DNA from: a virus
Reading direction: 5' to 3' (one strand)
IMG/VR virus record: IMGVR_UViG_3300045988_108212
Coordinates: 64,001-128,000 of that record
Length of the DNA stretch: 64,000 nucleotides
Shown: piece after piece, positions 1 through 64,000 of the stretch
Numbering within the stretch: position 1 is the stretch's first letter
Layout of the letters: every line of letters begins with the position of its first letter
The notes under the pieces: model-generated
Told to the model about the DNA's origin: nothing
Seen by the model: only the letters and a program-made list of their open reading frames with translations
Databases searched by the model: none
Program-made: the position numbers and the translations under genes

Positions 1-528
1 TACGACCTCAGCAGAATCATCATCTACATATTCAATATCTTCTTCTTTTACTTTTGTTGCAGGGTCGAGTCTTTCATAATCCTCTTCTGTGGCTGGCTCT
101 GTTTTAACAGTTCCACATTTTTCGCAATAAGTTGTCCAATGATATCCATTCTCTTCATCATATGCAATTGTTTTTTCTGCCCACACATGATCACAGGTTT
201 CATCTGCGTCATCTGGGTATTCTGGTTCTGTATAATCTGCATCGTCTGTATCGTCTGCGGTAGAATTTTCAGTATTTTTTTCTTCTTCTGTTGTTGCCGA
301 TACATCATTTGTTGTATCTTTAGAATCTTCTTTGACGGCATTTTTCTTATTATTTTTCTGCTCTGTTGTGTTCTTTGTAGTTTCTGTAGTTGACTTACCT
401 TCTGTTGTTGCAGAAACCTGTTTATCAGTGTTATTATTTAGTGTATCTGCATAAATAGTATATGCTGAAACGCATCCTACTGCTGTTAACATTAATGCTC
501 CAGCGATTAATAATTTTTTAATTCTCAT
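1..528 (-). CDS. secreted lipoprotein, partial (C-terminus runs off the window)
   Basis: ATG at 528-526 lies 7 nt after AAGGAGA. It reads MRIKKLLIAGALMLTAVGC (signal peptide plus lipobox Cys), then a Thr/Asp/Glu-rich linker and a Cys/His segment. The frame stays open to position 1, so it is missing from the ORF track. Track ORFs 48..341(-) and 139..393(+) are other frames of this gene. Confidence 0.6.
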   Translation of the reverse strand, partial: MRIKKLLIAGALMLTAVGCVSAYTIYADTLNNNTDKQVSATTEGKSTTETTKNTTEQKNNKKNAVKEDSKDTTNDVSATTEEEKNTENSTADDTDDADYTEPEYPDDADETCDHVWAEKTIAYDEENGYHWTTYCEKCGTVKTEPATEEDYERLDPATKVKEEDIEYVDDDSAEVV

Positions 529-550
529 AATATATTCTCCTTTTAATCTA

Positions 551-721
551 TCAATCCATGAACGATGCCACCACATAGAAGGCGATCGCCATTAATACAA
601 TTGCTACAATTACTACTACTCCAATTGGTATTACAATATTTGCTATCATCCAAAACGCAAATGCAAATACACCAACAGATATGAATGTTGCAATAAACCA
701 GACGATGGTCAGTACAATCAT
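551..721 (-). CDS. small hydrophobic membrane protein (56 aa)
   Basis: ATG 721; reads MIVLTIVWFIATFISVGVFAFAFWMIANIVIPIGVVVIVAIVLMAIAFYVVASFMD with two predicted TM helices. It is below the ORF-track size cut-off. A Lys-rich in-frame extension with a non-ATG start after AGGTGA is possible. Confidence 0.4.
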   Translation of the reverse strand: MIVLTIVWFIATFISVGVFAFAFWMIANIVIPIGVVVIVAIVLMAIAFYVVASFMD

Positions 722-769
722 CGACAAGAAAAATTTTAAGATTTTCTTTATGATATTAAATCACCTACC

Positions 770-1609
770 TTATGGTATTTCGTTATAAATTTTACTCACA
801 TCATCCAACAACTCTTTTGGCAAATATCTTTCTAAAAGCTCATTCGAATTATCAAGTGTTTTCTTATAGAAATCTTCTGCGATACCACCGCCAATAGCAG
901 CAATCGTATCTGTGTCACATGGCAAAGACAATACATTTCTTAAGAATGATTCATAATCTTCGCTCTCTAAGAAACATCTGATTGCCACAGGAACACTATC
1001 TTGAACTGTCGCAGACCAAACATAATTCTTTCTATAATCATCGAGTGGTCGATCAACACCATATGTATATTGACTGGATGGATAACTTTTTAATGCATAT
1101 TGATAAATTTCTTCTTTTGATTTACCCCATAGCGCCATAAAAGAACAGCCTGTTACAATCGATGCACCTTTGTAAGATTCCACATGACGATGAGTTTTCT
1201 CACATGTCCATTGTGCTAAATCTATGTAATAACTCAATACGTCTGGACGATCAGCAAACCCATTAAAATACATTGTGATAGGCGAAATTCTCATGGCACA
1301 TCCATTGCCAAAGCTTTCATTAACACGACTGCCATCATCGTGTAACCAGTCTTCGAACATTGCGCCATATCCCGTACCAGGATATTTCTTGCCATATTCT
1401 AAGTAGAACTCCCAAGGTTCTTTGTTATGCTTGTGTTCATCGTCATCATCTAACAACCACATACCTGTTGCAATACTGAGAACTGTATCATCTGTGTATT
1501 TACATTTATCTGTAAACAATTCACAGTTCTTCCAATCTAAATCGTGAGATCTGCGGAACTCATATTGAGAACCGCAAATATCTCCTAGAATCGCTCCAAT
1601 CAAAGCCAT
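770..1609 (-). CDS. ADP-ribosylglycohydrolase (ARH/DraG family)
   Basis: N-terminal MALIGAILGDICGSQYEF (GDxxG metal site) and C-terminal DTDTIAAIGGGIAEDFY (DTDT motif). The 279-aa length is typical. SD GGTGA lies upstream. Confidence 0.85.
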   Translation of the reverse strand: MALIGAILGDICGSQYEFRRSHDLDWKNCELFTDKCKYTDDTVLSIATGMWLLDDDDEHKHNKEPWEFYLEYGKKYPGTGYGAMFEDWLHDDGSRVNESFGNGCAMRISPITMYFNGFADRPDVLSYYIDLAQWTCEKTHRHVESYKGASIVTGCSFMALWGKSKEEIYQYALKSYPSSQYTYGVDRPLDDYRKNYVWSATVQDSVPVAIRCFLESEDYESFLRNVLSLPCDTDTIAAIGGGIAEDFYKKTLDNSNELLERYLPKELLDDVSKIYNEIP

Positions 1610-1617
1610 TTAATCAC

Positions 1618-1851
1618 CTACCTGTTAAAGATGTTTTCTAAAATTGTAAGAATTATTGCGATAATCCATTTTGTTTTCGTTGGAACAATTAGCGGATTTA
1701 CCACAACAAAATGTAACAACCAAATAAACAAATTTACGATTGCAAAATTGACAGCAATTACAACCATTAATCCTAAGATTGTACCTAAGATTGTTCCTGC
1801 ATGATATTTGTCTTCAACAAATAGTGAAGTTAATAATTTCTTCATTCGCAT
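1618..1851 (-). CDS. small membrane protein
   Basis: 77 aa with two hydrophobic helices. AAAGGAAAG lies 7 nt upstream of the ATG. Confidence 0.5.
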   Translation of the reverse strand: MRMKKLLTSLFVEDKYHAGTILGTILGLMVVIAVNFAIVNLFIWLLHFVVVNPLIVPTKTKWIIAIILTILENIFNR

Positions 1852-1854
1852 AAT

Positions 1855-3339
1855 CTACTTTCCTTTCAATCCCATTTCCATATACAATTCATCTATTGCA
1901 TTTCCTTTTCTCTGGAGGCAACTATAAATTTTCTCATCAATCGTATGTTTGCCTTGTAGAATAATATATGTGCATTTATTTTCTTGCCCAATTCTATGTA
2001 TTCGATCTTGGCTCTGGCGATACTCTTCATAACTGAAACTTAACGAATAGTAAATATTGTAAGTACAATTTACAAATGTCAAACCTTTACCAAGAAGCTT
2101 TGGGTGCACAAATAATTTCTGAATTTTGCCAGCTTTGAATTTCCGAATAATATCATCACGATCTTTATTCTTAGATGTGAGGGCAACACCATTATACTTT
2201 TCAGCCAGACGTTCAATCTCATGCTGGAATTGACACCATATAATAATTGGCTTGCCTCCAATTTCTTCAAATGATTGCTCTAGCACCTTATCTTTGTTTG
2301 TTTCGAAATCGTCAATATTACCTTCTTTATTGATAACAAAACCACTGACAATTTCTCGCAACTTCATAAGCTTTGCAGTAAATTCAAATTTAGACCATTC
2401 ATTGATATTGTCCTTGATGTTTTTAACCATATTGTTATAATGTCGTTTTTGTTCGCTGCCAAGATCAAACTCTTTAATTTGAAATACTTTAGGTGGAAGG
2501 TCTACGCAATCTTCTTTTTTCAAGAATACAGACTTCTCTCTCAAACGATTAAAATATGCTTCTTTATTCTCCTGTGTCTGATACCATCTATGAGGATTCT
2601 GCATATCCTGTGTAAAATAGTGAGCTTGGAATCCAAAAAAATTATTACCAAATACATCTGCGTCAACAAATTTCATCTGTGGGAATATCTCTGAATTATG
2701 GTTTGGTGTTGGTGTTCCGCTTAAAACGAATCTATGAGGAATCACATCAATCAATTGCAATAGTTCATTCGTAATCTGAGCACCCATGTTCTTCATTACT
2801 TGGCTTTCATCAACGATCACGCATTGAAAATCCATTGCTAAAATCTTCTTTTTCAAAATCTTAAAGCTCTCATAATTCATCACATAAACATCTGAGTCAA
2901 TATCCATTGCATCAAATCTCTTTTTACTTGACGTAGCCCAACAATTCGTAATTTCTAATTCTGGATAGAATTTCTTACAATCATCAACCCATGCAGTTTC
3001 AATAACTGATAGAGGACAAAGAATCAATGTTTTCCCGTAATGTTTTGCGATTTCAAGACCCATCAATGTCTTTCCTGTACCAGTATCAGCAAAAATACCA
3101 TAACTGCCTTCATTCAATGCTTTATTCACAATATCTTTTTGATATTTCCTCAGATGTGGAGAAAGTTCGTAATGAACAATCTCCTTCTTTGGAACTTCAA
3201 TATTGGTATCAATTAGACCATATTGCTGTAGTTTAGTGATCGCAGAATCAGGGAATTCCCACTTTCCTGCTCTAAATTTTCGTCCTTCAATCGTTCTAAT
3301 ATATGGAATTTTCTCTACTGGGACTTCTAAAGCTACCAA
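1855..3339 (-). CDS. SNF2-family DNA helicase/translocase
   Basis: Walker A ADTGTGKT, box II VDESQ, SGTPTPN, and motif VI QSQDRIHRIGQ. A TTG start follows directly after the methyltransferase stop. Confidence 0.9.
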   Translation of the reverse strand: MVALEVPVEKIPYIRTIEGRKFRAGKWEFPDSAITKLQQYGLIDTNIEVPKKEIVHYELSPHLRKYQKDIVNKALNEGSYGIFADTGTGKTLMGLEIAKHYGKTLILCPLSVIETAWVDDCKKFYPELEITNCWATSSKKRFDAMDIDSDVYVMNYESFKILKKKILAMDFQCVIVDESQVMKNMGAQITNELLQLIDVIPHRFVLSGTPTPNHNSEIFPQMKFVDADVFGNNFFGFQAHYFTQDMQNPHRWYQTQENKEAYFNRLREKSVFLKKEDCVDLPPKVFQIKEFDLGSEQKRHYNNMVKNIKDNINEWSKFEFTAKLMKLREIVSGFVINKEGNIDDFETNKDKVLEQSFEEIGGKPIIIWCQFQHEIERLAEKYNGVALTSKNKDRDDIIRKFKAGKIQKLFVHPKLLGKGLTFVNCTYNIYYSLSFSYEEYRQSQDRIHRIGQENKCTYIILQGKHTIDEKIYSCLQRKGNAIDELYMEMGLKGK

Positions 3340-4362
3340 TTACTCACCTACTTCTGCTTTTGCAGCATCTTTAAGTTTTTTAATTTCTGATTTTTTCATA
3401 CCTAAAGCATTTAACTGCGCCTCTAATTCTTTAATTTCTGTACGAATATCTTTCTTTTTCTTTGTTAAAACTTTCTTTTCTTCTTTGGCTGCTTTTGCTT
3501 TAGCACTCTGTTCTTTACCAATCAGCAACTGCTCATTAAAACGATCTTTCATTGCTTCAATAGAATCATCTGTTTCAAACATTGAATCATCCCATAGGTC
3601 AAAGCGTTTTTCATTTGCTAAATCATAGAATTCTTTATTAAGTTCAATACCAATTGCATTTCTACTATTTTCAATGGCAACTTTGTTAACAGTTCCTGCG
3701 CCAGCAAATGGATCTAAAATTGTATCACCTGGGCAAGACCAAAGTTTAATACAGCGTTTAACTAATTCTTCAGCGAACGGGGTTGTATGTCCGATACCTG
3801 AATTACTGATGTTCCATACACCATCTGCCCAATCAGCCCATTCTGCCAATGTAATATCGGATGCTTTGATTAATTCACAATCTCCTGCTTTCTTATACAC
3901 GTAAACAAATCCAACATTAGCTGCAAGAATTGTATCTCTTGCTTTCATGTTTCTGTAATACAGATTTCCCTGCGCTAACATGGCTCTCTGTGCAGAATAT
4001 TTTCTCCAAAATGCTTTTGTCCAAAGTGAAAAATTATTATCTAAGAAAATCTGATTAATGGAACCAGTTAAGCTTTCCTGACCCATTTTGTTGTCTCTTC
4101 CAATGGTGTAATTGTAATCTTCAAACTGCATAATGAATTTGCCACCTGGCTTTAAAACTCTTTCACATTCTGCGATGACAAGCCCTAACAAATAATAATA
4201 TTCTTCATAGCTTTCACAGTTTGATAAATCGCTTGGATCATTGCTATAAACTCTAAGATTATGATATGGCGGAGATGTAATTACCATATCTACAGTCTCT
4301 GCATCCATCTTCTTTAATTCTTTTAAACAATCACCATTAATCCAGTTATTAAATAATTTCAT
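3340..4362 (-). CDS. DNA methyltransferase, beta-class (N6-adenine or N4-cytosine)
   Basis: ITSPPY (motif IV) precedes DPFAGAGT (motif I), with a Lys/Glu-rich coiled tail. The start was moved from the track's 4392 to ATG 4362, which has AAGGAG 6 nt upstream. Confidence 0.85.
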   Translation of the reverse strand: MKLFNNWINGDCLKELKKMDAETVDMVITSPPYHNLRVYSNDPSDLSNCESYEEYYYLLGLVIAECERVLKPGGKFIMQFEDYNYTIGRDNKMGQESLTGSINQIFLDNNFSLWTKAFWRKYSAQRAMLAQGNLYYRNMKARDTILAANVGFVYVYKKAGDCELIKASDITLAEWADWADGVWNISNSGIGHTTPFAEELVKRCIKLWSCPGDTILDPFAGAGTVNKVAIENSRNAIGIELNKEFYDLANEKRFDLWDDSMFETDDSIEAMKDRFNEQLLIGKEQSAKAKAAKEEKKVLTKKKKDIRTEIKELEAQLNALGMKKSEIKKLKDAAKAEVGE

Positions 4363-4405
4363 ATGTAACTCCTTAATATATTTTTTCATCAAAGATTAAT
4401 TTTAT

Positions 4406-4669
4406 CTATTCTACGATCATCCAATCTTCAGCCAACATATCTGTCTGACTTGCAAGCCAAGGAACTACATTCCCCTGTGCTGTTTTCATTGCAATATATG
4501 CTCCATATTCGACTAATCCGTCTTCATTCACAATGCTTTTTGCAATATCGGTACATGGCGCATAAGCTCCTGCTGGAACATAATATAAAAACATACCTTT
4601 CCCATTCCAACCTTTTCTTGCTACTTTTCTTTTATCTTTCATTGCATCAATTGCTGTTCCAAAATCCAT
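4406..4669 (-). CDS. DUF2829-family small protein (Tad2-like)
   Basis: 87 aa. MDFGTAIDAMKDKRKVARKGWNGKGMFLYYV matches the family's signature N-terminus (A..A.K.GKKVaRkgWnGkgm), and it has the C-terminal W..SQ.D.LAeDW tail. Confidence 0.7.
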   Translation of the reverse strand: MDFGTAIDAMKDKRKVARKGWNGKGMFLYYVPAGAYAPCTDIAKSIVNEDGLVEYGAYIAMKTAQGNVVPWLASQTDMLAEDWMIVE

Positions 4670-4682
4670 AATAAATTCTCCT

Positions 4683-4928
4683 TTACTCTTTATTGTATGT
4701 GTATTTTACATAACTCCCTTTGTAGCTTACATTCGCCAAATCTTTTGACTTCCTCTGTTCTTCTTCTTTTCTAATTTTTTCCAAAAGATAATCTGTTTTA
4801 TCACTACATATTTTCTTATCTTCTCTAGTACACTTACCGTAAATATCACATTTTGTACATTTCGTCGCTATAAACTTAAATGCCTGCTGTCGATTAAAGT
4901 TTGTAACATCAATAAGTTTACCTATCAT
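4683..4928 (-). CDS. hypothetical Cys-containing protein
   Basis: The start was moved to ATG 4928 (GGAGTGA 5 nt upstream), which removes the overlap with 4934..5686. Contains CTKCDIYGKC..C. Confidence 0.5.
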   Translation of the reverse strand: MIGKLIDVTNFNRQQAFKFIATKCTKCDIYGKCTREDKKICSDKTDYLLEKIRKEEEQRKSKDLANVSYKGSYVKYTYNKE

Positions 4929-4933
4929 ACTTT

Positions 4934-5686
4934 TCACTCCAACCAATCATTGTCAATATAATAGAAACTATACGTTAGACCGCCAGTTAAGATAATCCAA
5001 AAAATCCAGAATATTGCTTTCAAAACTTCTCCACTCGACTTATATGACTCAACCGTTTTATGTAAATTTGACTTATTTAAATCACAAGTTGTCATAGTGT
5101 TATTTTTTAGTTTTGTGTAAACAGTTCCCTTAACTGGTTTTGCTTCCATACCATAGTATTCATACCTGACACGAGCAGAATGATAAATTCTTTTTAGGTA
5201 ATGACTTCCTATGAAATCAATCTTATCTTCCTTGAATTTTTTGCCTGCAAATTTAATCTGTTTACAAGTCTTACTTTCTCTCCACATGTCATCCCACGAA
5301 TACCAAACTCTCTTTCTGTAATGGACTTTTCCTTTACTGCCTTTTACTCTTTCAATTTTTTCATGTCTGCGATACTCTTGTCGGACTTTTCTGACATAAT
5401 AATACTTGCCGCCAATTTCTTTGTATGTAACTGTGTCTACAGGTTCTAACTTCCCATAAACAAAAGCGTTACCTACATTGGTTTCCATACCATATTGAAA
5501 AACATCATCATTTTTTATCTTAAGGGCGTGATTGTATTCTTCATTTTTATCAAGGATGGAATTATCAATATTACTACTGATAACGATTCCAAACACAAGC
5601 ATGACTGCGATCAATGTTACACTCGCTAAGATTTCCCTTGGAGTTATCTCATAATTACCAAAATTCAATCCTTTGTGTTGCTTCAT
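4934..5686 (-). CDS. bitopic membrane protein, unknown function
   Basis: 250 aa with an N-terminal TM (LASVTLIAVMLVFGIVISS) and a C-terminal TM (AIFWIFWIILTGGLTYSFYY). GGAGAG SD. It lies immediately downstream of lemA. Confidence 0.6.
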   Translation of the reverse strand: MKQHKGLNFGNYEITPREILASVTLIAVMLVFGIVISSNIDNSILDKNEEYNHALKIKNDDVFQYGMETNVGNAFVYGKLEPVDTVTYKEIGGKYYYVRKVRQEYRRHEKIERVKGSKGKVHYRKRVWYSWDDMWRESKTCKQIKFAGKKFKEDKIDFIGSHYLKRIYHSARVRYEYYGMEAKPVKGTVYTKLKNNTMTTCDLNKSNLHKTVESYKSSGEVLKAIFWIFWIILTGGLTYSFYYIDNDWLE

Positions 5687-5689
5687 ATA

Positions 5690-6250
5690 TTACTCTCCAA
5701 ATAAATGCTGAGGTGCAGTTTCGGGAGCATCCTTATATTCTAAATAAGTATAGTTCTTTATTTCATATCCAAGATTATTTAAGAAAATTCGTGTTGGAAA
5801 TTTCTTTACATATCTGTTATATTCTTTAATCTGCTGATTATAGTTACTGCGATATTCGGCAATTAAATTCTCTGTGACAGATAATTCGTTCATTAACCTT
5901 TTATAGTTCTTATCCGCCTTGAGTTCTGGATAAGATTCTGTAACTGCTGCAATTGCTGTGCTTGCATTTTCAACAGTTCCTTTAGAACTACGTCCTTTAA
6001 CGATTTCTTTAAGTGTATTTGCCTCATGTTTATCATAAGATTTCACACAATCTACCAAGTTATAAATCAGATCAACCCTACGTTTCTCTTGTACATTAAT
6101 GTCAGATTTTGCTTTATCAACCTGTTCTTCTAATGAAATTGCATGGTTCTGCGAACTCTGAACCCCAAATGTGCAGGCTAGAAATACCGCCACAACTCCT
6201 ACTAGAATAATTACTGGAATCTTCCATGCTGTGCTTTTTTCTTTGCTCAT
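5690..6250 (-). CDS. lemA: LemA family membrane protein
   Basis: N-terminal TM followed by SLEEQVDKAKSDINVQEKRRVDLIYNLVDCVKSYDKHEANTL, which is typical of LemA. The start was set to ATG 6250 (AAGGAGA upstream) rather than 6310. Confidence 0.85.
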   Translation of the reverse strand: MSKEKSTAWKIPVIILVGVVAVFLACTFGVQSSQNHAISLEEQVDKAKSDINVQEKRRVDLIYNLVDCVKSYDKHEANTLKEIVKGRSSKGTVENASTAIAAVTESYPELKADKNYKRLMNELSVTENLIAEYRSNYNQQIKEYNRYVKKFPTRIFLNNLGYEIKNYTYLEYKDAPETAPQHLFGE

Positions 6251-6266
6251 ATTCAATTTTCTCCTT

Positions 6267-6608
6267 TTAAAACTTAGGTCGTTTAATCTCTTTCTGTTTC
6301 GACCAATCAATTTCTGAAGGTTCTACACCTGTCTGCTGTTTGTAGAATTCATAATCTTCTGTCCAAAACTCTGCATCTTCATCTTTAACGAAGTAACTCT
6401 CGTCAAAAACTAGATCCATCTCGTCTGGAGTAGCAAGATATTTTACTTTACAACGTCTACCATATTTGTATGTTTCTCCGTTATAGCAAATTGAACACGG
6501 CTCCCAGATGCGATATTCTACATAATTGTCTTTTACAACAAACCTTTCGATTTTGCTTTCTGGGATTCCCTGTCTAACAAAACATTCGTAAATGGTTAGT
6601 TTATTCAC
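6267..6608 (-). CDS. hypothetical protein
   Basis: 113 aa. The GTG start overlaps the ligase stop, with GGGAGA 5 nt upstream. No recognisable motif. Confidence 0.5.
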   Translation of the reverse strand: MNKLTIYECFVRQGIPESKIERFVVKDNYVEYRIWEPCSICYNGETYKYGRRCKVKYLATPDEMDLVFDESYFVKDEDAEFWTEDYEFYKQQTGVEPSEIDWSKQKEIKRPKF

Positions 6609-8592
6609 TCGTATCTCCCTTCAGAATCTTGATTAATCCATCTTCATCAATGATCGGAATGCCTAACTGTTGTGCTTTTTTATTCTTACTGCTTGTAGAA
6701 TTCACATCATTGTTCACAAGATAATTCGTATTCTTTGATACAGATCCTGCAACCTTGCCACCTCTGGACTCAATTTCATCTTTGATCGCATTACGATTGG
6801 CAAACTTATTTACTTTACCAGTCACAACAAAAGTCATTCCTGTGAGATCAACCATTGATTCTTTTTTGCTTTCTGGCATCTCAAACTCAAGCTCTTTAGC
6901 TAATTTCTCGACCATTTCAATGTTTTCTTTGAAATAATCATCCATTGACAATGAAGTATTGATACCAATACCATCAATATGTCCAAAATATTTTCTCTTT
7001 TTGATTCTTTCGATAAACACATCATATGGATTTTCGTTATTCGATAGAGAAATCTTATCAATAAGCTTGCAAATATCCTTTGCCGTTGACTTCCCAACAA
7101 GTTCAATGCCAAGTGCTGTTACGAAATTAACCAGTTTACACTTACGACTTTCCTCGATGCTATGTAATAAGGAAGAAACACTTTTTACACCAAATCCATC
7201 AAGGTTCTTCATCTCAGGTTTATACTCTGCTAAATTATAAATATCTGTATAATCTTTTAGCCATCCAAGATCAATAAATCTTTTCAGTGTTGCCTCAGAT
7301 AAACCTTGAATATTCATTGCATCTCTGGAAACAAAGTTCACAAACTTGCTTAATAGCTTTGCCTTGCAGTCAGGATTCATACATTTCAGAACCTTACTGC
7401 CATTCTCGTTGATGATTTTTGCTTCGCCACCGCAGGTTGGACAAGTATCTGGAATCTTGAATGTATTGCTTCTTGTCAGATTATCGTGTACTTTTGGAAT
7501 TACCATATTACTACGATAAACCTGAATCGTATCGCCTGCACCAAGCTCTAATCCTTCAATGTAACTTACATTATGTAATGTAGCTCTTGTGGTTTCTGCA
7601 CCATCAAGATCAATTGGATCGAATACTGCGACTGGATTAATCAACCCTGTACGAGATGTATTCCATTCAATATCTCTGATTGTTGTTTCGTAGAGGTCAT
7701 CAGACCATTTCATCGCAAGCATATTTAAGGGGAATTTACTCGTTGCCCCAAGAGATTTCCCATACTGATAGTCGTTATAAGTGAAAATCAGACCATCAAC
7801 AGGATATTCATATGCCTCTGGATCAAATTTCTCAATATATTCTTCAACATTATCTCGATCAACAATCTGATGTTCTACAACGTCAAATCCCTGCTCTGCA
7901 AGATATTTAAAACTATCAGCAATACTTGGCATTTCTTCTTCAGATACGCCATCAATTTTGACTAACTCAAATGCTTTGTAAGCAAGTTTTCTTTCCTTTG
8001 CTACATTCGCATCTAACTGCCTGATTGTACCTGCTGCCAGATTTCTTGCGTTCTTGTATTTACCATGCAACGCTTCATTGATTTTCTGGAAGTTTTCATA
8101 ACTAATAACTGATTCGCCACGTACCTCAATACTACGCTTATCAGGAATCTCAAGAGGTAAATTGAAAATCATACGTGCTGTATGAGTCACATCTTCTCCA
8201 ATTTCGCCATTTCCCCTTGTAATTGCTTGTTTTAAGCGTCCTTTTTCGTACCTTAGTACCACCGTCAAACCATCTTCTTTCCACGATAAAACACCAATTT
8301 TATCCGCAAGAAATTTTTTGACCTCATTGACATCCTTCGTCTTCTGAGCTGATAACATTGGGCGTGTATGCTTTACTTTAGCCAAAGAATCAATTATAAA
8401 TCCTTGAACGTGGTGGATGGGTGAATTATTCAAAACAACGCCAGAATCTCTCTCAAGTCGTTCTAAAGCAGCGCATAAATCGTCAAATTCTTTATCTGAA
8501 ATGAGCGGATTATCCTCTGCGTAGTACGCATATGAAGCATCATTGATTCTGTCGATCAAGACATTCATTTCTTTCACATATTCAGTTTTCAT
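6601..8592 (-). CDS. ligA: NAD-dependent DNA ligase
   Basis: 663 aa. Adenylation site SWKEDG (KxDG), Cys4 finger CPTCGGE..CMNPDC, HhH region and a C-terminal BRCT (MTFVVTGKV..). Confidence 0.92.
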   Translation of the reverse strand: MKTEYVKEMNVLIDRINDASYAYYAEDNPLISDKEFDDLCAALERLERDSGVVLNNSPIHHVQGFIIDSLAKVKHTRPMLSAQKTKDVNEVKKFLADKIGVLSWKEDGLTVVLRYEKGRLKQAITRGNGEIGEDVTHTARMIFNLPLEIPDKRSIEVRGESVISYENFQKINEALHGKYKNARNLAAGTIRQLDANVAKERKLAYKAFELVKIDGVSEEEMPSIADSFKYLAEQGFDVVEHQIVDRDNVEEYIEKFDPEAYEYPVDGLIFTYNDYQYGKSLGATSKFPLNMLAMKWSDDLYETTIRDIEWNTSRTGLINPVAVFDPIDLDGAETTRATLHNVSYIEGLELGAGDTIQVYRSNMVIPKVHDNLTRSNTFKIPDTCPTCGGEAKIINENGSKVLKCMNPDCKAKLLSKFVNFVSRDAMNIQGLSEATLKRFIDLGWLKDYTDIYNLAEYKPEMKNLDGFGVKSVSSLLHSIEESRKCKLVNFVTALGIELVGKSTAKDICKLIDKISLSNNENPYDVFIERIKKRKYFGHIDGIGINTSLSMDDYFKENIEMVEKLAKELEFEMPESKKESMVDLTGMTFVVTGKVNKFANRNAIKDEIESRGGKVAGSVSKNTNYLVNNDVNSTSSKNKKAQQLGIPIIDEDGLIKILKGDTSE

Positions 8593-8676
8593 AATTTTTG
8601 GATTTTCCTTTTCTTGTTTATATTGTTTAGTTAATTATTTTAATTTGTGTTTTCTATGTCTTTCAGTAACTGCCAA

Positions 8677-9315
8677 TTACTTCACTACATATATTTTTCT
8701 GTGCTGTTGCACATTTATTGTTTCGGAATGTGTTGATTTGAACACGTCTACATGCATTCCTTTTACTTTGCCTCCGCAATCTTCTGCCACAAAGATTGTG
8801 TCACCGTATCCCTCAATCTTAACTCTTGTTCCATAAGGGATAATGTTTTTATCAACCGCAATCGTATGATATGGTCGAGCAAATTTATGCCCTGCATGAT
8901 TCCAAGCAATCTTAGATCCATATCCTTCAGAACATTCATAACATGGACAATATGCCGTGATCAAAAATGTTCCAAGTGAACTCTTTTCAAGTTCTCGCTT
9001 TCGCTTCAGCCGCTGTCGTTTAATTCGCAATCGTTTCTTTCGAAGTTTTTCTAATCGAATCTGTCTTGCTTGCTCTTCATCAGCTTTCTTACATTTCTGA
9101 TAATGCTCATGAACATCTTTTAATGCAACGCTTTGGCTGATTGGATTGTCTGAAATCACATTGCCTTGCTTATTTTCTGCAACAGTTGTCTCTGTTGATA
9201 AGGTTGAAGCCTCTACCGAGGGTCGCTCCTCTGCTTTAACCGTGTGAGTCATAAAGCCCGAACACATTGCTAAAAAACTAAACGAGACAACTTTCATTAA
9301 AAATCTTTTTCTCAT
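8677..9315 (-). CDS. secreted 3D-domain protein (MltA/RlpA-like barrel)
   Basis: Signal peptide MRKRFLMKVVSFSFLAMC, a basic coiled segment, then GTFLITAYCPCYECSEGYG..TIAVD..IPYGTRV..FVAEDCGG, typical of 3D domains. The start is set to 9315 because the track's 9339 lies at the predicted transcription start site (TSS). Confidence 0.7.
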   Translation of the reverse strand: MRKRFLMKVVSFSFLAMCSGFMTHTVKAEERPSVEASTLSTETTVAENKQGNVISDNPISQSVALKDVHEHYQKCKKADEEQARQIRLEKLRKKRLRIKRQRLKRKRELEKSSLGTFLITAYCPCYECSEGYGSKIAWNHAGHKFARPYHTIAVDKNIIPYGTRVKIEGYGDTIFVAEDCGGKVKGMHVDVFKSTHSETINVQQHRKIYVVK

Positions 9316-9345
9316 TTTCACATTTCCTTTCCTTAGCATATTGGT

Positions 9346-9383
9346 ATCTTATCATACTTCTTGCACCCTGTCAATAGGTGCAA
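9346..9383 (-). promoter_or_regulatory. sigma70-type promoter with overlapping palindromic operator (cassette copy 1)
   Basis: Minus strand: TTGACA (9374..9369), 17 nt spacer, TAAGAT (9351..9346). The inverted repeat TTGCACC (9361..9367) / GGTGCAA (9377..9383) brackets the -35. It is nearly identical to 42194..42250. Confidence 0.5.
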
Positions 9384-9392
9384 AGAATAAAG

Positions 9393-11666
9393 TTAATTTT
9401 TTAGGCTTAACCAAGTGCGCCTCTTATTATGATTTGTCATAATACATCTCTTAAACGCTTCTGGCTCTGCAAGGAGTGCAAATCTTTTCTTAGCTCGTGT
9501 CAACATTGTATATAACATACAGTTATCAAGCAATTTGTAATGTGTATTGTCAATAATACCGATCACAGTTTGCGCAGCTGATCCTTGAAGTTTATGCGTG
9601 GTTAATGCATATGCTAATTGCAGTTGTCCTAACTGAGCGAAAGAATATTCAATCAGCTTTTCTTCAATATTTGCATTCATAGACACCAAACATATTTCTT
9701 TTTCTTTGTCAATCTCTGTAATGTATCCAATATCACCATTGAATACATCTCGCTCGTAATCATTTGAAGTCTGTAATACCTTATCTCCTAAATAGTATTT
9801 ACGATCTTTGAATTCAACAAATGGTTTGTTACTACTAGCAAATAATTCTTTCTGTACTGCTTTGTTCAATTCATCTGTGCTGTTCGTACAATTACTTCTT
9901 CGTGGAGAAATAATCACAACATTGTCAAGCCCTTCCTCTTTGACAGATTTGATATACTGCTTTACTGCCATATTGAACAATGATTCTCTATTCTTCCTGA
10001 ACAAATAAAACATATCATTTAGTTCACCATGAACAATTTTTAATTGTGGGCTATCCAATGGATTAATCCCTCTGCGAATCTTTCTTGCATCCGTTAAAAT
10101 ACCAGATTTTTCTGCTTGTCTCATCGGTTTGGTAAGCTGTACACTATTTAAACCTTTCTTTTTCAACAGATCCGAGAAAATATTACCAAATCCAATCGGT
10201 GGCAACTGCATATAGTCACCACAAAAAATTAATCGTGTTCCTGGTCGAATTGCCAATAAAAAATTATAGAAAAGGCTCGCATTTGTCATGCTACTTTCAT
10301 CCATGATTACTACATCAGCAGGTAATGGGTTATCTTGGTTATAACAAAAACTATCAATACCTTCTGCTACAAGTAACCTATGAATAGTCCGTGAGTCTAA
10401 GCCTGTTGCTTCTTTAATTCTTTGGGCTGCTTTTGCAGATAAAGCACACGCAACAATGCTATTATTTCTTTTTTGGTAGCATTTAATAATTGGTTTCAGA
10501 ATTGTTGTTTTACCAGTTCCAGCTTCTCCAGAAATAAACACAACTTGGCAATTTAATGCTTTGTTAACTCCTGTAATTTGTTCTTCTGAAAACATAAACC
10601 CTTCTTCATCTTCAACTTCAGAAATCGTCTGACTAATCTCACTATCTGTTATTGGTTCGTAATCTGTTGTATTTCCAAATGAATATTTCTCCATATCTTT
10701 AATAAATTCGTAAATATCCATTTCAATTTTATAATACGATTTCAGACCAATTTTATCTCCAGATGTATATAAATAATTTGGTAATTTTTTATCTGATTCT
10801 TCATCAAACCATTCGTCAAATATAGGTAAGCATTCAGACGCTGCATTACTAATATTGCTTCTTAAATTTTTGATATACACATATGTATGTCCATCATTAT
10901 CACCAACTTGATGCAAGTCGTAAGAAATAAATGCGTTTAACCGTTGATTTGAGCATCGCAATTCTGGTTTTAATTTGAGCGCAATATCATCAACTCGTTT
11001 AAAGCCCATGCCCTTTACCCTAGTTAGTATATATGGATTTTGTTCAATCTGTTTTTTTAAAACACTTGGATTAGGTTCGGATTTCAATAATCTTTCAATC
11101 GTTGGTAACGTAACCCCATATGGTTGCAACATTACAACAATATCAGAAATCACATAGTTTTTAATAATTTTATCTCTAAGCTTCTTCCAAGTTTTATCTC
11201 CTAGTCCTTTGATTTCTGAATGGTCAATCATCTCTAACTGACCATTCATTACATCTTCAACAACATTAGGATATTTCGCAATTAACTGATCTGCGATCAC
11301 TGCGTTCGTCTGTGTTTTTAAAAATACCTTTTGTGCTTCAAAAGTTTTAGGAACTTCAGCAACTATAGAAAGTGGTTTATATTGGTATTCATTGTATTTC
11401 TTAGAATATGTCATATTGGCTTTAACCTTATATTTCGTTCCTAAATACAACTCCTGCATATTACCAACCAATTTGCCACATTTATTCATTTTTTTATCGG
11501 ATAAGTCATCAAAATCATTATTATTATATGGTTTACATTCTGGTAAATCTTCTGCTGTACAGAATGTGTAAATCCCAAATAAAGATTCTTCATTATAATA
11601 AATCTGATATAATGGGACAATCTCAAACTCATATTCTTTTGTACTATCCACCACTTTAGGCGACAA
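9393..11666 (-). CDS. RecD2-like ATP-dependent DNA helicase
   Basis: Walker A GEAGTGKTT, Walker B VIMDESSM, C-terminal ALTTHKLQGS. 757 aa with a TTG start (uncertain). Confidence 0.85.
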   Translation of the reverse strand: MSPKVVDSTKEYEFEIVPLYQIYYNEESLFGIYTFCTAEDLPECKPYNNNDFDDLSDKKMNKCGKLVGNMQELYLGTKYKVKANMTYSKKYNEYQYKPLSIVAEVPKTFEAQKVFLKTQTNAVIADQLIAKYPNVVEDVMNGQLEMIDHSEIKGLGDKTWKKLRDKIIKNYVISDIVVMLQPYGVTLPTIERLLKSEPNPSVLKKQIEQNPYILTRVKGMGFKRVDDIALKLKPELRCSNQRLNAFISYDLHQVGDNDGHTYVYIKNLRSNISNAASECLPIFDEWFDEESDKKLPNYLYTSGDKIGLKSYYKIEMDIYEFIKDMEKYSFGNTTDYEPITDSEISQTISEVEDEEGFMFSEEQITGVNKALNCQVVFISGEAGTGKTTILKPIIKCYQKRNNSIVACALSAKAAQRIKEATGLDSRTIHRLLVAEGIDSFCYNQDNPLPADVVIMDESSMTNASLFYNFLLAIRPGTRLIFCGDYMQLPPIGFGNIFSDLLKKKGLNSVQLTKPMRQAEKSGILTDARKIRRGINPLDSPQLKIVHGELNDMFYLFRKNRESLFNMAVKQYIKSVKEEGLDNVVIISPRRSNCTNSTDELNKAVQKELFASSNKPFVEFKDRKYYLGDKVLQTSNDYERDVFNGDIGYITEIDKEKEICLVSMNANIEEKLIEYSFAQLGQLQLAYALTTHKLQGSAAQTVIGIIDNTHYKLLDNCMLYTMLTRAKKRFALLAEPEAFKRCIMTNHNKRRTWLSLKN

Positions 11667-14600
11667 CCCCCTTCACTTTCTTAATATCTTCTAGCCATTG
11701 TTTATATGGTTTAATTTTCTTTGCGATAACCTTCTCTTCTGAATCTTTTCTGCATAACATCGCAATCTGATTTCCTTTGGTAATCATATCTTCATATTCT
11801 TTTAATTGCGAATGCCAGACGATTGCCTCAGTCAATCCAAAACTAGAATATAAATTCACATACGCAAATGTCTTTTTATTTTTGTCTTTCTTTTTATCAA
11901 CTTTAGCGATCACTGCAACCACAGTACAATCATCTCCATTTTCAACATCTTGAAATTGTTTTGACATATACTTGTATGCCTGATCAAATGGGTTATCGTT
12001 GATAAAGATTTGCAATGCTTCAAATTCCCAAAAATCTTCATTCTCAAGATATTTTTGATTCTGTGCGATAAATTTCTGAAATCGTTCTTTTTCCTTATCT
12101 TTGTACAATTCATACTTTTTATCGTTATAAACTTTCAATATTGCATCTTTGTCGTAATCATATTTCTTCTCACCTATACGGTAATCTTCAGCGTCAATAT
12201 CCCATTTAATAAGTAATTGTTTGTAACTCGGTGCTTTTGCAACTGGCTTGAATGTTGTTGGCTGATACATAGATTTCAAATACTGAATTAAAGTTTTACG
12301 CTTATTCTTTGTTGGAATTGCACCTGCTTTGATCAACTGAATAACCTGTGATTTACTTGGATTAATACGTTCGCAAAAGTTTTCAAATCCTATGAATTTA
12401 CCATTTTTATCACGGTCTTCAAGAATTACCTTTGCAATTTTTTCTCCAATGCCACTGATAGCCGATAATCCAAACAATATATACACATCGTCAATACTGA
12501 AATTCATCATTGATTTGTTTAAGTTTGGTGGTAACACTTGAATCTTAAACGCCTTAGCATCAAGAATATATTTATTTACCATTCCTGCCTTATCTTTATT
12601 GCGATTCAATAATGCCTTAAAAAAACACAACGCATAATGTTTCTTTAAAAACGCTGTTTGTAAGCATAATACAGCGTAGGAGTACGCATGACTTTTGTTG
12701 AATAAGTATCCCCCTTTTTGGGATAATGTCTCGCTAATCTGTTTTGCAATTTCTTCGGGGTATCCATTCTCAATAATCTCGTAATAAAGCTTTTTAGATT
12801 CAGACTTTACAAGTTCAATATTCTTCTTACCAATCGCCTTACGGAATAAGTCAGCTCCTCCATAACTTCGACCACCAAATTTACGAACAATATCAAGTAA
12901 TTGCTCCTGATAAATCATACATCCATACGTTTCCTTTAAGATTGGCTCCATATCTGGATGGATATATGCAATTTTCTCTGGATGATGTTTATACTCAATG
13001 AATTCTTCTAAAACATCCATTGCATCTGGTCTATACAGTGCTAATACAGCTGCCAACTCTTCCATGTTTGAGACTTGTAACCTAACCAGCAAATCCTTCA
13101 TACCAGCACTTTCGACCTGGAAAACACCATTCGTCATTGCACTACGCAATAATTCATATGATCCTTTATCCATTTCAAACTTTGGATTGTTAATATTTAC
13201 ATCAAACTCAGTTAACCCTGCGTCAATTTCGGCTTCTTTTACAGTGTTCAATGTAGCAACACCCAAAATATCAAATTTAATAATCCCAATCTCTTCAACG
13301 ATACGTTTATCTACTTGGATGACGTGTTCTCCATCAGTTCCAAGTTTCATTGCCATATAATCGCTAATATCTGTATCTACAATTCCAACACCACCTGCAT
13401 GAGAAGATACTGTTTTTACTCTACCTGCAAGATGAGATGCAACGTCAAAAAGCTCTTCATATCTTGGATTCTCTGCTAAATCTCTGTTATTCCATAAAGA
13501 TTCTTCAATCGTGTCATATACAAATTTTTTACTTAGTTTGTCCATCTCGTGATAATTGAACCCTAAAACCTTGCCAACATCTTTGATTGCCACAATTGGA
13601 GTAATAAAACTGAAATTGATAATCTGGCATACTCTGTTTTCGCCATACTTATCGATCAAATATTGGATAATCTCATCTCGTGTACCAACATCTGTATCTG
13701 TATCTGGCATTGAAATTCGTTCTGGATTTAAAAATCTTTCAAAAATCAGTCCATATTTGATAGGATCTAAGTCTGTAATTGTAATCGTGTAACACACCAA
13801 ACTACCTGCACAACTACCTCGACCAGCACCAATTGGAATACCATTTTCTCTTGCAAAATTGATAAAATCCCAAACAATCAAGAAGTATCCATCGAATCCC
13901 ATTGAATGAATAATATCTAACTCATAATCAATTCTTTCTTTTCTGAGTTTCTGCTCATCTTCTGGTAATTTATCGAATCCTCGTTTTACCCACCCTGTAT
14001 CAATCAGATACTTTAAATAAGAATAATTATCTTCAAATCCTTCTGGTAATGGGAAAGATGGTAACTGAGGTGCCTGAAATGGCATGTGAATTTCATCAAT
14101 TAAATCTGCAATCCTATCAGTTTCTTCAAGTCCTTTAGTTACTGCGTCTTCTCCAATTTGGTTATCCATAATTGCATGAATTTCATCGTCAGATTGTAAA
14201 TAACATCCTTCATAAATTTCTGCTGCGGTTTCAGTATCGTGAGCAAGCTTTACATGCCAGTTCTGATAATACAGATCTTCTTTTCTAGCAGCGTGACTAT
14301 CAGTTGTGATAATGTATGGTGTATTAGTGTCTACTGAAAGCTGTAAGATTTTCTGATTATATACCATTTGATCCTGATGTGAATGTGACTGCATTTCTAA
14401 ATAAAAATGTGGAAAAATCTCTTTGTATTCACGAACATATTTAACACATTTCTGATAATCTGGCTCTCTGGCAAGTTTAGATGCTAAACAAGCACTACTC
14501 ACAACCAGATCCTTAGCATATGGTTTCAACGCATTCAGATCAATTCGTGGCTTATAGTAAAATCCATGAAAATTTGAATCAGTTACCAATTGATTAATTG

Positions 14601-14889
14601 CTTTTCTACCATTCTCATTCTTTGCTAATACAATTAAATGGAAATATTTGCTATCCTTATTCTGTTCTGTCATATCAAAGCATTCATAAAATTCAACTCC
14701 AAAAATCAATTTAACACTTGGATATTTCTCATGAAGCTTATCATAATAGCACCAACTATACTCATTGCCATGTTCTGTGATAGCCAGGGCTTTTAGTCCT
14801 ATCTCTTCTGCTCTTTGTAAGTTTTCTTCAGGTAATGCATATCCATCTAACAATGAATAATGCGAATGTGTATGTAATGAACTGCTCAC
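11656..14889 (-). CDS. dnaE: DNA polymerase III alpha subunit
   Basis: 1077 aa with an N-terminal PHP domain (LHTHSHYSLLDG). It is colinear with DnaE through the palm, fingers and HhH. GTG start 6 nt after GAGGTGA. Confidence 0.93.
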   Translation of the reverse strand: MSSSLHTHSHYSLLDGYALPEENLQRAEEIGLKALAITEHGNEYSWCYYDKLHEKYPSVKLIFGVEFYECFDMTEQNKDSKYFHLIVLAKNENGRKAINQLVTDSNFHGFYYKPRIDLNALKPYAKDLVVSSACLASKLAREPDYQKCVKYVREYKEIFPHFYLEMQSHSHQDQMVYNQKILQLSVDTNTPYIITTDSHAARKEDLYYQNWHVKLAHDTETAAEIYEGCYLQSDDEIHAIMDNQIGEDAVTKGLEETDRIADLIDEIHMPFQAPQLPSFPLPEGFEDNYSYLKYLIDTGWVKRGFDKLPEDEQKLRKERIDYELDIIHSMGFDGYFLIVWDFINFARENGIPIGAGRGSCAGSLVCYTITITDLDPIKYGLIFERFLNPERISMPDTDTDVGTRDEIIQYLIDKYGENRVCQIINFSFITPIVAIKDVGKVLGFNYHEMDKLSKKFVYDTIEESLWNNRDLAENPRYEELFDVASHLAGRVKTVSSHAGGVGIVDTDISDYMAMKLGTDGEHVIQVDKRIVEEIGIIKFDILGVATLNTVKEAEIDAGLTEFDVNINNPKFEMDKGSYELLRSAMTNGVFQVESAGMKDLLVRLQVSNMEELAAVLALYRPDAMDVLEEFIEYKHHPEKIAYIHPDMEPILKETYGCMIYQEQLLDIVRKFGGRSYGGADLFRKAIGKKNIELVKSESKKLYYEIIENGYPEEIAKQISETLSQKGGYLFNKSHAYSYAVLCLQTAFLKKHYALCFFKALLNRNKDKAGMVNKYILDAKAFKIQVLPPNLNKSMMNFSIDDVYILFGLSAISGIGEKIAKVILEDRDKNGKFIGFENFCERINPSKSQVIQLIKAGAIPTKNKRKTLIQYLKSMYQPTTFKPVAKAPSYKQLLIKWDIDAEDYRIGEKKYDYDKDAILKVYNDKKYELYKDKEKERFQKFIAQNQKYLENEDFWEFEALQIFINDNPFDQAYKYMSKQFQDVENGDDCTVVAVIAKVDKKKDKNKKTFAYVNLYSSFGLTEAIVWHSQLKEYEDMITKGNQIAMLCRKDSEEKVIAKKIKPYKQWLEDIKKVKGVVA

Positions 14890-14900
14890 TAACTTTCACC

Positions 14901-16649
14901 TCAATCCCAAATATCTTCGTCTAATTCTTCATCTGTTGTGATGCTCAGAACATTAATATCATCAACCGCAATTTGATATTGTCTAATTCCGTTAAAGATA
15001 TTAGTCTGTGCAGTTCCTACTAATTCAAATGTAACTGTGCCTTCGTCAGAAAAATCATTCATAATCCAATCATAAATCTTATTTTTTTCATTACATCTAA
15101 ACATCACGCATGGAATATCATTAATCTTGAATTGCATTGTATCCATTTTCTTACCAACAACATTAATTTCTTCCTTATTTAATGTGATATTCTCGACAGC
15201 AATCATCGGATCATCAATGCCCTGCCCGCGAATATCATCCAATTTAGACATTTCCTGTAGTAGTTCAAAATCTAATCTACAAGCATCTACAATGAAATCA
15301 ACTCTATAAGTTGAATCATATTTAATATCTTTCAGCTTGTCGTTTAATTCTGTGAGTGCTCCAGAGATATTATCTGTCGAACATCCAAATGCATTGGCGT
15401 GACCTTTTGCCCATAAAAATGAATTTGTTTCGGATATCACATCTTTCAAACTATCAATCGGGCTATGGTCTACATTTCTTGCACTACCACTCATTTCTAC
15501 TAATCCTGTTTCTGGATTAATATGTTTTCGTAATAACAAACATGGTCTGTTCATATCTTCAGCAATCTTAATAGCAACCAATCCTGTCAAACTGCTATCT
15601 AATGTTTCTGTAACATCAAGAATAGTAATCTTACTATCTTTATCTTTTTCTGCCTCTTTCATAATAATCGGAACCATCTTTTTCTTTTGACGATCCTGTT
15701 TGCCTTTAGCATTTTTGCATAATCGAGCGGCACGATCGTAAATATTCTCTTTGATTACTTCCGCAGGGTTGTTTTTTGTTGCTCTTTTCTTATAGTCAAA
15801 TACCTCATAGTCTTCAATAAATGCTCTAAAAACTAATTCTTTATCTTTCAAAGAACCAAATCGTACCATACCATTGATAATTGGAACGATATACCACTGA
15901 ACATTATGGATATTAACAATACTATGCATTGAATAATCTTGTGCCTGAATTAGTGCTTTAAAGCATTTATTCTGAATATTCTGAAGCCCTTTATCCACTA
16001 ATCGACGTGTCTCAAATGATCTCATATCCATGACATCACCGATATTCGCTAATGCACATAAATCTAAATAATCATCAGCATAATTGATCCATAATTCGTC
16101 ATCCATTGCTTGCAAAAATCTATAAACAACGCCTGCCCCACATAAGTCTTTGTTCTTATAGCGTGGACTGCACTGGTTATTTACAATTACAACTTCCTCT
16201 GGCATTTTAATTTCAGATTCTTCTTTTTCATGGTGATCAAGAATTACAATCTGTACGCCACGATTTACAAGTTCTGTACATTGTGCTACATCATTGGTGC
16301 CTGCATCTGGAATTATTAGAAGTTTCACGTCTTCAGGTATAGTAATATCTTCACTTAATCCATGAGCTTTTGCTTTTTTATGTAATAAGTAACAAATGTT
16401 ACTCTTACCATCATAAAGTTCATTATTAATGCGATTTAAGTACATATATGCCATCGAAGCCGAGCAAAATCCGTCTACGTCCTCGTCAATTAAAATACCG
16501 ATTTTATGTCCATTTTCAAGTGCAAAAATCGTTGTATTTACTGCATTTTTGATACCCTCTAAATCAGCATAATCTTGAATTACGCTATCATCGAGGTTCA
16601 AATACGTTTCATAATCATCAATCCCTCTATTTCTTAAAATTTCTGGCAC
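14901..16649 (-). CDS. RecJ-like DHH-family ssDNA exonuclease
   Basis: DHH motifs DEDVDG, IIPDAGT and ILDHH, plus DHHA1 GHANAFG. The GTG start has no adjacent SD (see finding on start codons). Confidence 0.8.
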   Translation of the reverse strand: MPEILRNRGIDDYETYLNLDDSVIQDYADLEGIKNAVNTTIFALENGHKIGILIDEDVDGFCSASMAYMYLNRINNELYDGKSNICYLLHKKAKAHGLSEDITIPEDVKLLIIPDAGTNDVAQCTELVNRGVQIVILDHHEKEESEIKMPEEVVIVNNQCSPRYKNKDLCGAGVVYRFLQAMDDELWINYADDYLDLCALANIGDVMDMRSFETRRLVDKGLQNIQNKCFKALIQAQDYSMHSIVNIHNVQWYIVPIINGMVRFGSLKDKELVFRAFIEDYEVFDYKKRATKNNPAEVIKENIYDRAARLCKNAKGKQDRQKKKMVPIIMKEAEKDKDSKITILDVTETLDSSLTGLVAIKIAEDMNRPCLLLRKHINPETGLVEMSGSARNVDHSPIDSLKDVISETNSFLWAKGHANAFGCSTDNISGALTELNDKLKDIKYDSTYRVDFIVDACRLDFELLQEMSKLDDIRGQGIDDPMIAVENITLNKEEINVVGKKMDTMQFKINDIPCVMFRCNEKNKIYDWIMNDFSDEGTVTFELVGTAQTNIFNGIRQYQIAVDDINVLSITTDEELDEDIWD

Positions 16650-16716
16650 AACATTAGAGGTATCATTTGTGCCACCTTCATATAATTTGTATTTTATATG
16701 TATAACCTGCCTGTTC

Positions 16717-17745
16717 TTATTTAAGTGTATACAAATAGTTATTTAACAATAGTTCCCATTTTTTAGGATCATCAGTAGGTGATTCTTTTTCATCAAGGAT
16801 TCCTTCTTTTGAGTTATCCATGATGTATGAAATCGGAACTCCATCAATAAAACGATCGCCAAGCTTTTGAATCTCTTCTAACTCAACATCTTTGTCAAAA
16901 ATAAATACTACTTCAACTCCGAGTCTTGTTAACATATCAATTTGCTGTCTTGAAACTTGCTTGCCGCCAGTTGCTACAACATTTTGATATCCATATGACC
17001 ATAGCTGCATGACAGCTTTTTCTGCTTCTGCAACATATACTCTTCCAACCCTTTCTATATAAGGTAGAGTTTTATTCAATCCGTATAAGATTCTTTGTCT
17101 AGCGCATGGCTCAATATATAAATATTTCAAATCATGTTTATCTAACTCTTTCTTGAACAATCGTCCTTTAACACCTACCAAATCACCAATTTCAGAAAAA
17201 ATAGGTATTGTAATTCTGTTTGTATCTTCGTCATAGCCAATATTAAATTCTTTCTGTGTTAAATAAGTAATATGATCTTCATAAAACAGATCATTAACAT
17301 AGTCCTTATAATAAGAAAGAATTCGTTTTGAAATTGGTTTGACTGGTTTATCTTCTTCGGTTTCTATATTTTCTTTCATATCATGAATCAATTGAGTGAT
17401 CTGCAAACTTTCTGGCAGTTGCTCATTAAAATCATGATAATAATCTATGCCGATCAAATTGGCTAGATATTTTAAACCGTCTGGGAAAGACAGACTTTTT
17501 GTAAAGCATACCAAGTCAATTAAATCTGTCTGTCTTTCTTTTGCTGTCATTTTTCTTGTATAATTTGTGCAATTTAGGTTTTCGTTGTTATATGTAATAA
17601 CTGCGGATTCATTATCCCCATCTTTATTTGCACAGCTCCAATATCCAGACGAATGATATTTAATATGATGACAGCCTATATCTTTCAGAATATTTTCTAC
17701 ATAATTATTGTCGTATATATATTCTTTTAGCTGTGCTACATCCAT
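16717..17745 (-). CDS. DNA primase (TOPRIM)
   Basis: TOPRIM Glu in YVAEAEKAVMQL and DxD in VVFIFDKD. It sits between the exonuclease and helicase genes. Confidence 0.75.
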   Translation of the reverse strand: MDVAQLKEYIYDNNYVENILKDIGCHHIKYHSSGYWSCANKDGDNESAVITYNNENLNCTNYTRKMTAKERQTDLIDLVCFTKSLSFPDGLKYLANLIGIDYYHDFNEQLPESLQITQLIHDMKENIETEEDKPVKPISKRILSYYKDYVNDLFYEDHITYLTQKEFNIGYDEDTNRITIPIFSEIGDLVGVKGRLFKKELDKHDLKYLYIEPCARQRILYGLNKTLPYIERVGRVYVAEAEKAVMQLWSYGYQNVVATGGKQVSRQQIDMLTRLGVEVVFIFDKDVELEEIQKLGDRFIDGVPISYIMDNSKEGILDEKESPTDDPKKWELLLNNYLYTLK

Positions 17746-17748
17746 AAC

Positions 17749-19302
17749 CTACGCTCCGTTTTTCTCTCGTTTTATGACATATCCTATTTCGTCCCAAGTA
17801 TTTAAATCCAAATTGATTTCAAAAATTGGAATAACATTTTTGTTACCGCCTCGGTTTTTATCAACCTTAATACAGAAATATGTCTTGTCCTTTTTTAGAT
17901 CGTGCGCCTGTGGCTCTCCCCAATCACTAATTGATATATACTGATATTTGTAATATTCGTCAGGATGTAATCTTTTACCAAGCATTAAGATATCAGCAAC
18001 GTGCTTAATCTGTTTTGCATTGGCAATATTATTACTACTTAGTTGGAATATATCTGTATACACTGTGTCATCTGTTAACTGGAATACAGAAAAACAAAAC
18101 ATATGGATCTCTTTCATAAGCTCTTTAATTTTTGTGGCTGTCTGTTTCACCGTTTGCCAATCATCAATACGATAACCTTTTAACGTGTCATAACCACAAT
18201 ATTTCACATCATATAACATACGATGTTTTCTAAATTCAAACTCTAATGCCGAATCTGAGTAATCAGAGCCAACATCTTTGAAATATAATTTTCCTTGACG
18301 TTTCTGATCTACCCATTTTGCAACTTGCATAACTTTTTGAAACTCATCTGACGTCGTAGCTACTCTATGTCTGTACTCCTCTTCTGTTTCAATAAAGTCG
18401 CCATTTTCATTTGTTTTTCTTTCAATCACATTGCCATTGTTGTCTCTGTAAATACCAAGAACTATTTCTTCTTCTGGCTTTTCAATATCAACCCCATGAA
18501 GCTCTTTAAAACATTTGTTGTTGATCACTGTAACGACTAAGCAATTTCGCAAATCGTCTTCATCCATTTCGTTACTGAGTAATAAAAATTTCTCATCCAT
18601 TGCCAATACGATATATGCGATCAACAACATCATATTTCTTGATTTTCCTTCATTACTTAAGAATCCATTAAAAATTACCTTTCCAAGTCGACACCCTCTG
18701 AACATCTTATTGAGAATCCCCCAAGGTAACGGAATCCCTAAATCTGGTTTTGATAAAAATGATTCAACCTGTGATTCAACACCACTATTCAATAAGACAG
18801 AATCTTCGCCTGCGCTAATAACAGTATTAATTTTGTCTGCCTGAGATCGAATCACTCTATAAATATCTTTTGCTTCCCATTTTTCAAATAACCTATGGTT
18901 TAAAATTCGTTGAACAGGATATCCATTTCTGTCATACTCTCTTACAAGAGAATATTTCTTAACGAGATTATAATATTTTTTAAAATCATCACAATCTGCA
19001 ACCTGCATCCATGATGAAATCGTCTTCCACCCTTTGTATCTTTTGTATGTCCTAAGTCTTTCATCTGATTGACTCATGAACATATTTACCTTATCCTCCT
19101 CAATCGTCTGAGTAAATGTTTTATACATAATCTCAAACATATCATAGAAGAATTTACATGCCTCATCGCTGAAATCATACTGACTTCTCATATATCCACC
19201 ATAAGAAACATATAAATCTGGCTGTTTATACAAAGCACCGATAAACATCATTTCACTCTGAATGTTAGTTACACTTTTACGTTCTACTGCTTCTTCTGTC
19301 AA
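17749..19302 (-). CDS. DnaB-like replicative helicase
   Basis: DnaB-like N-terminus (IQSEMMFIGALYKQPDLY) and P-loop-like GFLSNEGKS. 517 aa with a TTG start. Confidence 0.65.
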   Translation of the reverse strand: MTEEAVERKSVTNIQSEMMFIGALYKQPDLYVSYGGYMRSQYDFSDEACKFFYDMFEIMYKTFTQTIEEDKVNMFMSQSDERLRTYKRYKGWKTISSWMQVADCDDFKKYYNLVKKYSLVREYDRNGYPVQRILNHRLFEKWEAKDIYRVIRSQADKINTVISAGEDSVLLNSGVESQVESFLSKPDLGIPLPWGILNKMFRGCRLGKVIFNGFLSNEGKSRNMMLLIAYIVLAMDEKFLLLSNEMDEDDLRNCLVVTVINNKCFKELHGVDIEKPEEEIVLGIYRDNNGNVIERKTNENGDFIETEEEYRHRVATTSDEFQKVMQVAKWVDQKRQGKLYFKDVGSDYSDSALEFEFRKHRMLYDVKYCGYDTLKGYRIDDWQTVKQTATKIKELMKEIHMFCFSVFQLTDDTVYTDIFQLSSNNIANAKQIKHVADILMLGKRLHPDEYYKYQYISISDWGEPQAHDLKKDKTYFCIKVDKNRGGNKNVIPIFEINLDLNTWDEIGYVIKREKNGA

Positions 19303-19994
19303 TCAAGTCCCTCACCAAAAATATCACTTAAAATGTCGTCCATGTTATCGTCTTGTGTGGCTGTTACTACAGTTTTCTGAGTTGTGATATTATTTGTTTC
19401 AACAAAAGATTTTGCAAATTTTTCATTATTCTTTTTGTCTACTTCATTTAATTTCTGTTTCTCTTTCCATCGTAAATAACTATCATACTTTCCTACTAAA
19501 ACTGCCAAATCATAATTAACCTGGTGCGTTGGATTATCTTTATCCATCGTTCCTTTTTGTATCAAAAATGTTCGATTTTTCTTAAGATATTTCATTTGAC
19601 GCTTCCACATATCTAAAAGATCACTTGGTGGAATTGGTTTCGCCAGACCACGATATGTACCTTTATAAATACTTTTCAATTTTGTAAAAACATATGCTGG
19701 TACAGAACCAATGTAGTTATAATTATCAAGAATAAACCGATATACTTTGTCTTCTAACAATCTTGGTTCAAGTAACACTCGTGCTTTCTGATTATATTCA
19801 TCAATCTTAGACAATGCAGATAACCATTTGTCATGTTTAGTATTTTTGGATAATAATTTTGCTTTACACATTTTGCGGAAACATTCTTTGTGATAATAAC
19901 TATTGTCATATTTAACAATCTCTTGCACTTTATCTAAATCAAGTTCAATTACTTCTTTACAATAAGCGCATTTTACTGTTAAAACATCTGCCAT
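19299..19994 (-). CDS. hypothetical protein with N-terminal zinc-ribbon-like CxxC..HxxC
   Basis: 231 aa; CAYCKE..YHKEC. No further motif recognised. Confidence 0.55.
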   Translation of the reverse strand: MADVLTVKCAYCKEVIELDLDKVQEIVKYDNSYYHKECFRKMCKAKLLSKNTKHDKWLSALSKIDEYNQKARVLLEPRLLEDKVYRFILDNYNYIGSVPAYVFTKLKSIYKGTYRGLAKPIPPSDLLDMWKRQMKYLKKNRTFLIQKGTMDKDNPTHQVNYDLAVLVGKYDSYLRWKEKQKLNEVDKKNNEKFAKSFVETNNITTQKTVVTATQDDNMDDILSDIFGEGLD

Positions 19995-20073
19995 GCTACA
20001 GTTACTCCTCGTCCAATATCAAAGGATTAGGTAGCCAAAATGGCTACCACATAAACCCTTTTGTAATTTCACC

Positions 20074-21288
20074 TTATCCTTCCTGATCTTCTTTGATTTT
20101 TTTCACTAAGATTTCTTCAATCTTCTTTAGCTGATCAAGATCATTAAGACGACTAAAGGCGGTAGGTAATCCTTCTTTGGCGAGCTTATCTTTCATTTCC
20201 TGTCGTTTTGGAGGAGCTAATTTTTTGATTCTGTCAGAAATTCGTTTTTTTACATCCTGAACAGAATCTTTTTTACTAGATGATTCACTGGATGACGCAC
20301 CAGATTCTTCTTTTTCTGCTTCCTCTTCGGAAACTGGCTTACCTGCTTCTCCAAGAATTTCTCTCTTATAGATTTTCTGTTCAACATCTACTGCTTTTGT
20401 AAGAGCATTACCAAGTGTAAACTCTTTGTTTCCAACAGAATTATCAATAACTTTCTGCCAAGCTAACATCTGTGGATCTTCTACAATCTCATTCTTTTTA
20501 TATGTATGCGTTCTATCTTTTACAATCTGAGCACAAACCATGTCAGTTTCATTATCAACGAATGTACGAATTACTGTTTTTGCGTTATAATCCATACCTT
20601 TAAATCCATCAATAATCTTACGACCTGTCGTAACAGTTTCTCTTTTACCGTCAATCATCTTAGATTCTGTTTCATCTTTTTCTCTTGCTGTTACAACACA
20701 ATGTGCTCCAGAAGCTAATAAATCAAGGATTAAATCCTGACCTTTAAAGTTTACAGTCTGGTAATCTTTTAATTCCATACCTGCACCTTCAATCTTGACA
20801 AGTCTGGCTTCACCTGTCATATTTGCAGCATCCGCTTTTACACGATTTCTTTTCTTAGAGAACTCAATCAATCCCTGTTTTGTAGTCAGATTTAAGATTG
20901 TTGATCCATCCACAACAATTGCGTCAGCTCTAAATGGAAGACCATCTGCGTCTAAAACTACATCATCAGTTTCTTCTCCATCGTCATCAAGCTCGTAGAA
21001 GTCACCGTTTGTTTTAACTGTATCAATATAATGTCTTACTTCTCCTAAGCTCTGAGTGTAAACAATGTAAATGTTTTCGAGATTTACACCATTTTCCTCT
21101 AATTCTGGTAAATAATCATCAATACTTCCTGATTCAGAGTCTAGGTATAAGACTCTGAAAGGCTTCCCATCTGGGCGTTTAAAATACGCTAACTGCATTG
21201 CCAGTGTACTTTTACCAGTAAAAGGTTCTCCATAAATAATAGTCATCAATTTACTCTGTGTTTTTGCTGCTTTTCTTGCTTTTGCCAA
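20074..21288 (-). CDS. RecA-fold ATPase, AAA_24/Sak4-like recombination protein
   Basis: N-terminal P-loop IIYGEPFTGKSTLAMQLA and an acidic Ser-rich tail. TTG start 7 nt after GGAG. Confidence 0.7.
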   Translation of the reverse strand: MAKARKAAKTQSKLMTIIYGEPFTGKSTLAMQLAYFKRPDGKPFRVLYLDSESGSIDDYLPELEENGVNLENIYIVYTQSLGEVRHYIDTVKTNGDFYELDDDGEETDDVVLDADGLPFRADAIVVDGSTILNLTTKQGLIEFSKKRNRVKADAANMTGEARLVKIEGAGMELKDYQTVNFKGQDLILDLLASGAHCVVTAREKDETESKMIDGKRETVTTGRKIIDGFKGMDYNAKTVIRTFVDNETDMVCAQIVKDRTHTYKKNEIVEDPQMLAWQKVIDNSVGNKEFTLGNALTKAVDVEQKIYKREILGEAGKPVSEEEAEKEESGASSSESSSKKDSVQDVKKRISDRIKKLAPPKRQEMKDKLAKEGLPTAFSRLNDLDQLKKIEEILVKKIKEDQEG

Positions 21289-21352
21289 ATGTAAAACTCC
21301 TTTATGTATATATTGTTTTGTTATTTATTTGTGAAATGATTTAGAATTGTTC

Positions 21353-22474
21353 TTACCAAACATCGCCTTCAGTATCATCTGAAGAATCATCAAAACCAGA
21401 TCCCCATTCATCATCTGTAGAAGAGCTACTTGTCTGTTCGTCATCAGACTCACCGAAATCACTTCTTGCTGCTTCTGCCTTTTTAATAGCTTCAATCGCT
21501 GCATCAATTGCTTCTCTGGTGTATGTTTCTGAATCAATACTATCTTTGCTTGCGCCAGTGATAATAAGTTCTTTTCTTGCAGAATCTACGACTCTCTTTG
21601 TAGGATCTGCTTCTCCCCATCCATCATCTTCTACTTCAACTTCTTCTGTCTGAATTTCTGTCTTAATATGTCCCCAAACTTCGATAGATGAATATGGCTT
21701 AACATTCTTCTTAAAAGTTTTTGCTAATTTCTTATTTGTCATATAGAATTCAGCATCATCAACAGATGAATAACCAATAATCTTTCCATAAACGATAAAA
21801 CGTCCTGTTGGCACATCATCTTCTTTTTCCTGTTCAATATTTGTAAAAACCATTGTCTGTTTAAAATCAGATCTTACCTTATGCTCCTCATTATCAAGAT
21901 CAATTTCTTTACTTGTTAAACTAATTTGTGTTGGAGACATTCTTGACCACTGGCGTTTAGTTCCGTTTTCCCCAGTAAAACTTCCATATTCAATATCTCC
22001 TTTAATGAATACACTCTGGTTATCTGCCATGTGTTCTGAAGCATATTTTGTTAAATCAAATGGATCTAATACCAGTTTTTTGTTAACGACCTGTCCTTTA
22101 TCATTAGTCTCTTTCTCAAGACCAACCCTTGAACCAATCAATGACCAATCATCTCCAAGCCCAAGCTCCTTAACAGATTTAAAACGGTCAGCCCAAGGAA
22201 TATCCTTAGTTTTGTATGTAGTTTTTTTACCGTTCTTTTCTCTTTTAAGGAAATAAACTTTTGGTTTTTCAAATGCCTGGATTTTACATCTAACTTTTAC
22301 GTCAGGTTCTACTTTAACTCCGAAAGATAACGTTCGTTTACCTTTGCCTTTCTGCGTTTTACCTTCCTTATAAAAGTCGTCTTTTGCACAATCAGTGATT
22401 AATCCTTCTAACTGAAATGTACCTTTAGTTTCTGGTAAGTTGAAAAGTCTTTTAGATTTTGTGTTTTCTGCCAA
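21353..22474 (-). CDS. putative single-stranded DNA-binding protein
   Basis: 373 aa ending in the acidic tip DDEWGSGFDDSSDDTEGDVW, as in SSB recruitment tails. Located next to the annealase-like ATPase. TTG start. The function is inferred only. Confidence 0.45.
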   Translation of the reverse strand: MAENTKSKRLFNLPETKGTFQLEGLITDCAKDDFYKEGKTQKGKGKRTLSFGVKVEPDVKVRCKIQAFEKPKVYFLKREKNGKKTTYKTKDIPWADRFKSVKELGLGDDWSLIGSRVGLEKETNDKGQVVNKKLVLDPFDLTKYASEHMADNQSVFIKGDIEYGSFTGENGTKRQWSRMSPTQISLTSKEIDLDNEEHKVRSDFKQTMVFTNIEQEKEDDVPTGRFIVYGKIIGYSSVDDAEFYMTNKKLAKTFKKNVKPYSSIEVWGHIKTEIQTEEVEVEDDGWGEADPTKRVVDSARKELIITGASKDSIDSETYTREAIDAAIEAIKKAEAARSDFGESDDEQTSSSSTDDEWGSGFDDSSDDTEGDVW

Positions 22475-22608
22475 ATAAATTTACCTCTTTCTGTTATTAA
22501 ATTTGTTTAGTTAGTTTTTAGTTTGTAAATAAGTCATCAATTTATATCCACTGTCAACTCTGCCAAAGTCAACAGGAACAAAAAATAATTTTATCTGATC
22601 GGCTTATA

Positions 22609-22640
22609 TTGTTATAATCGTTCTATTACGTTTATAACAA
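22609..22640. repeat. perfect 9-bp inverted repeat TTGTTATAA-N14-TTATAACAA in the intergenic region
   Basis: Read directly from the sequence. It lies in the 208-nt gap upstream of the SSB-like operon and also contains TGtTATAAT on the plus strand. Confidence 0.6.
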
Positions 22641-22645
22641 ATGCG

Positions 22646-22678
22646 TCAAAAAAAATAATAAAAGCAAAAAGCTTTTTT
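22646..22678 (-). terminator. weak rho-independent terminator after the sigma gene
   Basis: Minus strand: AAAAGC-TTTTT-GCTTTT followed by ATTATTTTTTTT. Confidence 0.35.
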
Positions 22679-22682
22679 GAAA

Positions 22683-23219
22683 TTATAAGGATGGGATTAA
22701 TTTATTTTTAATTTTTTTCAATTGATATTGAATTGCTTGATATGTAACACCAAGGGTATTTCCTATTTCTTCGTTCGTATACCCTTTTGCCTTTAAATTA
22801 ATAATTAACCTGTCCTTATTATTTAGTATTCGCATTTGCTCATCAAAACACAAAAAGAAAATTAATTTTTTTTCATTATTTTTTTTATCAGCTAGCAAAA
22901 AAGAATATTCTTTTTCGTCTTCATCTAAATCATTCATTAACTGATTGTACGATAAGGTAAGTCGTTCATCTCTTTTATCTGCAAATCTCCATCGAGTATA
23001 TGCTATAATTTCTTTTTGCATACATTTATATGCATATGTAGAGAATGATTTAGCTTTGGATTCATCATAATCAATTGCTGCCTTACACAACCCAATAGCA
23101 GCGAATCCATAATAGTCATCAAAATCTTGTCTGCGGATACCGCATTTTGTCATAGCAGAGTAAATCAAATTATGATTTTGTTCTACCAATTTTCTCTGTT
23201 CATCATTTAATTTCTTCAC
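22683..23219 (-). CDS. sigma-70 family (ECF-sized) RNA polymerase sigma factor
   Basis: 178 aa. Region-2-like YGFAAIGLCKAAIDYD..FSTYAYKCMQKEI and region-4 HTH GYTNEEIGNTLGVTYQAIQYQLKKIK. GTG start. Confidence 0.75.
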   Translation of the reverse strand: MKKLNDEQRKLVEQNHNLIYSAMTKCGIRRQDFDDYYGFAAIGLCKAAIDYDESKAKSFSTYAYKCMQKEIIAYTRWRFADKRDERLTLSYNQLMNDLDEDEKEYSFLLADKKNNEKKLIFFLCFDEQMRILNNKDRLIINLKAKGYTNEEIGNTLGVTYQAIQYQLKKIKNKLIPSL

Positions 23220-23988
23220 ATTTTTTATCCTCCTGTTCTTTAATGAATTTTTGTACTTCCTCTACATAGCTTAATTCAAAATATCTTTCAATATACCCGC
23301 CCATTGGAACTCCAGTATATTTAAAATTAGGAATAGTTTCTTTTAGTTGACCACAAACCTCGGATCTAAATGTGTTTGTATATTTTTTCAAATCATTCAT
23401 GGAATATGTTTGTTTAAAATATGGCATATCAAGAGTGTTAAATAGTCTCCATAAAAAACTACTATTTCTATACTTTGTTAACTTACTGTCACGCAATACA
23501 TCCATAAAATCTCTCATAAATCGGATTATCTTATCAACATCTTTTGATGCTAATTCAAATACTAAATTTTTTGATTCATCATAATATGTATAATCATCAT
23601 ATTTCGTATTTGAATAAATCTTGTATACCTCATTTTCGCCTGATAGATTTGCTGATATATTATTAACACTCAAAACTTTGCCATTTTTCATAACTATTTC
23701 ATTGCTACACAATATCGCAGGAGATGTTATAGAGAATTTATCCAATAAAACATATTGTGGGTTATGATTGAAATAGGGATTATGATTGTCAAAATTACCA
23801 AACATATCTGACAGCTCAATCCAATCTTTATTTTTCAATGAATCAATTTCCGTCCATTCATCTCCAAGACAAATACCACGAACTGTTTTTAAAACTCTTT
23901 TACCATAAATTTCAACATCGGCTTCCCAATCTGGATCTCTGTGTTTACTAAAAGCAAGTTCAATTTCTCTTGTATTTTTCCTTGACAT
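23203..23988 (-). CDS. hypothetical protein
   Basis: 261 aa with AGGAG SD. No motif recognised. Confidence 0.55.
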   Translation of the reverse strand: MSRKNTREIELAFSKHRDPDWEADVEIYGKRVLKTVRGICLGDEWTEIDSLKNKDWIELSDMFGNFDNHNPYFNHNPQYVLLDKFSITSPAILCSNEIVMKNGKVLSVNNISANLSGENEVYKIYSNTKYDDYTYYDESKNLVFELASKDVDKIIRFMRDFMDVLRDSKLTKYRNSSFLWRLFNTLDMPYFKQTYSMNDLKKYTNTFRSEVCGQLKETIPNFKYTGVPMGGYIERYFELSYVEEVQKFIKEQEDKKCEEIK

Positions 23989-23991
23989 ACA

Positions 23992-24945
23992 TCACACTCC
24001 TAACACATATTTATCACTTCTGAACCCAGCTGCATTTGGATGACCGCCACCACCATATTTCACAGCAAGCTCATACACATTTACTTTATCCTGTTCTGCG
24101 GATCGTAGCTGGTATTCCCACATACTTCCATTGAATGAAAAACCGATGAACATATCGTATTTAGAAGCGTCAATAGATTCGAAGAAATCAGAATTGATTA
24201 ATGCTCGATTGATTGCATAGACTTTATGCCCTTCAAATATGGTTTCAAAACCATATGCTCTAAGATATTGTTCTGCATTTGCTGCTAAATACTCAATAAT
24301 TGATAAGCCATCTGCTATCATATCACCAATAATTTTTGCTGCTTCATAAATTCCTTGATCTTTATTTAACGTGTTTAGCAAAGGACTTAACGCATCAAAA
24401 TCATACGATTCAAATGCATAGTGAAATGCTTTTACGAATTGTTTTGACGTTTCACCAAAATAAAATGTATCCCACATGGCTGTATATTCTACCAGTTTTG
24501 GATAATCTGCTTTATATTTATATATATTGAGTAATCTTTTTACATTTTTCTCATCCGTCCTCTCAATTTGCTCCCAATTTTCATCACACATATATTTAAA
24601 ATATAACCATGTCAAATTCGCTCCTGAAATACCCGCTCCAGTAATTCTGATTCCTTTTACATCACACTTGAAATCTTTATACGCTTCAATCGTAGACTGA
24701 TGATGGTCGATCCAAAATACATTCTTTGTAATACTGAGCAACTGCCACATCTCTTCTGGCTCAATACTGTAGTCTACAATAAACACAAATTCATCCTGCT
24801 CAATGTCATGAAACGGGAATTTCATACCGTAATTAATTTTTCGAAAGTCCTCTGGTTCAAATGCCAAGCCTCGCTGTTCGCAAGCTTTTCTGACGTAGAA
24901 TCCAGACACGATTCCGTCTTGATCCACATGATAAAAACATTTCAT
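23992..24945 (-). CDS. DHH/DHHA1 phosphoesterase (NrnA-like)
   Basis: YHVDQDG, IVD, IDHHQS and C-terminal YGGGGHPNAAGF. 317 aa. GAAGGAGG SD. Confidence 0.75.
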   Translation of the reverse strand: MKCFYHVDQDGIVSGFYVRKACEQRGLAFEPEDFRKINYGMKFPFHDIEQDEFVFIVDYSIEPEEMWQLLSITKNVFWIDHHQSTIEAYKDFKCDVKGIRITGAGISGANLTWLYFKYMCDENWEQIERTDEKNVKRLLNIYKYKADYPKLVEYTAMWDTFYFGETSKQFVKAFHYAFESYDFDALSPLLNTLNKDQGIYEAAKIIGDMIADGLSIIEYLAANAEQYLRAYGFETIFEGHKVYAINRALINSDFFESIDASKYDMFIGFSFNGSMWEYQLRSAEQDKVNVYELAVKYGGGGHPNAAGFRSDKYVLGV

Positions 24946-24995
24946 TCTTTAGTCCTCCTTCTCATTTCTCTGTTTATATACAAACATCTACTAAT

Positions 24996-25625
24996 CTATC
25001 TTTTTGAAAAGATATAATCCAATTGATTTTTAATATCATTCAAAGACAAAATTTCTTTCTTATATCGTTTAAATTGAATGTCATGCAGTATCTTTTCATA
25101 TTCTCTCTCTTTCTTATAGTGATCCAAGATCAACTCTTTAAGACGAATAGAATATTTCATATGATATCTGTTTTGAAAAATCATTCCCCTCAAAATATTT
25201 AGATCAATATGTGGATTTTCTTCTAATACAATATCTAATGTATTGCTTTCCTTTGCCTTTATATAAAGCTCATCATACCATACGTTTCTTTTTATGTCGT
25301 ACACTAAAGAATCTAAGTTGAAAAATACAGTAAAAGGTAAATTCTTTAGATAATCTTCTTCAGAACAGTTAATGATATTCTCTCTATATGCCCATGTTTG
25401 CTCTATTCTCCATACATCAACAACAATGTCATGGTAGGTAATTTTATATCCATCAAAAAAGTTCTTTCTGGCATGATATTTTTTACAAACTGCATCAAAC
25501 TTATCTGTTTCTTTTGTATCAATCACAACGTCAATATCTTTTGCATCTTTAATGTTGCCTGTTTCTAAAAATTCTCTTGGGGCTCCGCCTATCAAGTAAA
25601 GATCCCCTGTATTATACAGTTCCAT
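24996..25625 (-). CDS. minimal class II CCA-adding/poly(A) polymerase-type nucleotidyltransferase
   Basis: LYLIGGAPREFLETGNIKDAKDIDVVIDT matches the GGxVRDxLLG..DxD head motif. FTVFFNLDSLVYD resembles the RDFTINA segment. Only 209 aa, with no body or tail domains. Confidence 0.6.
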   Translation of the reverse strand: MELYNTGDLYLIGGAPREFLETGNIKDAKDIDVVIDTKETDKFDAVCKKYHARKNFFDGYKITYHDIVVDVWRIEQTWAYRENIINCSEEDYLKNLPFTVFFNLDSLVYDIKRNVWYDELYIKAKESNTLDIVLEENPHIDLNILRGMIFQNRYHMKYSIRLKELILDHYKKEREYEKILHDIQFKRYKKEILSLNDIKNQLDYIFSKR

Positions 25626-25699
25626 AAATAATTGTTGTGCTGATTTATAATGATTTAGACAGTTTTCAATACTGTTGTTTTCATAGCCCTTCTTAGTTT

Positions 25700-26011
25700 T
25701 TATTCTTTTTCCTCCTTTACAAGCTTAACTTTATAACCAAGTTCCTTTTCAATTTCTTCAATCGTCATTTCTTTTGGCGGAGAATAACTCATATTCAAAC
25801 TATCAATATCAGTTTCCATATTCCAAACACTTCTGTAAATCAATCTTCCTACCAAAATACAAATTGCTTTCTTAACTTCTTGTGCTGTCGGTGGATAATG
25901 ATCTAATGATGCAATAATATGTTTGTAGTTTTCTTCATTCAATAAAACACGCTTAGAGTCAAGCGATGAATCCTCTTCTTCTCGTGATTCAATATATAAA
26001 AAGTGGTTCAT
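25700..26011 (-). CDS. hypothetical protein
   Basis: 103 aa. Its ATG overlaps the upstream stop (ATGA). Confidence 0.5.
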   Translation of the reverse strand: MNHFLYIESREEEDSSLDSKRVLLNEENYKHIIASLDHYPPTAQEVKKAICILVGRLIYRSVWNMETDIDSLNMSYSPPKEMTIEEIEKELGYKVKLVKEEKE

Positions 26012-26178
26012 GTTATCTCTCCTTTCTCAATTTCTTCTTTAATAATTCTATATGCAAGAGCCTCATCAGACTCTTTGTCATTAATTCCATTTCTTTCTAA
26101 TAGCCTGTCCAATTCGTCTGGGCTCAACTGATCAAAGAATCGTTTTATTTCTTGTTTACGTTCTTGTCTTGTTTTCAT
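26008..26178 (-). CDS. small hypothetical protein (56 aa)
   Basis: MKTRQERKQEIKRFFDQLSPDELDRLLERNGINDKESDEAL.. Its stop overlaps the next ATG. Below the ORF-track cut-off. Confidence 0.4.
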   Translation of the reverse strand: MKTRQERKQEIKRFFDQLSPDELDRLLERNGINDKESDEALAYRIIKEEIEKGEIT

Positions 26179-26385
26179 TTTTTTGTTTAAATTCCTTTAG
26201 TTCTGTTATTTTTTATAGTTGCCAAACCCCCAAATAACATAAATCCGACAAAATAACATAGATTTTAGTGAGTGCTATAACAAACCTCACTTTTGGCGTA
26301 CTCAAAAACTATTTGAGCAGAATATTTTTATATTCCAAAAACACACCAAATATTTTAAAATTTTTATTTTGTTTCTTAGCCATAT

Positions 26386-26571
26386 CTACTTCACTACCTT
26401 ACCATCTGGCATTATAAATTCCCAATACCCATCACTATTTTCAACTTCTTTTGGCTCTTCTTTATCTATTTTCTCCATCAACTTCTGCGCTCGTTCAATA
26501 TCTTCTTTTGTCCAATTTTCTACTTCGTCAATCAAACCTTGCAAAAACTTCAATGATTCTTGTTTACTCAT
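26386..26571 (-). CDS. hypothetical protein
   Basis: 61 aa, acidic, with GAGGAA SD. Confidence 0.45.
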   Translation of the reverse strand: MSKQESLKFLQGLIDEVENWTKEDIERAQKLMEKIDKEEPKEVENSDGYWEFIMPDGKVVK

Positions 26572-26576
26572 GAGTC

Positions 26577-26858
26577 TTATTCCTCACATTTTCTACCATA
26601 TAGTAAGAATCCAAGATCTCGTATTCTACCTATCTTACGATCATCCTTGTTTTCAAAAAATTCTAAAGAGTAAATATCACGATTAGAGATGTTTACTGGT
26701 TTGTCAAATTTAACGGTCATATATCTATACCCATATCTACGACCAATCTCATCTGTTCCGATGCGAGTAATTGTACCTTTGTCGTTATTTCTAACCAAAC
26801 CTCCTTTAGCCGCTGGCTTCATTCTATAAATATAAACTCTATCTCCGACCTTTAGCAT
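26577..26858 (-). CDS. hypothetical protein
   Basis: 93 aa. Tightly coupled to the upstream gene (TAAATG). Confidence 0.5.
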   Translation of the reverse strand: MLKVGDRVYIYRMKPAAKGGLVRNNDKGTITRIGTDEIGRRYGYRYMTVKFDKPVNISNRDIYSLEFFENKDDRKIGRIRDLGFLLYGRKCEE

Positions 26859-27158
26859 TTACTTACCTTCCATTTCTTCATAAAGCTCTCTAAATTTTCT
26901 AAAATCATCCACACTACCACCATTGTCTGGATGACTTTTCTTCATTGCATACTTCACTGCATCCTTAACATCTGAACGAGTTTCTTCCTTATTATATGTA
27001 CCATTTTCTTTGTCGTTCGCATCAGCCATGAATGACATTTTATCTAAGATCAGATTTACATTTGTCTGTCTCATCCGATCTAACTTTCTTTCATATCTTA
27101 GAAATACAATCACTCCAACGATACAAAACCCAATGGCAAACTCAATATTAGCTCCCAT
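26859..27158 (-). CDS. membrane-anchored J-domain protein
   Basis: N-terminal TM (FAIGFCIVGVIVFL) followed by AVKYAMKKSHPDNGGSVDDFRKFRELYEEM (helix II, HPD, helix III). The start is set to ATG 27158, 5 nt after GGAGGTGA. Confidence 0.55.
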   Translation of the reverse strand: MGANIEFAIGFCIVGVIVFLRYERKLDRMRQTNVNLILDKMSFMADANDKENGTYNKEETRSDVKDAVKYAMKKSHPDNGGSVDDFRKFRELYEEMEGK

Positions 27159-27191
27159 ATTAATCACCTCCCTTTACATAAAACTCAGATT

Positions 27192-27359
27192 TTACTCTAT
27201 TACATATCTTTTCTCACAACCACATTTCTTGCAGCGATAAACTTTTTCACACTTATAAGGCTTAGTTGATTTATTGCTCCAATATATATCTGAATCAAAT
27301 ATCTGTTCCCACTCATGTTTGCAGAAACAAGATCTTATATACCAAATTAATTTTCTCAT
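27192..27359 (-). CDS. small zinc-ribbon-like protein (55 aa)
   Basis: MRKLIWYIRSCFCKHEW..YKCEKVYRCKKCGCEKRY. Its ATG overlaps the upstream TGA (ATGA). Below the track cut-off. Confidence 0.4.
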   Translation of the reverse strand: MRKLIWYIRSCFCKHEWEQIFDSDIYWSNKSTKPYKCEKVYRCKKCGCEKRYVIE

Positions 27360-27538
27360 TCATTATCATCCTCTTCTGGTCTTAACATAATACCAAGACC
27401 CGTACACATTCCAGTAAGTTTCTTGTCCATTGCCTTAATTCTTTTGTAATTGTAATAGGTCATATATGGTACTCCAACACCAATTGCTATGATCACCATA
27501 AACGCCAATATCCAAATTATGTAAAATAAAACGTCCAT
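27356..27538 (-). CDS. small membrane protein
   Basis: 60 aa; MDVLFYIIWILAFMVIIAIGVGVPY. Confidence 0.5.
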   Translation of the reverse strand: MDVLFYIIWILAFMVIIAIGVGVPYMTYYNYKRIKAMDKKLTGMCTGLGIMLRPEEDDNE

Positions 27539-27539
27539 T

Positions 27540-27806
27540 TTATCTTTCTCCTTTTCTTCGATCTCTTTCTATTTTTCTGAGATACCTTCTTTGTTTTTCG
27601 ACCACATTAAATGCAAAATCATCTATGTGTCCATACGATGCAAAGTTTCGTGCCATTGTCAAATCTCCATAAATCTTATGATATGTTTCGTTTTTGACCA
27701 TTTCTTTTCTGCAATAATACAATGCGTTACATAATGTTGTTAGCTCTGTTGCATCCAATCTAATGATCGCCTCACTATCTTCTTTGGAAAGATTTAAAAT
27801 CTGCAT
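27540..27806 (-). CDS. hypothetical protein
   Basis: The start was moved to ATG 27806 (AAGGAG upstream), which removes a 116-nt overlap with 27832..28305. Confidence 0.5.
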   Translation of the reverse strand: MQILNLSKEDSEAIIRLDATELTTLCNALYYCRKEMVKNETYHKIYGDLTMARNFASYGHIDDFAFNVVEKQRRYLRKIERDRRKGER

Positions 27807-27831
27807 ATCAACAACTCCTTTCTGTCTACTA

Positions 27832-34914: not shown

Positions 34915-35382
34915 TTAATCAAATAATCCATACCCAAAGTGCTGTCTCAGTTCATCATTCCAACTATTAATCGATTCAACTTTTGGCTCTTGGACAAGCT
35001 TATATCGAAAATCTTCAGGCATAGACAGTGCGATAAAATTCATAATAAGTTTTGCACAATCTTTCCTTTCTTCAATATAATACACGCCATCTTCTTTATA
35101 GAAATCAACCTCTTTAAAACACCCAGAATTATTTAAAATTTCAAATGCTGTTTCGCTCATTTCTGATTCTTGATACTCTGTCCAAATCAGTCTCTCACTT
35201 CTATAACCAAGACCTAGACCCGTATAATCTTCATTGTAATTAAAAGCTACTCCTAGCTTTTTACAACTATCTTTATACGCTTGTCGAATTTTATGAATAT
35301 CATAGTTACAATCAAATAAAAAACTTTCTGATATTTTATGCCCATCTTCCGACCAGTCGCCTAATTCTAATTTATAAATCAT
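34915..35382 (-). CDS. hypothetical protein
   Basis: 155 aa; AAAGGAG SD; begins MIYKLELGDWSEDGHK. Confidence 0.55.
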   Translation of the reverse strand: MIYKLELGDWSEDGHKISESFLFDCNYDIHKIRQAYKDSCKKLGVAFNYNEDYTGLGLGYRSERLIWTEYQESEMSETAFEILNNSGCFKEVDFYKEDGVYYIEERKDCAKLIMNFIALSMPEDFRYKLVQEPKVESINSWNDELRQHFGYGLFD

Positions 35383-35404
35383 TCCAGTCTCCTTTCTTTA
35401 AGCA

Positions 35405-35430
35405 CCCACCCGTCAAATTTGACGGGAAGG
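35405..35430. repeat. perfect 18-nt palindrome CCCGTCAAATTTGACGGG flanked by CACC/GGTG
   Basis: Read directly at 35409..35426. It is GC-rich relative to its surroundings, intergenic, and has no adjoining T-run. Confidence 0.6.
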
Positions 35431-35439
35431 TGTATTATC

Positions 35440-35829
35440 TTAATCTTCTAACGAATCAATCATTGCACGTAATTCTGCTTCTGACATCTTCTCAATAGCC
35501 TCATCCTGTTTCTTGGAAAGAGCATCAATATATTTTCTCTGTGTCAGTTTCTTATTAATACGTTCCTTTTCAGCAAGTCTCTCATTACGTTTTGTTGTAA
35601 AGATATACTTCACAATACCAATCGCAGCCGTTAATTTTGGATCAACATTTGCATCATCCAACAGACTTTCTTCTGAAGATTTAACTTCCTGATCTTTCAG
35701 ATTTTTATAAACCACGTCTAAATCTTTATCAGATAAATCCCATAAATCTTCTACGGATAATTCTCCCTTTGTTGATGGGAATCTCAATTTGCTTCTTGTT
35801 GCCATTTCGAATAAATTTTCTGTTGTCAT
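35440..35829 (-). CDS. hypothetical protein
   Basis: 129 aa, helical and charged. AAAGGAG SD. Confidence 0.55.
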   Translation of the reverse strand: MTTENLFEMATRSKLRFPSTKGELSVEDLWDLSDKDLDVVYKNLKDQEVKSSEESLLDDANVDPKLTAAIGIVKYIFTTKRNERLAEKERINKKLTQRKYIDALSKKQDEAIEKMSEAELRAMIDSLED

Positions 35830-35847
35830 AATTCAATCTCCTTTATA

Positions 35848-37917
35848 TTAAAATTTAATTTTAAGAACTCTTTCAGTTGCACCCTTGACTTTGACGATCA
35901 CATCATCTCGTTTTGTAGAACTGAAACCAATTCCTGATAGCTGATTTGGGTCATCTGCGACATGCATCTTACTTCCTAAAGCCTCGAATACTCTCTTGTG
36001 CTGTACTAATTCCTGCTTCAAAAACTCATTGAAGAATCCATTTGGAGTATCTTCATTCACACATCCGTTTAACATGAACAGATAATGTTTATGCCCAATA
36101 CCTGTCTGTTCGTCCCAATAGTTAGGTGAATAACACATTACTGTTACTGGCACAAACTGATTTGTATTGATTCCCCAGATTTCTCTTGAAGATGTTGTTG
36201 ATGGAAGTTTTTCTTTGATTGTGAACACTCCATCTTTTAATGTAACTGTAGCTACTGGCACGTTCTGTCCCTGTCTTAAAGGCTGATCATATTCAAATTC
36301 GTAAATCTGACCATCAAATTCAATCTCGGCTGTAAATCCAGATGTACCATTGTTATGACAATAATTGTGTACGAAAAAATCATAATCTCCATCAACCATT
36401 TTAGATTTATCTGCCCATGTGATATTTTCTACAGCAGGTTTTCCTTTTTCTGGATTGATTACATCAACATCAAGTCTGCCTCGTGTCACGTGATCAACCA
36501 TATGGCTAAAGAAAATATGCTGACAAGGTGTTTTACAATGTGCATCAAAATCATCCCTATTCCAATCTTTTCCTGCATTCCACTGAATTGAAAATCTTAA
36601 GACTCCATCGACTGCTCCACCTGCGTTCTTAACTCTTTCTTTCATTTCGCTATCTGTCATATTTCCTGTGTATGCCCAACTGAAAGGATTACTCCACTTC
36701 ATCATATTCTTAGCATCTTTATTTACAGGTGCGATCAGCGAAACCATATTCTTCTTGTGACGATTTTCAAACAGAACTTCTAATTCTTTTGCTGTTGGTA
36801 GAACATCTGATACAAATTTCTCTGCACTGATCTCTTCTACTTTAGAAAATTTCTTAGGATTTACAGCGACTTCCTTGCTCATCTCGTCAAAAATATCTAA
36901 GCCACCCTGGATACGTGGTGCTGCATCACGATTACAAAACAGAATATTGTTTACTGTAATATCATCAAGTCTTGCAAATCTACGCTGCAATGAATCCATA
37001 TATCCTAAATCCGTTACAGTTTTCTTTGCATCCTCAAGCATTTTCTTAGTAAAAATTGCCTTTGGTCGTTTATAATTCGCAGGAGCTACAACATTTTCAT
37101 AAGCCTTTACTGCATTGTCTAAGTCCATACCTTCACTGATATTTACAAGTAATGTACCGATACTATGATTTCTAATACGACCAACTACATCTCCGATCGT
37201 CATGGCTTTTGTCCATGTGTATGTATCTTTTTCTTCATCAGACAAACCATTGTATTCTCGCTGATATTTTCTAAAATCTTTTAATACTTTTGCCCATTCC
37301 TGTCCTCTGTAAAGAGTGTTTGAAGCAATCAGTTCTAACACTGTATCAACAGCTTCTTCTGTGATTTCATCAAGTGATCTTTTGAACACATTCTTTCGAT
37401 CTCTAACTTTTGCTTTTACTGTAGGAATATCAGATTTCCTTTCCAGTAATCTCTCTGGAATCGGTGTATACATATGAGTCCATTTGATAATCTGCTTATC
37501 TTCTGTATACTCATTTGTCGTTTTTGTACCAACTGTATTTGTAAAATGTCTCCAAATATCTTTAATTGGCTTTGATTCTACATATGTTCGTAAAGCATCA
37601 ACTACTGGCTGAAATACGGCATCTTCAGTATCAATTTCCCAGATTGTATGAATCTTGCCGTCAACAATTGCCACAGCTCCACCGATTGTTTTAATAAAGT
37701 TTCGGCAATGACCACAGTCATATTCTCGTCGTTTGCGATACATTTTGTTTGTTCCTTCAGGAAAACTACTCAGATATACTTCCCACAGCACATCTTTATC
37801 AATATCAGTTTCATACAATGTAGAATTGTTTTTCTCTACATAGTCGAGCATTTTATTTAAACGCTCTGACAATTTGTTTAAAAAATTGCTCCAGTTTTCA
37901 TTCATTGGTGTGCACAT
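35848..37917 (-). CDS. large conserved-looking protein of unknown function
   Basis: 689 aa with AAAGGAG SD. Contains YDCGHCRNF near the N-terminus and a C-terminal beta-rich region (GRLDVDVINPEKG..). I could not assign a family. Confidence 0.6.
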   Translation of the reverse strand: MCTPMNENWSNFLNKLSERLNKMLDYVEKNNSTLYETDIDKDVLWEVYLSSFPEGTNKMYRKRREYDCGHCRNFIKTIGGAVAIVDGKIHTIWEIDTEDAVFQPVVDALRTYVESKPIKDIWRHFTNTVGTKTTNEYTEDKQIIKWTHMYTPIPERLLERKSDIPTVKAKVRDRKNVFKRSLDEITEEAVDTVLELIASNTLYRGQEWAKVLKDFRKYQREYNGLSDEEKDTYTWTKAMTIGDVVGRIRNHSIGTLLVNISEGMDLDNAVKAYENVVAPANYKRPKAIFTKKMLEDAKKTVTDLGYMDSLQRRFARLDDITVNNILFCNRDAAPRIQGGLDIFDEMSKEVAVNPKKFSKVEEISAEKFVSDVLPTAKELEVLFENRHKKNMVSLIAPVNKDAKNMMKWSNPFSWAYTGNMTDSEMKERVKNAGGAVDGVLRFSIQWNAGKDWNRDDFDAHCKTPCQHIFFSHMVDHVTRGRLDVDVINPEKGKPAVENITWADKSKMVDGDYDFFVHNYCHNNGTSGFTAEIEFDGQIYEFEYDQPLRQGQNVPVATVTLKDGVFTIKEKLPSTTSSREIWGINTNQFVPVTVMCYSPNYWDEQTGIGHKHYLFMLNGCVNEDTPNGFFNEFLKQELVQHKRVFEALGSKMHVADDPNQLSGIGFSSTKRDDVIVKVKGATERVLKIKF

Positions 37918-37938
37918 AATTTATCTCCTTTTTATGTA

Positions 37939-39243
37939 TTATTTAATTGCTACGAATTTTTCATCCTGTTTGTTGTCATTAATATATATTTCTTTGCCCT
38001 TAAGTTCTGGAAAATATTTCTTGGCAAGTTTCTTGAATTCATTAATATTTTTAAGACTTTCGTCATCATATGAATCAAACAACATTTCATCTTTGATTTC
38101 CCTAAAGAACTTCGCATGAGGTAAACCTTTTCTTTCCTCTTCTCTCTTCTTATCATTCTCAAGAATCTCTTCTAATTTACATAAATTCTCTGTCACTTCA
38201 ATGCAGCTACTTGGATATTTCACATATTTGTTTGTCCAAAAATCAACTGCATCATGAGCACCTGCATTACCAAACAGGTATTTTAATACACAAGTCTTGA
38301 AACCTTCTTCTCTGTTAAATCTGTCGAATCTGCTTGTATAAGCAACAGTTTCAGTACCACAGTTCCAAACCACCTTAACCATACCTCTGTAAAATTTAGC
38401 CTTAGTTACTGGTTTACCACCTCTTTCGAGTGGCTTACCATTACTATCTAAAACAGGTTCCCTAACTGTCATCTCTTTGTCTACATAAATAACTTTTTTG
38501 ATTTTGTCTTTTAATTTTTCTGTATTCATATCTTTCTCCTCTTCGTTTCCTGTAAGTTCACTCATGATTTCATCCAATTTTTCTGGCGCAAATGTTAAAG
38601 TTGCACTCATTTCACCATTCCAATCAATATGTGTTGGTGCATAAGGACTCAACCCACGGTCGTCATGTATCATCCACGATTTCCCTGTGGTTGAAAGCTC
38701 ACCAGCCTCATTCTTTATTGGTTCTGACGTTGCAGTAATTGGTTTTTGTTGATAGTGTGACAGAGCAGACACTCTTCTTTCTGAGAGTGACGGTAGGGTT
38801 AATGTATCAACCTGTATTTTGTCGGCTGAAATCGTACCTGTCTGAATCTCAATATCTTCATTCATTGTTCCACGAATAAGCACAACCTGTAGTTCATCTG
38901 AAGTTCGAACAACACAATTAATATACCTATATAAATCACCATCAAACCACATCTTATTATTACTATTTATTTTCGTATATATTAAATGATGTAACCCTGT
39001 AGCTGTTGGATCAATGGCTTTATCATCTTCCCCAAATACACTACATACAGGCAAAAGTTTTTGAAAGCTCGATCCTCTACTTCTGTTATATTCGACACTT
39101 ACTACCTTGAAAAGTACATTCTCAACATCGGAAAATACTTGTATATAATCTCCAATGCTCAAACGAATTTCATCATCACTATCAAGTCTCTTTCTGTGTC
39201 TGCCTTTAGTCTGCACCCAAACGCCCGTTTTATTTTCATCCAT
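37939..39243 (-). CDS. hypothetical protein
   Basis: 434 aa with GAGGAG SD. No motif recognised. Confidence 0.6.
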   Translation of the reverse strand: MDENKTGVWVQTKGRHRKRLDSDDEIRLSIGDYIQVFSDVENVLFKVVSVEYNRSRGSSFQKLLPVCSVFGEDDKAIDPTATGLHHLIYTKINSNNKMWFDGDLYRYINCVVRTSDELQVVLIRGTMNEDIEIQTGTISADKIQVDTLTLPSLSERRVSALSHYQQKPITATSEPIKNEAGELSTTGKSWMIHDDRGLSPYAPTHIDWNGEMSATLTFAPEKLDEIMSELTGNEEEKDMNTEKLKDKIKKVIYVDKEMTVREPVLDSNGKPLERGGKPVTKAKFYRGMVKVVWNCGTETVAYTSRFDRFNREEGFKTCVLKYLFGNAGAHDAVDFWTNKYVKYPSSCIEVTENLCKLEEILENDKKREEERKGLPHAKFFREIKDEMLFDSYDDESLKNINEFKKLAKKYFPELKGKEIYINDNKQDEKFVAIK

Positions 39244-39391
39244 ATAATTCTCCTCTCTAATGTATCAATTTGTTACTTTACATTTTCACGGTATTGATAT
39301 TCATCGACACTCAATACCTGCGTACCCATCTCTAGTACCAAGACGGTACTGGAATTTATCTCCTTTCTAACATAATATTTACATTTTAATT

Positions 39392-39411
39392 TTGCACAAA
39401 TGCCTGTGCGA
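39392..39411. promoter_or_regulatory. palindromic site TTGCAC-N8-GTGCGA (operator-like, variant)
   Basis: Its half-sites match those of the cassettes at 9361 and 42209. Located in the 195-nt intergenic region upstream of 37939..39243. Confidence 0.3.
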
Positions 39412-39438
39412 GTCATTACATATAATAAGGAAGAAACT

Positions 39439-40089
39439 CTACCCAATTATATTCTGGATAAGCTCATAATACTTTGTCCTGCCGACATACGACTTATGTT
39501 CTGCATCTTTTAATTCTTTCTTCAAAGTACATATATCTTTCTGATTATCCATGCAATTCTGCATCACTTCTATGTATCGAATACAATTCTTGATCTTTCT
39601 ATGCAATTCTTGTAAGGTTTTAAGATACCCAACAATCACTGCACGTTTCGCAGCATCAATCTTTTTAAACTCAATCGCATGAAGAATATCACTTCTGGCA
39701 GAATCGGCATATGATAATGCCTGTTCTAATTCAAACTTCTTTTCTCCTAATTGATCTGAGTCATATGCTAGAAGTCCTACTATAGCTCTTTCCTCAGTCT
39801 CTATATTGTCGATCAATGTATTATCACATTCCCAATCCATAAAGCAATTTCCATTACTTTTACGCATTATTTCACTAGATTCCATAGGTTTTCCAACTTT
39901 ACCTAGCTCAATTTCTCTGGCATGAAATCCGTCTTTCATCCACGTATATTTATGCTTCAAACCTAAAATGTGCTTTGCTTGCTTAGAGGTAAATTGAGTA
40001 GCTTCAGACTTACGATTATCACGAACGTATTTATTTCTTGCATGATCTCTTTTCACATAGAACTCTCCATTCGTAATTATGTATTTCAT
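39439..40089 (-). CDS. hypothetical protein
   Basis: 216 aa with AGGAG SD. Confidence 0.55.
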   Translation of the reverse strand: MKYIITNGEFYVKRDHARNKYVRDNRKSEATQFTSKQAKHILGLKHKYTWMKDGFHAREIELGKVGKPMESSEIMRKSNGNCFMDWECDNTLIDNIETEERAIVGLLAYDSDQLGEKKFELEQALSYADSARSDILHAIEFKKIDAAKRAVIVGYLKTLQELHRKIKNCIRYIEVMQNCMDNQKDICTLKKELKDAEHKSYVGRTKYYELIQNIIG

Positions 40090-40135
40090 ACATCACTCCT
40101 GTATTTAATTGTAGTTTTTTGGAAAAATTTTCATG

Positions 40136-40164
40136 TTGACGAACATGTTTAGAATTGTTATAAT
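40136..40164 (+). promoter_or_regulatory. near-consensus orphan sigma70 promoter on the plus strand
   Basis: TTGACG (40136..40141), 17 nt spacer, TATAAT (40159..40164), with TGt extended -10 (40156..40158). No plus-strand gene follows. Confidence 0.6.
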
Positions 40165-40170
40165 GATTTT

Positions 40171-40266
40171 AAGGATAATAATATCCTTATCTATTAAACA
40201 ATTCTAAATATCAAATTCGATTTTCTATCGTGCTGCCAACACGGTAGATTCAAAAAATCTTTTTTT
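40171..40266 (+). ncRNA. candidate ~95-nt small RNA, antisense to the inter-cistronic region
   Basis: Downstream of the promoter lie hairpin AAGGATA-ATAA-TATCCTT (40171..40188), hairpin CTATCGTG-N7-CACGGTAG (40225..40247), then AGATT-N5-AATCT plus T6 (40246..40266). No ATG occurs in this span. Confidence 0.4.
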
Positions 40267-40282
40267 GTTATCTATGATTTGT

Positions 40283-40648
40283 TTAGTTGAAATTTTTAGT
40301 TTGTGTGAAAGTAGAAGTTTTACCAAAGACTTCTGCTTTCTTTTTTATTGTCTGTATTTTTATTCCAACATTGTATCTCTCTTTGTATGTAAATTGCAGG
40401 CATTTGATTATGTCAAATATGTCGTCCTGCCTAATATGAGAGAACAAATTCTCATCTTGAATAAATTCGATCCAATGATATGAAAGATCTTTATCTTTGC
40501 CATAGATCTTCATCTTTCTATCATCTGCTCGAATCTTATATTCACTCAGAAACCACGATGACATTTCTGATGAGTGTAAATCAAGTACATCAATATGCAT
40601 TTGATTTGATTGATTCGCTACCAATGTTTTTAATATTTGATTGTCCAT
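40283..40648 (-). CDS. hypothetical protein
   Basis: 121 aa with GGAAGG SD. Last gene of the MazF-led block. Confidence 0.55.
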   Translation of the reverse strand: MDNQILKTLVANQSNQMHIDVLDLHSSEMSSWFLSEYKIRADDRKMKIYGKDKDLSYHWIEFIQDENLFSHIRQDDIFDIIKCLQFTYKERYNVGIKIQTIKKKAEVFGKTSTFTQTKNFN

Positions 40649-40662
40649 ACATATACCTTCCT

Positions 40663-41679
40663 TTATTCTGTCATAATTTGATGTACACGATAATTCTTAT
40701 AGTCCTCATCTTTATATAAATAACCAATAGTTTTACCAATTACAGTTTGACGATCACTAAATTGTTTCTTTTTTAATCTATATGATATATAATAATTATA
40801 ATAAAATTCAATTGCAATTTCACTAAATTGACGTGCGATTATAGATCGTGCGATTCCTTCTTTTGATTTAATATAATATAAATCTGCAATTGCCTTGATA
40901 TCCATTTTAGATTTTAAATATTGTATAAAACCAGAATTAATAACATCAATGGTTGTCAATTTCTCATAAGATAAAGTGTTACCAGTTAATTCTAATTGAG
41001 ACTGCACATTATTATATATCCTCTTTTGCTCTGCTTGATATTCTTCTATATTATTACATTTTTTTCGTGGTATTAATACAAAATCATCATATATATTCGT
41101 ATCTCCCATTTTCAATTTATATTCATTCAATGTCTCGATAAAATCTTTGGAGACTGGTTTCCCAAAAATTGTTAAATCATTTTGATTAATATCTGAGAAT
41201 TTTAGATTTCTTAACTCCTTTCCATTTATCCCATTATATAAACTCACAATATGAAATCTAGTATTCAATTTGGTATCGGCTGATGCATTGCACGACATCA
41301 GATTCGAAATAAACGCATTTATTTTATCTGGTGTAACATAATTAACATTAACTCTATTTGAAAAATATATATCAACTGCTAATTGCAAGTTTATAAATTT
41401 ATCATTAACAAATGGATTATATTTAATGTAATTTTGTTCATATGCATAAGTATATAGTTTAACGAGCTGGTCATATCTTTTTTTAATAGAATTCATACTT
41501 TTGGTTTTTTTACCTCTAGTATCTGATAATATAGCCTCTTGGATTGTACCTGGTGCATACGTTAACCCAGATTCATTGTCGTCCGCAATATCAGAATCTA
41601 ACAACCAATTCCATGTTGGGCGACGTGATTCTGATACGTGAGAATCTATATAATTTTGTATCAATTCTTTATTATTCAT
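40663..41679 (-). CDS. integrase-fold-like protein lacking visible catalytic residues (repressor candidate)
   Basis: 338 aa from ATG 41679 (GGAG upstream). ..LVKLYTYAYEQNYIKYNPF.. resembles the core-binding domain. ..SLYNGINGKELRNLKFSDINQNDLTI.. resembles the Arg-I segment but has no Arg. No HxxR or terminal Tyr motif was found. Confidence 0.4.
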   Translation of the reverse strand: MNNKELIQNYIDSHVSESRRPTWNWLLDSDIADDNESGLTYAPGTIQEAILSDTRGKKTKSMNSIKKRYDQLVKLYTYAYEQNYIKYNPFVNDKFINLQLAVDIYFSNRVNVNYVTPDKINAFISNLMSCNASADTKLNTRFHIVSLYNGINGKELRNLKFSDINQNDLTIFGKPVSKDFIETLNEYKLKMGDTNIYDDFVLIPRKKCNNIEEYQAEQKRIYNNVQSQLELTGNTLSYEKLTTIDVINSGFIQYLKSKMDIKAIADLYYIKSKEGIARSIIARQFSEIAIEFYYNYYISYRLKKKQFSDRQTVIGKTIGYLYKDEDYKNYRVHQIMTE

Positions 41680-41693
41680 AATATTCTCCATTT

Positions 41694-42143
41694 CTAGGAT
41701 GCCATTGCATTCATGTACGATAACATGCCGTTTTGTATTAAAATGCCATGTCCTATTTTTAACATTAAAGATAGATCAGATATTCTTCCCCAATACTCTA
41801 AAAGATTATTCTTTGGAATTGTTCTTCCTTGCTCTAAATACACCTGTGATACCATTTTTAATCCATTACTGGTATTTGGATAAATGGTTACATGTGTCGG
41901 TATCCAGTTCCTTAATTTTTTTGTAATTGGATACACGTTAATCTCTGTGCTCGTATTATTACAAATATTATTAGAATATACGATGACTGGTCTTTTCCCA
42001 TGCAAGATATGACTACCTTCAATTTTCGGCAAATCTGCAAAATATATTCCCCAAACTTGAGGATTTTGATATTTACCATATACATATTCTTTTCTTTTTC
42101 TGTTATCGTTTCCTTTTCTTTCTTTGTTAGTATATCCGTTCAT
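41694..42143 (-). CDS. mazF: MazF/PemK/EndoA-family endoribonuclease toxin
   Basis: WGIYFADLPKIEGSHILHGKRPVIVYSNNICNNTSTEINVYPITKKLRNWIPTHVTI..SQVYLEQGRTIPKNNL aligns with EndoA (YFADL, G.RPV.V, PTHV.I, LEQ.RTI). The start is set to ATG 42143 because the -10 box lies inside the track's extension. Confidence 0.85.
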   Translation of the reverse strand: MNGYTNKERKGNDNRKRKEYVYGKYQNPQVWGIYFADLPKIEGSHILHGKRPVIVYSNNICNNTSTEINVYPITKKLRNWIPTHVTIYPNTSNGLKMVSQVYLEQGRTIPKNNLLEYWGRISDLSLMLKIGHGILIQNGMLSYMNAMAS

Positions 42144-42193
42144 TTTTACGTCCCTCAACTTTCCCCAGTTGTATTTTTTATTTTCATGAATTA

Positions 42194-42231
42194 AATATAC
42201 CATACTTTTTGCACCCTGTCAATAGGTGCAA
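42194..42231 (-). promoter_or_regulatory. sigma70-type promoter with overlapping palindromic operator (cassette copy 2)
   Basis: Minus strand: TTGACA (42222..42217), 17 nt spacer, TATATT (42199..42194). The inverted repeat TTGCACC (42209..42215) / GGTGCAA (42225..42231) brackets the -35. About 55 nt are nearly identical to 9346..9400. Confidence 0.55.
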
Positions 42232-42303
42232 GAAAGAAAGTTAATTTTTGTTGTGAACAAAGAATCTCTACATTTCTTATTATAATGCTACCATAGAACA
42301 AAA

Positions 42304-42624
42304 TCAAGATATTTTTCGAACAGATGTTCTCTTTTTGTTCGAACACTTTACTTTGTGCTTACTTGGAAGGGGGAAATACTGTCTAACTTTATGAGGCTTA
42401 TCCAGTTTCCATTTCTTTTCTTCAAAATCATAGTCACAAAAATCAAGCACTTCGTCCACACATCCATCATTATATTTGTAATCCACAATAACAGGATATG
42501 TTTTATACCTCATGTAACGTGATGCATTATCTGGTTTTAATGGTGGAATCTCTGCTGAAATCCACATAAGATTCTGGTTTGCTTTCTTTTCTTCCTTATT
42601 TTGTCTAATCGTATTTATCTTCAT
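42304..42624 (-). CDS. hypothetical protein
   Basis: 106 aa with AGGAG SD. Confidence 0.5.
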   Translation of the reverse strand: MKINTIRQNKEEKKANQNLMWISAEIPPLKPDNASRYMRYKTYPVIVDYKYNDGCVDEVLDFCDYDFEEKKWKLDKPHKVRQYFPLPSKHKVKCSNKKRTSVRKIS

Positions 42625-42635
42625 ACAAAATTCTC

Positions 42636-43382
42636 CTATAAAATCCTAATAATTTGTTCGTAAATTGCAATCGCATTATCTCCTGGAAAGTTCTGGTTCA
42701 CATGCATATGTCCAAAGAACCACTTTTTATATTCAACAGATTCTTTAATCTCTTGCAAATAATCCGTCAATATATCTGTTTTATACACTCCTAATCCTTG
42801 GTCCATTTGACATAATACAGATGCATATGGACTATGTGTAATTATATAATCCACTTGCGATCCATTCTGCTTCAGATTCATCATACCTTCTGTCATTTCC
42901 TCCTCTGAAGGCAATTCTTCTTTCCACCAGCTCACATGATTAATCCTAAACATTTTGTCATAATCTCTGTACCATTCATTAATTCTTGGATCGTCTGGCT
43001 CTAAAATTCCATCTTGCACATCATGGGAACTGGCACCGCCAAATGTAAAGAATTTCTTTACTTGAATTTCAAACACCTGTCCACGCATAAGATGAAATAC
43101 AGAGTCTTTGATCTTGTGAATCTTTCCGCCACACCATTTCTCTACAGGATATTGATATAAGCGGTCGTAATTTTCATGATTCCCACATACAAACAATGTA
43201 GTAAATGGCTTGTTATCTAACCATTCCAGATTATATCGTTCTTCTTTTGTGTCATGCCACAGTCCAAAATCTCCGCAGATAATCACATAATCATCTTTGG
43301 TTAACTCAACTCCCTCTGGGAAAGAACGACTGTTTAATCGAGTCATCCAATCCCCATGTGTATCTCCTGTTACAAATATCAT
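42636..43382 (-). CDS. calcineurin-like metallophosphoesterase
   Basis: GDTHGD, CGDFG, GNHEN, ITHSP and GHMH motifs in canonical order. 248 aa. Confidence 0.85.
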   Translation of the reverse strand: MIFVTGDTHGDWMTRLNSRSFPEGVELTKDDYVIICGDFGLWHDTKEERYNLEWLDNKPFTTLFVCGNHENYDRLYQYPVEKWCGGKIHKIKDSVFHLMRGQVFEIQVKKFFTFGGASSHDVQDGILEPDDPRINEWYRDYDKMFRINHVSWWKEELPSEEEMTEGMMNLKQNGSQVDYIITHSPYASVLCQMDQGLGVYKTDILTDYLQEIKESVEYKKWFFGHMHVNQNFPGDNAIAIYEQIIRIL

Positions 43383-44329
43383 ACAATTACTCCTTCCAAT
43401 AACTCTTCTAATGCCTGCATATTATCTTCATGTACTCTATCATCTTGATCTGCATCATCTTTGCCAGTCTTATAAGCAAACTTGATAATCTCCATAACTC
43501 TATCATAACTCACATTAACAACATTTTCCTTCAATCCGTTAAAAGCCCCACTGATAATTTCCTTGTATGTCTGCGCAATATCATCAAACAATACATGAGT
43601 TTCTTCCTCTGTGATTGTTGCATACAGAAATGTCATTGCAGGGCTACTATGATTCAATAATCTCATAAGTGTATACAATACGTTCTGATCATCTTTATGA
43701 TCGACAAGTGTCCAATACACAAAGTTCTTTCGTAATGTATGCGTACCAATATTGTCCTCAATTCCAACTGCTTTAGCACCTTTTTTAACAAAATCCAAAG
43801 CATTTGCTTCAGTCATGTGTCCTGATCCAGACTTACATGTTCCAAAAACATAATCATCCATTGGCACTTCGCCATCAATCTTGACATCATATTTAGTTCC
43901 TGCAACAGCTTCAAAGAAAATATCCACTGCTTCAGTTACCAAATCGTTAAAGTATACAGTTCTGAATTTCTTTGTTTTCTTTTCCTGCTTACGAGTCTTA
44001 TCGTCTAATAAATCGCCCCATTTGAGTCTGACGATATCAGAGATACGATATGCTGTATTGTTTCCAACTGCAACCAAAAGATTGTTTCTGGCAGCTACAT
44101 ATCGTTTGTACTCTGTGTACGATTTATCAATCTGGTCTCTAAAATATGCATTAAAGGCTGCAAATTGTTTTCTGTCCTTGATCGGATACACTAAAGATGA
44201 TACGCCTTTCTGTTTGTTAGATCGAGTCCATTTAGGACTTCCATCCTTACGTCTTTTAATCTTTGTTTCAGATTCTTCTGCGTTATTATTGTTTACTGTT
44301 TCAATAACTTCAAACTGTGTTGCTGCCAT
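43379..44329 (-). CDS. tyrosine recombinase
   Basis: AYRISDIVRLKWGDL (Arg I), GTHTLRKNF (HxxR), LLNHSSPAMTFLYATI (His and Tyr). 316 aa with no long N-terminal arm domain. Confidence 0.75.
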   Translation of the reverse strand: MAATQFEVIETVNNNNAEESETKIKRRKDGSPKWTRSNKQKGVSSLVYPIKDRKQFAAFNAYFRDQIDKSYTEYKRYVAARNNLLVAVGNNTAYRISDIVRLKWGDLLDDKTRKQEKKTKKFRTVYFNDLVTEAVDIFFEAVAGTKYDVKIDGEVPMDDYVFGTCKSGSGHMTEANALDFVKKGAKAVGIEDNIGTHTLRKNFVYWTLVDHKDDQNVLYTLMRLLNHSSPAMTFLYATITEEETHVLFDDIAQTYKEIISGAFNGLKENVVNVSYDRVMEIIKFAYKTGKDDADQDDRVHEDNMQALEELLEGVIV

Positions 44330-44432
44330 GATAATCTCTCCTCTCTAATTATTACACTGTTCACGTACTTCTGGTCTAATTTCTACTTCGATTAATTCCA
44401 TAATTCTTACTCCTATTCTCTAAATTTAGGCA

Positions 44433-44459
44433 AAATAAAAAGAAGCCCCTAAGCTTCTC
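44433..44459 (-). terminator. rho-independent terminator
   Basis: Minus strand: GAAGC-TTAGGG-GCTTC followed by TTTTTATTTT. Downstream of 44483..44947. Confidence 0.6.
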
Positions 44460-44482
44460 AATCTCATTCTGTTATTCAATTT

Positions 44483-44947
44483 CTACAATGGTCTAATAAT
44501 ATCAGGATTCATGATCAGAATACTATCACAATCCCAACCGTAAAGCTCATAATATAACTCATAATCACCTTTGGATAAATTAAGCTTAATTGCATCAACT
44601 CCATCTTCGACCATCTTCTCAAAATCTGGCACAACGCCCATTGTATCAAATAAATATTCTGGGAGATATCCCGATAGATCTTGCGTTGGAACCTGCTTTA
44701 AATCGGCTTTCGCTGTCCATTCAACAATATTTGCCGAATCATCCAATGTAAATTTAAAGTTTTTGTCTAGTTTATCAATTCTAAAATCATTATCAATACA
44801 CCATTTCTCCCACGGCTGATCCGCCTTTATATCCGATGCCCATAAACCTCCAAATGGTTTGTTAATCATGTTTCTGTTCACAATTGACATAAACAACTCT
44901 TTCTCAAACTTATCACTTCCGTAGTGAATATAAATATTTTCTGACAT
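44483..44947 (-). CDS. hypothetical protein
   Basis: 154 aa with AAAGGATGG SD. Confidence 0.55.
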   Translation of the reverse strand: MSENIYIHYGSDKFEKELFMSIVNRNMINKPFGGLWASDIKADQPWEKWCIDNDFRIDKLDKNFKFTLDDSANIVEWTAKADLKQVPTQDLSGYLPEYLFDTMGVVPDFEKMVEDGVDAIKLNLSKGDYELYYELYGWDCDSILIMNPDIIRPL

Positions 44948-44968
44948 TTTTCCATCCTTTCGTCAAAC

Positions 44969-45691
44969 TTATCCTGTCATCTGCTTCTCAAACAACTGTC
45001 TTTCCAACGCACCAAAATCATAATCACGATCACATTCCAAGTGTGCAAGGTTCGTTACCTTTGGCTTTTGTTTAGCGTTCTTCTTAGCCTGATTTCGTTC
45101 CCAGTTTCGTACTGCTGCCTTCCAGTCTTGCATCTTGCTATTGCCCATCATCCAATCTTTGGCTGTGTAATAATCCACAAACTCTTCTGGATCAATCCCA
45201 TTGTTTCTTTGTTGACAATATCTGGAGACTTGCTCGCAATCAGGCGGTGTGAATCGCTTTATATTATTATTATTATATTTATTATTATTCTTTACTTTCT
45301 TTTTATGTGTCGCTTCTGCGTCGTTTTGGTGTCGTTTCTGTGTAGCTTGTTCGTCTACAAAACCTTGATAAACACTGTAATTTACTATGGTTATGACCGT
45401 CTTTTTAGTGTCGCTTTTTACATGTATGATACTGTCGTTTTCCAGTGTCTTTAAAAATTTGATAACCTTTGAATTACTCCACCCCCATCGATCACACAAT
45501 CTTCTGATCGAAGTAACCATCGATCCTCGCTCGACTATTTCTAAGTTTCCATCAACATACTTAGGTTGATTATTATAACCTGCGAGAATAAGTAAGTCAA
45601 TCATTGCTTGTCCTCTGGCAAATGGTTTGTCTTCCCATAGCCAATGATCTGTAATTTTCCGATGGAGTTTGATCCATCCTGTGTTACTCAT
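44969..45691 (-). CDS. replisome organiser / DnaD-like replication protein
   Basis: N-terminal GWIKLHRKITDHWLWEDKPF winged-helix type. C-terminal FTPPDCEQVSRYCQQRNNGIDPEEFVDYYTAKDWMMGNSKMQDWKAAVRNWERN is the conserved phage C-terminus seen in Firmicutes phage replication proteins. Confidence 0.65.
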   Translation of the reverse strand: MSNTGWIKLHRKITDHWLWEDKPFARGQAMIDLLILAGYNNQPKYVDGNLEIVERGSMVTSIRRLCDRWGWSNSKVIKFLKTLENDSIIHVKSDTKKTVITIVNYSVYQGFVDEQATQKRHQNDAEATHKKKVKNNNKYNNNNIKRFTPPDCEQVSRYCQQRNNGIDPEEFVDYYTAKDWMMGNSKMQDWKAAVRNWERNQAKKNAKQKPKVTNLAHLECDRDYDFGALERQLFEKQMTG

Positions 45692-45731
45692 GGCATCACT
45701 CCCCTCTATATATGGAGATAAAATTCTCCTT

Positions 45732-45977
45732 TCACTGTTTTAAATGCTCACCTGTTAATTCATCAATTGCATAATGTGTCATAAATTCATCATAGCTCAT
45801 TATACGTTTACCACAGTCACAGCATGTCATACATTTATTATATGTGCAGCATTCAGTAATTTCTTCATCTTGAAAATGTCCATCAAAACTATATATATCG
45901 GTTCCATTAGCTTTAAACCTAACAGCCATTCCACGATCACTTCCGCAGTGCGGACATTTTGTTATTTGTTTTCTCAT
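45732..45977 (-). CDS. zinc-ribbon protein
   Basis: 81 aa; CPHCG...CCDCG. GAAGGAGG SD. Confidence 0.5.
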   Translation of the reverse strand: MRKQITKCPHCGSDRGMAVRFKANGTDIYSFDGHFQDEEITECCTYNKCMTCCDCGKRIMSYDEFMTHYAIDELTGEHLKQ

Positions 45978-46348
45978 TTAGCACCTCCTTCTGATTCTAT
46001 CTCTTCAATTTCATTTTGTTTAATCCAACGATCAGAAATTTCAGCCAACATATTAATATACAAAACAGGAAAATTTCCATTATAAATCTCTTTACGTTCT
46101 TTGTAAAACCTCAACAACTTATCATCGCTCCAATTTTTGTATTGATTCTTTGCGAAATTTTCTTTCTTCATATTTTCATGCTCTCGAATCCATCGTTGAC
46201 CGATTTCATCCAGAACTATATATTGCTCAGAAAAAGTTCTATCGCTTCTTATTCCATGTGATTTTGCTTGAAGATTTAACTTTCCCTGCTCTAACAGTTC
46301 TTCGTCTGTATATTCAGACATGCACTTGTGGTCATTTAAATCCACCAT
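45974..46348 (-). CDS. hypothetical protein
   Basis: 124 aa with GGGAGG SD. Confidence 0.5.
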   Translation of the reverse strand: MVDLNDHKCMSEYTDEELLEQGKLNLQAKSHGIRSDRTFSEQYIVLDEIGQRWIREHENMKKENFAKNQYKNWSDDKLLRFYKERKEIYNGNFPVLYINMLAEISDRWIKQNEIEEIESEGGAK

Positions 46349-46376
46349 CTATACCGCCTCCCATCAAATTTTCGTT

Positions 46377-47105
46377 TTATTCTTCATCAAGTTCCATATG
46401 ATTTACATCAACAGGATTCTCTAATTTTAAAATATCTTCTTTCTGTTCTACAAGAGCCTGTTGAGCTATTGCATTAATTTTATTCTGTGCAAAAGCCTCG
46501 ATTTCTCCTTTAGCTTCTGTAATTGTTTTGTCTATCTGATTTTGGAATTGATCAAAGATAAATTTTGAACTAGATTCCATACCTTGAGTCACGTTGGCAA
46601 GTCTTCTCAGAATCATTTCTCGATCACCTTTTCCAATAGATTTCTTCGTAGTAAAAAGCTCCTTGACTTCATCATAAAATTCTTTTGCATCGCTCATACG
46701 CTCGTTCATACACTCTTTAAATTCATTTGTTATCTGCTGTCTTTTATTGATAAAATCCGCTTCGTTAATACGTCCTTTACCACGTAAATATTTAATAGTA
46801 CATGGAGTACCTGTTCCAACATTCATAGAAGTAATTAATTCCGCAAATTGTGATTGCGACATTTCTACTTCCAGAATCTCATCTTCTCCAACATACCAAT
46901 CATCATTGAGTCCCCTTGTAACCACACCTTCCCTTAATACCATATGGATTGTATCGTTATGCTGAATGCTACTGCCAAATAAATTGCTATGCCCGCCATG
47001 AGTACGATTGAATGATAACATTCCAAATGATGGGTGTTTATATGATGTTCCAAGAGCATCTTCTGATATTATATAATCTCCTTCTTTCCTAGCATTTTCT
47101 CTCAT
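46377..47105 (-). CDS. hypothetical protein
   Basis: 242 aa. The N-terminal beta-rich half (..FGMLSFNRTHGG..QSQFAELITSMNVGTGTPCTIKY..) is followed by a coiled-coil tail. Confidence 0.55.
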   Translation of the reverse strand: MRENARKEGDYIISEDALGTSYKHPSFGMLSFNRTHGGHSNLFGSSIQHNDTIHMVLREGVVTRGLNDDWYVGEDEILEVEMSQSQFAELITSMNVGTGTPCTIKYLRGKGRINEADFINKRQQITNEFKECMNERMSDAKEFYDEVKELFTTKKSIGKGDREMILRRLANVTQGMESSSKFIFDQFQNQIDKTITEAKGEIEAFAQNKINAIAQQALVEQKEDILKLENPVDVNHMELDEE

Positions 47106-47129
47106 TTATCCAATTTCCTTTCCATTTGC

Positions 47130-47513
47130 TTATTTATTTGCCCAGTTAACTTGAATATCATATTCATCACATAATTCTCTGAATATTTCCGTTGTTACTA
47201 AGAATTTTCCTTGACAAAAATTGTTAGCTACAAGTCCTAAGTTACTTTTGTATCCATCGACGAAAATATCCGATAGAGAACCATCATAATCTATAATACA
47301 ATCTTCTTCAACCATTTGTAGAAACTCTTTTCCACTGAATAGATCATAAATATTATAGGTACAATGCATATCTTTTATCATATCATCTGTTAAAACACCA
47401 TGATATAACCTTCTTAAATCTTCAAGCTGCCATACCCTATGCATCATTCCATCTTTACCATAAGCAAAATCTATATCTCCTTTTGATATAAATTTCTTTT
47501 CTTTATCTTCCAC
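47130..47513 (-). CDS. hypothetical protein
   Basis: 127 aa. GTG start inside GGTGG, so the start is uncertain. Confidence 0.45.
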   Translation of the reverse strand: MEDKEKKFISKGDIDFAYGKDGMMHRVWQLEDLRRLYHGVLTDDMIKDMHCTYNIYDLFSGKEFLQMVEEDCIIDYDGSLSDIFVDGYKSNLGLVANNFCQGKFLVTTEIFRELCDEYDIQVNWANK

Positions 47514-47597
47514 CTACTCTCATCCCTTTCTATATTTTTAAAGCATACCATTACAAAAAATGATATGCTTTAACTTGTTCTATCTTATTAAGTTGCT

Positions 47598-48383
47598 CTA
47601 AAATTCATCCCATTCTTCGTCAATTACTAACCCAAATGCAGGATGATATTCTGCATCACAAACTACATGATCTTTATACATTCTATATCCTTTTTCAAGA
47701 ACATATTTTACAGGGAACGGACATTCAAACATATCCAAATCTCCATCTTTAATTGCTTCGTCTAACTTACATTCTGGAATTGCAAGGATAGAATGTCCAG
47801 AATCAGCAAAATAATAATTGAATTCTTTTAATTCCTCTGGAAGTCCTTTATAATTATCTTTCTTTGCTCCGTGAAGATCTTCTACACTTCTACGAATTGT
47901 ATTTGTTTCTACTTTTTCTTCTGTCGGCTGATCATCTTTGTCATCAAAAACTGACCATGCCAATGTTCTGCAAAAATCCCCTGACCAGTTTGAGATTATG
48001 GTACAAAATGGCGTTGGAATATCTACAATGAATGGCAGTTCTGGGTGATATTCACCCAAGGATTTTCCAAACAAATCTTTGTACGCACACTCTATTGATC
48101 TCATTGCAAGGGATAATCCGCTTCTATCTTTGCATCCTACTGTTGTCAGCAATACAATATTTTTGCCTTCAGCTTCTAATATAACTTCTGCACAATAGAA
48201 AGCTCCATCCGCAGTAATATGCAATTTAGTTTCATCCATAAACGGTACTGTGTAATTAGATGATACATTCCTATCAAATTCAATAAGCTCTCTCATTCTA
48301 GTTCTTATTTCACTACTGATTTCCTCTGAATAAGATTTTCTCATATGCCCTGTCAACAGAGTATAATGATTAATATATTCCAT
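47598..48383 (-). CDS. hypothetical protein
   Basis: 261 aa with AAGGTGG SD. Its ATG overlaps the upstream TAA. Confidence 0.55.
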   Translation of the reverse strand: MEYINHYTLLTGHMRKSYSEEISSEIRTRMRELIEFDRNVSSNYTVPFMDETKLHITADGAFYCAEVILEAEGKNIVLLTTVGCKDRSGLSLAMRSIECAYKDLFGKSLGEYHPELPFIVDIPTPFCTIISNWSGDFCRTLAWSVFDDKDDQPTEEKVETNTIRRSVEDLHGAKKDNYKGLPEELKEFNYYFADSGHSILAIPECKLDEAIKDGDLDMFECPFPVKYVLEKGYRMYKDHVVCDAEYHPAFGLVIDEEWDEF

Positions 48384-49372
48384 TACTTGTCCACCTTAAC
48401 CCTTCTCATTTCTCTGACTTCTTTTTTATACTGTTCGATAGCATCAAGTGCATTTTCAGTATAACAAAAATCATACTTTTTCGCAAAGTTATTTACAGAC
48501 CTGTAATTGGCTATAGGTACTTCCACACACCCTTTATCCCGACTATACCGATTATTCATAATTTTCCTTGTAGCATTGTAAATTTCATTACTCCTTGCGC
48601 TCCAACGCAATGTTAGAACTTTATCTTCTGAATCGTAATTAATCCAACGAGTGTTTTCTTTTTTATAATTTCCACTGATTGCCATTTCTGTAATTTCACT
48701 ATCATGAATACAAATTGCAAACCCATTCTGCAATAAGCCATGTCCAATTTCTGCTACTCTATCAGCATAATTTCCGCTTTTCTCGGTCAGACAACGACAC
48801 CAACAACAATCATCTTCATTCCATCTATAATCTTTTGATTTAACCAAATTGATGAAGTCCTGATCTTTCAGATAAAACAGGCATATTTTATCAAGTTTTT
48901 TAACAATTTCCACAACACCTTCATGTTCTAATCTTTCTGGTGCCACAGCATCAATACTAATGATTCTTTCTCGACGTTCTTTCTCCCTCTTAGTTCGTTT
49001 ATATTTTCGCAGAAAATCTTGTTTACTAATAAATCGGTCTAAGTCTAACCAAAAAGAAGCTGTCGTTTCATTCTCAATAATAGATTGTGCCGTTCTGTCG
49101 TTTTCAAACTCATTGTAAAAACCCAATCGAATGGTATTACCCCATGCTACTTGTTTTTCCGTTCCTGTTAGGTTTGGAAATCCGTATTCTTCTGATAGTT
49201 CTTTAGACTTTTTGTTTTCTTCTGCAATTTTTCTTTCTTTTTCTTCTTTTGCACATTTCGGACATAAATGAGAAAAAGCATAGTCAGCTTTTCTCTGTCT
49301 TTCACTCATTTTTCCAATCACATTTACTACGCCATCATGCCCACAAGCGTAAGTACCTTCATATTTAGCCAT
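48383..49372 (-). CDS. hypothetical protein with N-terminal Cys/His cluster
   Basis: The start is set to ATG 49372 (AAAGGAAAGGGG upstream). Reads MAKYEGTYACGHDG..HLCPKCAK. Confidence 0.55.
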   Translation of the reverse strand: MAKYEGTYACGHDGVVNVIGKMSERQRKADYAFSHLCPKCAKEEKERKIAEENKKSKELSEEYGFPNLTGTEKQVAWGNTIRLGFYNEFENDRTAQSIIENETTASFWLDLDRFISKQDFLRKYKRTKREKERRERIISIDAVAPERLEHEGVVEIVKKLDKICLFYLKDQDFINLVKSKDYRWNEDDCCWCRCLTEKSGNYADRVAEIGHGLLQNGFAICIHDSEITEMAISGNYKKENTRWINYDSEDKVLTLRWSARSNEIYNATRKIMNNRYSRDKGCVEVPIANYRSVNNFAKKYDFCYTENALDAIEQYKKEVREMRRVKVDK

Positions 49373-49400
49373 ACTTACCCCTTTCCTTTCTATCAAAGTT

Positions 49401-49904
49401 TCATTTTATCTTATGATCGTCACATTCCCATACCGCTTCATAGCAGACATCTAACACATCTCTTACGATTTGTTTCCTTTGACTTAACTTTGCTTCTGTT
49501 TTTTCAATATCCTCTTTATCACGCAATAAATACATATATTTTTGATACGGCATATTTGTATCTGCTAGTTTTTCTTCTATGGCGATCCTTTCATCAATTA
49601 CTTTTCTTAGTTTATTACCTAATTCCTTATTCTTATCTTTAAGCGCTTTGATAATTGCATATCCATACATTCTTTGATATTTAGACTCAAATTTTCCATC
49701 TTTGAATTCATAACGATCCTCAACCTTGCAGGCATCTAAAATCTTATCTCCGTTTTCTCTGCACTCATTTAACAATTCTAATAAACTCTGTTCGTTATCA
49801 AATGAAGCATAACAAATTTCACCTTCCTTTGTTTCATATATGCAGATATAAGGTTCTGCTGGTTCATAAGCACATGATGCACCATCTCTTCTTGTCATCC
49901 CCAT
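49401..49904 (-). CDS. hypothetical protein
   Basis: 167 aa with AAAGGAATGG SD. Confidence 0.5.
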   Translation of the reverse strand: MGMTRRDGASCAYEPAEPYICIYETKEGEICYASFDNEQSLLELLNECRENGDKILDACKVEDRYEFKDGKFESKYQRMYGYAIIKALKDKNKELGNKLRKVIDERIAIEEKLADTNMPYQKYMYLLRDKEDIEKTEAKLSQRKQIVRDVLDVCYEAVWECDDHKIK

Positions 49905-49929
49905 TTTATACCATTCCTTTCTAACATAA

Positions 49930-50301
49930 TTATTCTTTACAAGCTACAATGCAAGTTGGATAATTGTAATTATACATTTTTTTAAACAAAGATTCCAGCC
50001 TTCTGTACACTCCATCTTTTATCATATCTTTTTCCGTTTCTACATTAGAATAAATAACAATATAATCAATGAGTTCATATTTAAGCTGCTTCATTTTCTG
50101 AATATATTGTGTAATGTCCTTTTCCATCAGATCGAAACTGTCTACTTCTGTAAAAAAATAATTTTCTGGAATCCAGTTCATATTCGCAAAAAGATCTTTT
50201 TCTTTATATAATACAATCAAACAATTTTCTGGTGGGCATTGCTTTAATAATCGTGTTAACAATTTGGACTTTCCAATACCCTTTAATGTTAATATTTCCA
50301 T
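49930..50301 (-). CDS. hypothetical protein
   Basis: The start was moved to ATG 50301, 9 nt after GAAGGA. Confidence 0.5.
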   Translation of the reverse strand: MEILTLKGIGKSKLLTRLLKQCPPENCLIVLYKEKDLFANMNWIPENYFFTEVDSFDLMEKDITQYIQKMKQLKYELIDYIVIYSNVETEKDMIKDGVYRRLESLFKKMYNYNYPTCIVACKE

Positions 50302-50342
50302 TTCTATCATTCCTTCTTATCAAATATTTGTTTCATTACTAT

Positions 50343-50555
50343 TTACTGACATGTGTTTATTAATGCCGTTACTGTGGATTGACACAGATTTTTAAAGCAT
50401 TTTGAACACAAAAAGACTGGATACGTCTCTACATAGTTTCCATCTTTATATTGAAACACAATCTTTTTCATATTCTTATCTTTATCCGAAAATTTTCTAC
50501 ACTCAATACAAGCTCCAAATTCATCTGGCAAATCTGCCACATTATATATTTTCAT
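50343..50555 (-). CDS. small Cys-rich protein
   Basis: 70 aa; CIECRK..CSKC. Confidence 0.45.
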   Translation of the reverse strand: MKIYNVADLPDEFGACIECRKFSDKDKNMKKIVFQYKDGNYVETYPVFLCSKCFKNLCQSTVTALINTCQ

Positions 50556-50572
50556 AATTATATCACACCTTC

Positions 50573-51667
50573 CTACTCTTCTGAAATAATTTCCACCGCT
50601 GCTTCGTAAAATCTGTTGTACAAAGTTGTATTTGTTTTAATAAGCTGAGATTTAGACAATCCATGAGCATATTCATCCCAGTTGACACCATTCTCTGTCA
50701 TCTTAGTGTAGATTTTCCGATACACAGACGTTCCACCTTTAGACCTATTTCCAATATGATTAGCATAATTGGTAATCTTGATCTTCATTTCTTCCCAATC
50801 AGGCTGTGCATTTTCTTTGCGGAACTGTCGCAGAAGTTTTTCCAATGAATTGACTAACAGATCAGGATACTTGTCATAGCAAAGATCAATCGTTGGTACA
50901 TTGCCTCTTTCGCTAATATTATACTTCTCTTTGTATTCTTTCCGATCCTGTTCCCACACAATTCCATATGTGTTAGTGAGATACCTGTATACTTCTTTAA
51001 GAATATCTCTCGTAGTAGTTCCTAATTCATCAGATTCTTTTAGAATATCATTAATGATAGAATATACGTTGGATTTCCATTCGTTAAGTTTGTATTCTGC
51101 AATAACACTTTCAGTATCTACTACTGGAATATCTTTCGTAGGTTTACCGATCTGCTTATATAGTTCTTTTCGTTCGGTTTTCATCTCTTTTACAATGTCC
51201 GCCAACTGATTAAAACCTTTGATAGTAACATTGTATAGGCGTTCATTGTTTCTTTCCATCTGCCTCATAAGTTCTGTCTGTTCTGTAAGAAATTGCTCCA
51301 CTGTTGTTACGGGAGTTCCTGTTCTTAAATTTCCATGACGATAAGCTCCAATCACATCCCATACCCAATCCATAAAGGCATCAGCCTTGGGTTGTCTACG
51401 TCTTCTACAAATTTCATAAATGCCACGTTCATTATAGATATAACTAGAATAAGATTTTCCATCAGTTGTTTCCAATTTGGTAACAACTGAATCTCTATCT
51501 AGTCTTTCTTTATTAGCATCGTGAATTTTTGCAATGGCGACTCTAGGATCTTTATATTCTAATGCAAACCCAATCTGTTGTCTGCTCATCCACAACTGAT
51601 CCTCAGCACTATAAAAATCACACGCTATATCGTTAAAATTTTCCGTTTTTACTAACTGTAGGTTCAT
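50573..51667 (-). CDS. Bro-N/ORF6N-like DNA-binding (antirepressor-family) protein
   Basis: The N-terminus VKTENFNDIACDFYSAEDQLWMSRQQIGFALEYKDPRVAIAKIHDAN resembles Bro-N/ORF6N domains. 364 aa. Confidence 0.5.
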   Translation of the reverse strand: MNLQLVKTENFNDIACDFYSAEDQLWMSRQQIGFALEYKDPRVAIAKIHDANKERLDRDSVVTKLETTDGKSYSSYIYNERGIYEICRRRRQPKADAFMDWVWDVIGAYRHGNLRTGTPVTTVEQFLTEQTELMRQMERNNERLYNVTIKGFNQLADIVKEMKTERKELYKQIGKPTKDIPVVDTESVIAEYKLNEWKSNVYSIINDILKESDELGTTTRDILKEVYRYLTNTYGIVWEQDRKEYKEKYNISERGNVPTIDLCYDKYPDLLVNSLEKLLRQFRKENAQPDWEEMKIKITNYANHIGNRSKGGTSVYRKIYTKMTENGVNWDEYAHGLSKSQLIKTNTTLYNRFYEAAVEIISEE

Positions 51668-51739
51668 TCTTCATCTTCCTTTCTAAACTGTCTTATTTTT
51701 CTCTACACTCATTATTTTTGTATAACTGTATTCCGTAAA

Positions 51740-51817
51740 CTAATAGAAATAAAATCAACATTTAATTCCAACTATTAGTGTGCCAATCCTAATAGAAACC
51801 TATTCTATTCCTATTAG
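51740..51817. promoter_or_regulatory. array of four CTAATAG / CTATTAG sites (alternating orientation)
   Basis: CTAATAGAAA at 51740 and 51789; CTATTAG at 51772 and 51811. Located in the 322-nt intergenic region upstream of 50573..51667. Confidence 0.45.
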
Positions 51818-51898
51818 TTCTCTATATAATCAACACCTTACCTATTAACAATTCTATGCTTAGTTAATCATTAATTTGTGTATAATAAATTTGACAAA

Positions 51899-51969
51899 GA
51901 ACCGACCTGCCAAATCGGTTCCTGCCAAATATTTCCGTAAAATAAAAAGAACCTTCCGTTCGGTTCTTT
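51899..51969 (-). terminator. tandem terminator hairpins
   Basis: GAACCGA-N9-TCGGTTC (51899..51921) and AAAGAACC-N8-GGTTCTTT (51946..51969). The latter is followed on the minus strand by TTTTATTTT. CCTGCCAAAT is repeated at 51906 and 51921. Confidence 0.6.
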
Positions 51970-51989
51970 GCCAAAATTATTATATGGAA

Positions 51990-52226
51990 TTATTTAATAA
52001 ATGCCGTTCCTATTTTTATAATAAACCAAGTCCATAAAATAATAGTAGTTGGTTTATCAATAACTCCTATTGTATCATCTAGTAAGTCAGTATATTTCTT
52101 TAAGTTTGTATTGTAATATTCATCAATTAATTTCAGAGCTGCATTAACAATAAAAACAATAGTCTCTAATGTAATCATTACTCCTACAAATACATCTGAA
52201 TACCGAATAATCTGTTCTAATTCCAT
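51990..52226 (-). CDS. small two-TM membrane protein
   Basis: 78 aa; VFVGVMITLETIVFIVNAAL and TIILWTWFIIKIGTAFI. Confidence 0.5.
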   Translation of the reverse strand: MELEQIIRYSDVFVGVMITLETIVFIVNAALKLIDEYYNTNLKKYTDLLDDTIGVIDKPTTIILWTWFIIKIGTAFIK

Positions 52227-53569
52227 ACTTCATCATCCTCATCTTCATTATCATATAAATTTTCCACAGGTGCCGTCTGTTGGAACATATCTGTTGGAGA
52301 TAGGTTTCTAGCCTCGCACATTGCACAAAAGACTTTCAATACCTTATCCCATTCATGTTCTTGAATCCACTGAAGAAATGGTTTCTTTCCACGTTTCTTA
52401 ACATCAATCTGATATTTATACTGTAAGTTCTTATAAAGCTCATTCCACATAACAGAGAATTGCGTTCCTGTTACCGCAGCCAACTTCCTAATCCCAGCGT
52501 TCATCTTATTGCGATCATCCCATGTTAAAATTTCCGCTGCTAATAACTTGTTATCATTCTGCAACTTCTGATTCTCTTCTTTAAGTTCTTTATTTTGTGT
52601 TCGCAGATCGGTTACCATAGCAAGCTTGACATCCTCAGAAAATGACGGGAAGTAGTGTTCAATGAACTGTGACTCTTTCCCAAAGTCAACTGCACCGCCT
52701 GTCTTACGGATGTTTTTAAGATATTCTTTAATCTGTTTCTTCATCTGCTTTGCAATCGGCTTACGTGATTGCATACACACTTCATAGAGTCCATCTTCTG
52801 TGAGAAACCAAAATGGAACTTTAGTTTTTCCATCAGTGTCTAATTGACCTAAATTCTGAGTGCCAAGATTGTTGGCAGTCAAAATTTTAGTCTTAAATTT
52901 TTCATCTGAATCAACAGATTGTAACATCATGTCTGTCTTATATTTTCCATTATCTCTCTTACTGTAATCAATCCATTCTGCAACATCTCTCGCAAGGAAT
53001 AACGGATCTTCAATACTTCTATACAGATCAATTCGTCTGCCTAAAATTTCCGTTGTGTCAACAAGCTGCACACCTGCCTCTACCTGTTCTTGTTCTCTCT
53101 GTTCTTCTATCGTGATATAATCGTTGATAAAAACATAATATCTTACGCTCTCAGCAAGGTTTGAAGTTTCCATCAGTAAAGATAATCTGATTAAGCATTT
53201 AAGAGTGAACACCTTAGCACCCTTATAACCGAATGAGATATTTAATCCGTTCGGATACGTTACCATGATTCTTCCCTTCTGTTTTTCCGTTGTTGCATCC
53301 TGACCATCAATAATCTCCTGCACTGTCTTAACTTCCATCCCATCTTCCAAAAATTCTTTACGATACTTCGTACACAATCGTTTGACTTCCTCAACATCTC
53401 CATCAAAAAATCGTGCTACCTGTTCCGTAGTGATATAATCTCGTCCAGGGAGCCACGGAATCGGCTTGATCGTAACTTGTTTTAAAAGTTCTGTGTTCTG
53501 CACCAGTTCATCTCTCTTTGCCTTATCCAAAATTGGATCGCAAGGGATTTCCATTTCGTTTAGATTCAT
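52217..53569 (-). CDS. Bro-N domain protein (antirepressor family)
   Basis: The central FLARDVAEWIDYS....FWFLTEDGLYEVCMQSRKPIAKQMKKQIKEYLKNIRKTGGA is a typical Bro-N domain. The start is set to ATG 53569, after AAAGGTGG. Confidence 0.7.
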   Translation of the reverse strand: MNLNEMEIPCDPILDKAKRDELVQNTELLKQVTIKPIPWLPGRDYITTEQVARFFDGDVEEVKRLCTKYRKEFLEDGMEVKTVQEIIDGQDATTEKQKGRIMVTYPNGLNISFGYKGAKVFTLKCLIRLSLLMETSNLAESVRYYVFINDYITIEEQREQEQVEAGVQLVDTTEILGRRIDLYRSIEDPLFLARDVAEWIDYSKRDNGKYKTDMMLQSVDSDEKFKTKILTANNLGTQNLGQLDTDGKTKVPFWFLTEDGLYEVCMQSRKPIAKQMKKQIKEYLKNIRKTGGAVDFGKESQFIEHYFPSFSEDVKLAMVTDLRTQNKELKEENQKLQNDNKLLAAEILTWDDRNKMNAGIRKLAAVTGTQFSVMWNELYKNLQYKYQIDVKKRGKKPFLQWIQEHEWDKVLKVFCAMCEARNLSPTDMFQQTAPVENLYDNEDEDDEVWN

Positions 53570-53665
53570 AATTAATTCCACCTTTCTTATGTAAAAATTT
53601 GTATAAAAAAAGACACTCTGGAATTTTCCATAAGTATCCTAGTTACCTATATTAATTTGTATTCA

Positions 53666-54187
53666 CTATAATTCTAGTTCATCAATTTCTGGCGTATCGG
53701 AATGATCCATTTCCCTTAGTTCTTCAATGCTAGTTCCTAATGACATAATAGCCAATTTGAATTGTTCGGGATCAACATATCCCGCAGGTCTATGCCAAAA
53801 ATTTTTAGCGAAGTCTGGATTATCTTCTTTTTCCCATTCATAAGCTCTGTGAAATGCTTCATCATATAGTAGTCTAGCTCGTGTTGGCAGCTTCATCGGA
53901 TCATATCCTCTACTTTGCTGTCTATAATCTTCTATTATGTTATCCCAGCTAAGATCATCAGGAATCTTTTCTATTATGTATACTTCTTGTAAAGCTTCTT
54001 CAGGTACATCAGGATAATAAACTAAAGCATATCTTTCGTTTCCATCCTTAATGTATTTGTATACTTCATGTTCTAGGTCTGGAAGTGCCGTATATTCTAA
54101 TCCGCTTTCTTTTAGTTCCTTTACCCAATTTCTTATAGAAGATGCTTGTCTCCACACATCTTTTCCATAATGCTTGAATTTATTCAT
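53666..54187 (-). CDS. hypothetical protein
   Basis: The start is set to ATG 54187, 8 nt after GGAAGGAG. Confidence 0.5.
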   Translation of the reverse strand: MNKFKHYGKDVWRQASSIRNWVKELKESGLEYTALPDLEHEVYKYIKDGNERYALVYYPDVPEEALQEVYIIEKIPDDLSWDNIIEDYRQQSRGYDPMKLPTRARLLYDEAFHRAYEWEKEDNPDFAKNFWHRPAGYVDPEQFKLAIMSLGTSIEELREMDHSDTPEIDELEL

Positions 54188-54239
54188 ATTCATAACTCCT
54201 TCCATATATAATCTGCTTTATCAAATAATATTTTCCATT

Positions 54240-54410
54240 CTATCTTCCGTTCCAAAGATCGGAAAAAAACTTATAAATCCCATACAGAATAGCAACAAAT
54301 GCTATAACCATTAAAATTCCATAGCCACCACCTAAGATAGCTCCTAACATATATTCCAAACTATCCTCTGGAACGATAAATATAATTATTAATAATAAAA
54401 CCAACGGCAT
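54240..54410 (-). CDS. small membrane protein (56 aa)
   Basis: MPLVLLLIIIFIVPEDSLEYMLGAILGGGYGILMVIAFVAILYGIYKFF. AAGGAGA SD. Below the track cut-off. Confidence 0.45.
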   Translation of the reverse strand: MPLVLLLIIIFIVPEDSLEYMLGAILGGGYGILMVIAFVAILYGIYKFFSDLWNGR

Positions 54411-54518
54411 AATTTATTCTCCTTTGCTTTGTTCTTGAAGTTTCTCTGATCATCTGGTATCTCAACCAATATGTATATATTATCATTTTCTTCAACCATC
54501 GTAAACAGTCCGTAGAAA

Positions 54519-54713
54519 TTACACTTCACTTTCCTCTACCTCACTTGCGAATAACTTGTACTCATAGTCGTAACCACCGCCATCACAAGGTATATCAATA
54601 TCTCCTGTATTAATCTTTTCCGCTACAATATTTCTTGCTTCGTCCTCTGTTTCTGCTTTGATTTCAACTGATCTCTTATATGTTTCTACAACATCTATTA
54701 TATATTTTTTCAT
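54519..54713 (-). CDS. small acidic early protein
   Basis: The start is at ATG 54713. The track's MEIY extension starts inside the SD (GGAAGGATGG). Confidence 0.5.
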   Translation of the reverse strand: MKKYIIDVVETYKRSVEIKAETEDEARNIVAEKINTGDIDIPCDGGGYDYEYKLFASEVEESEV

Positions 54714-54730
54714 GTAAATTTCCATCCTTC

Positions 54731-55072
54731 CTATTGTTTTTCTAGTGCTTCAATAAAAGTCTTATACATAAGAATATCTTGCTTAAGACAGTTCTCAAAG
54801 ACCACTTTGCCTTTTTGATTAAGAAATAAATCAGAAGAAAGATTTTGTAATCGTATTTCATAATTTTTCTTTCGTCTATTTAATTTTTCCAACAATTCTT
54901 CTCGTGTTCCACATTGTCGGATGTCGGGACCTAAGCTACTATTTAATTCCATATCATTTCCATACCAATAGAAATTTCTTTTTGAGTCTGGGCTGCATAC
55001 CAATTTACATACTACACCAAGACCATCTGGTTTGGTCGTTGTTCCATAATTTGATTCTACTAAAACTCTCAT
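54731..55072 (-). CDS. hypothetical early protein
   Basis: The start is at ATG 55072, after TAGGAAGGATGGAAATAATC. Confidence 0.5.
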   Translation of the reverse strand: MRVLVESNYGTTTKPDGLGVVCKLVCSPDSKRNFYWYGNDMELNSSLGPDIRQCGTREELLEKLNRRKKNYEIRLQNLSSDLFLNQKGKVVFENCLKQDILMYKTFIEALEKQ

Positions 55073-55107
55073 GATTATTTCCATCCTTCCTACGATAAAA
55101 TTGACAT

Positions 55108-55389
55108 TTAATTTTCATCATCTATAACTTCCATACAAACTTCTCGTGCTTTATCCCAAACATTGAGCATAATAGTTGCATCATGTACTGCTGTTGTTAA
55201 TTCTTTTACCTCTTCTTTCAGTCTTTTATACTGTTTGAGTGAGATTTCTTGCGTATAGCTTTCTGCCTGAACCAACTTCATATGAACAATTGCTAATGTT
55301 TTCGTCAGGCTAGATAAAGTTTGAGAAGCATCTTCATACTCTTGACATATTGCCACCATCATTTCTGTATCATATTTTTTATCATTCAT
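55108..55389 (-). CDS. hypothetical early protein
   Basis: The start is at ATG 55389, after TAGGAGATGGAAATT. Confidence 0.5.
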   Translation of the reverse strand: MNDKKYDTEMMVAICQEYEDASQTLSSLTKTLAIVHMKLVQAESYTQEISLKQYKRLKEEVKELTTAVHDATIMLNVWDKAREVCMEVIDDEN

Positions 55390-55401
55390 AATTTCCATCT
55401 C

Positions 55402-55635
55402 CTATCTGCAAATAGATCCATCTGCATTGACAAGCTTATTTTCCATTTCTGCGTTGTTGTCTGCAATATTGTGTAACACATAATACAGCAGATCATCTTT
55501 TTTAGACAATTTTCCAACGCTTTCGGTTAACATTTCCATATCTTCTTTATAATCATCTACAAACGTGTCATAGTCCATTCCTAAAGACATATTAAATAAG
55601 ATGTTTGCGATTCTTTTTGCTTCTTTGTTTTCCAT
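55402..55635 (-). CDS. hypothetical early protein
   Basis: 77 aa with GGAGAG SD. Confidence 0.5.
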   Translation of the reverse strand: MENKEAKRIANILFNMSLGMDYDTFVDDYKEDMEMLTESVGKLSKKDDLLYYVLHNIADNNAEMENKLVNADGSICR

Positions 55636-55649
55636 AACTAATCACTCTC

Positions 55650-56294
55650 CTATTCTTTAATCTCGTTTGCAATGTCGTTTCTTGTTCCTCTGATAGAGCA
55701 TCCTTCTGTATCATGTCGCATCAGGATCTCGTAAATCTGTTCCTCCTCTTCCTCTGTTAGAGAAAATCCTCCCCAATATCCATAATCATTCTCTCCGTGA
55801 CACATAACGATTCCGATAATTTCCTGTTTTGTTTCTGCATTCATAATTCTTCCATCCTGTTCTTCTACGTCAATCCATTCTGGTTCTCCATCAATGTAAC
55901 ATCCGCAATCTTCTGCCCCAAACTCTAATTCAGTAGGGTTAAAAGTGATATTATCCATCATGTATGTTTTAATTTCATTTTTTGTAAGATCTACATTGTA
56001 TTTTTCTGCAACCGCTGTGTAAAAATCATCAAGTATATACGCATCAGGGTTTTCCATGATACCGCTAATACTAAATTCTTCTGCATAATATTTTCCGTTG
56101 ATTTCTACGATGTCACGCCATGTGAATTTGTGTTCCTTAAATTCATTAATAATGTCACTTGCAATCATTCCAATAATCGGCTGTTTTCCGCATTGCTGTC
56201 GTTCTAGCTCGCAGTTAACTAATTCCAATACATCAATATCCAGTCCGTTCTCTGTTTTTACGATTGCACTATAATAATCTCTATATTTGTTCAT
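55650..56294 (-). CDS. hypothetical early protein, paralog of 56709..57152
   Basis: Begins MNKYRDYYSAIVKTENGLDIDV. Shares FTWRDIV..NGK.Y.EEF.ISG.M and DCGCYIDG.PEW with its paralog. The start is after GAGGTGGAAATT. Confidence 0.6.
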   Translation of the reverse strand: MNKYRDYYSAIVKTENGLDIDVLELVNCELERQQCGKQPIIGMIASDIINEFKEHKFTWRDIVEINGKYYAEEFSISGIMENPDAYILDDFYTAVAEKYNVDLTKNEIKTYMMDNITFNPTELEFGAEDCGCYIDGEPEWIDVEEQDGRIMNAETKQEIIGIVMCHGENDYGYWGGFSLTEEEEEQIYEILMRHDTEGCSIRGTRNDIANEIKE

Positions 56295-56333
56295 AATTTC
56301 CACCTCATATCTTTCTTCCAAATCTGCATTTTA

Positions 56334-56621
56334 TTATCCGACTAATTCTAAGTATCCAGCCTTCACAAGATCCTCTTTTTGTGATAATGGCTGCGGTACA
56401 TACTGCATACCCTTTTCTCGATCGTAGTCGTAATACCATACACTGTATTCTTCAATCGGTTCCAATATATGGATCGCAAGACTAACTTCCATTACGTTTA
56501 CCGCCTGAACGCAAGCGTTCTTCATATCTTCTAAACTACATAATGTGCTGTATTGTGGTTTTAATTTTTCCACAAAATCTTCAAAGTCTAATCTTTCATA
56601 CTCTTCTCTGCTAACTTTCAT
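56334..56621 (-). CDS. hypothetical early protein
   Basis: 95 aa with GAGGTAAG SD. Confidence 0.5.
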   Translation of the reverse strand: MKVSREEYERLDFEDFVEKLKPQYSTLCSLEDMKNACVQAVNVMEVSLAIHILEPIEEYSVWYYDYDREKGMQYVPQPLSQKEDLVKAGYLELVG

Positions 56622-56645
56622 TCGTTCTTACCTCGTTTCTTTCCA

Positions 56646-56679
56646 TTAAAAAAAGGAAGATACATTTCTGCATCTTCCT
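56646..56679 (-). terminator. rho-independent terminator
   Basis: Minus strand: AGGAAGAT-N10-ATCTTCCT followed by TTTTTTT. Confidence 0.7.
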
Positions 56680-56708
56680 AGATTACTTTGTTCTTATTTA
56701 ATTTTCCG

Positions 56709-57152
56709 CTAGTCTATACACCATTCAGGCGTTCCGTCAATATAGCAACCACAATCTCCGGCAAGAATAATTTCCGTTGGATTTAATGGTATATTATCCA
56801 TTGTATATGTCTTAATATCCTTCGGACTAACATCATACTTCTTTGCTACAGCTTCTAAAAAATCATCAATCTGATATGTATTTTTATCATCCATCAAACC
56901 ACTAATCATGAACTCTTCTTCATATAATTTTCCATTGACTTGTACGATATCTTTCCATGTAAAATGATGTTTCTTGAATTCATTTAAAGTGTCTTTGGCA
57001 AACGATTTTCCAAAGCATCCATCTTTGCAATCGCAACTACTACAATCTATATAAGAATGATGATTGCAAGTATTATTACATTTGTTTACGTCAATATCTA
57101 ATCCGTGATCTGTTTTTGTAATTGCATGGTAATAATCTTTATATCTAAGCAT
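56709..57152 (-). CDS. hypothetical early protein, paralog of 55650..56294 with Cys-rich insert
   Basis: Begins MLRYKDYYHAITKTDHGLDIDV. Carries CNNTCNHHSYIDCSSCDCKDGC where the paralog has a different segment. Confidence 0.6.
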   Translation of the reverse strand: MLRYKDYYHAITKTDHGLDIDVNKCNNTCNHHSYIDCSSCDCKDGCFGKSFAKDTLNEFKKHHFTWKDIVQVNGKLYEEEFMISGLMDDKNTYQIDDFLEAVAKKYDVSPKDIKTYTMDNIPLNPTEIILAGDCGCYIDGTPEWCID

Positions 57153-57166
57153 ATTTTCCACCATCC

Positions 57167-57505
57167 TTATTCACATTCTTTCTTTCCGATAAGCTGAATA
57201 ATGCAACCAAAATCTCCAGCACGATATACTCTAATTTTGTCTGCCTTATAATCTGCCATCAATCCTACATCGTCATAGATTTTGAGCCATGCCCTGAATC
57301 CTGATGATGTTTCAAATTCCATCTCTAAGGTATAGTGATCTCCGATCTTTGCGTTCTCATCCACAATATAAGCATTATATCTTCCATCACAACCAAAATT
57401 TAAGATATTCGCCTTCAATCCGTCTTTTGTTGTGCCTACAAAAATTAAAGCCGCAATATCACTATCCCCAATAAATTCTCTATCGTATTCTTTATATGAT
57501 TTCAT
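57167..57505 (-). CDS. hypothetical early protein
   Basis: The start is at ATG 57505, after AGGAAGGTGGAAATT. Confidence 0.5.
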   Translation of the reverse strand: MKSYKEYDREFIGDSDIAALIFVGTTKDGLKANILNFGCDGRYNAYIVDENAKIGDHYTLEMEFETSSGFRAWLKIYDDVGLMADYKADKIRVYRAGDFGCIIQLIGKKECE

Positions 57506-57518
57506 AATTTCCACCTTC

Positions 57519-57998
57519 CTATTCTTCATAATTTTCTAAATCCCAATGTTCTTTTAAAAGCTGGATCACAAACTCAGGATATCCCATAAAGTAATACCAT
57601 TCATAAGATTCTTCTATCTGATCTAGTTCTTCTCTAGTAAGATCTTCACAATATTCTTCATTATATCCGTTTTCGTCTGCCCACGTTTCAAAATCCATTG
57701 CCGTTTTCTGAAAATCTTTAACCTTATCACTAATCCGTTGCAAGTCGTTCTCTTCAATCGTGATTAAAGGTTTTCCATAATCATCGTAAAGATCTTCCCA
57801 CAAATCATTATTCCATTGGATCTTTGGTTCGTGCTGGATATAAATGTTTGTTAATCCGTTTACATTCAATCCCGTTGTAGCTACTAATTTTCCAGTTTCT
57901 TTTTCTACGCCATAAAACATTCCCGGTTTTACACAAAATCCACCGTAAGAGGCGTGTCTAAAATGTTCAGGCAAGATCAGTTCTTTGAACTCGTACAT
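57519..57998 (-). CDS. hypothetical acidic early protein
   Basis: The start is at ATG 57998 (MYEFKELILPEH), after AGAAGGAAATT. The track's 44-codon extension runs through a promoter and the tRNA-like element. Confidence 0.5.
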   Translation of the reverse strand: MYEFKELILPEHFRHASYGGFCVKPGMFYGVEKETGKLVATTGLNVNGLTNIYIQHEPKIQWNNDLWEDLYDDYGKPLITIEENDLQRISDKVKDFQKTAMDFETWADENGYNEEYCEDLTREELDQIEESYEWYYFMGYPEFVIQLLKEHWDLENYEE

Positions 57999-58049
57999 AA
58001 TTTCCTTCTTTCTGCCTATCAGGACTTTAAATATTAATAGTTTTCCTTT

Positions 58050-58078
58050 ATTATACACGATAATTTCCATCGTGAAAA
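58050..58078 (-). promoter_or_regulatory. possible promoter
   Basis: Minus strand: TTTTCA (58078..58073), 17 nt spacer, TATAAT (58055..58050). Confidence 0.35.
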
Positions 58079-58124
58079 GTGACGGGATAGGAATCGAACC
58101 CACCGATAAAAGCACTCTTTTATC
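58079..58124 (-). other. tRNA-like fragment (T-arm, 3' acceptor strand and an 8-bp hairpin); not a complete cloverleaf
   Basis: Minus strand: GATAAAAG-AGTG-CTTTTATC, then GTGGG-TTCGATT-CCTAT (canonical T-loop), then CCCGTCA-C. A 6-nt complement of the acceptor strand (GTGACG) occurs at 58161..58156, but no D-arm or 7-nt anticodon loop can be drawn. Confidence 0.45.
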
Positions 58125-58138
58125 TACCATACGCCACC

Positions 58139-58267
58139 GTTTTTCCGTTCCAATACGTCACTACCATCAACCAGTAGTACAGTCTTTCCGTTCATATAAA
58201 GTAACTATTAGCTTCAATAGTCGAGTCTTTCCGTTATGGTGTATACTCATATCATCATGAGTAGTAA
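58139..58267. repeat. three direct repeats GT(C/T)TTTCCGTT phased at exactly 43 nt (iteron-like)
   Basis: Copies start at 58139, 58182 and 58225. Copies 2 and 3 share an extended motif TAGTnnAGTCTTTCCGTT. A degenerate fourth copy lies near 58260. Confidence 0.65.
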
Positions 58268-58273
58268 AAGCCT

Positions 58274-58522
58274 TTAATTGGCTATGTAACTAAATAATTC
58301 TGACGGATCTTCTTTTAAAATTTCCGTCATGCCGTTAATTGCTTCTTCTTGCGTTCTGTATTTCCGAAAAATTCCGAACGTGTTCTTGAATAATAAGAAG
58401 TATTTGTAACCATGTAAGCTATCATCAATTCCAGCGTTCGGAGGATTTTCCGTAAAGTATAACGTGTGATACTTGCGTTCTACGTGACACGCTAATGATT
58501 CCATAGTTGTTCTGCGACTCAT
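58274..58522 (-). CDS. hypothetical early protein
   Basis: The start is at ATG 58522, after GTAGGTGGAAAGA. Confidence 0.5.
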   Translation of the reverse strand: MSRRTTMESLACHVERKYHTLYFTENPPNAGIDDSLHGYKYFLLFKNTFGIFRKYRTQEEAINGMTEILKEDPSELFSYIAN

Positions 58523-58538
58523 TCTTTCCACCTACTTT

Positions 58539-58727
58539 CTAATCTTCTTTATATTTAAAATAAACGTCTACATTGTTCTTATCATCGTGGCTCCAACTAG
58601 ATCCAACGTATTTTCCACTCATACCACAATCTTCTAAATCGTACTCACAACATAAGTCATTGTATTCATCGGGCGTATTACAAAAAATTTCTGTTCTACC
58701 ATCTGTATAAGTGTTTCTTACGATCAT
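58539..58727 (-). CDS. hypothetical early protein
   Basis: The start is at ATG 58727, after GTAGGTGGAAATT. Confidence 0.5.
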   Translation of the reverse strand: MIVRNTYTDGRTEIFCNTPDEYNDLCCEYDLEDCGMSGKYVGSSWSHDDKNNVDVYFKYKED

Positions 58728-58736
58728 AATTTCCAC

Positions 58737-59195
58737 CTACTTTCTTGTATTTAACATTTTCTTTCTAAAATCTTTTATTTGTTCCATCGTTAACCATTTA
58801 GGTTTTTGTTCGTCTGTAAATGAATTCCATATTTTTTCCATCTCATCGCAATGTTTTTCAATGCTTTCTTTATATAAGTATTTCTTACAACCGTTTCCAT
58901 TTCTTAAGAAGTATTCGCAATCTGCTTTTAATCTACTTAGAAACTGATAATCACGTTCTCTAAGATTCCTTGAAAATGGTTTATCGCATTTGATTTCTTG
59001 CATTACTGACTGATTTGGTTCACCACAAATATCTCCAAGTTCATCCATGTAAGCACCAGTGTATAAGTCAAGTCCATTTTTCCCATCGTTTATGTCAAAA
59101 TATAGCTTTTCGTTTTCATCTTTATAGCATGGATATTCCATAAATCCACCACCAAAACCGACGAATTTTACTGTTAATGTATTTGTATTTTCCAT
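58737..59195 (-). CDS. hypothetical early protein
   Basis: 152 aa. The C-terminal half DYQFLSRLKADCEYFLRNGNG...KPKWLTMEQIKDF resembles a domain seen in large polyvalent proteins of mobile elements (from memory, unverified). Confidence 0.5.
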   Translation of the reverse strand: MENTNTLTVKFVGFGGGFMEYPCYKDENEKLYFDINDGKNGLDLYTGAYMDELGDICGEPNQSVMQEIKCDKPFSRNLRERDYQFLSRLKADCEYFLRNGNGCKKYLYKESIEKHCDEMEKIWNSFTDEQKPKWLTMEQIKDFRKKMLNTRK

Positions 59196-59210
59196 GTTTC
59201 CACCGCCCTT

Positions 59211-59483
59211 CTATAATCTTTCCATCAGTTCTACGGCTAAGATATACGCTACATACTTCCATACGTTCACATATCCGTTTAGATCTTCCAGCTTGCATTG
59301 TAATACCGTATGGATCATTCCATCGCAGAAGCCCTTGCTTTTAAGTTCTGCGATAAGATCTTTCTTTGCGATCGGTGGCAAGGCTGCGACTCTGATTTTT
59401 CCAATGTCAAAAGTGTTACGTTCTTCCTTTTCCACTGTCTGAATCACTACCATGTTTGTTCTTGTCATCTTTAAAATTTCCAT
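59211..59483 (-). CDS. hypothetical early protein
   Basis: The start is at ATG 59483, after AGGAGAATAATT. This removes the overlap with 59494..59730. Confidence 0.5.
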   Translation of the reverse strand: MEILKMTRTNMVVIQTVEKEERNTFDIGKIRVAALPPIAKKDLIAELKSKGFCDGMIHTVLQCKLEDLNGYVNVWKYVAYILAVELMERL

Positions 59484-59493
59484 AATTATTCTC

Positions 59494-59730
59494 CTATTCT
59501 TCCTCATCTTCTATACATTCGCCACAATCTATTGCTTCATCTTTACAAGCATACAATATACCGCCAAATCCACAGTTACACTCCCAATCCTCAAACAATT
59601 CCTGGATAGAATCTCCATCGTTCATAAAATATCTGTCCATAGATTCCATTAAATCTTTTAATGAAAAACCGTGATCAATCATCCATTGTAACTGATACTG
59701 TTCATAAGTTTGTTTCTTTGAAATTTCCAT
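59494..59730 (-). CDS. hypothetical acidic early protein
   Basis: 78 aa with GGAAGG SD. Confidence 0.5.
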   Translation of the reverse strand: MEISKKQTYEQYQLQWMIDHGFSLKDLMESMDRYFMNDGDSIQELFEDWECNCGFGGILYACKDEAIDCGECIEDEEE

Positions 59731-59747
59731 TTTGTGTACCTTCCTTT

Positions 59748-60053
59748 TTATAAATCATTTCTTAATGTTGTTAAATTCCATTCAATAAATGACGAATCAT
59801 CGTTTACTTGTTCAATACGTGCAAAACTTCCATCATCGGATATATCGACAAATAATCCATAATCACTATAATCCTTTTCAGAAACACTCATATCAATTTC
59901 CAATTCTCTACATTCTATGTTCAATTCATCCTGATATTGTTTTCTAATAAATGCAACCGCTTCTTCTTCTGTACTAAAAACATAAAGCGGTGAATCACAA
60001 TCAAAACTGTAATAAACAGATACAAAGTATAAATCTTTTAAGTTCTTTTCCAT
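59748..60053 (-). CDS. hypothetical acidic early protein
   Basis: The start is at ATG 60053, after GGAGGAACGATAGA. Confidence 0.5.
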   Translation of the reverse strand: MEKNLKDLYFVSVYYSFDCDSPLYVFSTEEEAVAFIRKQYQDELNIECRELEIDMSVSEKDYSDYGLFVDISDDGSFARIEQVNDDSSFIEWNLTTLRNDL

Positions 60054-60070
60054 TCTATCGTTCCTCCTGG

Positions 60071-60286
60071 TTATTTCCACCAATTTTTATATACTTCTAT
60101 AATGTCATCAGAATTATTTTCAAAATCTTTTCCATGCTTATAGATTGATATATCAGTTGCTTTAATCTCATCACTATGTAACCACTTCATAGTTTCTCTA
60201 AGTTGTTCATACCCGTAAACTTCATAGCTATCCCTATACCCATTCTTATCTTCATAATAGATAAGATACGTTGCACGATGATTCAT
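60071..60286 (-). CDS. hypothetical early protein
   Basis: 71 aa with GGAGGATGG SD. Confidence 0.5.
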   Translation of the reverse strand: MNHRATYLIYYEDKNGYRDSYEVYGYEQLRETMKWLHSDEIKATDISIYKHGKDFENNSDDIIEVYKNWWK

Positions 60287-60300
60287 AATCTTCCATCCTC

Positions 60301-60534
60301 CTATGCCGTAATCAGTTCATAATCTTCCAGTAGCTCCATCAGGTTTGCTTTTTTCCATCTATGCAACACTCGATCACCCGTTTCATTTCTAATCGGTTTG
60401 GCAAGCTGATTCCCATTGTGATCTTTCTTCCATTGCATAAATTGTTTAACTGAATTGTGATAATGTCCATCGTTGTGGACTTCTATGTATTTGTTCTCAT
60501 TCCTTTTGTTTCTGTATATAGTAATCGTTGTCAT
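60301..60534 (-). CDS. hypothetical early protein
   Basis: 77 aa with GGAAGGAG SD. Confidence 0.5.
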   Translation of the reverse strand: MTTITIYRNKRNENKYIEVHNDGHYHNSVKQFMQWKKDHNGNQLAKPIRNETGDRVLHRWKKANLMELLEDYELITA

Positions 60535-60538
60535 AGTT

Positions 60539-60823
60539 TTACACTCCTTCCTTAACTTCCATTGCCATCCAATCAGCTTTCTTGATCTTTTCCATACCGT
60601 GGAACACTAAGAAGCCGTTTACATGGTTCATAGTTGTTGGGCTGTAATCGTTCCACAATCGGATAAGTTTTCCGTTGACTAACTTACAGACAATAGTTTC
60701 ATATGATTTAAGCTCGTAACCATTGTCGATAACTCTTTCTTTTGCTTTACCGTAAAAACTCTTTCTTCCAGTAAGACAAGGAATATCATAAAATCCAGTG
60801 TACATTGTATTTTCTTTTCTCAT
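60539..60823 (-). CDS. hypothetical early protein
   Basis: The start is at ATG 60823, 8 nt after GAAGG. Contains ..KSYETIVCKL..SPTTMNHVNGFL. Confidence 0.5.
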   Translation of the reverse strand: MRKENTMYTGFYDIPCLTGRKSFYGKAKERVIDNGYELKSYETIVCKLVNGKLIRLWNDYSPTTMNHVNGFLVFHGMEKIKKADWMAMEVKEGV

Positions 60824-60839
60824 AGTTCTAACCTTCTTT

Positions 60840-61448
60840 CTATCTGATTTTTCCATTATCTGCGATCGCTTCTACGTCATCACAGTAACTATTACAAGGA
60901 TTCCATACACAATAGCTTGTTACGTGCTTTCCTTTTCTTACACGTTTGTTATACGCAAGGTAGTAACCTTTTCCATACGTTCCATGTTTACCTCCGGCAG
61001 AAACACTTTTAATAATTTCCACATAAATCGTATGCTTTACAGCACGTTCACGAATCATTTTATCGGTTAATTTTCCAGTGCTGATATACTTTACTCTATA
61101 GGCTTTTAAGTCGTACTCGTGGCGTATATAATCGTTTACAAGCTGGATGTTTTTATTCTTTGCATTGATCTTTACAATAGAATCATCGAGCTTGTTTTTT
61201 GTTCTATGAGTGTTAAATTTTACAATGACAACGGTAGTCCCTGGATAGGCATATGATTCCTTGCGAACTTTCCAGCAATAACCATCTGCCGTATCAATTG
61301 TACCGTCACTGTTATAAATGCCGTTTATCGTTCTGTACGTGCTTCTTTTTGTCTTTGCGTGTACAGTATTTCCAAAGATTAAAAAAGCCGTAAACATGAG
61401 TGCTACAGCTAATAGGATCTTGATTGTTTTGTTCTGTTTTGTTCTCAT
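60840..61448 (-). CDS. secreted/membrane-anchored protein
   Basis: The start is at ATG 61448. Signal-anchor MRTKQNKTIKILLAVALMFTAFLIFGNTVHA. Confidence 0.55.
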   Translation of the reverse strand: MRTKQNKTIKILLAVALMFTAFLIFGNTVHAKTKRSTYRTINGIYNSDGTIDTADGYCWKVRKESYAYPGTTVVIVKFNTHRTKNKLDDSIVKINAKNKNIQLVNDYIRHEYDLKAYRVKYISTGKLTDKMIRERAVKHTIYVEIIKSVSAGGKHGTYGKGYYLAYNKRVRKGKHVTSYCVWNPCNSYCDDVEAIADNGKIR

Positions 61449-61467
61449 TGTGTGTTTACCTTCTTTC

Positions 61468-61863
61468 TTAATATTCAAAATTCGGAAATAGTTCGTATAA
61501 ATCTTCTTCATCTATGTATTTTCCATTAATTGTGATACTAACGGCATAGGATACAAAATATTTTCCATTATCATCTTCTAAACCATCATCATCTTCTTGT
61601 TTCCAAAAAGAAAAGCAACTACCACAAATACAAATATCTTTTGCTTCTAAATTGTTAATAAAATGCTGATTGATTTCATTAAGAACGAATTGTTCAAAAT
61701 TGAAATTTTCCGCTTTTGCTAATGTGGATTTTCCCGTTAACCAGTCTGCATCTTTTCCACGTAAAGGATCAATAAGTTCTCCATGTTCATTCTCTTGAAA
61801 TATGTCGGCAGAAATCCCATGCAATTTAATTGTGTCAAGTTCTCTATATTTTTCAAAATTCAT
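61468..61863 (-). CDS. hypothetical early protein
   Basis: The start is at ATG 61863, 9 nt after GAAGG. Confidence 0.5.
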   Translation of the reverse strand: MNFEKYRELDTIKLHGISADIFQENEHGELIDPLRGKDADWLTGKSTLAKAENFNFEQFVLNEINQHFINNLEAKDICICGSCFSFWKQEDDDGLEDDNGKYFVSYAVSITINGKYIDEEDLYELFPNFEY

Positions 61864-61881
61864 AATCATTTACCTTCTTTC

Positions 61882-62073
61882 TTATTCTGTATCTGTATCA
61901 TCATCAAAAAATCCAACGCAAGCAAGCATATAGACAGCGGTAATCATTACCAACAACGCTTCTAATATAAAGGCTTGCGGGATCTTTATAAACGCAATAA
62001 TAGCCATTGCAATTCCTACAATCGCAACGGCTATATCTATCGGTTGTGGTTTATGTAATTGTATTTTTTCCAT
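61882..62073 (-). CDS. small membrane protein
   Basis: 63 aa with two TM helices. AGGAGGAGG SD. Confidence 0.5.
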   Translation of the reverse strand: MEKIQLHKPQPIDIAVAIVGIAMAIIAFIKIPQAFILEALLVMITAVYMLACVGFFDDDTDTE

Positions 62074-62088
62074 TGTTCTTTCCTCCTC

Positions 62089-62340
62089 CTACTCGTCAAC
62101 TCTTTCTATCATAAAATTACCACCGTGATATAAGTTCAGTCCGTGATTTCCACCAGTGATATACATATCATCAGTGATCCCATCACGTTCTATATCTTCA
62201 TCTGAAACAAATACGCCCATATTTCCATTAGATTCTAGTTGATCGATCGCAAGATCTAAGATTGCACCATAATTCGTTGTAGGTTCGTCAACTGTTACAA
62301 GTTCGCTGAAATAACCAAAAATCACTTTATATTTTGTCAT
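62089..62340 (-). CDS. hypothetical acidic early protein
   Basis: 83 aa with GAAGGAAGG SD. Confidence 0.5.
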   Translation of the reverse strand: MTKYKVIFGYFSELVTVDEPTTNYGAILDLAIDQLESNGNMGVFVSDEDIERDGITDDMYITGGNHGLNLYHGGNFMIERVDE

Positions 62341-62387
62341 AATATCCTTCCTTCTGCCCTTTACGGGACTTTATTTCTTTATAAGTT

Positions 62388-62423
62388 CAATAAAATAGAC
62401 AAGTCGTGTTTTGACTTGTCTAT
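62388..62423 (-). terminator. rho-independent terminator
   Basis: An 11-bp stem, ATAGACAAGTC-N7-GACTTGTCTAT, followed on the minus strand by TTTTATT. Confidence 0.7.
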
Positions 62424-62433
62424 AATATTCAAT

Positions 62434-62796
62434 CTATAAATACGCCACAAACTCTGAAAAATCAACCGTATCATATAAGTTCTTGATTTTCTCATGATAT
62501 ACATTGTCAAGTTCTTCTTGAGTATCTACCCACGGCATACCATTAAAAACCTTCTCAGCTTCTTGTAAGATATACTGTTTTGCTAATGGCTGTAAATCAC
62601 AAACAACCGTTTCTGCTTCTTTATGTGGGCAAAACGGTTCAATAAGATCCTTTCTTATGTTATCTTGAATATAACTTTCCAAACTTGAACCGTTCTTTTT
62701 ATCATCTGATTTATTAAAAAATTCTAACAGTTGTCCAACCGTTAGAATTTTAATCTCATTGTCATCATATTCATCAGCATATAAATATTGTTCCAT
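62434..62796 (-). CDS. hypothetical acidic early protein
   Basis: 120 aa with AAAGGAG SD. Confidence 0.5.
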   Translation of the reverse strand: MEQYLYADEYDDNEIKILTVGQLLEFFNKSDDKKNGSSLESYIQDNIRKDLIEPFCPHKEAETVVCDLQPLAKQYILQEAEKVFNGMPWVDTQEELDNVYHEKIKNLYDTVDFSEFVAYL

Positions 62797-62820
62797 AATT
62801 CAAACACTCCTTTTATTTCT

Positions 62821-63333
62821 CTAATATGGCTTAACAATAGTTCCATAGATTGCATGGAACAAAGTATTTTCATACTTTTCATTTTCACAACCACTTAATT
62901 TTTTTAGCTGATTTCTCATATTTTCATATACTTCCTGGAATTCTGTATATGCTTTTTTAGATACTTCTAACTGTTTTTCTAATGAAACAAGATTGTCTTT
63001 TAAATCGTCAATCCTATTATTGATCTTTTCTTTAATCTGATTTACGTCATAAAGAATAGGTATATATTGCCTATTCTCGTATTTTGTTTCGTGGCAAAAA
63101 ATAGAGTCGTGTTCATAACCGCTGGACTCAGACCATCCACAGATTGATAATTCTGCACTATTATCTTTTGCCGTATATGTAGCTCCGTCAAAATTCTTTG
63201 ACATATTTTTGAATGGTGCACCATCTTTTTTGGTTGGATATGTAACTTTCTCCCATTTTTCAATTAAGCACTTTGTTCTTTCGATCTGTCTTTTGATTTC
63301 TGTCTGAATTCCATCTAAATCATAATAGTTCAT
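62821..63333 (-). CDS. hypothetical coiled-coil protein
   Basis: 170 aa with AAGGAGG SD. Confidence 0.5.
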   Translation of the reverse strand: MNYYDLDGIQTEIKRQIERTKCLIEKWEKVTYPTKKDGAPFKNMSKNFDGATYTAKDNSAELSICGWSESSGYEHDSIFCHETKYENRQYIPILYDVNQIKEKINNRIDDLKDNLVSLEKQLEVSKKAYTEFQEVYENMRNQLKKLSGCENEKYENTLFHAIYGTIVKPY

Positions 63334-63344
63334 AATATACCTCC

Positions 63345-63893
63345 TTAATTTACAATTGAAATGTAGCCGTTGAATGCTGTAGAATTAACATACCAACCAC
63401 GAATATTCATTTCACGACTGAATTTTTCATAATCAAAATAATTTGATACACTTGTTGGAATATTTTCAAGTAGTCCAGTATTATCAACATACTGATAAGC
63501 AACGTCTTTCATGCTGTCGCAATCTGAATAGATGATATAGTTACCATCTTCTACAATGTCAAAGGCTTCATCTAAAGTTGATGTTTCTGAACTAATTTCA
63601 TTAAATACCGTTCTTTCTTCATCTGAAAGTTCTGAATACCGTTCTCCAATTTCCTGGAGTCTTGAAAGTGGTGTGTATTCTCCTAAGTCCGTTGTATCAA
63701 ACTCTGCATCATAATCAGCGATAAAGTATTCTTCATATTCTGCACCAATGCCGATTTCTTTCAAGATGTTTTTGATTTCGTCTTCATCAGCAAGTGGGAA
63801 ATTTACAGCTTTATCAATGATTTCTCCTTCATTGTATTTCCCTAAGTTTGTAACCCATGCTGTAAAACCGTCTTTATTTGTGTTCGTGTTCAT
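63345..63893 (-). CDS. ardA: ArdA antirestriction protein (DNA mimic)
   Basis: VTNLGKYNEGEI, EYEEYFIADYD, IYSDCDSMKDVAYQYVDNTG and NYFDYEKFSREM are colinear with Tn916-type ArdA. 182 aa, strongly acidic. Confidence 0.88.
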   Translation of the reverse strand: MNTNTNKDGFTAWVTNLGKYNEGEIIDKAVNFPLADEDEIKNILKEIGIGAEYEEYFIADYDAEFDTTDLGEYTPLSRLQEIGERYSELSDEERTVFNEISSETSTLDEAFDIVEDGNYIIYSDCDSMKDVAYQYVDNTGLLENIPTSVSNYFDYEKFSREMNIRGWYVNSTAFNGYISIVN

Positions 63894-63958
63894 GATAATA
63901 CCTTCTTTCTTTAGTTACCCGACTTATAAAAGCGGGATTTTGTTTATAAGTACAATTA

Positions 63959-63982
63959 AAGACACAACTCTTGTTGTGTCTT
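63959..63982. terminator. 10-bp hairpin AAGACACAAC-TCTT-GTTGTGTCTT (terminator-like)
   Basis: Read directly. It lies upstream of ardA and has a weak T-tract on the minus strand (TTAATT). Confidence 0.4.
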
Positions 63983-64000
63983 GTATTCTACTTATAAATT

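Follow-up and report, generated by a model that had tools for sequence, protein, structure and literature searches.

A duplicated promoter cassette matched to a predicted recombinase-fold repressor suggests an SPbeta-like immunity system in large uncultured phages

To our knowledge, repressors with an integrase fold have been described only recently, and only in Bacillus phages of the SPbeta family. The SPbeta repressor targets the promoter of its own operon (yopM) and that of the 3D-domain gene yorM, which lies just after the DNA polymerase gene (PMC10516654), and SroF acts as a monomer on an asymmetric 26-bp box (bioRxiv 10.1101/2025.11.27.690993). These two sources, together with PMC10769878, underlie the comparisons with SroF/MrpR (YopR) and with the repeated elements SPBRE and Phi3TRE made below. 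A sequence-only reading of the 64-kb stretch of phage DNA analyzed here (the window) had likened a promoter cassette present in two copies to the element bound by the SPbeta repressor. The analogy proved stronger than claimed, as the targeting of the own-operon and 3D-gene promoters in SPbeta is matched here by the same arrangement. Our best reading, drawn from comparative sequence evidence, is a new variant of the SroF/SPBRE type. Specifically, with a probability of roughly two in three, the cassette and an adjacent gene module would form a repressor-operator "immunity" system in which a dead recombinase-fold repressor, possibly together with a MazF-like protein, silences both its own operon and that of the 3D-domain gene.

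A repeat search identified a 52-nt pair at 9350-9401 and 42198-42249 with 90% identity between copies 33 kb apart, and no other long, high-identity dispersed repeat was found in the whole window. This agrees with the near-duplicate cassette of about 55 nt reported earlier; both minus-strand sequences quoted for it were present, with coordinates that were off by about 1 nt. Cassette copy 1 (9346-9401, minus strand), delimited by direct reading, the repeat search and a core scan, begins in the last two codons of a RecD-like helicase gene and combines an A/T-rich upstream block, a predicted dyad operator and the promoter of the 3D-domain gene. Its dyad core (9361-9383, minus strand) consists of arms TTGCACC (9383-9377) and GGTGCAA (9367-9361) around a 9-bp spacer, TATTGACAG, that contains the -35 hexamer TTGACA (9374-9369). 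The -10 hexamer TAAGAT (9346-9351, minus strand), read directly, lies 17 bp past the -35 and is preceded by TG; its position is kept in all allele classes described below. Cassette copy 2 (42194-42249, minus strand) is the predicted operator-promoter P2 of the MazF-like/integrase-fold operon and scored 11/12 with TG in a promoter scan, with its dyad core at 42209-42231 (minus strand; arms 42231-42225 and 42215-42209), -35 TTGACA at 42222-42217 and -10 TATATT at 42199-42194.

The 23-bp core TTGCACC-TATTGACAG-GGTGCAA is identical in both copies, and each has TTGACA, 17 bp and a TG-extended -10 (TATATT or TAAGAT), with the -35 sitting within the 9-bp spacer between perfect 7-bp arms, as the sequence-only reading had described. 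The 23-nt core TTGCACCTATTGACAGGGTGCAA occurred exactly twice in the window (0.00 expected), and a window scan returned no further site with three or fewer mismatches. A motif search of the window for TTGCAC-N7-12-GTGCAA gave 2 matches against 0.04 expected, and a dyad score of 7/8 was reached by only 3 of the 51 TTGACA hexamers in the window, two of them being the cassette copies. From its sequence, the cassette is predicted to be a strong, near-consensus sigma-70-type promoter (UP-like A-tract, TTGACA, 17 bp, TG-extended -10) whose dyad-symmetric predicted operator is centered exactly on the -35 hexamer, about -33 from the inferred start, i.e., a compact, strong and probably repressible promoter. 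A second promoter without a dyad, P1 (TTGATT-17-TATAAT; 42279-42307, minus strand), was found by promoter scan approximately 50 bp upstream of P2, and transcripts from P1 would run through the P2 operator. The P1 hexamers are conserved, with a variable spacer, in relatives L001, L127, L234 and L238. As a separate observation, the cassette causes breaks in metagenome assemblies.

Relatives of the window genome were used to follow the cassette and its neighboring genes. A 1.6-kb module (cassette, MazF-like gene and the gene for a 338-aa protein) exists in two alleles, one or the other of which is present in each of approximately 48 near-identical phage genomes; they are designated WIN for the type of the window genome and ALT for a type whose 338-aa protein is 56% identical. 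A total of 82 exact cores were found in IMG/VR, spread over about 40 contigs (82-169 kb). Their contexts were the two known from the window plus, in 3 contigs, a third, and related genomes had 2-3 copies each. Five contigs carry the ALT allele, three of which include the helicase locus, with a helicase 97-98% identical to that of the window. The ALT dyad, CTTTAAAYGC-TATTGACAA-GCAYATAAAG (9-bp spacer), is present in exactly two copies in each of these five contigs, none of which contains the WIN core, and it sits at the same two promoters in all three ALT contigs that could be read at both. Among 27 contigs typed at both sites, 24 were WIN/WIN (4 with spacer variants), 3 were ALT/ALT and none was discordant, a count that overstates independence, since a single lineage may account for all five ALT contigs; true replication is at the level of the 4-5 allele classes. 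Between WIN and ALT, amino acid identity is 56% for the 338-aa protein, 70% for the MazF-like protein and 89-99% for neighboring genes, which makes the 338-aa gene the most diverged of the swapped module. Sliding-window identity to an ALT genome was 100% down to about 42,300 (a stretch that includes P1), 37-78% over the module and 85-100% from about 40,700, delimiting a swapped "immunity" module at 40700-42280 (minus strand) that consists of cassette copy 2, the MazF-like gene and the integrase-fold gene. At the 3D-gene promoter, WIN/ALT divergence is confined to about 90 bp (~9430-9340) within ~95%-identical DNA. A predicted operator 33 kb from the candidate regulator gene stays matched to it, apparently through selection and gene conversion.

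Two further matched classes were recovered: TTAATTGrCrC-N9-GTGGCAATTAA, matched on one Logan contig, and TATTGrCAC-N9-GyGGCAATA, where the pairing was seen in shared samples. In relatives with 35-65% alleles, the dyad is centered on the same G of TTGACA, and one is a perfect 12-bp inverted repeat. Across classes the arms measure 7-12 bp and the spacer 9-11 bp, and the -35, the 17-bp spacing and the TG -10 are always kept; within the WIN class, the arms are invariant and spacer bases vary. Both cassettes of a genome follow the allele of the module, and the predicted operator covaries with the allele of the 338-aa protein over at least four allele classes. This argues for the proposal that a dispersed operator is read by a phage-encoded factor, and it favors the 338-aa integrase-like protein, one of the two binders suggested at the outset. 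Covariation of this kind fits the 338-aa and the MazF-like protein (70%) alike, and a gene elsewhere in the ~160-kb genome could also supply the factor. A 316-aa recombinase, 94-96% identical across classes and not covarying with the dyad, was rejected as the matching factor along with orf106, orf121 and orf216 (89-99% identical across classes). The second binder suggested at the outset, an XRE-family regulator (30782-30985, plus strand), has an HTH_26 domain (3e-14) and belongs to a class of dimeric HTH proteins that typically bind short dyads. However, the XRE protein is identical in 3 of the 5 ALT genomes and 17 WIN genomes, which have different operators, and a host factor in the same role could not explain operators that switch with the phage allele in otherwise near-identical genomes; binding by either is extremely improbable.

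The same comparison bears on whether the inverted repeat acts as DNA at all. It might instead form an RNA stem-loop in read-through from P1 or the helicase gene, with a role in processing, stability or attenuation, possibly through MazF-related cleavage. Hairpins of -4 to -16 kcal/mol are predicted in every class, always with ACA in the loop, and upstream transcription would cross both copies if P1 and the replication operon are active. Against this, arm mismatches are A.A, C.A and G.G and never G.U-compatible, the ALT stem is broken in its middle, the dyad center is fixed on the -35 in all classes and the spacing between the loop TTGACA and a conserved -10 is exactly 17 bp. The allele match with a protein-coding module would still need a trans factor. 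We consider an RNA element improbable.

The sequence-only reading had counted four sites as one operator family, of which the two cassettes held up; the weaker sites at 30685-30705 and 39392-39411 were unlinked to the operator allele in relatives. They surfaced only in a loosened scan (one mismatch, variable spacing) that gave 5 matches (about 0.95 expected), including one within a gene. The first (TTGCAT-N9-GTGCAA) was rejected as a member: its left half is TTGTAT in most relatives, its right half drifts (GTGCAA, CTGCAA, GTACAA, ATTCAA, ATGCAA) irrespective of allele class, and at this site ALT contig 132849 does not differ from WIN contigs. It is itself a good promoter (TTGACA-17-TATATT). 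The second was rejected because it is the same in WIN and ALT genomes; it shows a compensatory change in L001 and seems to be a conserved palindrome in its own right.

The first gene downstream of cassette copy 1 (8677-9315, minus strand) encodes a predicted secreted, cell-wall-binding 3D-domain protein of the Sps/YorM-like type (Pfam 3D, 4.8e-12; NCBIfam EntB/SpsC-like), whose 212-aa start was inferred from the RBS and homologue P0016, and it is followed on the same strand by NAD-ligase, LemA, methylase and SNF2 genes. The operon under copy 2 opens with a gene for a 149-aa MazF/PemK-like endoribonuclease (41694-42143, minus strand; Pfam PemK_toxin, 1.7e-15) with a basic 30-aa N-terminal extension and continues with the 338-aa integrase-like gene (40663-41679, minus strand), the candidate repressor by fold and allele divergence, and orf121. 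The MazF-like protein matched PDB entries of PemK, EndoA and MazF (3e-10), and alignment to PemK (4hke) and EndoA showed that the GxRPV Arg and the PTHV Thr are kept. No MazE/PemI antitoxin gene (AbrB or RHH) was found directly upstream, where only some 50 nt of leader lie between the -10 (42194) and the start (42143); orf106, further upstream, is cut off from the MazF-like gene by the two promoters and does not covary. The MazF-like and integrase-like genes are neighbors in all relatives recovered, down to those at 35% identity.

Given this gene content, the operon could be autoregulated in the manner of a toxin-antitoxin system, with a complex of the MazF-like toxin and a downstream integrase-fold antitoxin binding the operator (type II conditional cooperativity) and the 3D-gene copy an added member of the regulon. 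The retained catalytic residues, the missing MazE-like gene and a gene pair that diverges together as a unit agree with this, and palindromic operators over their own promoter are typical of type II toxin-antitoxin operons. On the other hand, we know of no antitoxin with a recombinase fold, toxin-first order is atypical for mazEF, operators of such systems normally have no duplicate at a distant unrelated promoter, and the pair was recognized by neither PADLOC nor NCBIfam. The locus resembles type II MazEF/PemIK in its MazF/PemK-fold protein with catalytic residues and its palindromic predicted operator, and differs in its 338-aa recombinase-fold partner and in the second operator copy at an unrelated operon. 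We regard this explanation as possible but not probable; it overlaps with the immunity reading, from which it differs chiefly in the purpose of the module (addiction or abortive infection versus immunity).

The fold of the 338-aa protein was assessed with an AlphaFold model (pLDDT 80.3) that replaced an earlier one built from 8 sequences, which was too poor for use (pLDDT 58). All of the top 18 PDB matches returned by Foldseek were tyrosine recombinases, with a probability of 1.00 for SroF (9rgl_G), MrpR (8a0a_A) and YopR (8bpz), although global TM-scores were only 0.31-0.38, and the protein also matched PHROG_1 integrase (4.4e-10). According to the model, it has the two-domain (CB and CAT) tyrosine-recombinase fold, as do SroF and MrpR. 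A weak alignment (E 0.23) puts an Asn, replaced by Ser or Asp in homologues, opposite Arg-I of XerA within a box-I-like motif (LYNGIN-GKELRNLKFSDI), and no H-x-x-R motif was found anywhere in the C-terminal half, while the C-terminal Tyr could be retained. With its Arg and His-Arg motifs gone, the protein is predicted to be a catalytically dead recombinase. At the sequence level, a profile search of 1.84 billion representatives found only 5 members of its family, tblastn against 50,697 phage records gave nothing significant, phmmer and profile searches of the PDB gave just one marginal match (XerA), SAM_5 and Phage_integrase in Pfam stayed below threshold, and hhalign of a 10-sequence profile against SPbeta YopR/SroF gave a probability of 0.3%.

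A recombinase fold raises the alternative that the dyads are core recombination sites, with recombination between the two copies, which are in direct orientation, excising, inverting or resolving the 33-kb segment and with their likeness to promoters being incidental. Inverted arms around a central asymmetric spacer, 23-35 bp in total, recall loxP, FRT and dif and offer a natural geometry for two recombinase-fold subunits; a recombinase-fold protein is encoded adjacently, and 1.7 kb upstream there is the 316-aa recombinase, whose R, HxxR, H and Y motifs are intact. Spacer heterology, however, blocks strand exchange by tyrosine recombinases, and spacers differ between the sites of one genome in 4 of the 27 typed contigs and in the L001 and P0003 classes. 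Unlike in loxP, FRT and dif, the spacer is 9-11 bp rather than 6-8 bp, is not conserved between partner sites and contains a consensus -35, while the conserved -35, 17-bp spacing and TG -10 would be needless for recombination. Moreover, the adjacent 338-aa protein lacks the catalytic Arg-I and HxxR and the intact 316-aa enzyme does not covary with the site. Recombination sites are therefore very improbable.

For the immunity system that we favor, we infer which module protein binds, its stoichiometry and its repressive effect as follows. The 338-aa protein, encoded two genes downstream of copy 2, would recognize the operator, probably as two inverted subunits arranged like recombinases on lox- or dif-type core sites, and may act in complex with the co-diverging MazF-like partner. 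Binding by a dimer to the dyad is an extrapolation, since SroF binds as a monomer. Bound repressor would block RNA polymerase at the -35, so that repression of P2 would amount to negative autoregulation of the MazF-like/repressor operon; the internal promoter for the 3D-domain, ligase, LemA, methylase and SNF2 genes, which follow the replication genes, would likewise be repressed, and the bound protein could also act as a roadblock to read-through from P1 and from the helicase gene. By analogy with lambdoid imm regions and SPbeta SroF alleles, the module may set immunity specificity and define heteroimmunity groups. Two to three sites per genome are few for a master repressor of lysogeny, which counts against reading the protein as one. 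Searches by motif and by protein found no integrated prophage or host in 185,579 GTDB representative genomes, so a temperate lifestyle is only a possibility. The window gave no megablast match to cultured phages, and its nearest database fragments come from human faecal samples.

A bolder version is one that we entertain with considerable doubt. In it, the 338-aa protein would be at once the antitoxin of the phage MazF-like toxin and a dimeric, lox-style dyad repressor of a distributed immunity set whose distant operator is converted separately, defining heteroimmunity groups in a widespread uncultured lineage of ~160-kb gut phages and amounting to a second origin of integrase-fold repressors that is either independent or extremely diverged. 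If this antitoxin-plus-repressor reading were true, MazF activity would be linked directly to the lysis-lysogeny switch.

Overall, the locus suggests that the repressor strategy of SPbeta is also used in a sequence-unrelated family of large uncultured phages. As in SroF/MrpR, the predicted regulator has a tyrosine-recombinase fold with catalytic residues lost; as with SPBRE and Phi3TRE, a repeated cis element lies at promoters tens of kilobases apart; and, as in SPbeta, the candidate targets are the regulator's own operon and a 3D-domain gene after a DnaE-like polymerase gene, in a replication module made up of the same genes (Sak4-like, helicase, primase, RecJ-like, polymerase, 3D). In both cases, one phage group contains repressor alleles that differ in specificity (predicted here), and both are tied to MazF biology, through the sro-operon protein YopN/phi3T_93 that frees host MazF in SPbeta and phi3T and through a phage-encoded homologue here. 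SroF shares no detectable homology with the 338-aa protein and, as a monomer, recognizes an asymmetric, A/T-rich box of 24-26 bp, in contrast to the dyad here, which is centered on the -35 in every class; there are 2-3 sites per genome rather than the approximately 10 of the SPbeta family, and a MazF homologue encoded by the phage stands at the head of the operon in place of YopM-YopQ. The annotated SPbeta "palindrome" TTGTAATGCATTACAA was considered as a counterpart and rejected, its sequence being unlike the cassette dyad; further copies were sought in two SPbeta stretches, with only chance-level matches in L230 and two weak extras in L229. The sro operon of the SroF/MrpR type has six genes and adjoins an arbitrium aimR-aimP module; here, no AimR-like protein or arbitrium genes were found among the approximately 50 window proteins scanned, a subset of the ORFs in 64 kb of a ~160-kb genome. 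What sets the locus apart is the predicted geometry of DNA recognition (dyad versus monomer box) and the MazF homologue within the operon.

A parallel for the allele exchange is provided by lambdoid immunity regions such as imm434 and imm21, in which repressor and operators are likewise exchanged together in otherwise near-identical phages to give discrete specificity classes, with dyad operators that overlap promoter hexamers. Unlike in lambdoid phages, where all operators lie inside the swapped module and CI and Cro are HTH proteins, one of the predicted operators here is 33 kb distant and is exchanged on its own, in a patch of about 90 bp, and the candidate repressor has a recombinase fold. 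How DNA sequence is read by a recombinase fold could be learned from this natural allele series, in which at least four repressor/operator classes are matched against an otherwise near-identical genome background.

Both minus-strand sequences quoted in the sequence-only reading were found in the window, where a repeat finder returned a single 52-nt pair (9350-9401 and 42198-42249, 90% identity) and no further long, high-identity dispersed repeats. A 23-nt core shared by the pair, TTGCACCTATTGACAGGGTGCAA, occurs exactly twice in the window, with no extra sites at ≤3 mismatches (chance expectation also none), and a search of the window for TTGCAC-N7-12-GTGCAA gave 2 matches against 0.04 expected. 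As that reading had described, both copies combine TTGACA, a 17-bp gap and a -10 element with a perfect inverted repeat around the -35. Both are near-consensus promoters with a TG extended -10 on the minus strand (copy 1, before the 3D gene, TTGACA 9374-9369 and TAAGAT 9351-9346; copy 2, before the MazF-like operon, TTGACA 42222-42217 and TATATT 42199-42194). In each, perfect 7-bp arms (TTGCACC and GGTGCAA) flank a 9-bp spacer, so that the dyad is centred on the G within TTGACA, at about -33 relative to the inferred start. Symmetry at 7 of 8 flanking positions is reached by only 3 of the 51 TTGACA hexamers in the window, the two cassettes among them. Judged by its sequence, the repeat at the two sites is real and functional-looking.

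Nearly all genes in the window lie on the minus strand, and GC content is about 34%. Encoded proteins include a Sak4-like ATPase, a Toprim primase, a RecJ-like exonuclease, a DnaE-like polymerase (11656-14889), a RecD-like helicase (9393-11666), a secreted 3D-domain protein (8677-9315, minus), an NAD-dependent ligase, LemA, a DNA methylase, an SNF2 helicase, Bro-N proteins and a 316-aa tyrosine recombinase that retains its R, HxxR, H and Y motifs intact. The copy 2 operon encodes a MazF/PemK homologue (41694-42143, minus) and a 338-aa protein with only faint integrase-SAM similarity (40663-41679, minus). Megablast found no DNA-level similarity of the window to cultured phages, and the polymerase shares no more than 32-36% identity with those of database phages, Brevibacillus phage Sundance and human-faecal fragments among them. 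The exact core is present in about 45 IMG/VR contigs of 82-169 kb, so the window comes from an uncultured phage that is common and about 160 kb long; no core copy was found among 185,579 representative bacterial genomes. Accessory genes for an ADP-ribosylglycohydrolase (770-1609), an SPFH/flotillin-like protein (32043-33503) and a weak radical-SAM match (33922-34884) are unrelated to the cassette finding. Two adjacent paralogous ORFs at 28449-29511 (177 and 170 aa) have a 119-nt stretch in common at 76% identity (repeat D1) and no Pfam match. Between the intact recombinase and orf106 lies an accessory gene for a 248-aa calcineurin-like phosphoesterase (42636-43382; weak PADLOC match to PDC-S10, 1.3e-10), most of which is deleted in several relatives (L127, L128, L131) that are near-identical elsewhere.

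IMG/VR holds 84 exact cores, the window's two included, located 5' of the MazF-like gene or of the 3D gene, with a third context in 3 contigs (L035, at 6636-7072 on the minus strand, L026 and L065; IMG/VR contigs 125498, 117858 and 3300029316_000125). The third copy brings a 3D-type leader, GAAGTATGGTAAAATACCAATATG, and precedes a 130-aa ORF without annotation, within a stretch that the window lacks. Five further contigs (ALT) encode the 338-aa protein as an allele of 56% identity, and the IMG/VR search found no window-type core in them; in the 3 of 5 with an available helicase locus, the helicase matches that of the window at 97-98% identity. Each ALT contig has exactly 2 copies of the dyad CTTTAAAYGC-TATTGACAA-GCAYATAAAG, which lie at the same two promoters in the 3 contigs with both promoter regions read. 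Among contigs typed at both sites, 24 had the window's dyad at both (WIN/WIN, 4 with spacer variants), 3 were ALT/ALT and 0 were discordant. Three metagenomic Logan contigs (L236, L237, L240) stop within the cassette 5' of the MazF-like gene, evidently because the intragenomic repeat breaks short-read assemblies.

Compared with one ALT genome, identity is 100% down to about 42,300, drops to 37-78% over the cassette, the MazF-like gene and the 338-aa gene, and is back at 85-100% from about 40,700. Between WIN and ALT, the module's proteins are 70% (MazF-like) and 56% (338-aa, its most diverged gene) identical, versus 92-99% for orf106, 89-93% for orf121, 98% for orf216 and 94-96% for the 316-aa recombinase in the flanks. 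At the 3D promoter the replacement covers only about 90 bp (9430-9340), beginning with the last two helicase codons, and the surrounding DNA is roughly 95% identical. Two more allele classes (65-67% identity) likewise have matched dyad pairs: TTAATTGrCrC-TrTTGACAA-GTGGCAATTAA, at both promoters of a single 77.8-kb Logan contig, and TATTGrCAC-TrTTGACAr-GyGGCAATA, paired via samples sharing both proteins. In more distant relatives (65%, 44% and 35% alleles) the dyad is again centred on the same G of the -35, and one has a perfect 12-bp inverted repeat, TTACCAATCCAA-N11-TTGGATTGGTAA. Across all classes the -35, 17-bp spacing and TG -10 are constant and variation is confined to the arms; within the WIN class, arm sequence is constant and spacer bases vary. 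Such an allele-matched pattern is, on these alignments, that of a cis operator whose specificity determinant would sit inside the swapped module, and it is one that a host factor cannot produce. Of the binders proposed earlier, the XRE regulator is excluded because an identical protein occurs in 3 of 5 ALT and 17 WIN genomes, and comparative evidence strongly supports the integrase-like 338-aa protein as the candidate, its alleles covarying with both cassettes.

The 338-aa family is tiny, with 7 clusters among 5.8 billion proteins and 5 representatives among 1.84 billion. An AlphaFold model from a 10-sequence alignment gave a pLDDT of 80; its best 18 PDB matches in Foldseek were all tyrosine recombinases, and matches include Tn1549 Int, XerA, XerH, Cre, SroF (9rgl), MrpR (8a0a) and YopR (8bpz). 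The protein also matched PHROG_1 (integrase) at 4.4e-10. Its box-I-like motif, LYNGINGKELRNLKFSDI, has Asn at the recombinase catalytic Arg position (weak alignment), and no HxxR motif was found in the C-terminal half, so that, given the modelled fold, it is most likely a non-catalytic DNA binder. That the dyads are instead recombination sites is disfavoured: the covarying protein has no catalytic motifs, the intact 316-aa recombinase shows no covariation with the dyad, the spacers of a genome's two sites are unequal in several genomes, and spacer length is 9-11 bp.

With the repeat, its anatomy, the covariation and the fold observed, we infer binding at the cassettes, its stoichiometry and its sign as follows. 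Two subunits of the recombinase-fold 338-aa protein would bind the inverted arms, lox/dif-style, and shut off P2, the dyad promoter of their own operon (autoregulation); the same binding would shut off the internal promoter of the operon starting at the 3D gene. A dyad at about -33 over a consensus -35 is the classic layout for steric repression, and activator-dependent promoters usually have poor -35 hexamers. An RNA hairpin formed by the inverted repeat is a very improbable alternative, as G.U-compatible arm mismatches are never seen and, although hairpins are predicted, they would leave the fixed -35/-10 geometry unexplained and need a trans factor all the same. Repression by the 338-aa protein might also involve roadblocking at the operator, since transcription from the helicase gene and from P1, a second, dyad-free promoter in the conserved flank (42307-42279, minus) with hexamers footprinted by sequence conservation across allele classes, must cross it. 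The MazF-like protein retains its catalytic Arg and Thr, and its gene lies directly upstream of the 338-aa gene in every relative found; a complex of the two proteins is plausible because their genes co-diverge. Toxin-antitoxin-style autoregulation by this pair overlaps with repression by the 338-aa protein, and the data fit both; we regard it as possible, though doubtful. Biologically, the locus may serve immunity or lysogeny maintenance, or be a TA-like module.

The two weaker variant sites of the sequence-only reading were rejected as operator family members; at 39392-39411 (orf216/orf434 gap), the palindrome TCGCACA-N6-TGTGCAA is unchanged between WIN and ALT genomes, and one relative (L001) has a compensatory change to TTGTACA...TGTACAA. 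This site just precedes a cargo hot spot, where relatives differ in carrying the 434-aa ORF, Bro-N/ANT antirepressor-like genes or a 151-aa ORF. In the orf121/orf216 gap (40136-40211), a nested long inverted repeat, ATGTTTAGAATTGTT ... AACAATTCTAAATAT, surrounds AAGGATA-N-TATCCTT and overlaps a strong plus-strand promoter-like site (TTGACG-17-TATAAT with TG); this predicted promoter would fire antisense towards the 338-aa gene. Inside the orf106 3' end, 10 nt 5' of the P1 -35, lies a Firmicute LexA/Cheo-box-like GAAC-N4-GTTC (42318-42329; 1 in the window versus 0.58 expected). Relatives keep its arms while N4 varies non-synonymously (ATCT, ACGT, ACTT for Ser, Arg, Leu), which hints that constraint acts on the DNA itself and that the operon may receive an SOS input.

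The analogy with SPbeta drawn from the sequence gained support from these comparisons. The SPbeta repressor MrpR/YopR (SroF) has an integrase fold and lacks recombinase activity. It binds the phage's repeated element at ten promoters, among them those of its own operon (yopM) and of yorM (PMC10516654). In the SPbeta record, yorG (Sak4-like), yorI (helicase), yorJ, yorK (RecJ-like) and yorL (polymerase) are followed immediately by yorM, a 3D-domain gene. The window's replication module (9393-21288) has the Sak4-like ATPase, primase, RecJ-like protein, DnaE-like polymerase and 3D protein in common with yorG-yorM, with the cassette standing before the 3D gene; it differs by an extra RecD-like helicase inserted between polymerase and 3D gene. 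In phi3T, the sro-operon protein phi3T_93 binds MazE, frees host MazF and promotes lysogeny (PMC10769878), whereas the window's operon itself encodes a MazF homologue. SroF acts as a monomer on an asymmetric, A/T-rich box of 26 bp (bioRxiv 10.1101/2025.11.27.690993); the site here is a dyad and, unlike in SPbeta-family phages, occurs only 2-3 times per genome. No arbitrium genes were recognised within the 64-kb window, and no sequence homology of the 338-aa protein to SPbeta YopR was detectable; by sequence it cannot be classified as a member of the SroF protein family. The locus nevertheless appears to work like the SroF/SPBRE system.

Follow-up and report, generated by a model that had tools for sequence, protein, structure and literature searches.

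What restrains a MazF toxin that a phage encodes without a MazE, and why is its gene followed so tightly by that of an integrase-like protein? We examine these questions for a locus in a large phage (~160-kb genome) that is highly abundant in the human gut and Lachnospiraceae-associated; the stretch of DNA analyzed here, referred to below as the window, comprises 64 kb of that genome. An earlier note, made from the sequence alone, had proposed that the MazF gene shares an operon with a degenerate integrase-like protein and had raised the possibility that the latter binds a repeated palindrome. Our analysis follows up on these proposals, and leads to the view that the toxin gene is embedded in an apparent immunity or regulatory module of the phage, in which the integrase-like protein (p338) is probably a repressor. 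Features of the locus are collected in Table 1.

Table 1. Features of the MazF–p338 locus and its predicted operators (window coordinates)
Feature	Position	Strand	Basis or remark
Operator O2 (predicted), same 23-bp palindrome as O1	9361..9383	(-)	On the -35 element of a promoter at 9374..9346
p121, 113–135 aa, always after p338	40283..40648	(-)	Conserved; outside the divergent cassette
p338, 338 aa, predicted tyrosine-recombinase fold	40663..41679	(-)	AF2 and Foldseek; phrog_1
Divergent specificity cassette: operator/promoter, MazF and p338	40716..42290	(-)	100-nt sliding identity, window versus L058
MazF/PemK-family endoribonuclease, 149 aa	41694..42143	(-)	PF02452, phrog_1936 and PDB MazF/EndoA matches
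P_mazF, TTGACA-17-TATATT with TG extension, near-consensus sigma-A-type	42194..42222	(-)	11/12 score; hexamers invariant across alleles
Operator O1 (predicted), TTGCACC-N9-GGTGCAA	42209..42231	(-)	Centered on the G (42220) of the P_mazF -35 element
Second promoter-like site, TTGATT-17-TATAAT, without operator	42279..42307	(-)	Scores 10/12; conserved throughout the aligned relatives
Int316 tyrosine recombinase, intact R / HxLR / Y motifs	43379..44329	(-)	PF00589, E 1e-13; XerD/XerA-like

A phage-encoded MazF with no recognizable MazE

The toxin assignment is supported by several searches. The protein scores 57.6 bits against PF02452 (PemK_toxin; threshold 23.1, E 1.7e-15), its residues 32-144 align to 13 solved MazF/EndoA/PemK chains with E values of 3e-10 to 2e-8, and its PHROG match is phrog_1936, annotated as a MazF-like growth inhibitor. 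The catalytic arginine (in GKRPV) and threonine (in YPIT) align with R25 and T48 of B. subtilis EndoA (GVRPV and AAIT, respectively); among 15 homologues, R51 is invariant and T74 is replaced by serine in a single member. The profile and PDB searches, together with these retained residues, bear out the homology to EndoA/MazF that had been read from the translation, and the protein is apparently a catalytically intact RNase, to judge by its residues. Its N-terminus carries a lineage-specific basic extension of ~30 aa (MNGYT followed by a K/R-rich linker). On the phage sense strand, we observed no depletion of UACAU, ACA, or obvious pentamers, a result that bears on self-protection only if this MazF cuts at one of the motifs scanned.

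The gene has its own promoter, with hexamers (TTGACA, 42222..42217; TATATT, 42199..42194) that are conserved in relatives, and the -10 hexamer implies a transcription start ~44 nt ahead of the MazF ATG at 42143. No conserved MazE-sized ORF precedes MazF, even when counting from the upstream TTGATT-17-TATAAT site, which lies beyond the edge of the cassette described below, in conserved sequence (where the window and its relative L058 are still ~90% identical). The coordinates behind the earlier argument, that a near-consensus promoter and a short leader leave no room for a MazE ahead of the toxin, were thus reproduced. The absence of a MazE holds more widely as well: no antitoxin of the MazE, AbrB, RHH, or Phd type was found among the 53 small ORFs of the window, and the search for an RNA antitoxin gave no Rfam match or tandem repeat in 39000..44500. 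PADLOC and NCBIfam returned no match for MazF, p338, p121, p216, or p106, and p121 likewise has none in Pfam or PHROG. The upstream, co-transcribed antitoxin of canonical MazEF/PemIK systems is therefore not found at this locus, and the upstream p106, considered as a substitute, was rejected given its absence in L009-L012.

The partner protein has a predicted recombinase fold that has lost its catalytic arginines

Between the MazF stop codon (TAG, 41696..41694) and the p338 ATG at 41679 lie only 14 nt, which include a GGAG. Homologues begin MNNKE, which confirms the 338-aa reading, and both the spacing and the start codon of this tight GGAG-ATG junction withstood checking. In profile searches, p338 matches the phrog_1 integrases (E 4e-10), not phrog_5830; its score against Phage_int_SAM_5 (18.4 bits) lies under the cut-off of 22.3, with 6 of 12 family members matching, and the PF00589 threshold is not reached by the family (3/12 members match, best E 0.015). 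Its sole PDB profile match is XerA, whose YTGVRVGEL aligns to LYNGIDVKEL in p338. An AlphaFold model built with 10 more diverse sequences is of moderate overall confidence (pLDDT 74, pTM 0.60; pLDDT is <50 over the last 70 residues); 8 close sequences had given a pLDDT of 56 and meaningless Foldseek output. With the better model, the top 13 PDB matches in Foldseek are all tyrosine recombinases (probability 0.84-1.00, the first eight at 1.00), SroF (9rgl) and YopR (8bpz) match with probability 1.00, and ~30 integrases match in BFVD, all of them recombinases. The phrog_1 match and the agreement of these fold comparisons uphold the integrase-like layout previously noticed in this ORF, and p338 is predicted to adopt the two-domain (CB + CAT) tyrosine-recombinase fold.

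The catalytic RHRY set is not intact. The lack of Arg-I and HxxR, first remarked on for p338 itself, extends across all 12 family members, in which both catalytic arginines are missing: the Arg-I position is occupied by N, S, D, or E, and the HxxR position of p338 reads D-x-x-N (..DVINSGF..), with H in one member. The only invariant arginine of the family is R331; K174 is kept, and several tyrosines are invariant (Y293, Y294), so that the terminal Tyr which the earlier note did not see may yet be among them. With its R-K-H-R-H/W-Y set incomplete, p338 would be catalytically inactive. The most conserved segment of the protein is its acidic/aromatic C-terminal tail. The family is confined to one phage clade, and profile–profile comparison by hhalign yields nothing significant against the Int316 family, a probability of 0.3% against SPbeta YopR, and 1.3% against a Ruminococcus YopR homologue. 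We note in addition, as a hint only, that the two YopR alignments converge on one short motif, at the p338 helix that would once have held HxxR.

Palindromes are centered on the -35 elements of three promoters

The palindrome TTGCACC-N9-GGTGCAA, to which the earlier note had called attention, occurs in exactly two copies in the window (shuffled expectation 0.09). Besides the copy at P_mazF, O2 overlaps the promoter serving a peptidase-ligase gene block (ORF 8677..9339), within a 52-nt module that is 90% identical to O1/P_mazF. A third operator-bearing promoter lies outside the window, on the strand opposite to the cassette, so that three predicted operator sites were found per genome. Every site is centered exactly on the -35 hexamer of a near-consensus promoter, ~45-80 nt before a gene start, and the geometry of arms flanking a 7-9-bp spacer resembles that of loxP/dif core sites. 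Among genomes carrying the window-type allele, the arms of O1 are constant and the spacer is variable; other alleles have replaced arms.

Operators, MazF, and p338 diverge together

Comparison with the P0007-type allele reveals a sharply bounded block of divergence: nucleotide identity is 48-75% in the cassette versus ~90-100% in the flanks. The same contrast is apparent for the encoded proteins, with 70% identity for MazF and 55% for p338, against 96% for Int, 93% for p106, 93% for p121, and 97% for p216. The GC content is 28% in the cassette and 32-36% in the majority of the remaining 2-kb bins. The operators follow the same division. Window-type genomes have TTGCACC..GGTGCAA at P_mazF and at the peptidase promoter (all 20-25 examined) as well as at the third promoter (8/8), and P0007-type mosaic genomes (5/5) have CTTTAwnTGCT..AGCAnwTAAAG at the same three promoters. 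The peptidase promoter is 33-50 kb from the cassette, and the swapped patches at the remote promoters span only 45-75 nt; at the peptidase promoter of P0007-type genomes, for example, a ~45-nt patch is replaced within flanks that are ~95% identical. This comparison of remote promoters covers two alleles. Four further cassette alleles each have their own palindrome, centered on the same G of TTGACA, and the two-fold symmetry of the sites in all six alleles would imply dimeric recognition.

The proposed link between the 338-aa protein and the palindromes thus gains strong comparative support from the co-variation of the arms at three promoters with the cassette allele. Conservation of the gene pair, also anticipated, is evident in that MazF and p338 are adjacent in every relative found (alleles 35-100% identical), with the two genes overlapping by 23 nt in L013. 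Taken as a whole, operator, MazF, and p338 appear to constitute a single exchangeable cassette, immunity-like in character, of which there are at least six alleles. Because the MazF gene is flanked by the operator on one side and by the p338 gene on the other, its own co-divergence is explicable by linkage alone; at the same time, since the two proteins always occur together, MazF, alone or in complex with p338, could have a part in recognizing the operator.

Two other proteins were considered as determinants of operator specificity and rejected. Int316, encoded 1.2 kb upstream of the cassette, is 94-100% identical whichever of the two operator types a genome has, and an allele of 75% identity is found together with the window-type operator. 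The hypervariable Xre HTH protein encoded near the third promoter has at least six alleles, shuffled relative to operator type. A different regulator, encoded >10 kb from the cassette, might also co-vary with the operators, the comparison having covered portions of these genomes.

Genomic context suggests a temperate heritage

The MazF gene sits in an early array that includes anti-defence genes of the ArdA-like and Tad2-like kinds. A related Ruminococcus prophage has YopQ-family (phrog_5732) and YopR-family (phrog_5830) genes in the slot that follows Int, and relative to Int and a DUF8224 gene, p338 occupies the position of YopR; in a related E. segne prophage, a MazF is paired in the same slot with a different DNA-binding protein. 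Such SPbeta-type surroundings suggest a temperate heritage. Prophages exist among genomes whose backbone is more distantly related to that of the phage, and the 185,579 species-representative genomes of GTDB contain no prophage copy of the cassette and no match to p338, to this MazF subfamily, or to Int316. Searches of 50,697 phage records with the region (nucleotide) and with p338 (protein, tblastn) were likewise negative, and no AimR, AimP, or AimX was identified within the window.

A repressor model and its alternatives

We think it probable, from the sequence comparisons above, that p338 is an inactive-recombinase repressor acting on loxP/dif-like operators, which autoregulates the MazF-p338 operon and co-represses two other blocks. 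A p338 dimer would bind a recombinase-core-like site (inverted ~7-12-bp arms, 7-9-bp spacer) in which the spacer coincides with TTGACA, the -35 hexamer of each of three near-consensus promoters for host RNAP: P_mazF, the promoter of the peptidase/ligase block 33-50 kb downstream, and the third promoter on the opposite strand. Bound p338 would occlude the -35 element, placing the MazF-p338(-p121) transcript under negative autoregulation and co-repressing two further gene blocks. Since MazF is made from that same autoregulated transcript, its dose would be controlled by p338, which might set it primarily at the level of transcription. Plausibly, by analogy with phi3T/SPbeta, the pair could jointly silence early/lytic expression, p338 at the level of transcription and MazF at that of the mRNA. 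DNA binding, dimeric binding, and repression rather than activation by p338, as well as the physiological role of MazF, are what we infer. The model draws on a recombinase fold with lost catalysis (as in MrpR), on divergence confined to the cassette with operators swapped in step, on the failure of Int316 and the Xre HTH to co-vary with the operators, and on the synteny with YopR in the Ruminococcus prophage; against it stand a palindromic, dimer-type site without precedent among integrase-fold repressors and a lysogeny role that would be only putative, with no prophage copy of the cassette among the 185,579 genomes.

The core-like geometry, with an intact recombinase gene 1.2 kb upstream, might instead mark the palindromes as places at which Int316 carries out recombination or resolution, or at which p338 assists as an accessory factor. 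We consider this very improbable: all sites are centered on promoter -35 elements at similar distances from gene starts, Int316 does not co-vary with the site sequence, p338 is without both catalytic arginines, and recombination between two directly oriented sites would remove 33-50 kb of replication genes that are essential. A rather unlikely alternative, though one with more in its favor, is that the phage uses MazF, as an RNase with no antitoxin, to take over the host or to turn over early mRNA, a role in which T4 RegB is an analogue, with p338 only the operon regulator and their adjacency a matter of co-timing. MazF-like genes are present in 69 phage records, and the three neighborhoods inspected (early, DNA-metabolism, and unannotated genes) have no MazE annotated next to them; two of these belong to Lactobacillus phages, Lpa804 included, that we take to be virulent. 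The early array with its anti-defence genes and the lack of prophage copies fit this explanation as well. However, the strict conservation of the pair, its tight junction, and the SPbeta-type context speak against it, and given that the phage sense strand has no motif depletion, self-protection would go unexplained unless this MazF cuts at some motif other than those scanned.

The identity of whatever restrains MazF protein raises a separate set of possibilities. One, which we hold tentatively and as the less likely case, is a type II toxin–antitoxin module in reverse order, in which p338 is both autorepressor and antitoxin, an idea already raised in the earlier note; loss of p338 would then release MazF and at the same time lift repression from the early promoters. 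The absence of a MazE-like gene upstream or among the 53 small ORFs is consistent with this, as are the close or overlapping junction (14 nt in the window, 23-nt overlap in L013), the invariable adjacency across alleles, an operator within the pair's own promoter as in autoregulated toxin–antitoxin modules, the conserved acidic/aromatic tail, and the equivalent E. segne pairing of a MazF with another DNA-binding protein. Yet the position of MazF between operator and p338 accounts for the co-divergence, two additional remote operators favor a broader regulator than a toxin–antitoxin autorepressor, solitary MazF genes exist in other phages (including Lpa804), and PADLOC and NCBIfam give no match. 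An extended form, in which p338 as repressor of early promoters and as MazF antitoxin is inactivated or titrated by an antirepressor or a heteroimmune superinfector, freeing both activities, with at least six non-cross-reacting alleles, is in our view doubtful. It is quite unlikely that the anti-MazF factor is another small protein, such as p121 or an AimX/YosL-like protein elsewhere in the 160-kb genome. Precedent exists in phi3T, which inhibits MazF with AimX and YosL (PMC10769878), p121 is found in every relative, and the examined part is 64 kb of ~160 kb; p121, however, does not co-diverge with MazF (93% versus 70%) and matches no antitoxin family, and p106 is missing from some relatives.

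Implications

If p338 is indeed a repressor, it would represent a second integrase-fold repressor family, unrelated in sequence to the family documented so far in SPbeta-like Bacillus phages. Its recombinase-core-like operator hints at how a recombinase becomes a repressor, and the six repressor/operator pairs (two verified, by sequence, at three promoters) provide material for studying the evolution of DNA specificity in the recombinase fold, as well as a potential source of orthogonal repressor-operator parts. The presence of MazF inside the cassette connects it to the MazF-steered lysis-lysogeny decisions of arbitrium phages, and makes testable both the reason for which a phage would encode a MazF and the means by which that MazF is restrained.

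Comparison with known systems

Integrase-fold repressors are established for SPbeta/phi3T (PMC10516654; bioRxiv 10.1101/2025.11.27.690993), and MrpR has lost its catalytic residues in a pattern similar to that of p338, although not residue for residue (PMC10516654, Table 3). Like p338, MrpR/YopR/SroF (8A0A, 8BPZ, 9RGL; phrog_5830) combine a CB+CAT fold with loss of the Arg/His/Arg residues and retention of the beta-hairpin Lys, and their genes lie in the early region of large Firmicute phages that have an SPbeta-like replication block, a few genes past that of an intact integrase. They recognize a repeated genome element, as p338 is predicted to do. In contrast, there is no detectable sequence relationship between the two groups (hhalign probability <2%); SroF/MrpR bind a 26-bp asymmetric AT-rich box as monomers, whereas the putative p338 site, at the -35 element, is perfectly palindromic; and p338 differs in having only three sites found per genome, at least six exchangeable repressor/operator alleles, and co-transcription with a MazF gene rather than with yopM-Q.

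In its mosaic organization, the cassette recalls lambdoid immunity regions, in which a divergent repressor and operator block with matching operator changes is set into near-identical surroundings; it differs in having a recombinase fold instead of an HTH, an enclosed toxin gene, and a role in lysogeny that would be only putative. With MazEF/PemIK systems (EndoA-EndoAI, E. coli MazEF), it shares a PF02452 toxin, a putative DNA-binding operon partner, and a palindromic promoter operator. Unlike them, it has no MazE/PemI, places the toxin gene first, has a 338-aa recombinase-fold partner, repeats the operator at two distant promoters, and encodes a MazF with a ~30-aa basic N-terminal extension. 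The solitary MazFs of other phages (Lpa804, ATCC 8014-B2, and gut Heliusvirales) are 31-44% identical to the protein studied here and similarly without annotated MazE, but those inspected have no integrase-fold neighbor, N-terminal extension, or operator cassette.

A further parallel is phi3T arbitrium, in which, as in the cassette, a MazF RNase is genetically tied to an integrase-fold repressor operon. MazF activity favors lysogeny in phi3T, and the repressor operon of that phage acts on the MazEF of the host by way of proteins that bind either MazE or MazF, namely AimX, YosL, and phi3T_93/YopN (PMC10769878). Whereas phi3T makes use of the MazF of its host, the window phage carries its own.

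A MazF gene paired with a predicted inactive integrase-fold protein

The ORF preceding the gene for p338, the 338-aa integrase-like protein, encodes a PemK/MazF protein (PF02452, E 1.7e-15; phrog_1936 also matched), residues 32-144 of which align with solved EndoA/MazF structures and keep the catalytic Arg and Thr. Both residues are conserved in fifteen homologues, which share a lineage-specific N-terminus, not seen in canonical MazF, made up of 'MNGYT' and a K/R-rich extension. Within residues 1-30, MNGYT is invariant and is followed by a K/R-rich linker with frequent indels and then Y.YG+Y..PQVW; the closest outgroup, P0021, is without the extension, and in some relatives an in-frame upstream ATG adds MQLGKVEGRK. 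The promoter, assigned by consensus, is TTGACA-17-TATATT with a TG extension, its hexamers are invariant among relatives, and a second promoter-like site lies upstream; we found no conserved MazE-sized ORF upstream of MazF. The p338 ORF starts 14 nt past the MazF stop, behind GGAG, and homologues support its MNNKE start. The layout described in the earlier note (a MazF-family gene with its promoter, the 14-nt spacing with GGAG, no MazE-sized ORF ahead) is confirmed, and the pairing that it had singled out extends to relatives: a MazF gene precedes every p338 homologue found, including in L009-L012, where the two upstream genes are missing; the L013 pair shows a 23-nt overlap.

The sequence signals linking p338 to integrases are weak but consistent: a match to the phrog_1 integrase at E 4e-10, matches of 6 of 12 family members to Phage_int_SAM_5 and of 3 of the 12 to PF00589 (all below threshold), and XerA as the sole PDB profile match. 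In a Foldseek search with an AlphaFold model (10 sequences as input; pLDDT 74, pTM 0.60), every one of the top 13 PDB hits was a tyrosine recombinase (probability 0.84-1.00, and 1.00 for each of the first eight), among them XerA, Tn1549 Int, SroF 9rgl, YopR 8bpz and XerH, after which probability fell below 0.1; BFVD adds about 30 viral integrases. TM-scores are low (0.3-0.4), probably because the two domains are oriented differently to each other in the predicted model and in the targets. Across the 12 members (down to 35% identity), the Arg-I position holds N, S, D or E, the HxxR position reads DxxN, and R331 is the only invariant Arg; the family retains several tyrosines and, in the beta-hairpin region, K174. 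Sequence and model together thus bear out the degenerate integrase suspected earlier: p338 is an integrase-fold protein, matching XerA, SroF and YopR, and, with both catalytic Arg missing, is predicted to be catalytically dead. The family is tiny, with 7 clusters at 90% identity and only two further full-length representatives among 1.8 billion proteins; the window protein's own cluster holds 858 member sequences.

Features of the window and of compared loci (window coordinates unless a contig is named)
Feature	Coordinates	Strand	Remarks
MazF gene	41694..42143	-	
p338 gene	40663..41679	-	
p121 gene	40283..40648	-	follows p338
Int316, intact tyrosine recombinase	43379..44329	-	
Metallophosphoesterase gene	42636..43382	-	between Int316 and p106
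MazF promoter	42222..42194	-	
Second promoter-like site	42307..42279	-	
Predicted operator O1	42209..42231		MazF promoter
Predicted operator O2	9361..9383		peptidase promoter
Third operator-bearing promoter (P3)	L233:3390-3500 and equivalents (L233-L282)		drives 130-aa gene
Region after Xre-type HTH gene	L233:218-3400 (3300045988_120824)		about 2.9 kb
Hairpin with T-run	40307..40340	+	15-bp stem; inside 3' end of p121 gene
ArdA-like anti-restriction protein	63345..63893	-	phrog_2059, E 9e-26; upstream end of early array
Direct repeat, 119 nt	28866..28984; 29395..29513		76% identity
Adjacent ORFs, ~170 aa	28449..28982; 28999..29511		direct repeat at their ends
Replication genes			DnaE/PolC-like polymerase, RecJ-like nuclease, primase, DnaB-like helicase, NAD-ligase, DnaD-like loader
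Bro-N/Ant proteins			several
Ruminococcus sp. AM36-2AA trio	QTYB01000001.1, L292:3662-6875		intact-motif integrase; YopQ family (phrog_5732); YopR family (phrog_5830, E 3e-36)
Eubacterium segne BX4 prophage	NZ_JACOOZ010000003.1, L289:504-3197		Int, divergent Cro/C1-type HTH (HTH_26), 121-aa canonical MazF, 93-aa ORF, p216-like gene

Predicted operators co-vary with the cassette

Genomes with the P0007-type allele match the window at 93-97% identity in flanking proteins, and at 70% in MazF and 55% in p338. Nucleotide identity in 100-nt bins is about 90% to 42291, drops to 48-75% between 42290 and 40716 and returns to 84-100% from 40715 on, so that the divergent block is exactly the operator/promoter, MazF and p338 (the cassette); its GC of 28% is the lowest of any 2-kb bin of the window, most of which lie at 32-36%.

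The window has two copies of a 23-bp palindrome, TTGCACCCTGTCAATAGGTGCAA (0.09 expected from shuffles), each within a 52-nt promoter module and surrounding the -35 hexamer. Full-length IMG/VR contigs hold a third copy outside the window, upstream of the 130-aa gene, which lies about 22 kb from the cassette on the opposite strand and is followed by a gene whose 287-aa product weakly resembles replication-initiator/HTH proteins. The arms TTGCACC..GGTGCAA are present in all window-type genomes examined (20 at the MazF and peptidase promoters, 8 at the third) and constant even where the spacer differs. All five P0007-type genomes, mutually mosaic for Int, metallophosphoesterase, p434 and HTH alleles, carry CTTTAwnTGCT..AGCAnwTAAAG at the same three promoters, the arms at P3 switching together with the cassette allele; at the remote promoters, exchange is restricted to 45-75-nt patches inside about 95% identical DNA. 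The P0002, P0003, P0022 and P0023 types each have their own palindrome, in each case with its centre at the same G of TTGACA.

The simplest explanation for this co-variation is that operator-binding specificity is encoded by the cassette. Because it combines a predicted DNA-binding recombinase fold with the greatest divergence in the cassette, p338 is the obvious candidate for the specificity determinant. With its inverted arms on either side of a 7-9-bp spacer, the site has the geometry of a recombinase core site; as it lies on the -35 of near-consensus promoters, binding should repress them. The comparison thereby lends strong support to the earlier reading of p338 as repressor-like and gives it a defined regulon of allele-matched predicted operators at three promoters.

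Two other candidate determinants were rejected: Int316 is conserved across operator types, with a 75% allele beside the same operator, and alleles of a hypervariable Xre HTH near the third promoter are shuffled relative to operator type. At least 6 strongly differing alleles of this small gene, 30-100% identical, are found in genomes that otherwise resemble one another; the region after it yielded no convincing ORFs and no Rfam matches, and could be a further immunity-like locus, an origin or a region of non-coding RNA. The metallophosphoesterase gene is polymorphic for presence or absence: in L005-L008 only a 37-aa remnant ORF is left of it, L009-L012 lack it, and one P0007-type genome (L060) has it.

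Possible roles as antitoxin and in lysogeny

It is plausible that p338 also neutralises MazF, or that the pair acts as a lysogeny switch. No canonical antitoxin was found among the 53 small window ORFs, and Rfam and tandem-repeat scans of 39000..44500 returned no RNA antitoxin; p121, always downstream of p338, does not co-diverge with MazF/p338. The co-divergence of MazF itself, however, is accounted for by linkage, its gene lying between operator and p338, and solitary MazF genes occur in other phages too, some of them virulent; pemK/mazF is among the accessory genes of staphylococcal phages (PMC6507118).

The hairpin within the p121 gene would be a terminator for antisense (plus-strand) transcription only. 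In one of the 53 small ORFs a Tad2-like anti-Thoeris domain was recognised (PF11195, E 7e-28), and this ORF is not among ten ORFs tested one by one from 55108 to 62796; another has a DpnD/PcfM domain.

The phage and its relatives

All genes of the window, which corresponds to the early/replication arm of a large phage of low GC content (about 33%), lie on the minus strand; the two ORFs with the direct repeat at their ends look like tandem paralogues. Human-gut viromes commonly contain near-identical contigs of 140-169 kb, and the polymerase reaches only about 33% identity at best with cultured phages. The backbone's more distant relatives are integrated in Lachnospiraceae chromosomes: a Mediterraneibacter hominis chromosome carries a polymerase 70% identical to the phage's, and DUF8224 homologues (54-60% identity) occur in Konateibacter, Eubacterium segne, Lacrimispora and Ruminococcus. 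Searches of 185,579 representative genomes found neither the cassette, nor the MazF subfamily, nor Int316.

Comparison with known systems

In SPbeta, yopP (integrase), yopQ and yopR (integrase-fold repressor) lie in a row. A relative of the window phage, a chromosomal prophage of Ruminococcus, carries this trio too, about 3 kb ahead of its DUF8224 gene, extending the MrpR/SroF repressor family to Lachnospiraceae. Compared with the window order (Int316, MazF-p338, DUF8224), this places p338 in the YopR slot. Sequence kinship between p338 and YopR is undetectable, and their residue losses are parallel: MrpR keeps Lys and Tyr and has lost Arg/His/Arg (PMC10516654), and Lys and Tyr are kept in p338 as well. 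In the related chromosomal prophage of E. segne, where the unassigned 93-aa ORF begins 6 nt past MazF, a MazF beside a DNA-binding regulator recurs in the corresponding slot, with a different regulator. The phi3T/SPbeta repressor operon encodes a protein that frees host MazF, favouring lysogeny (PMC10769878), whereas the window phage brings its own. To the theme of integrase-fold repressors, p338 would thus add an unrelated family with a palindromic predicted operator, an exchangeable allele series and an enclosed MazF gene.
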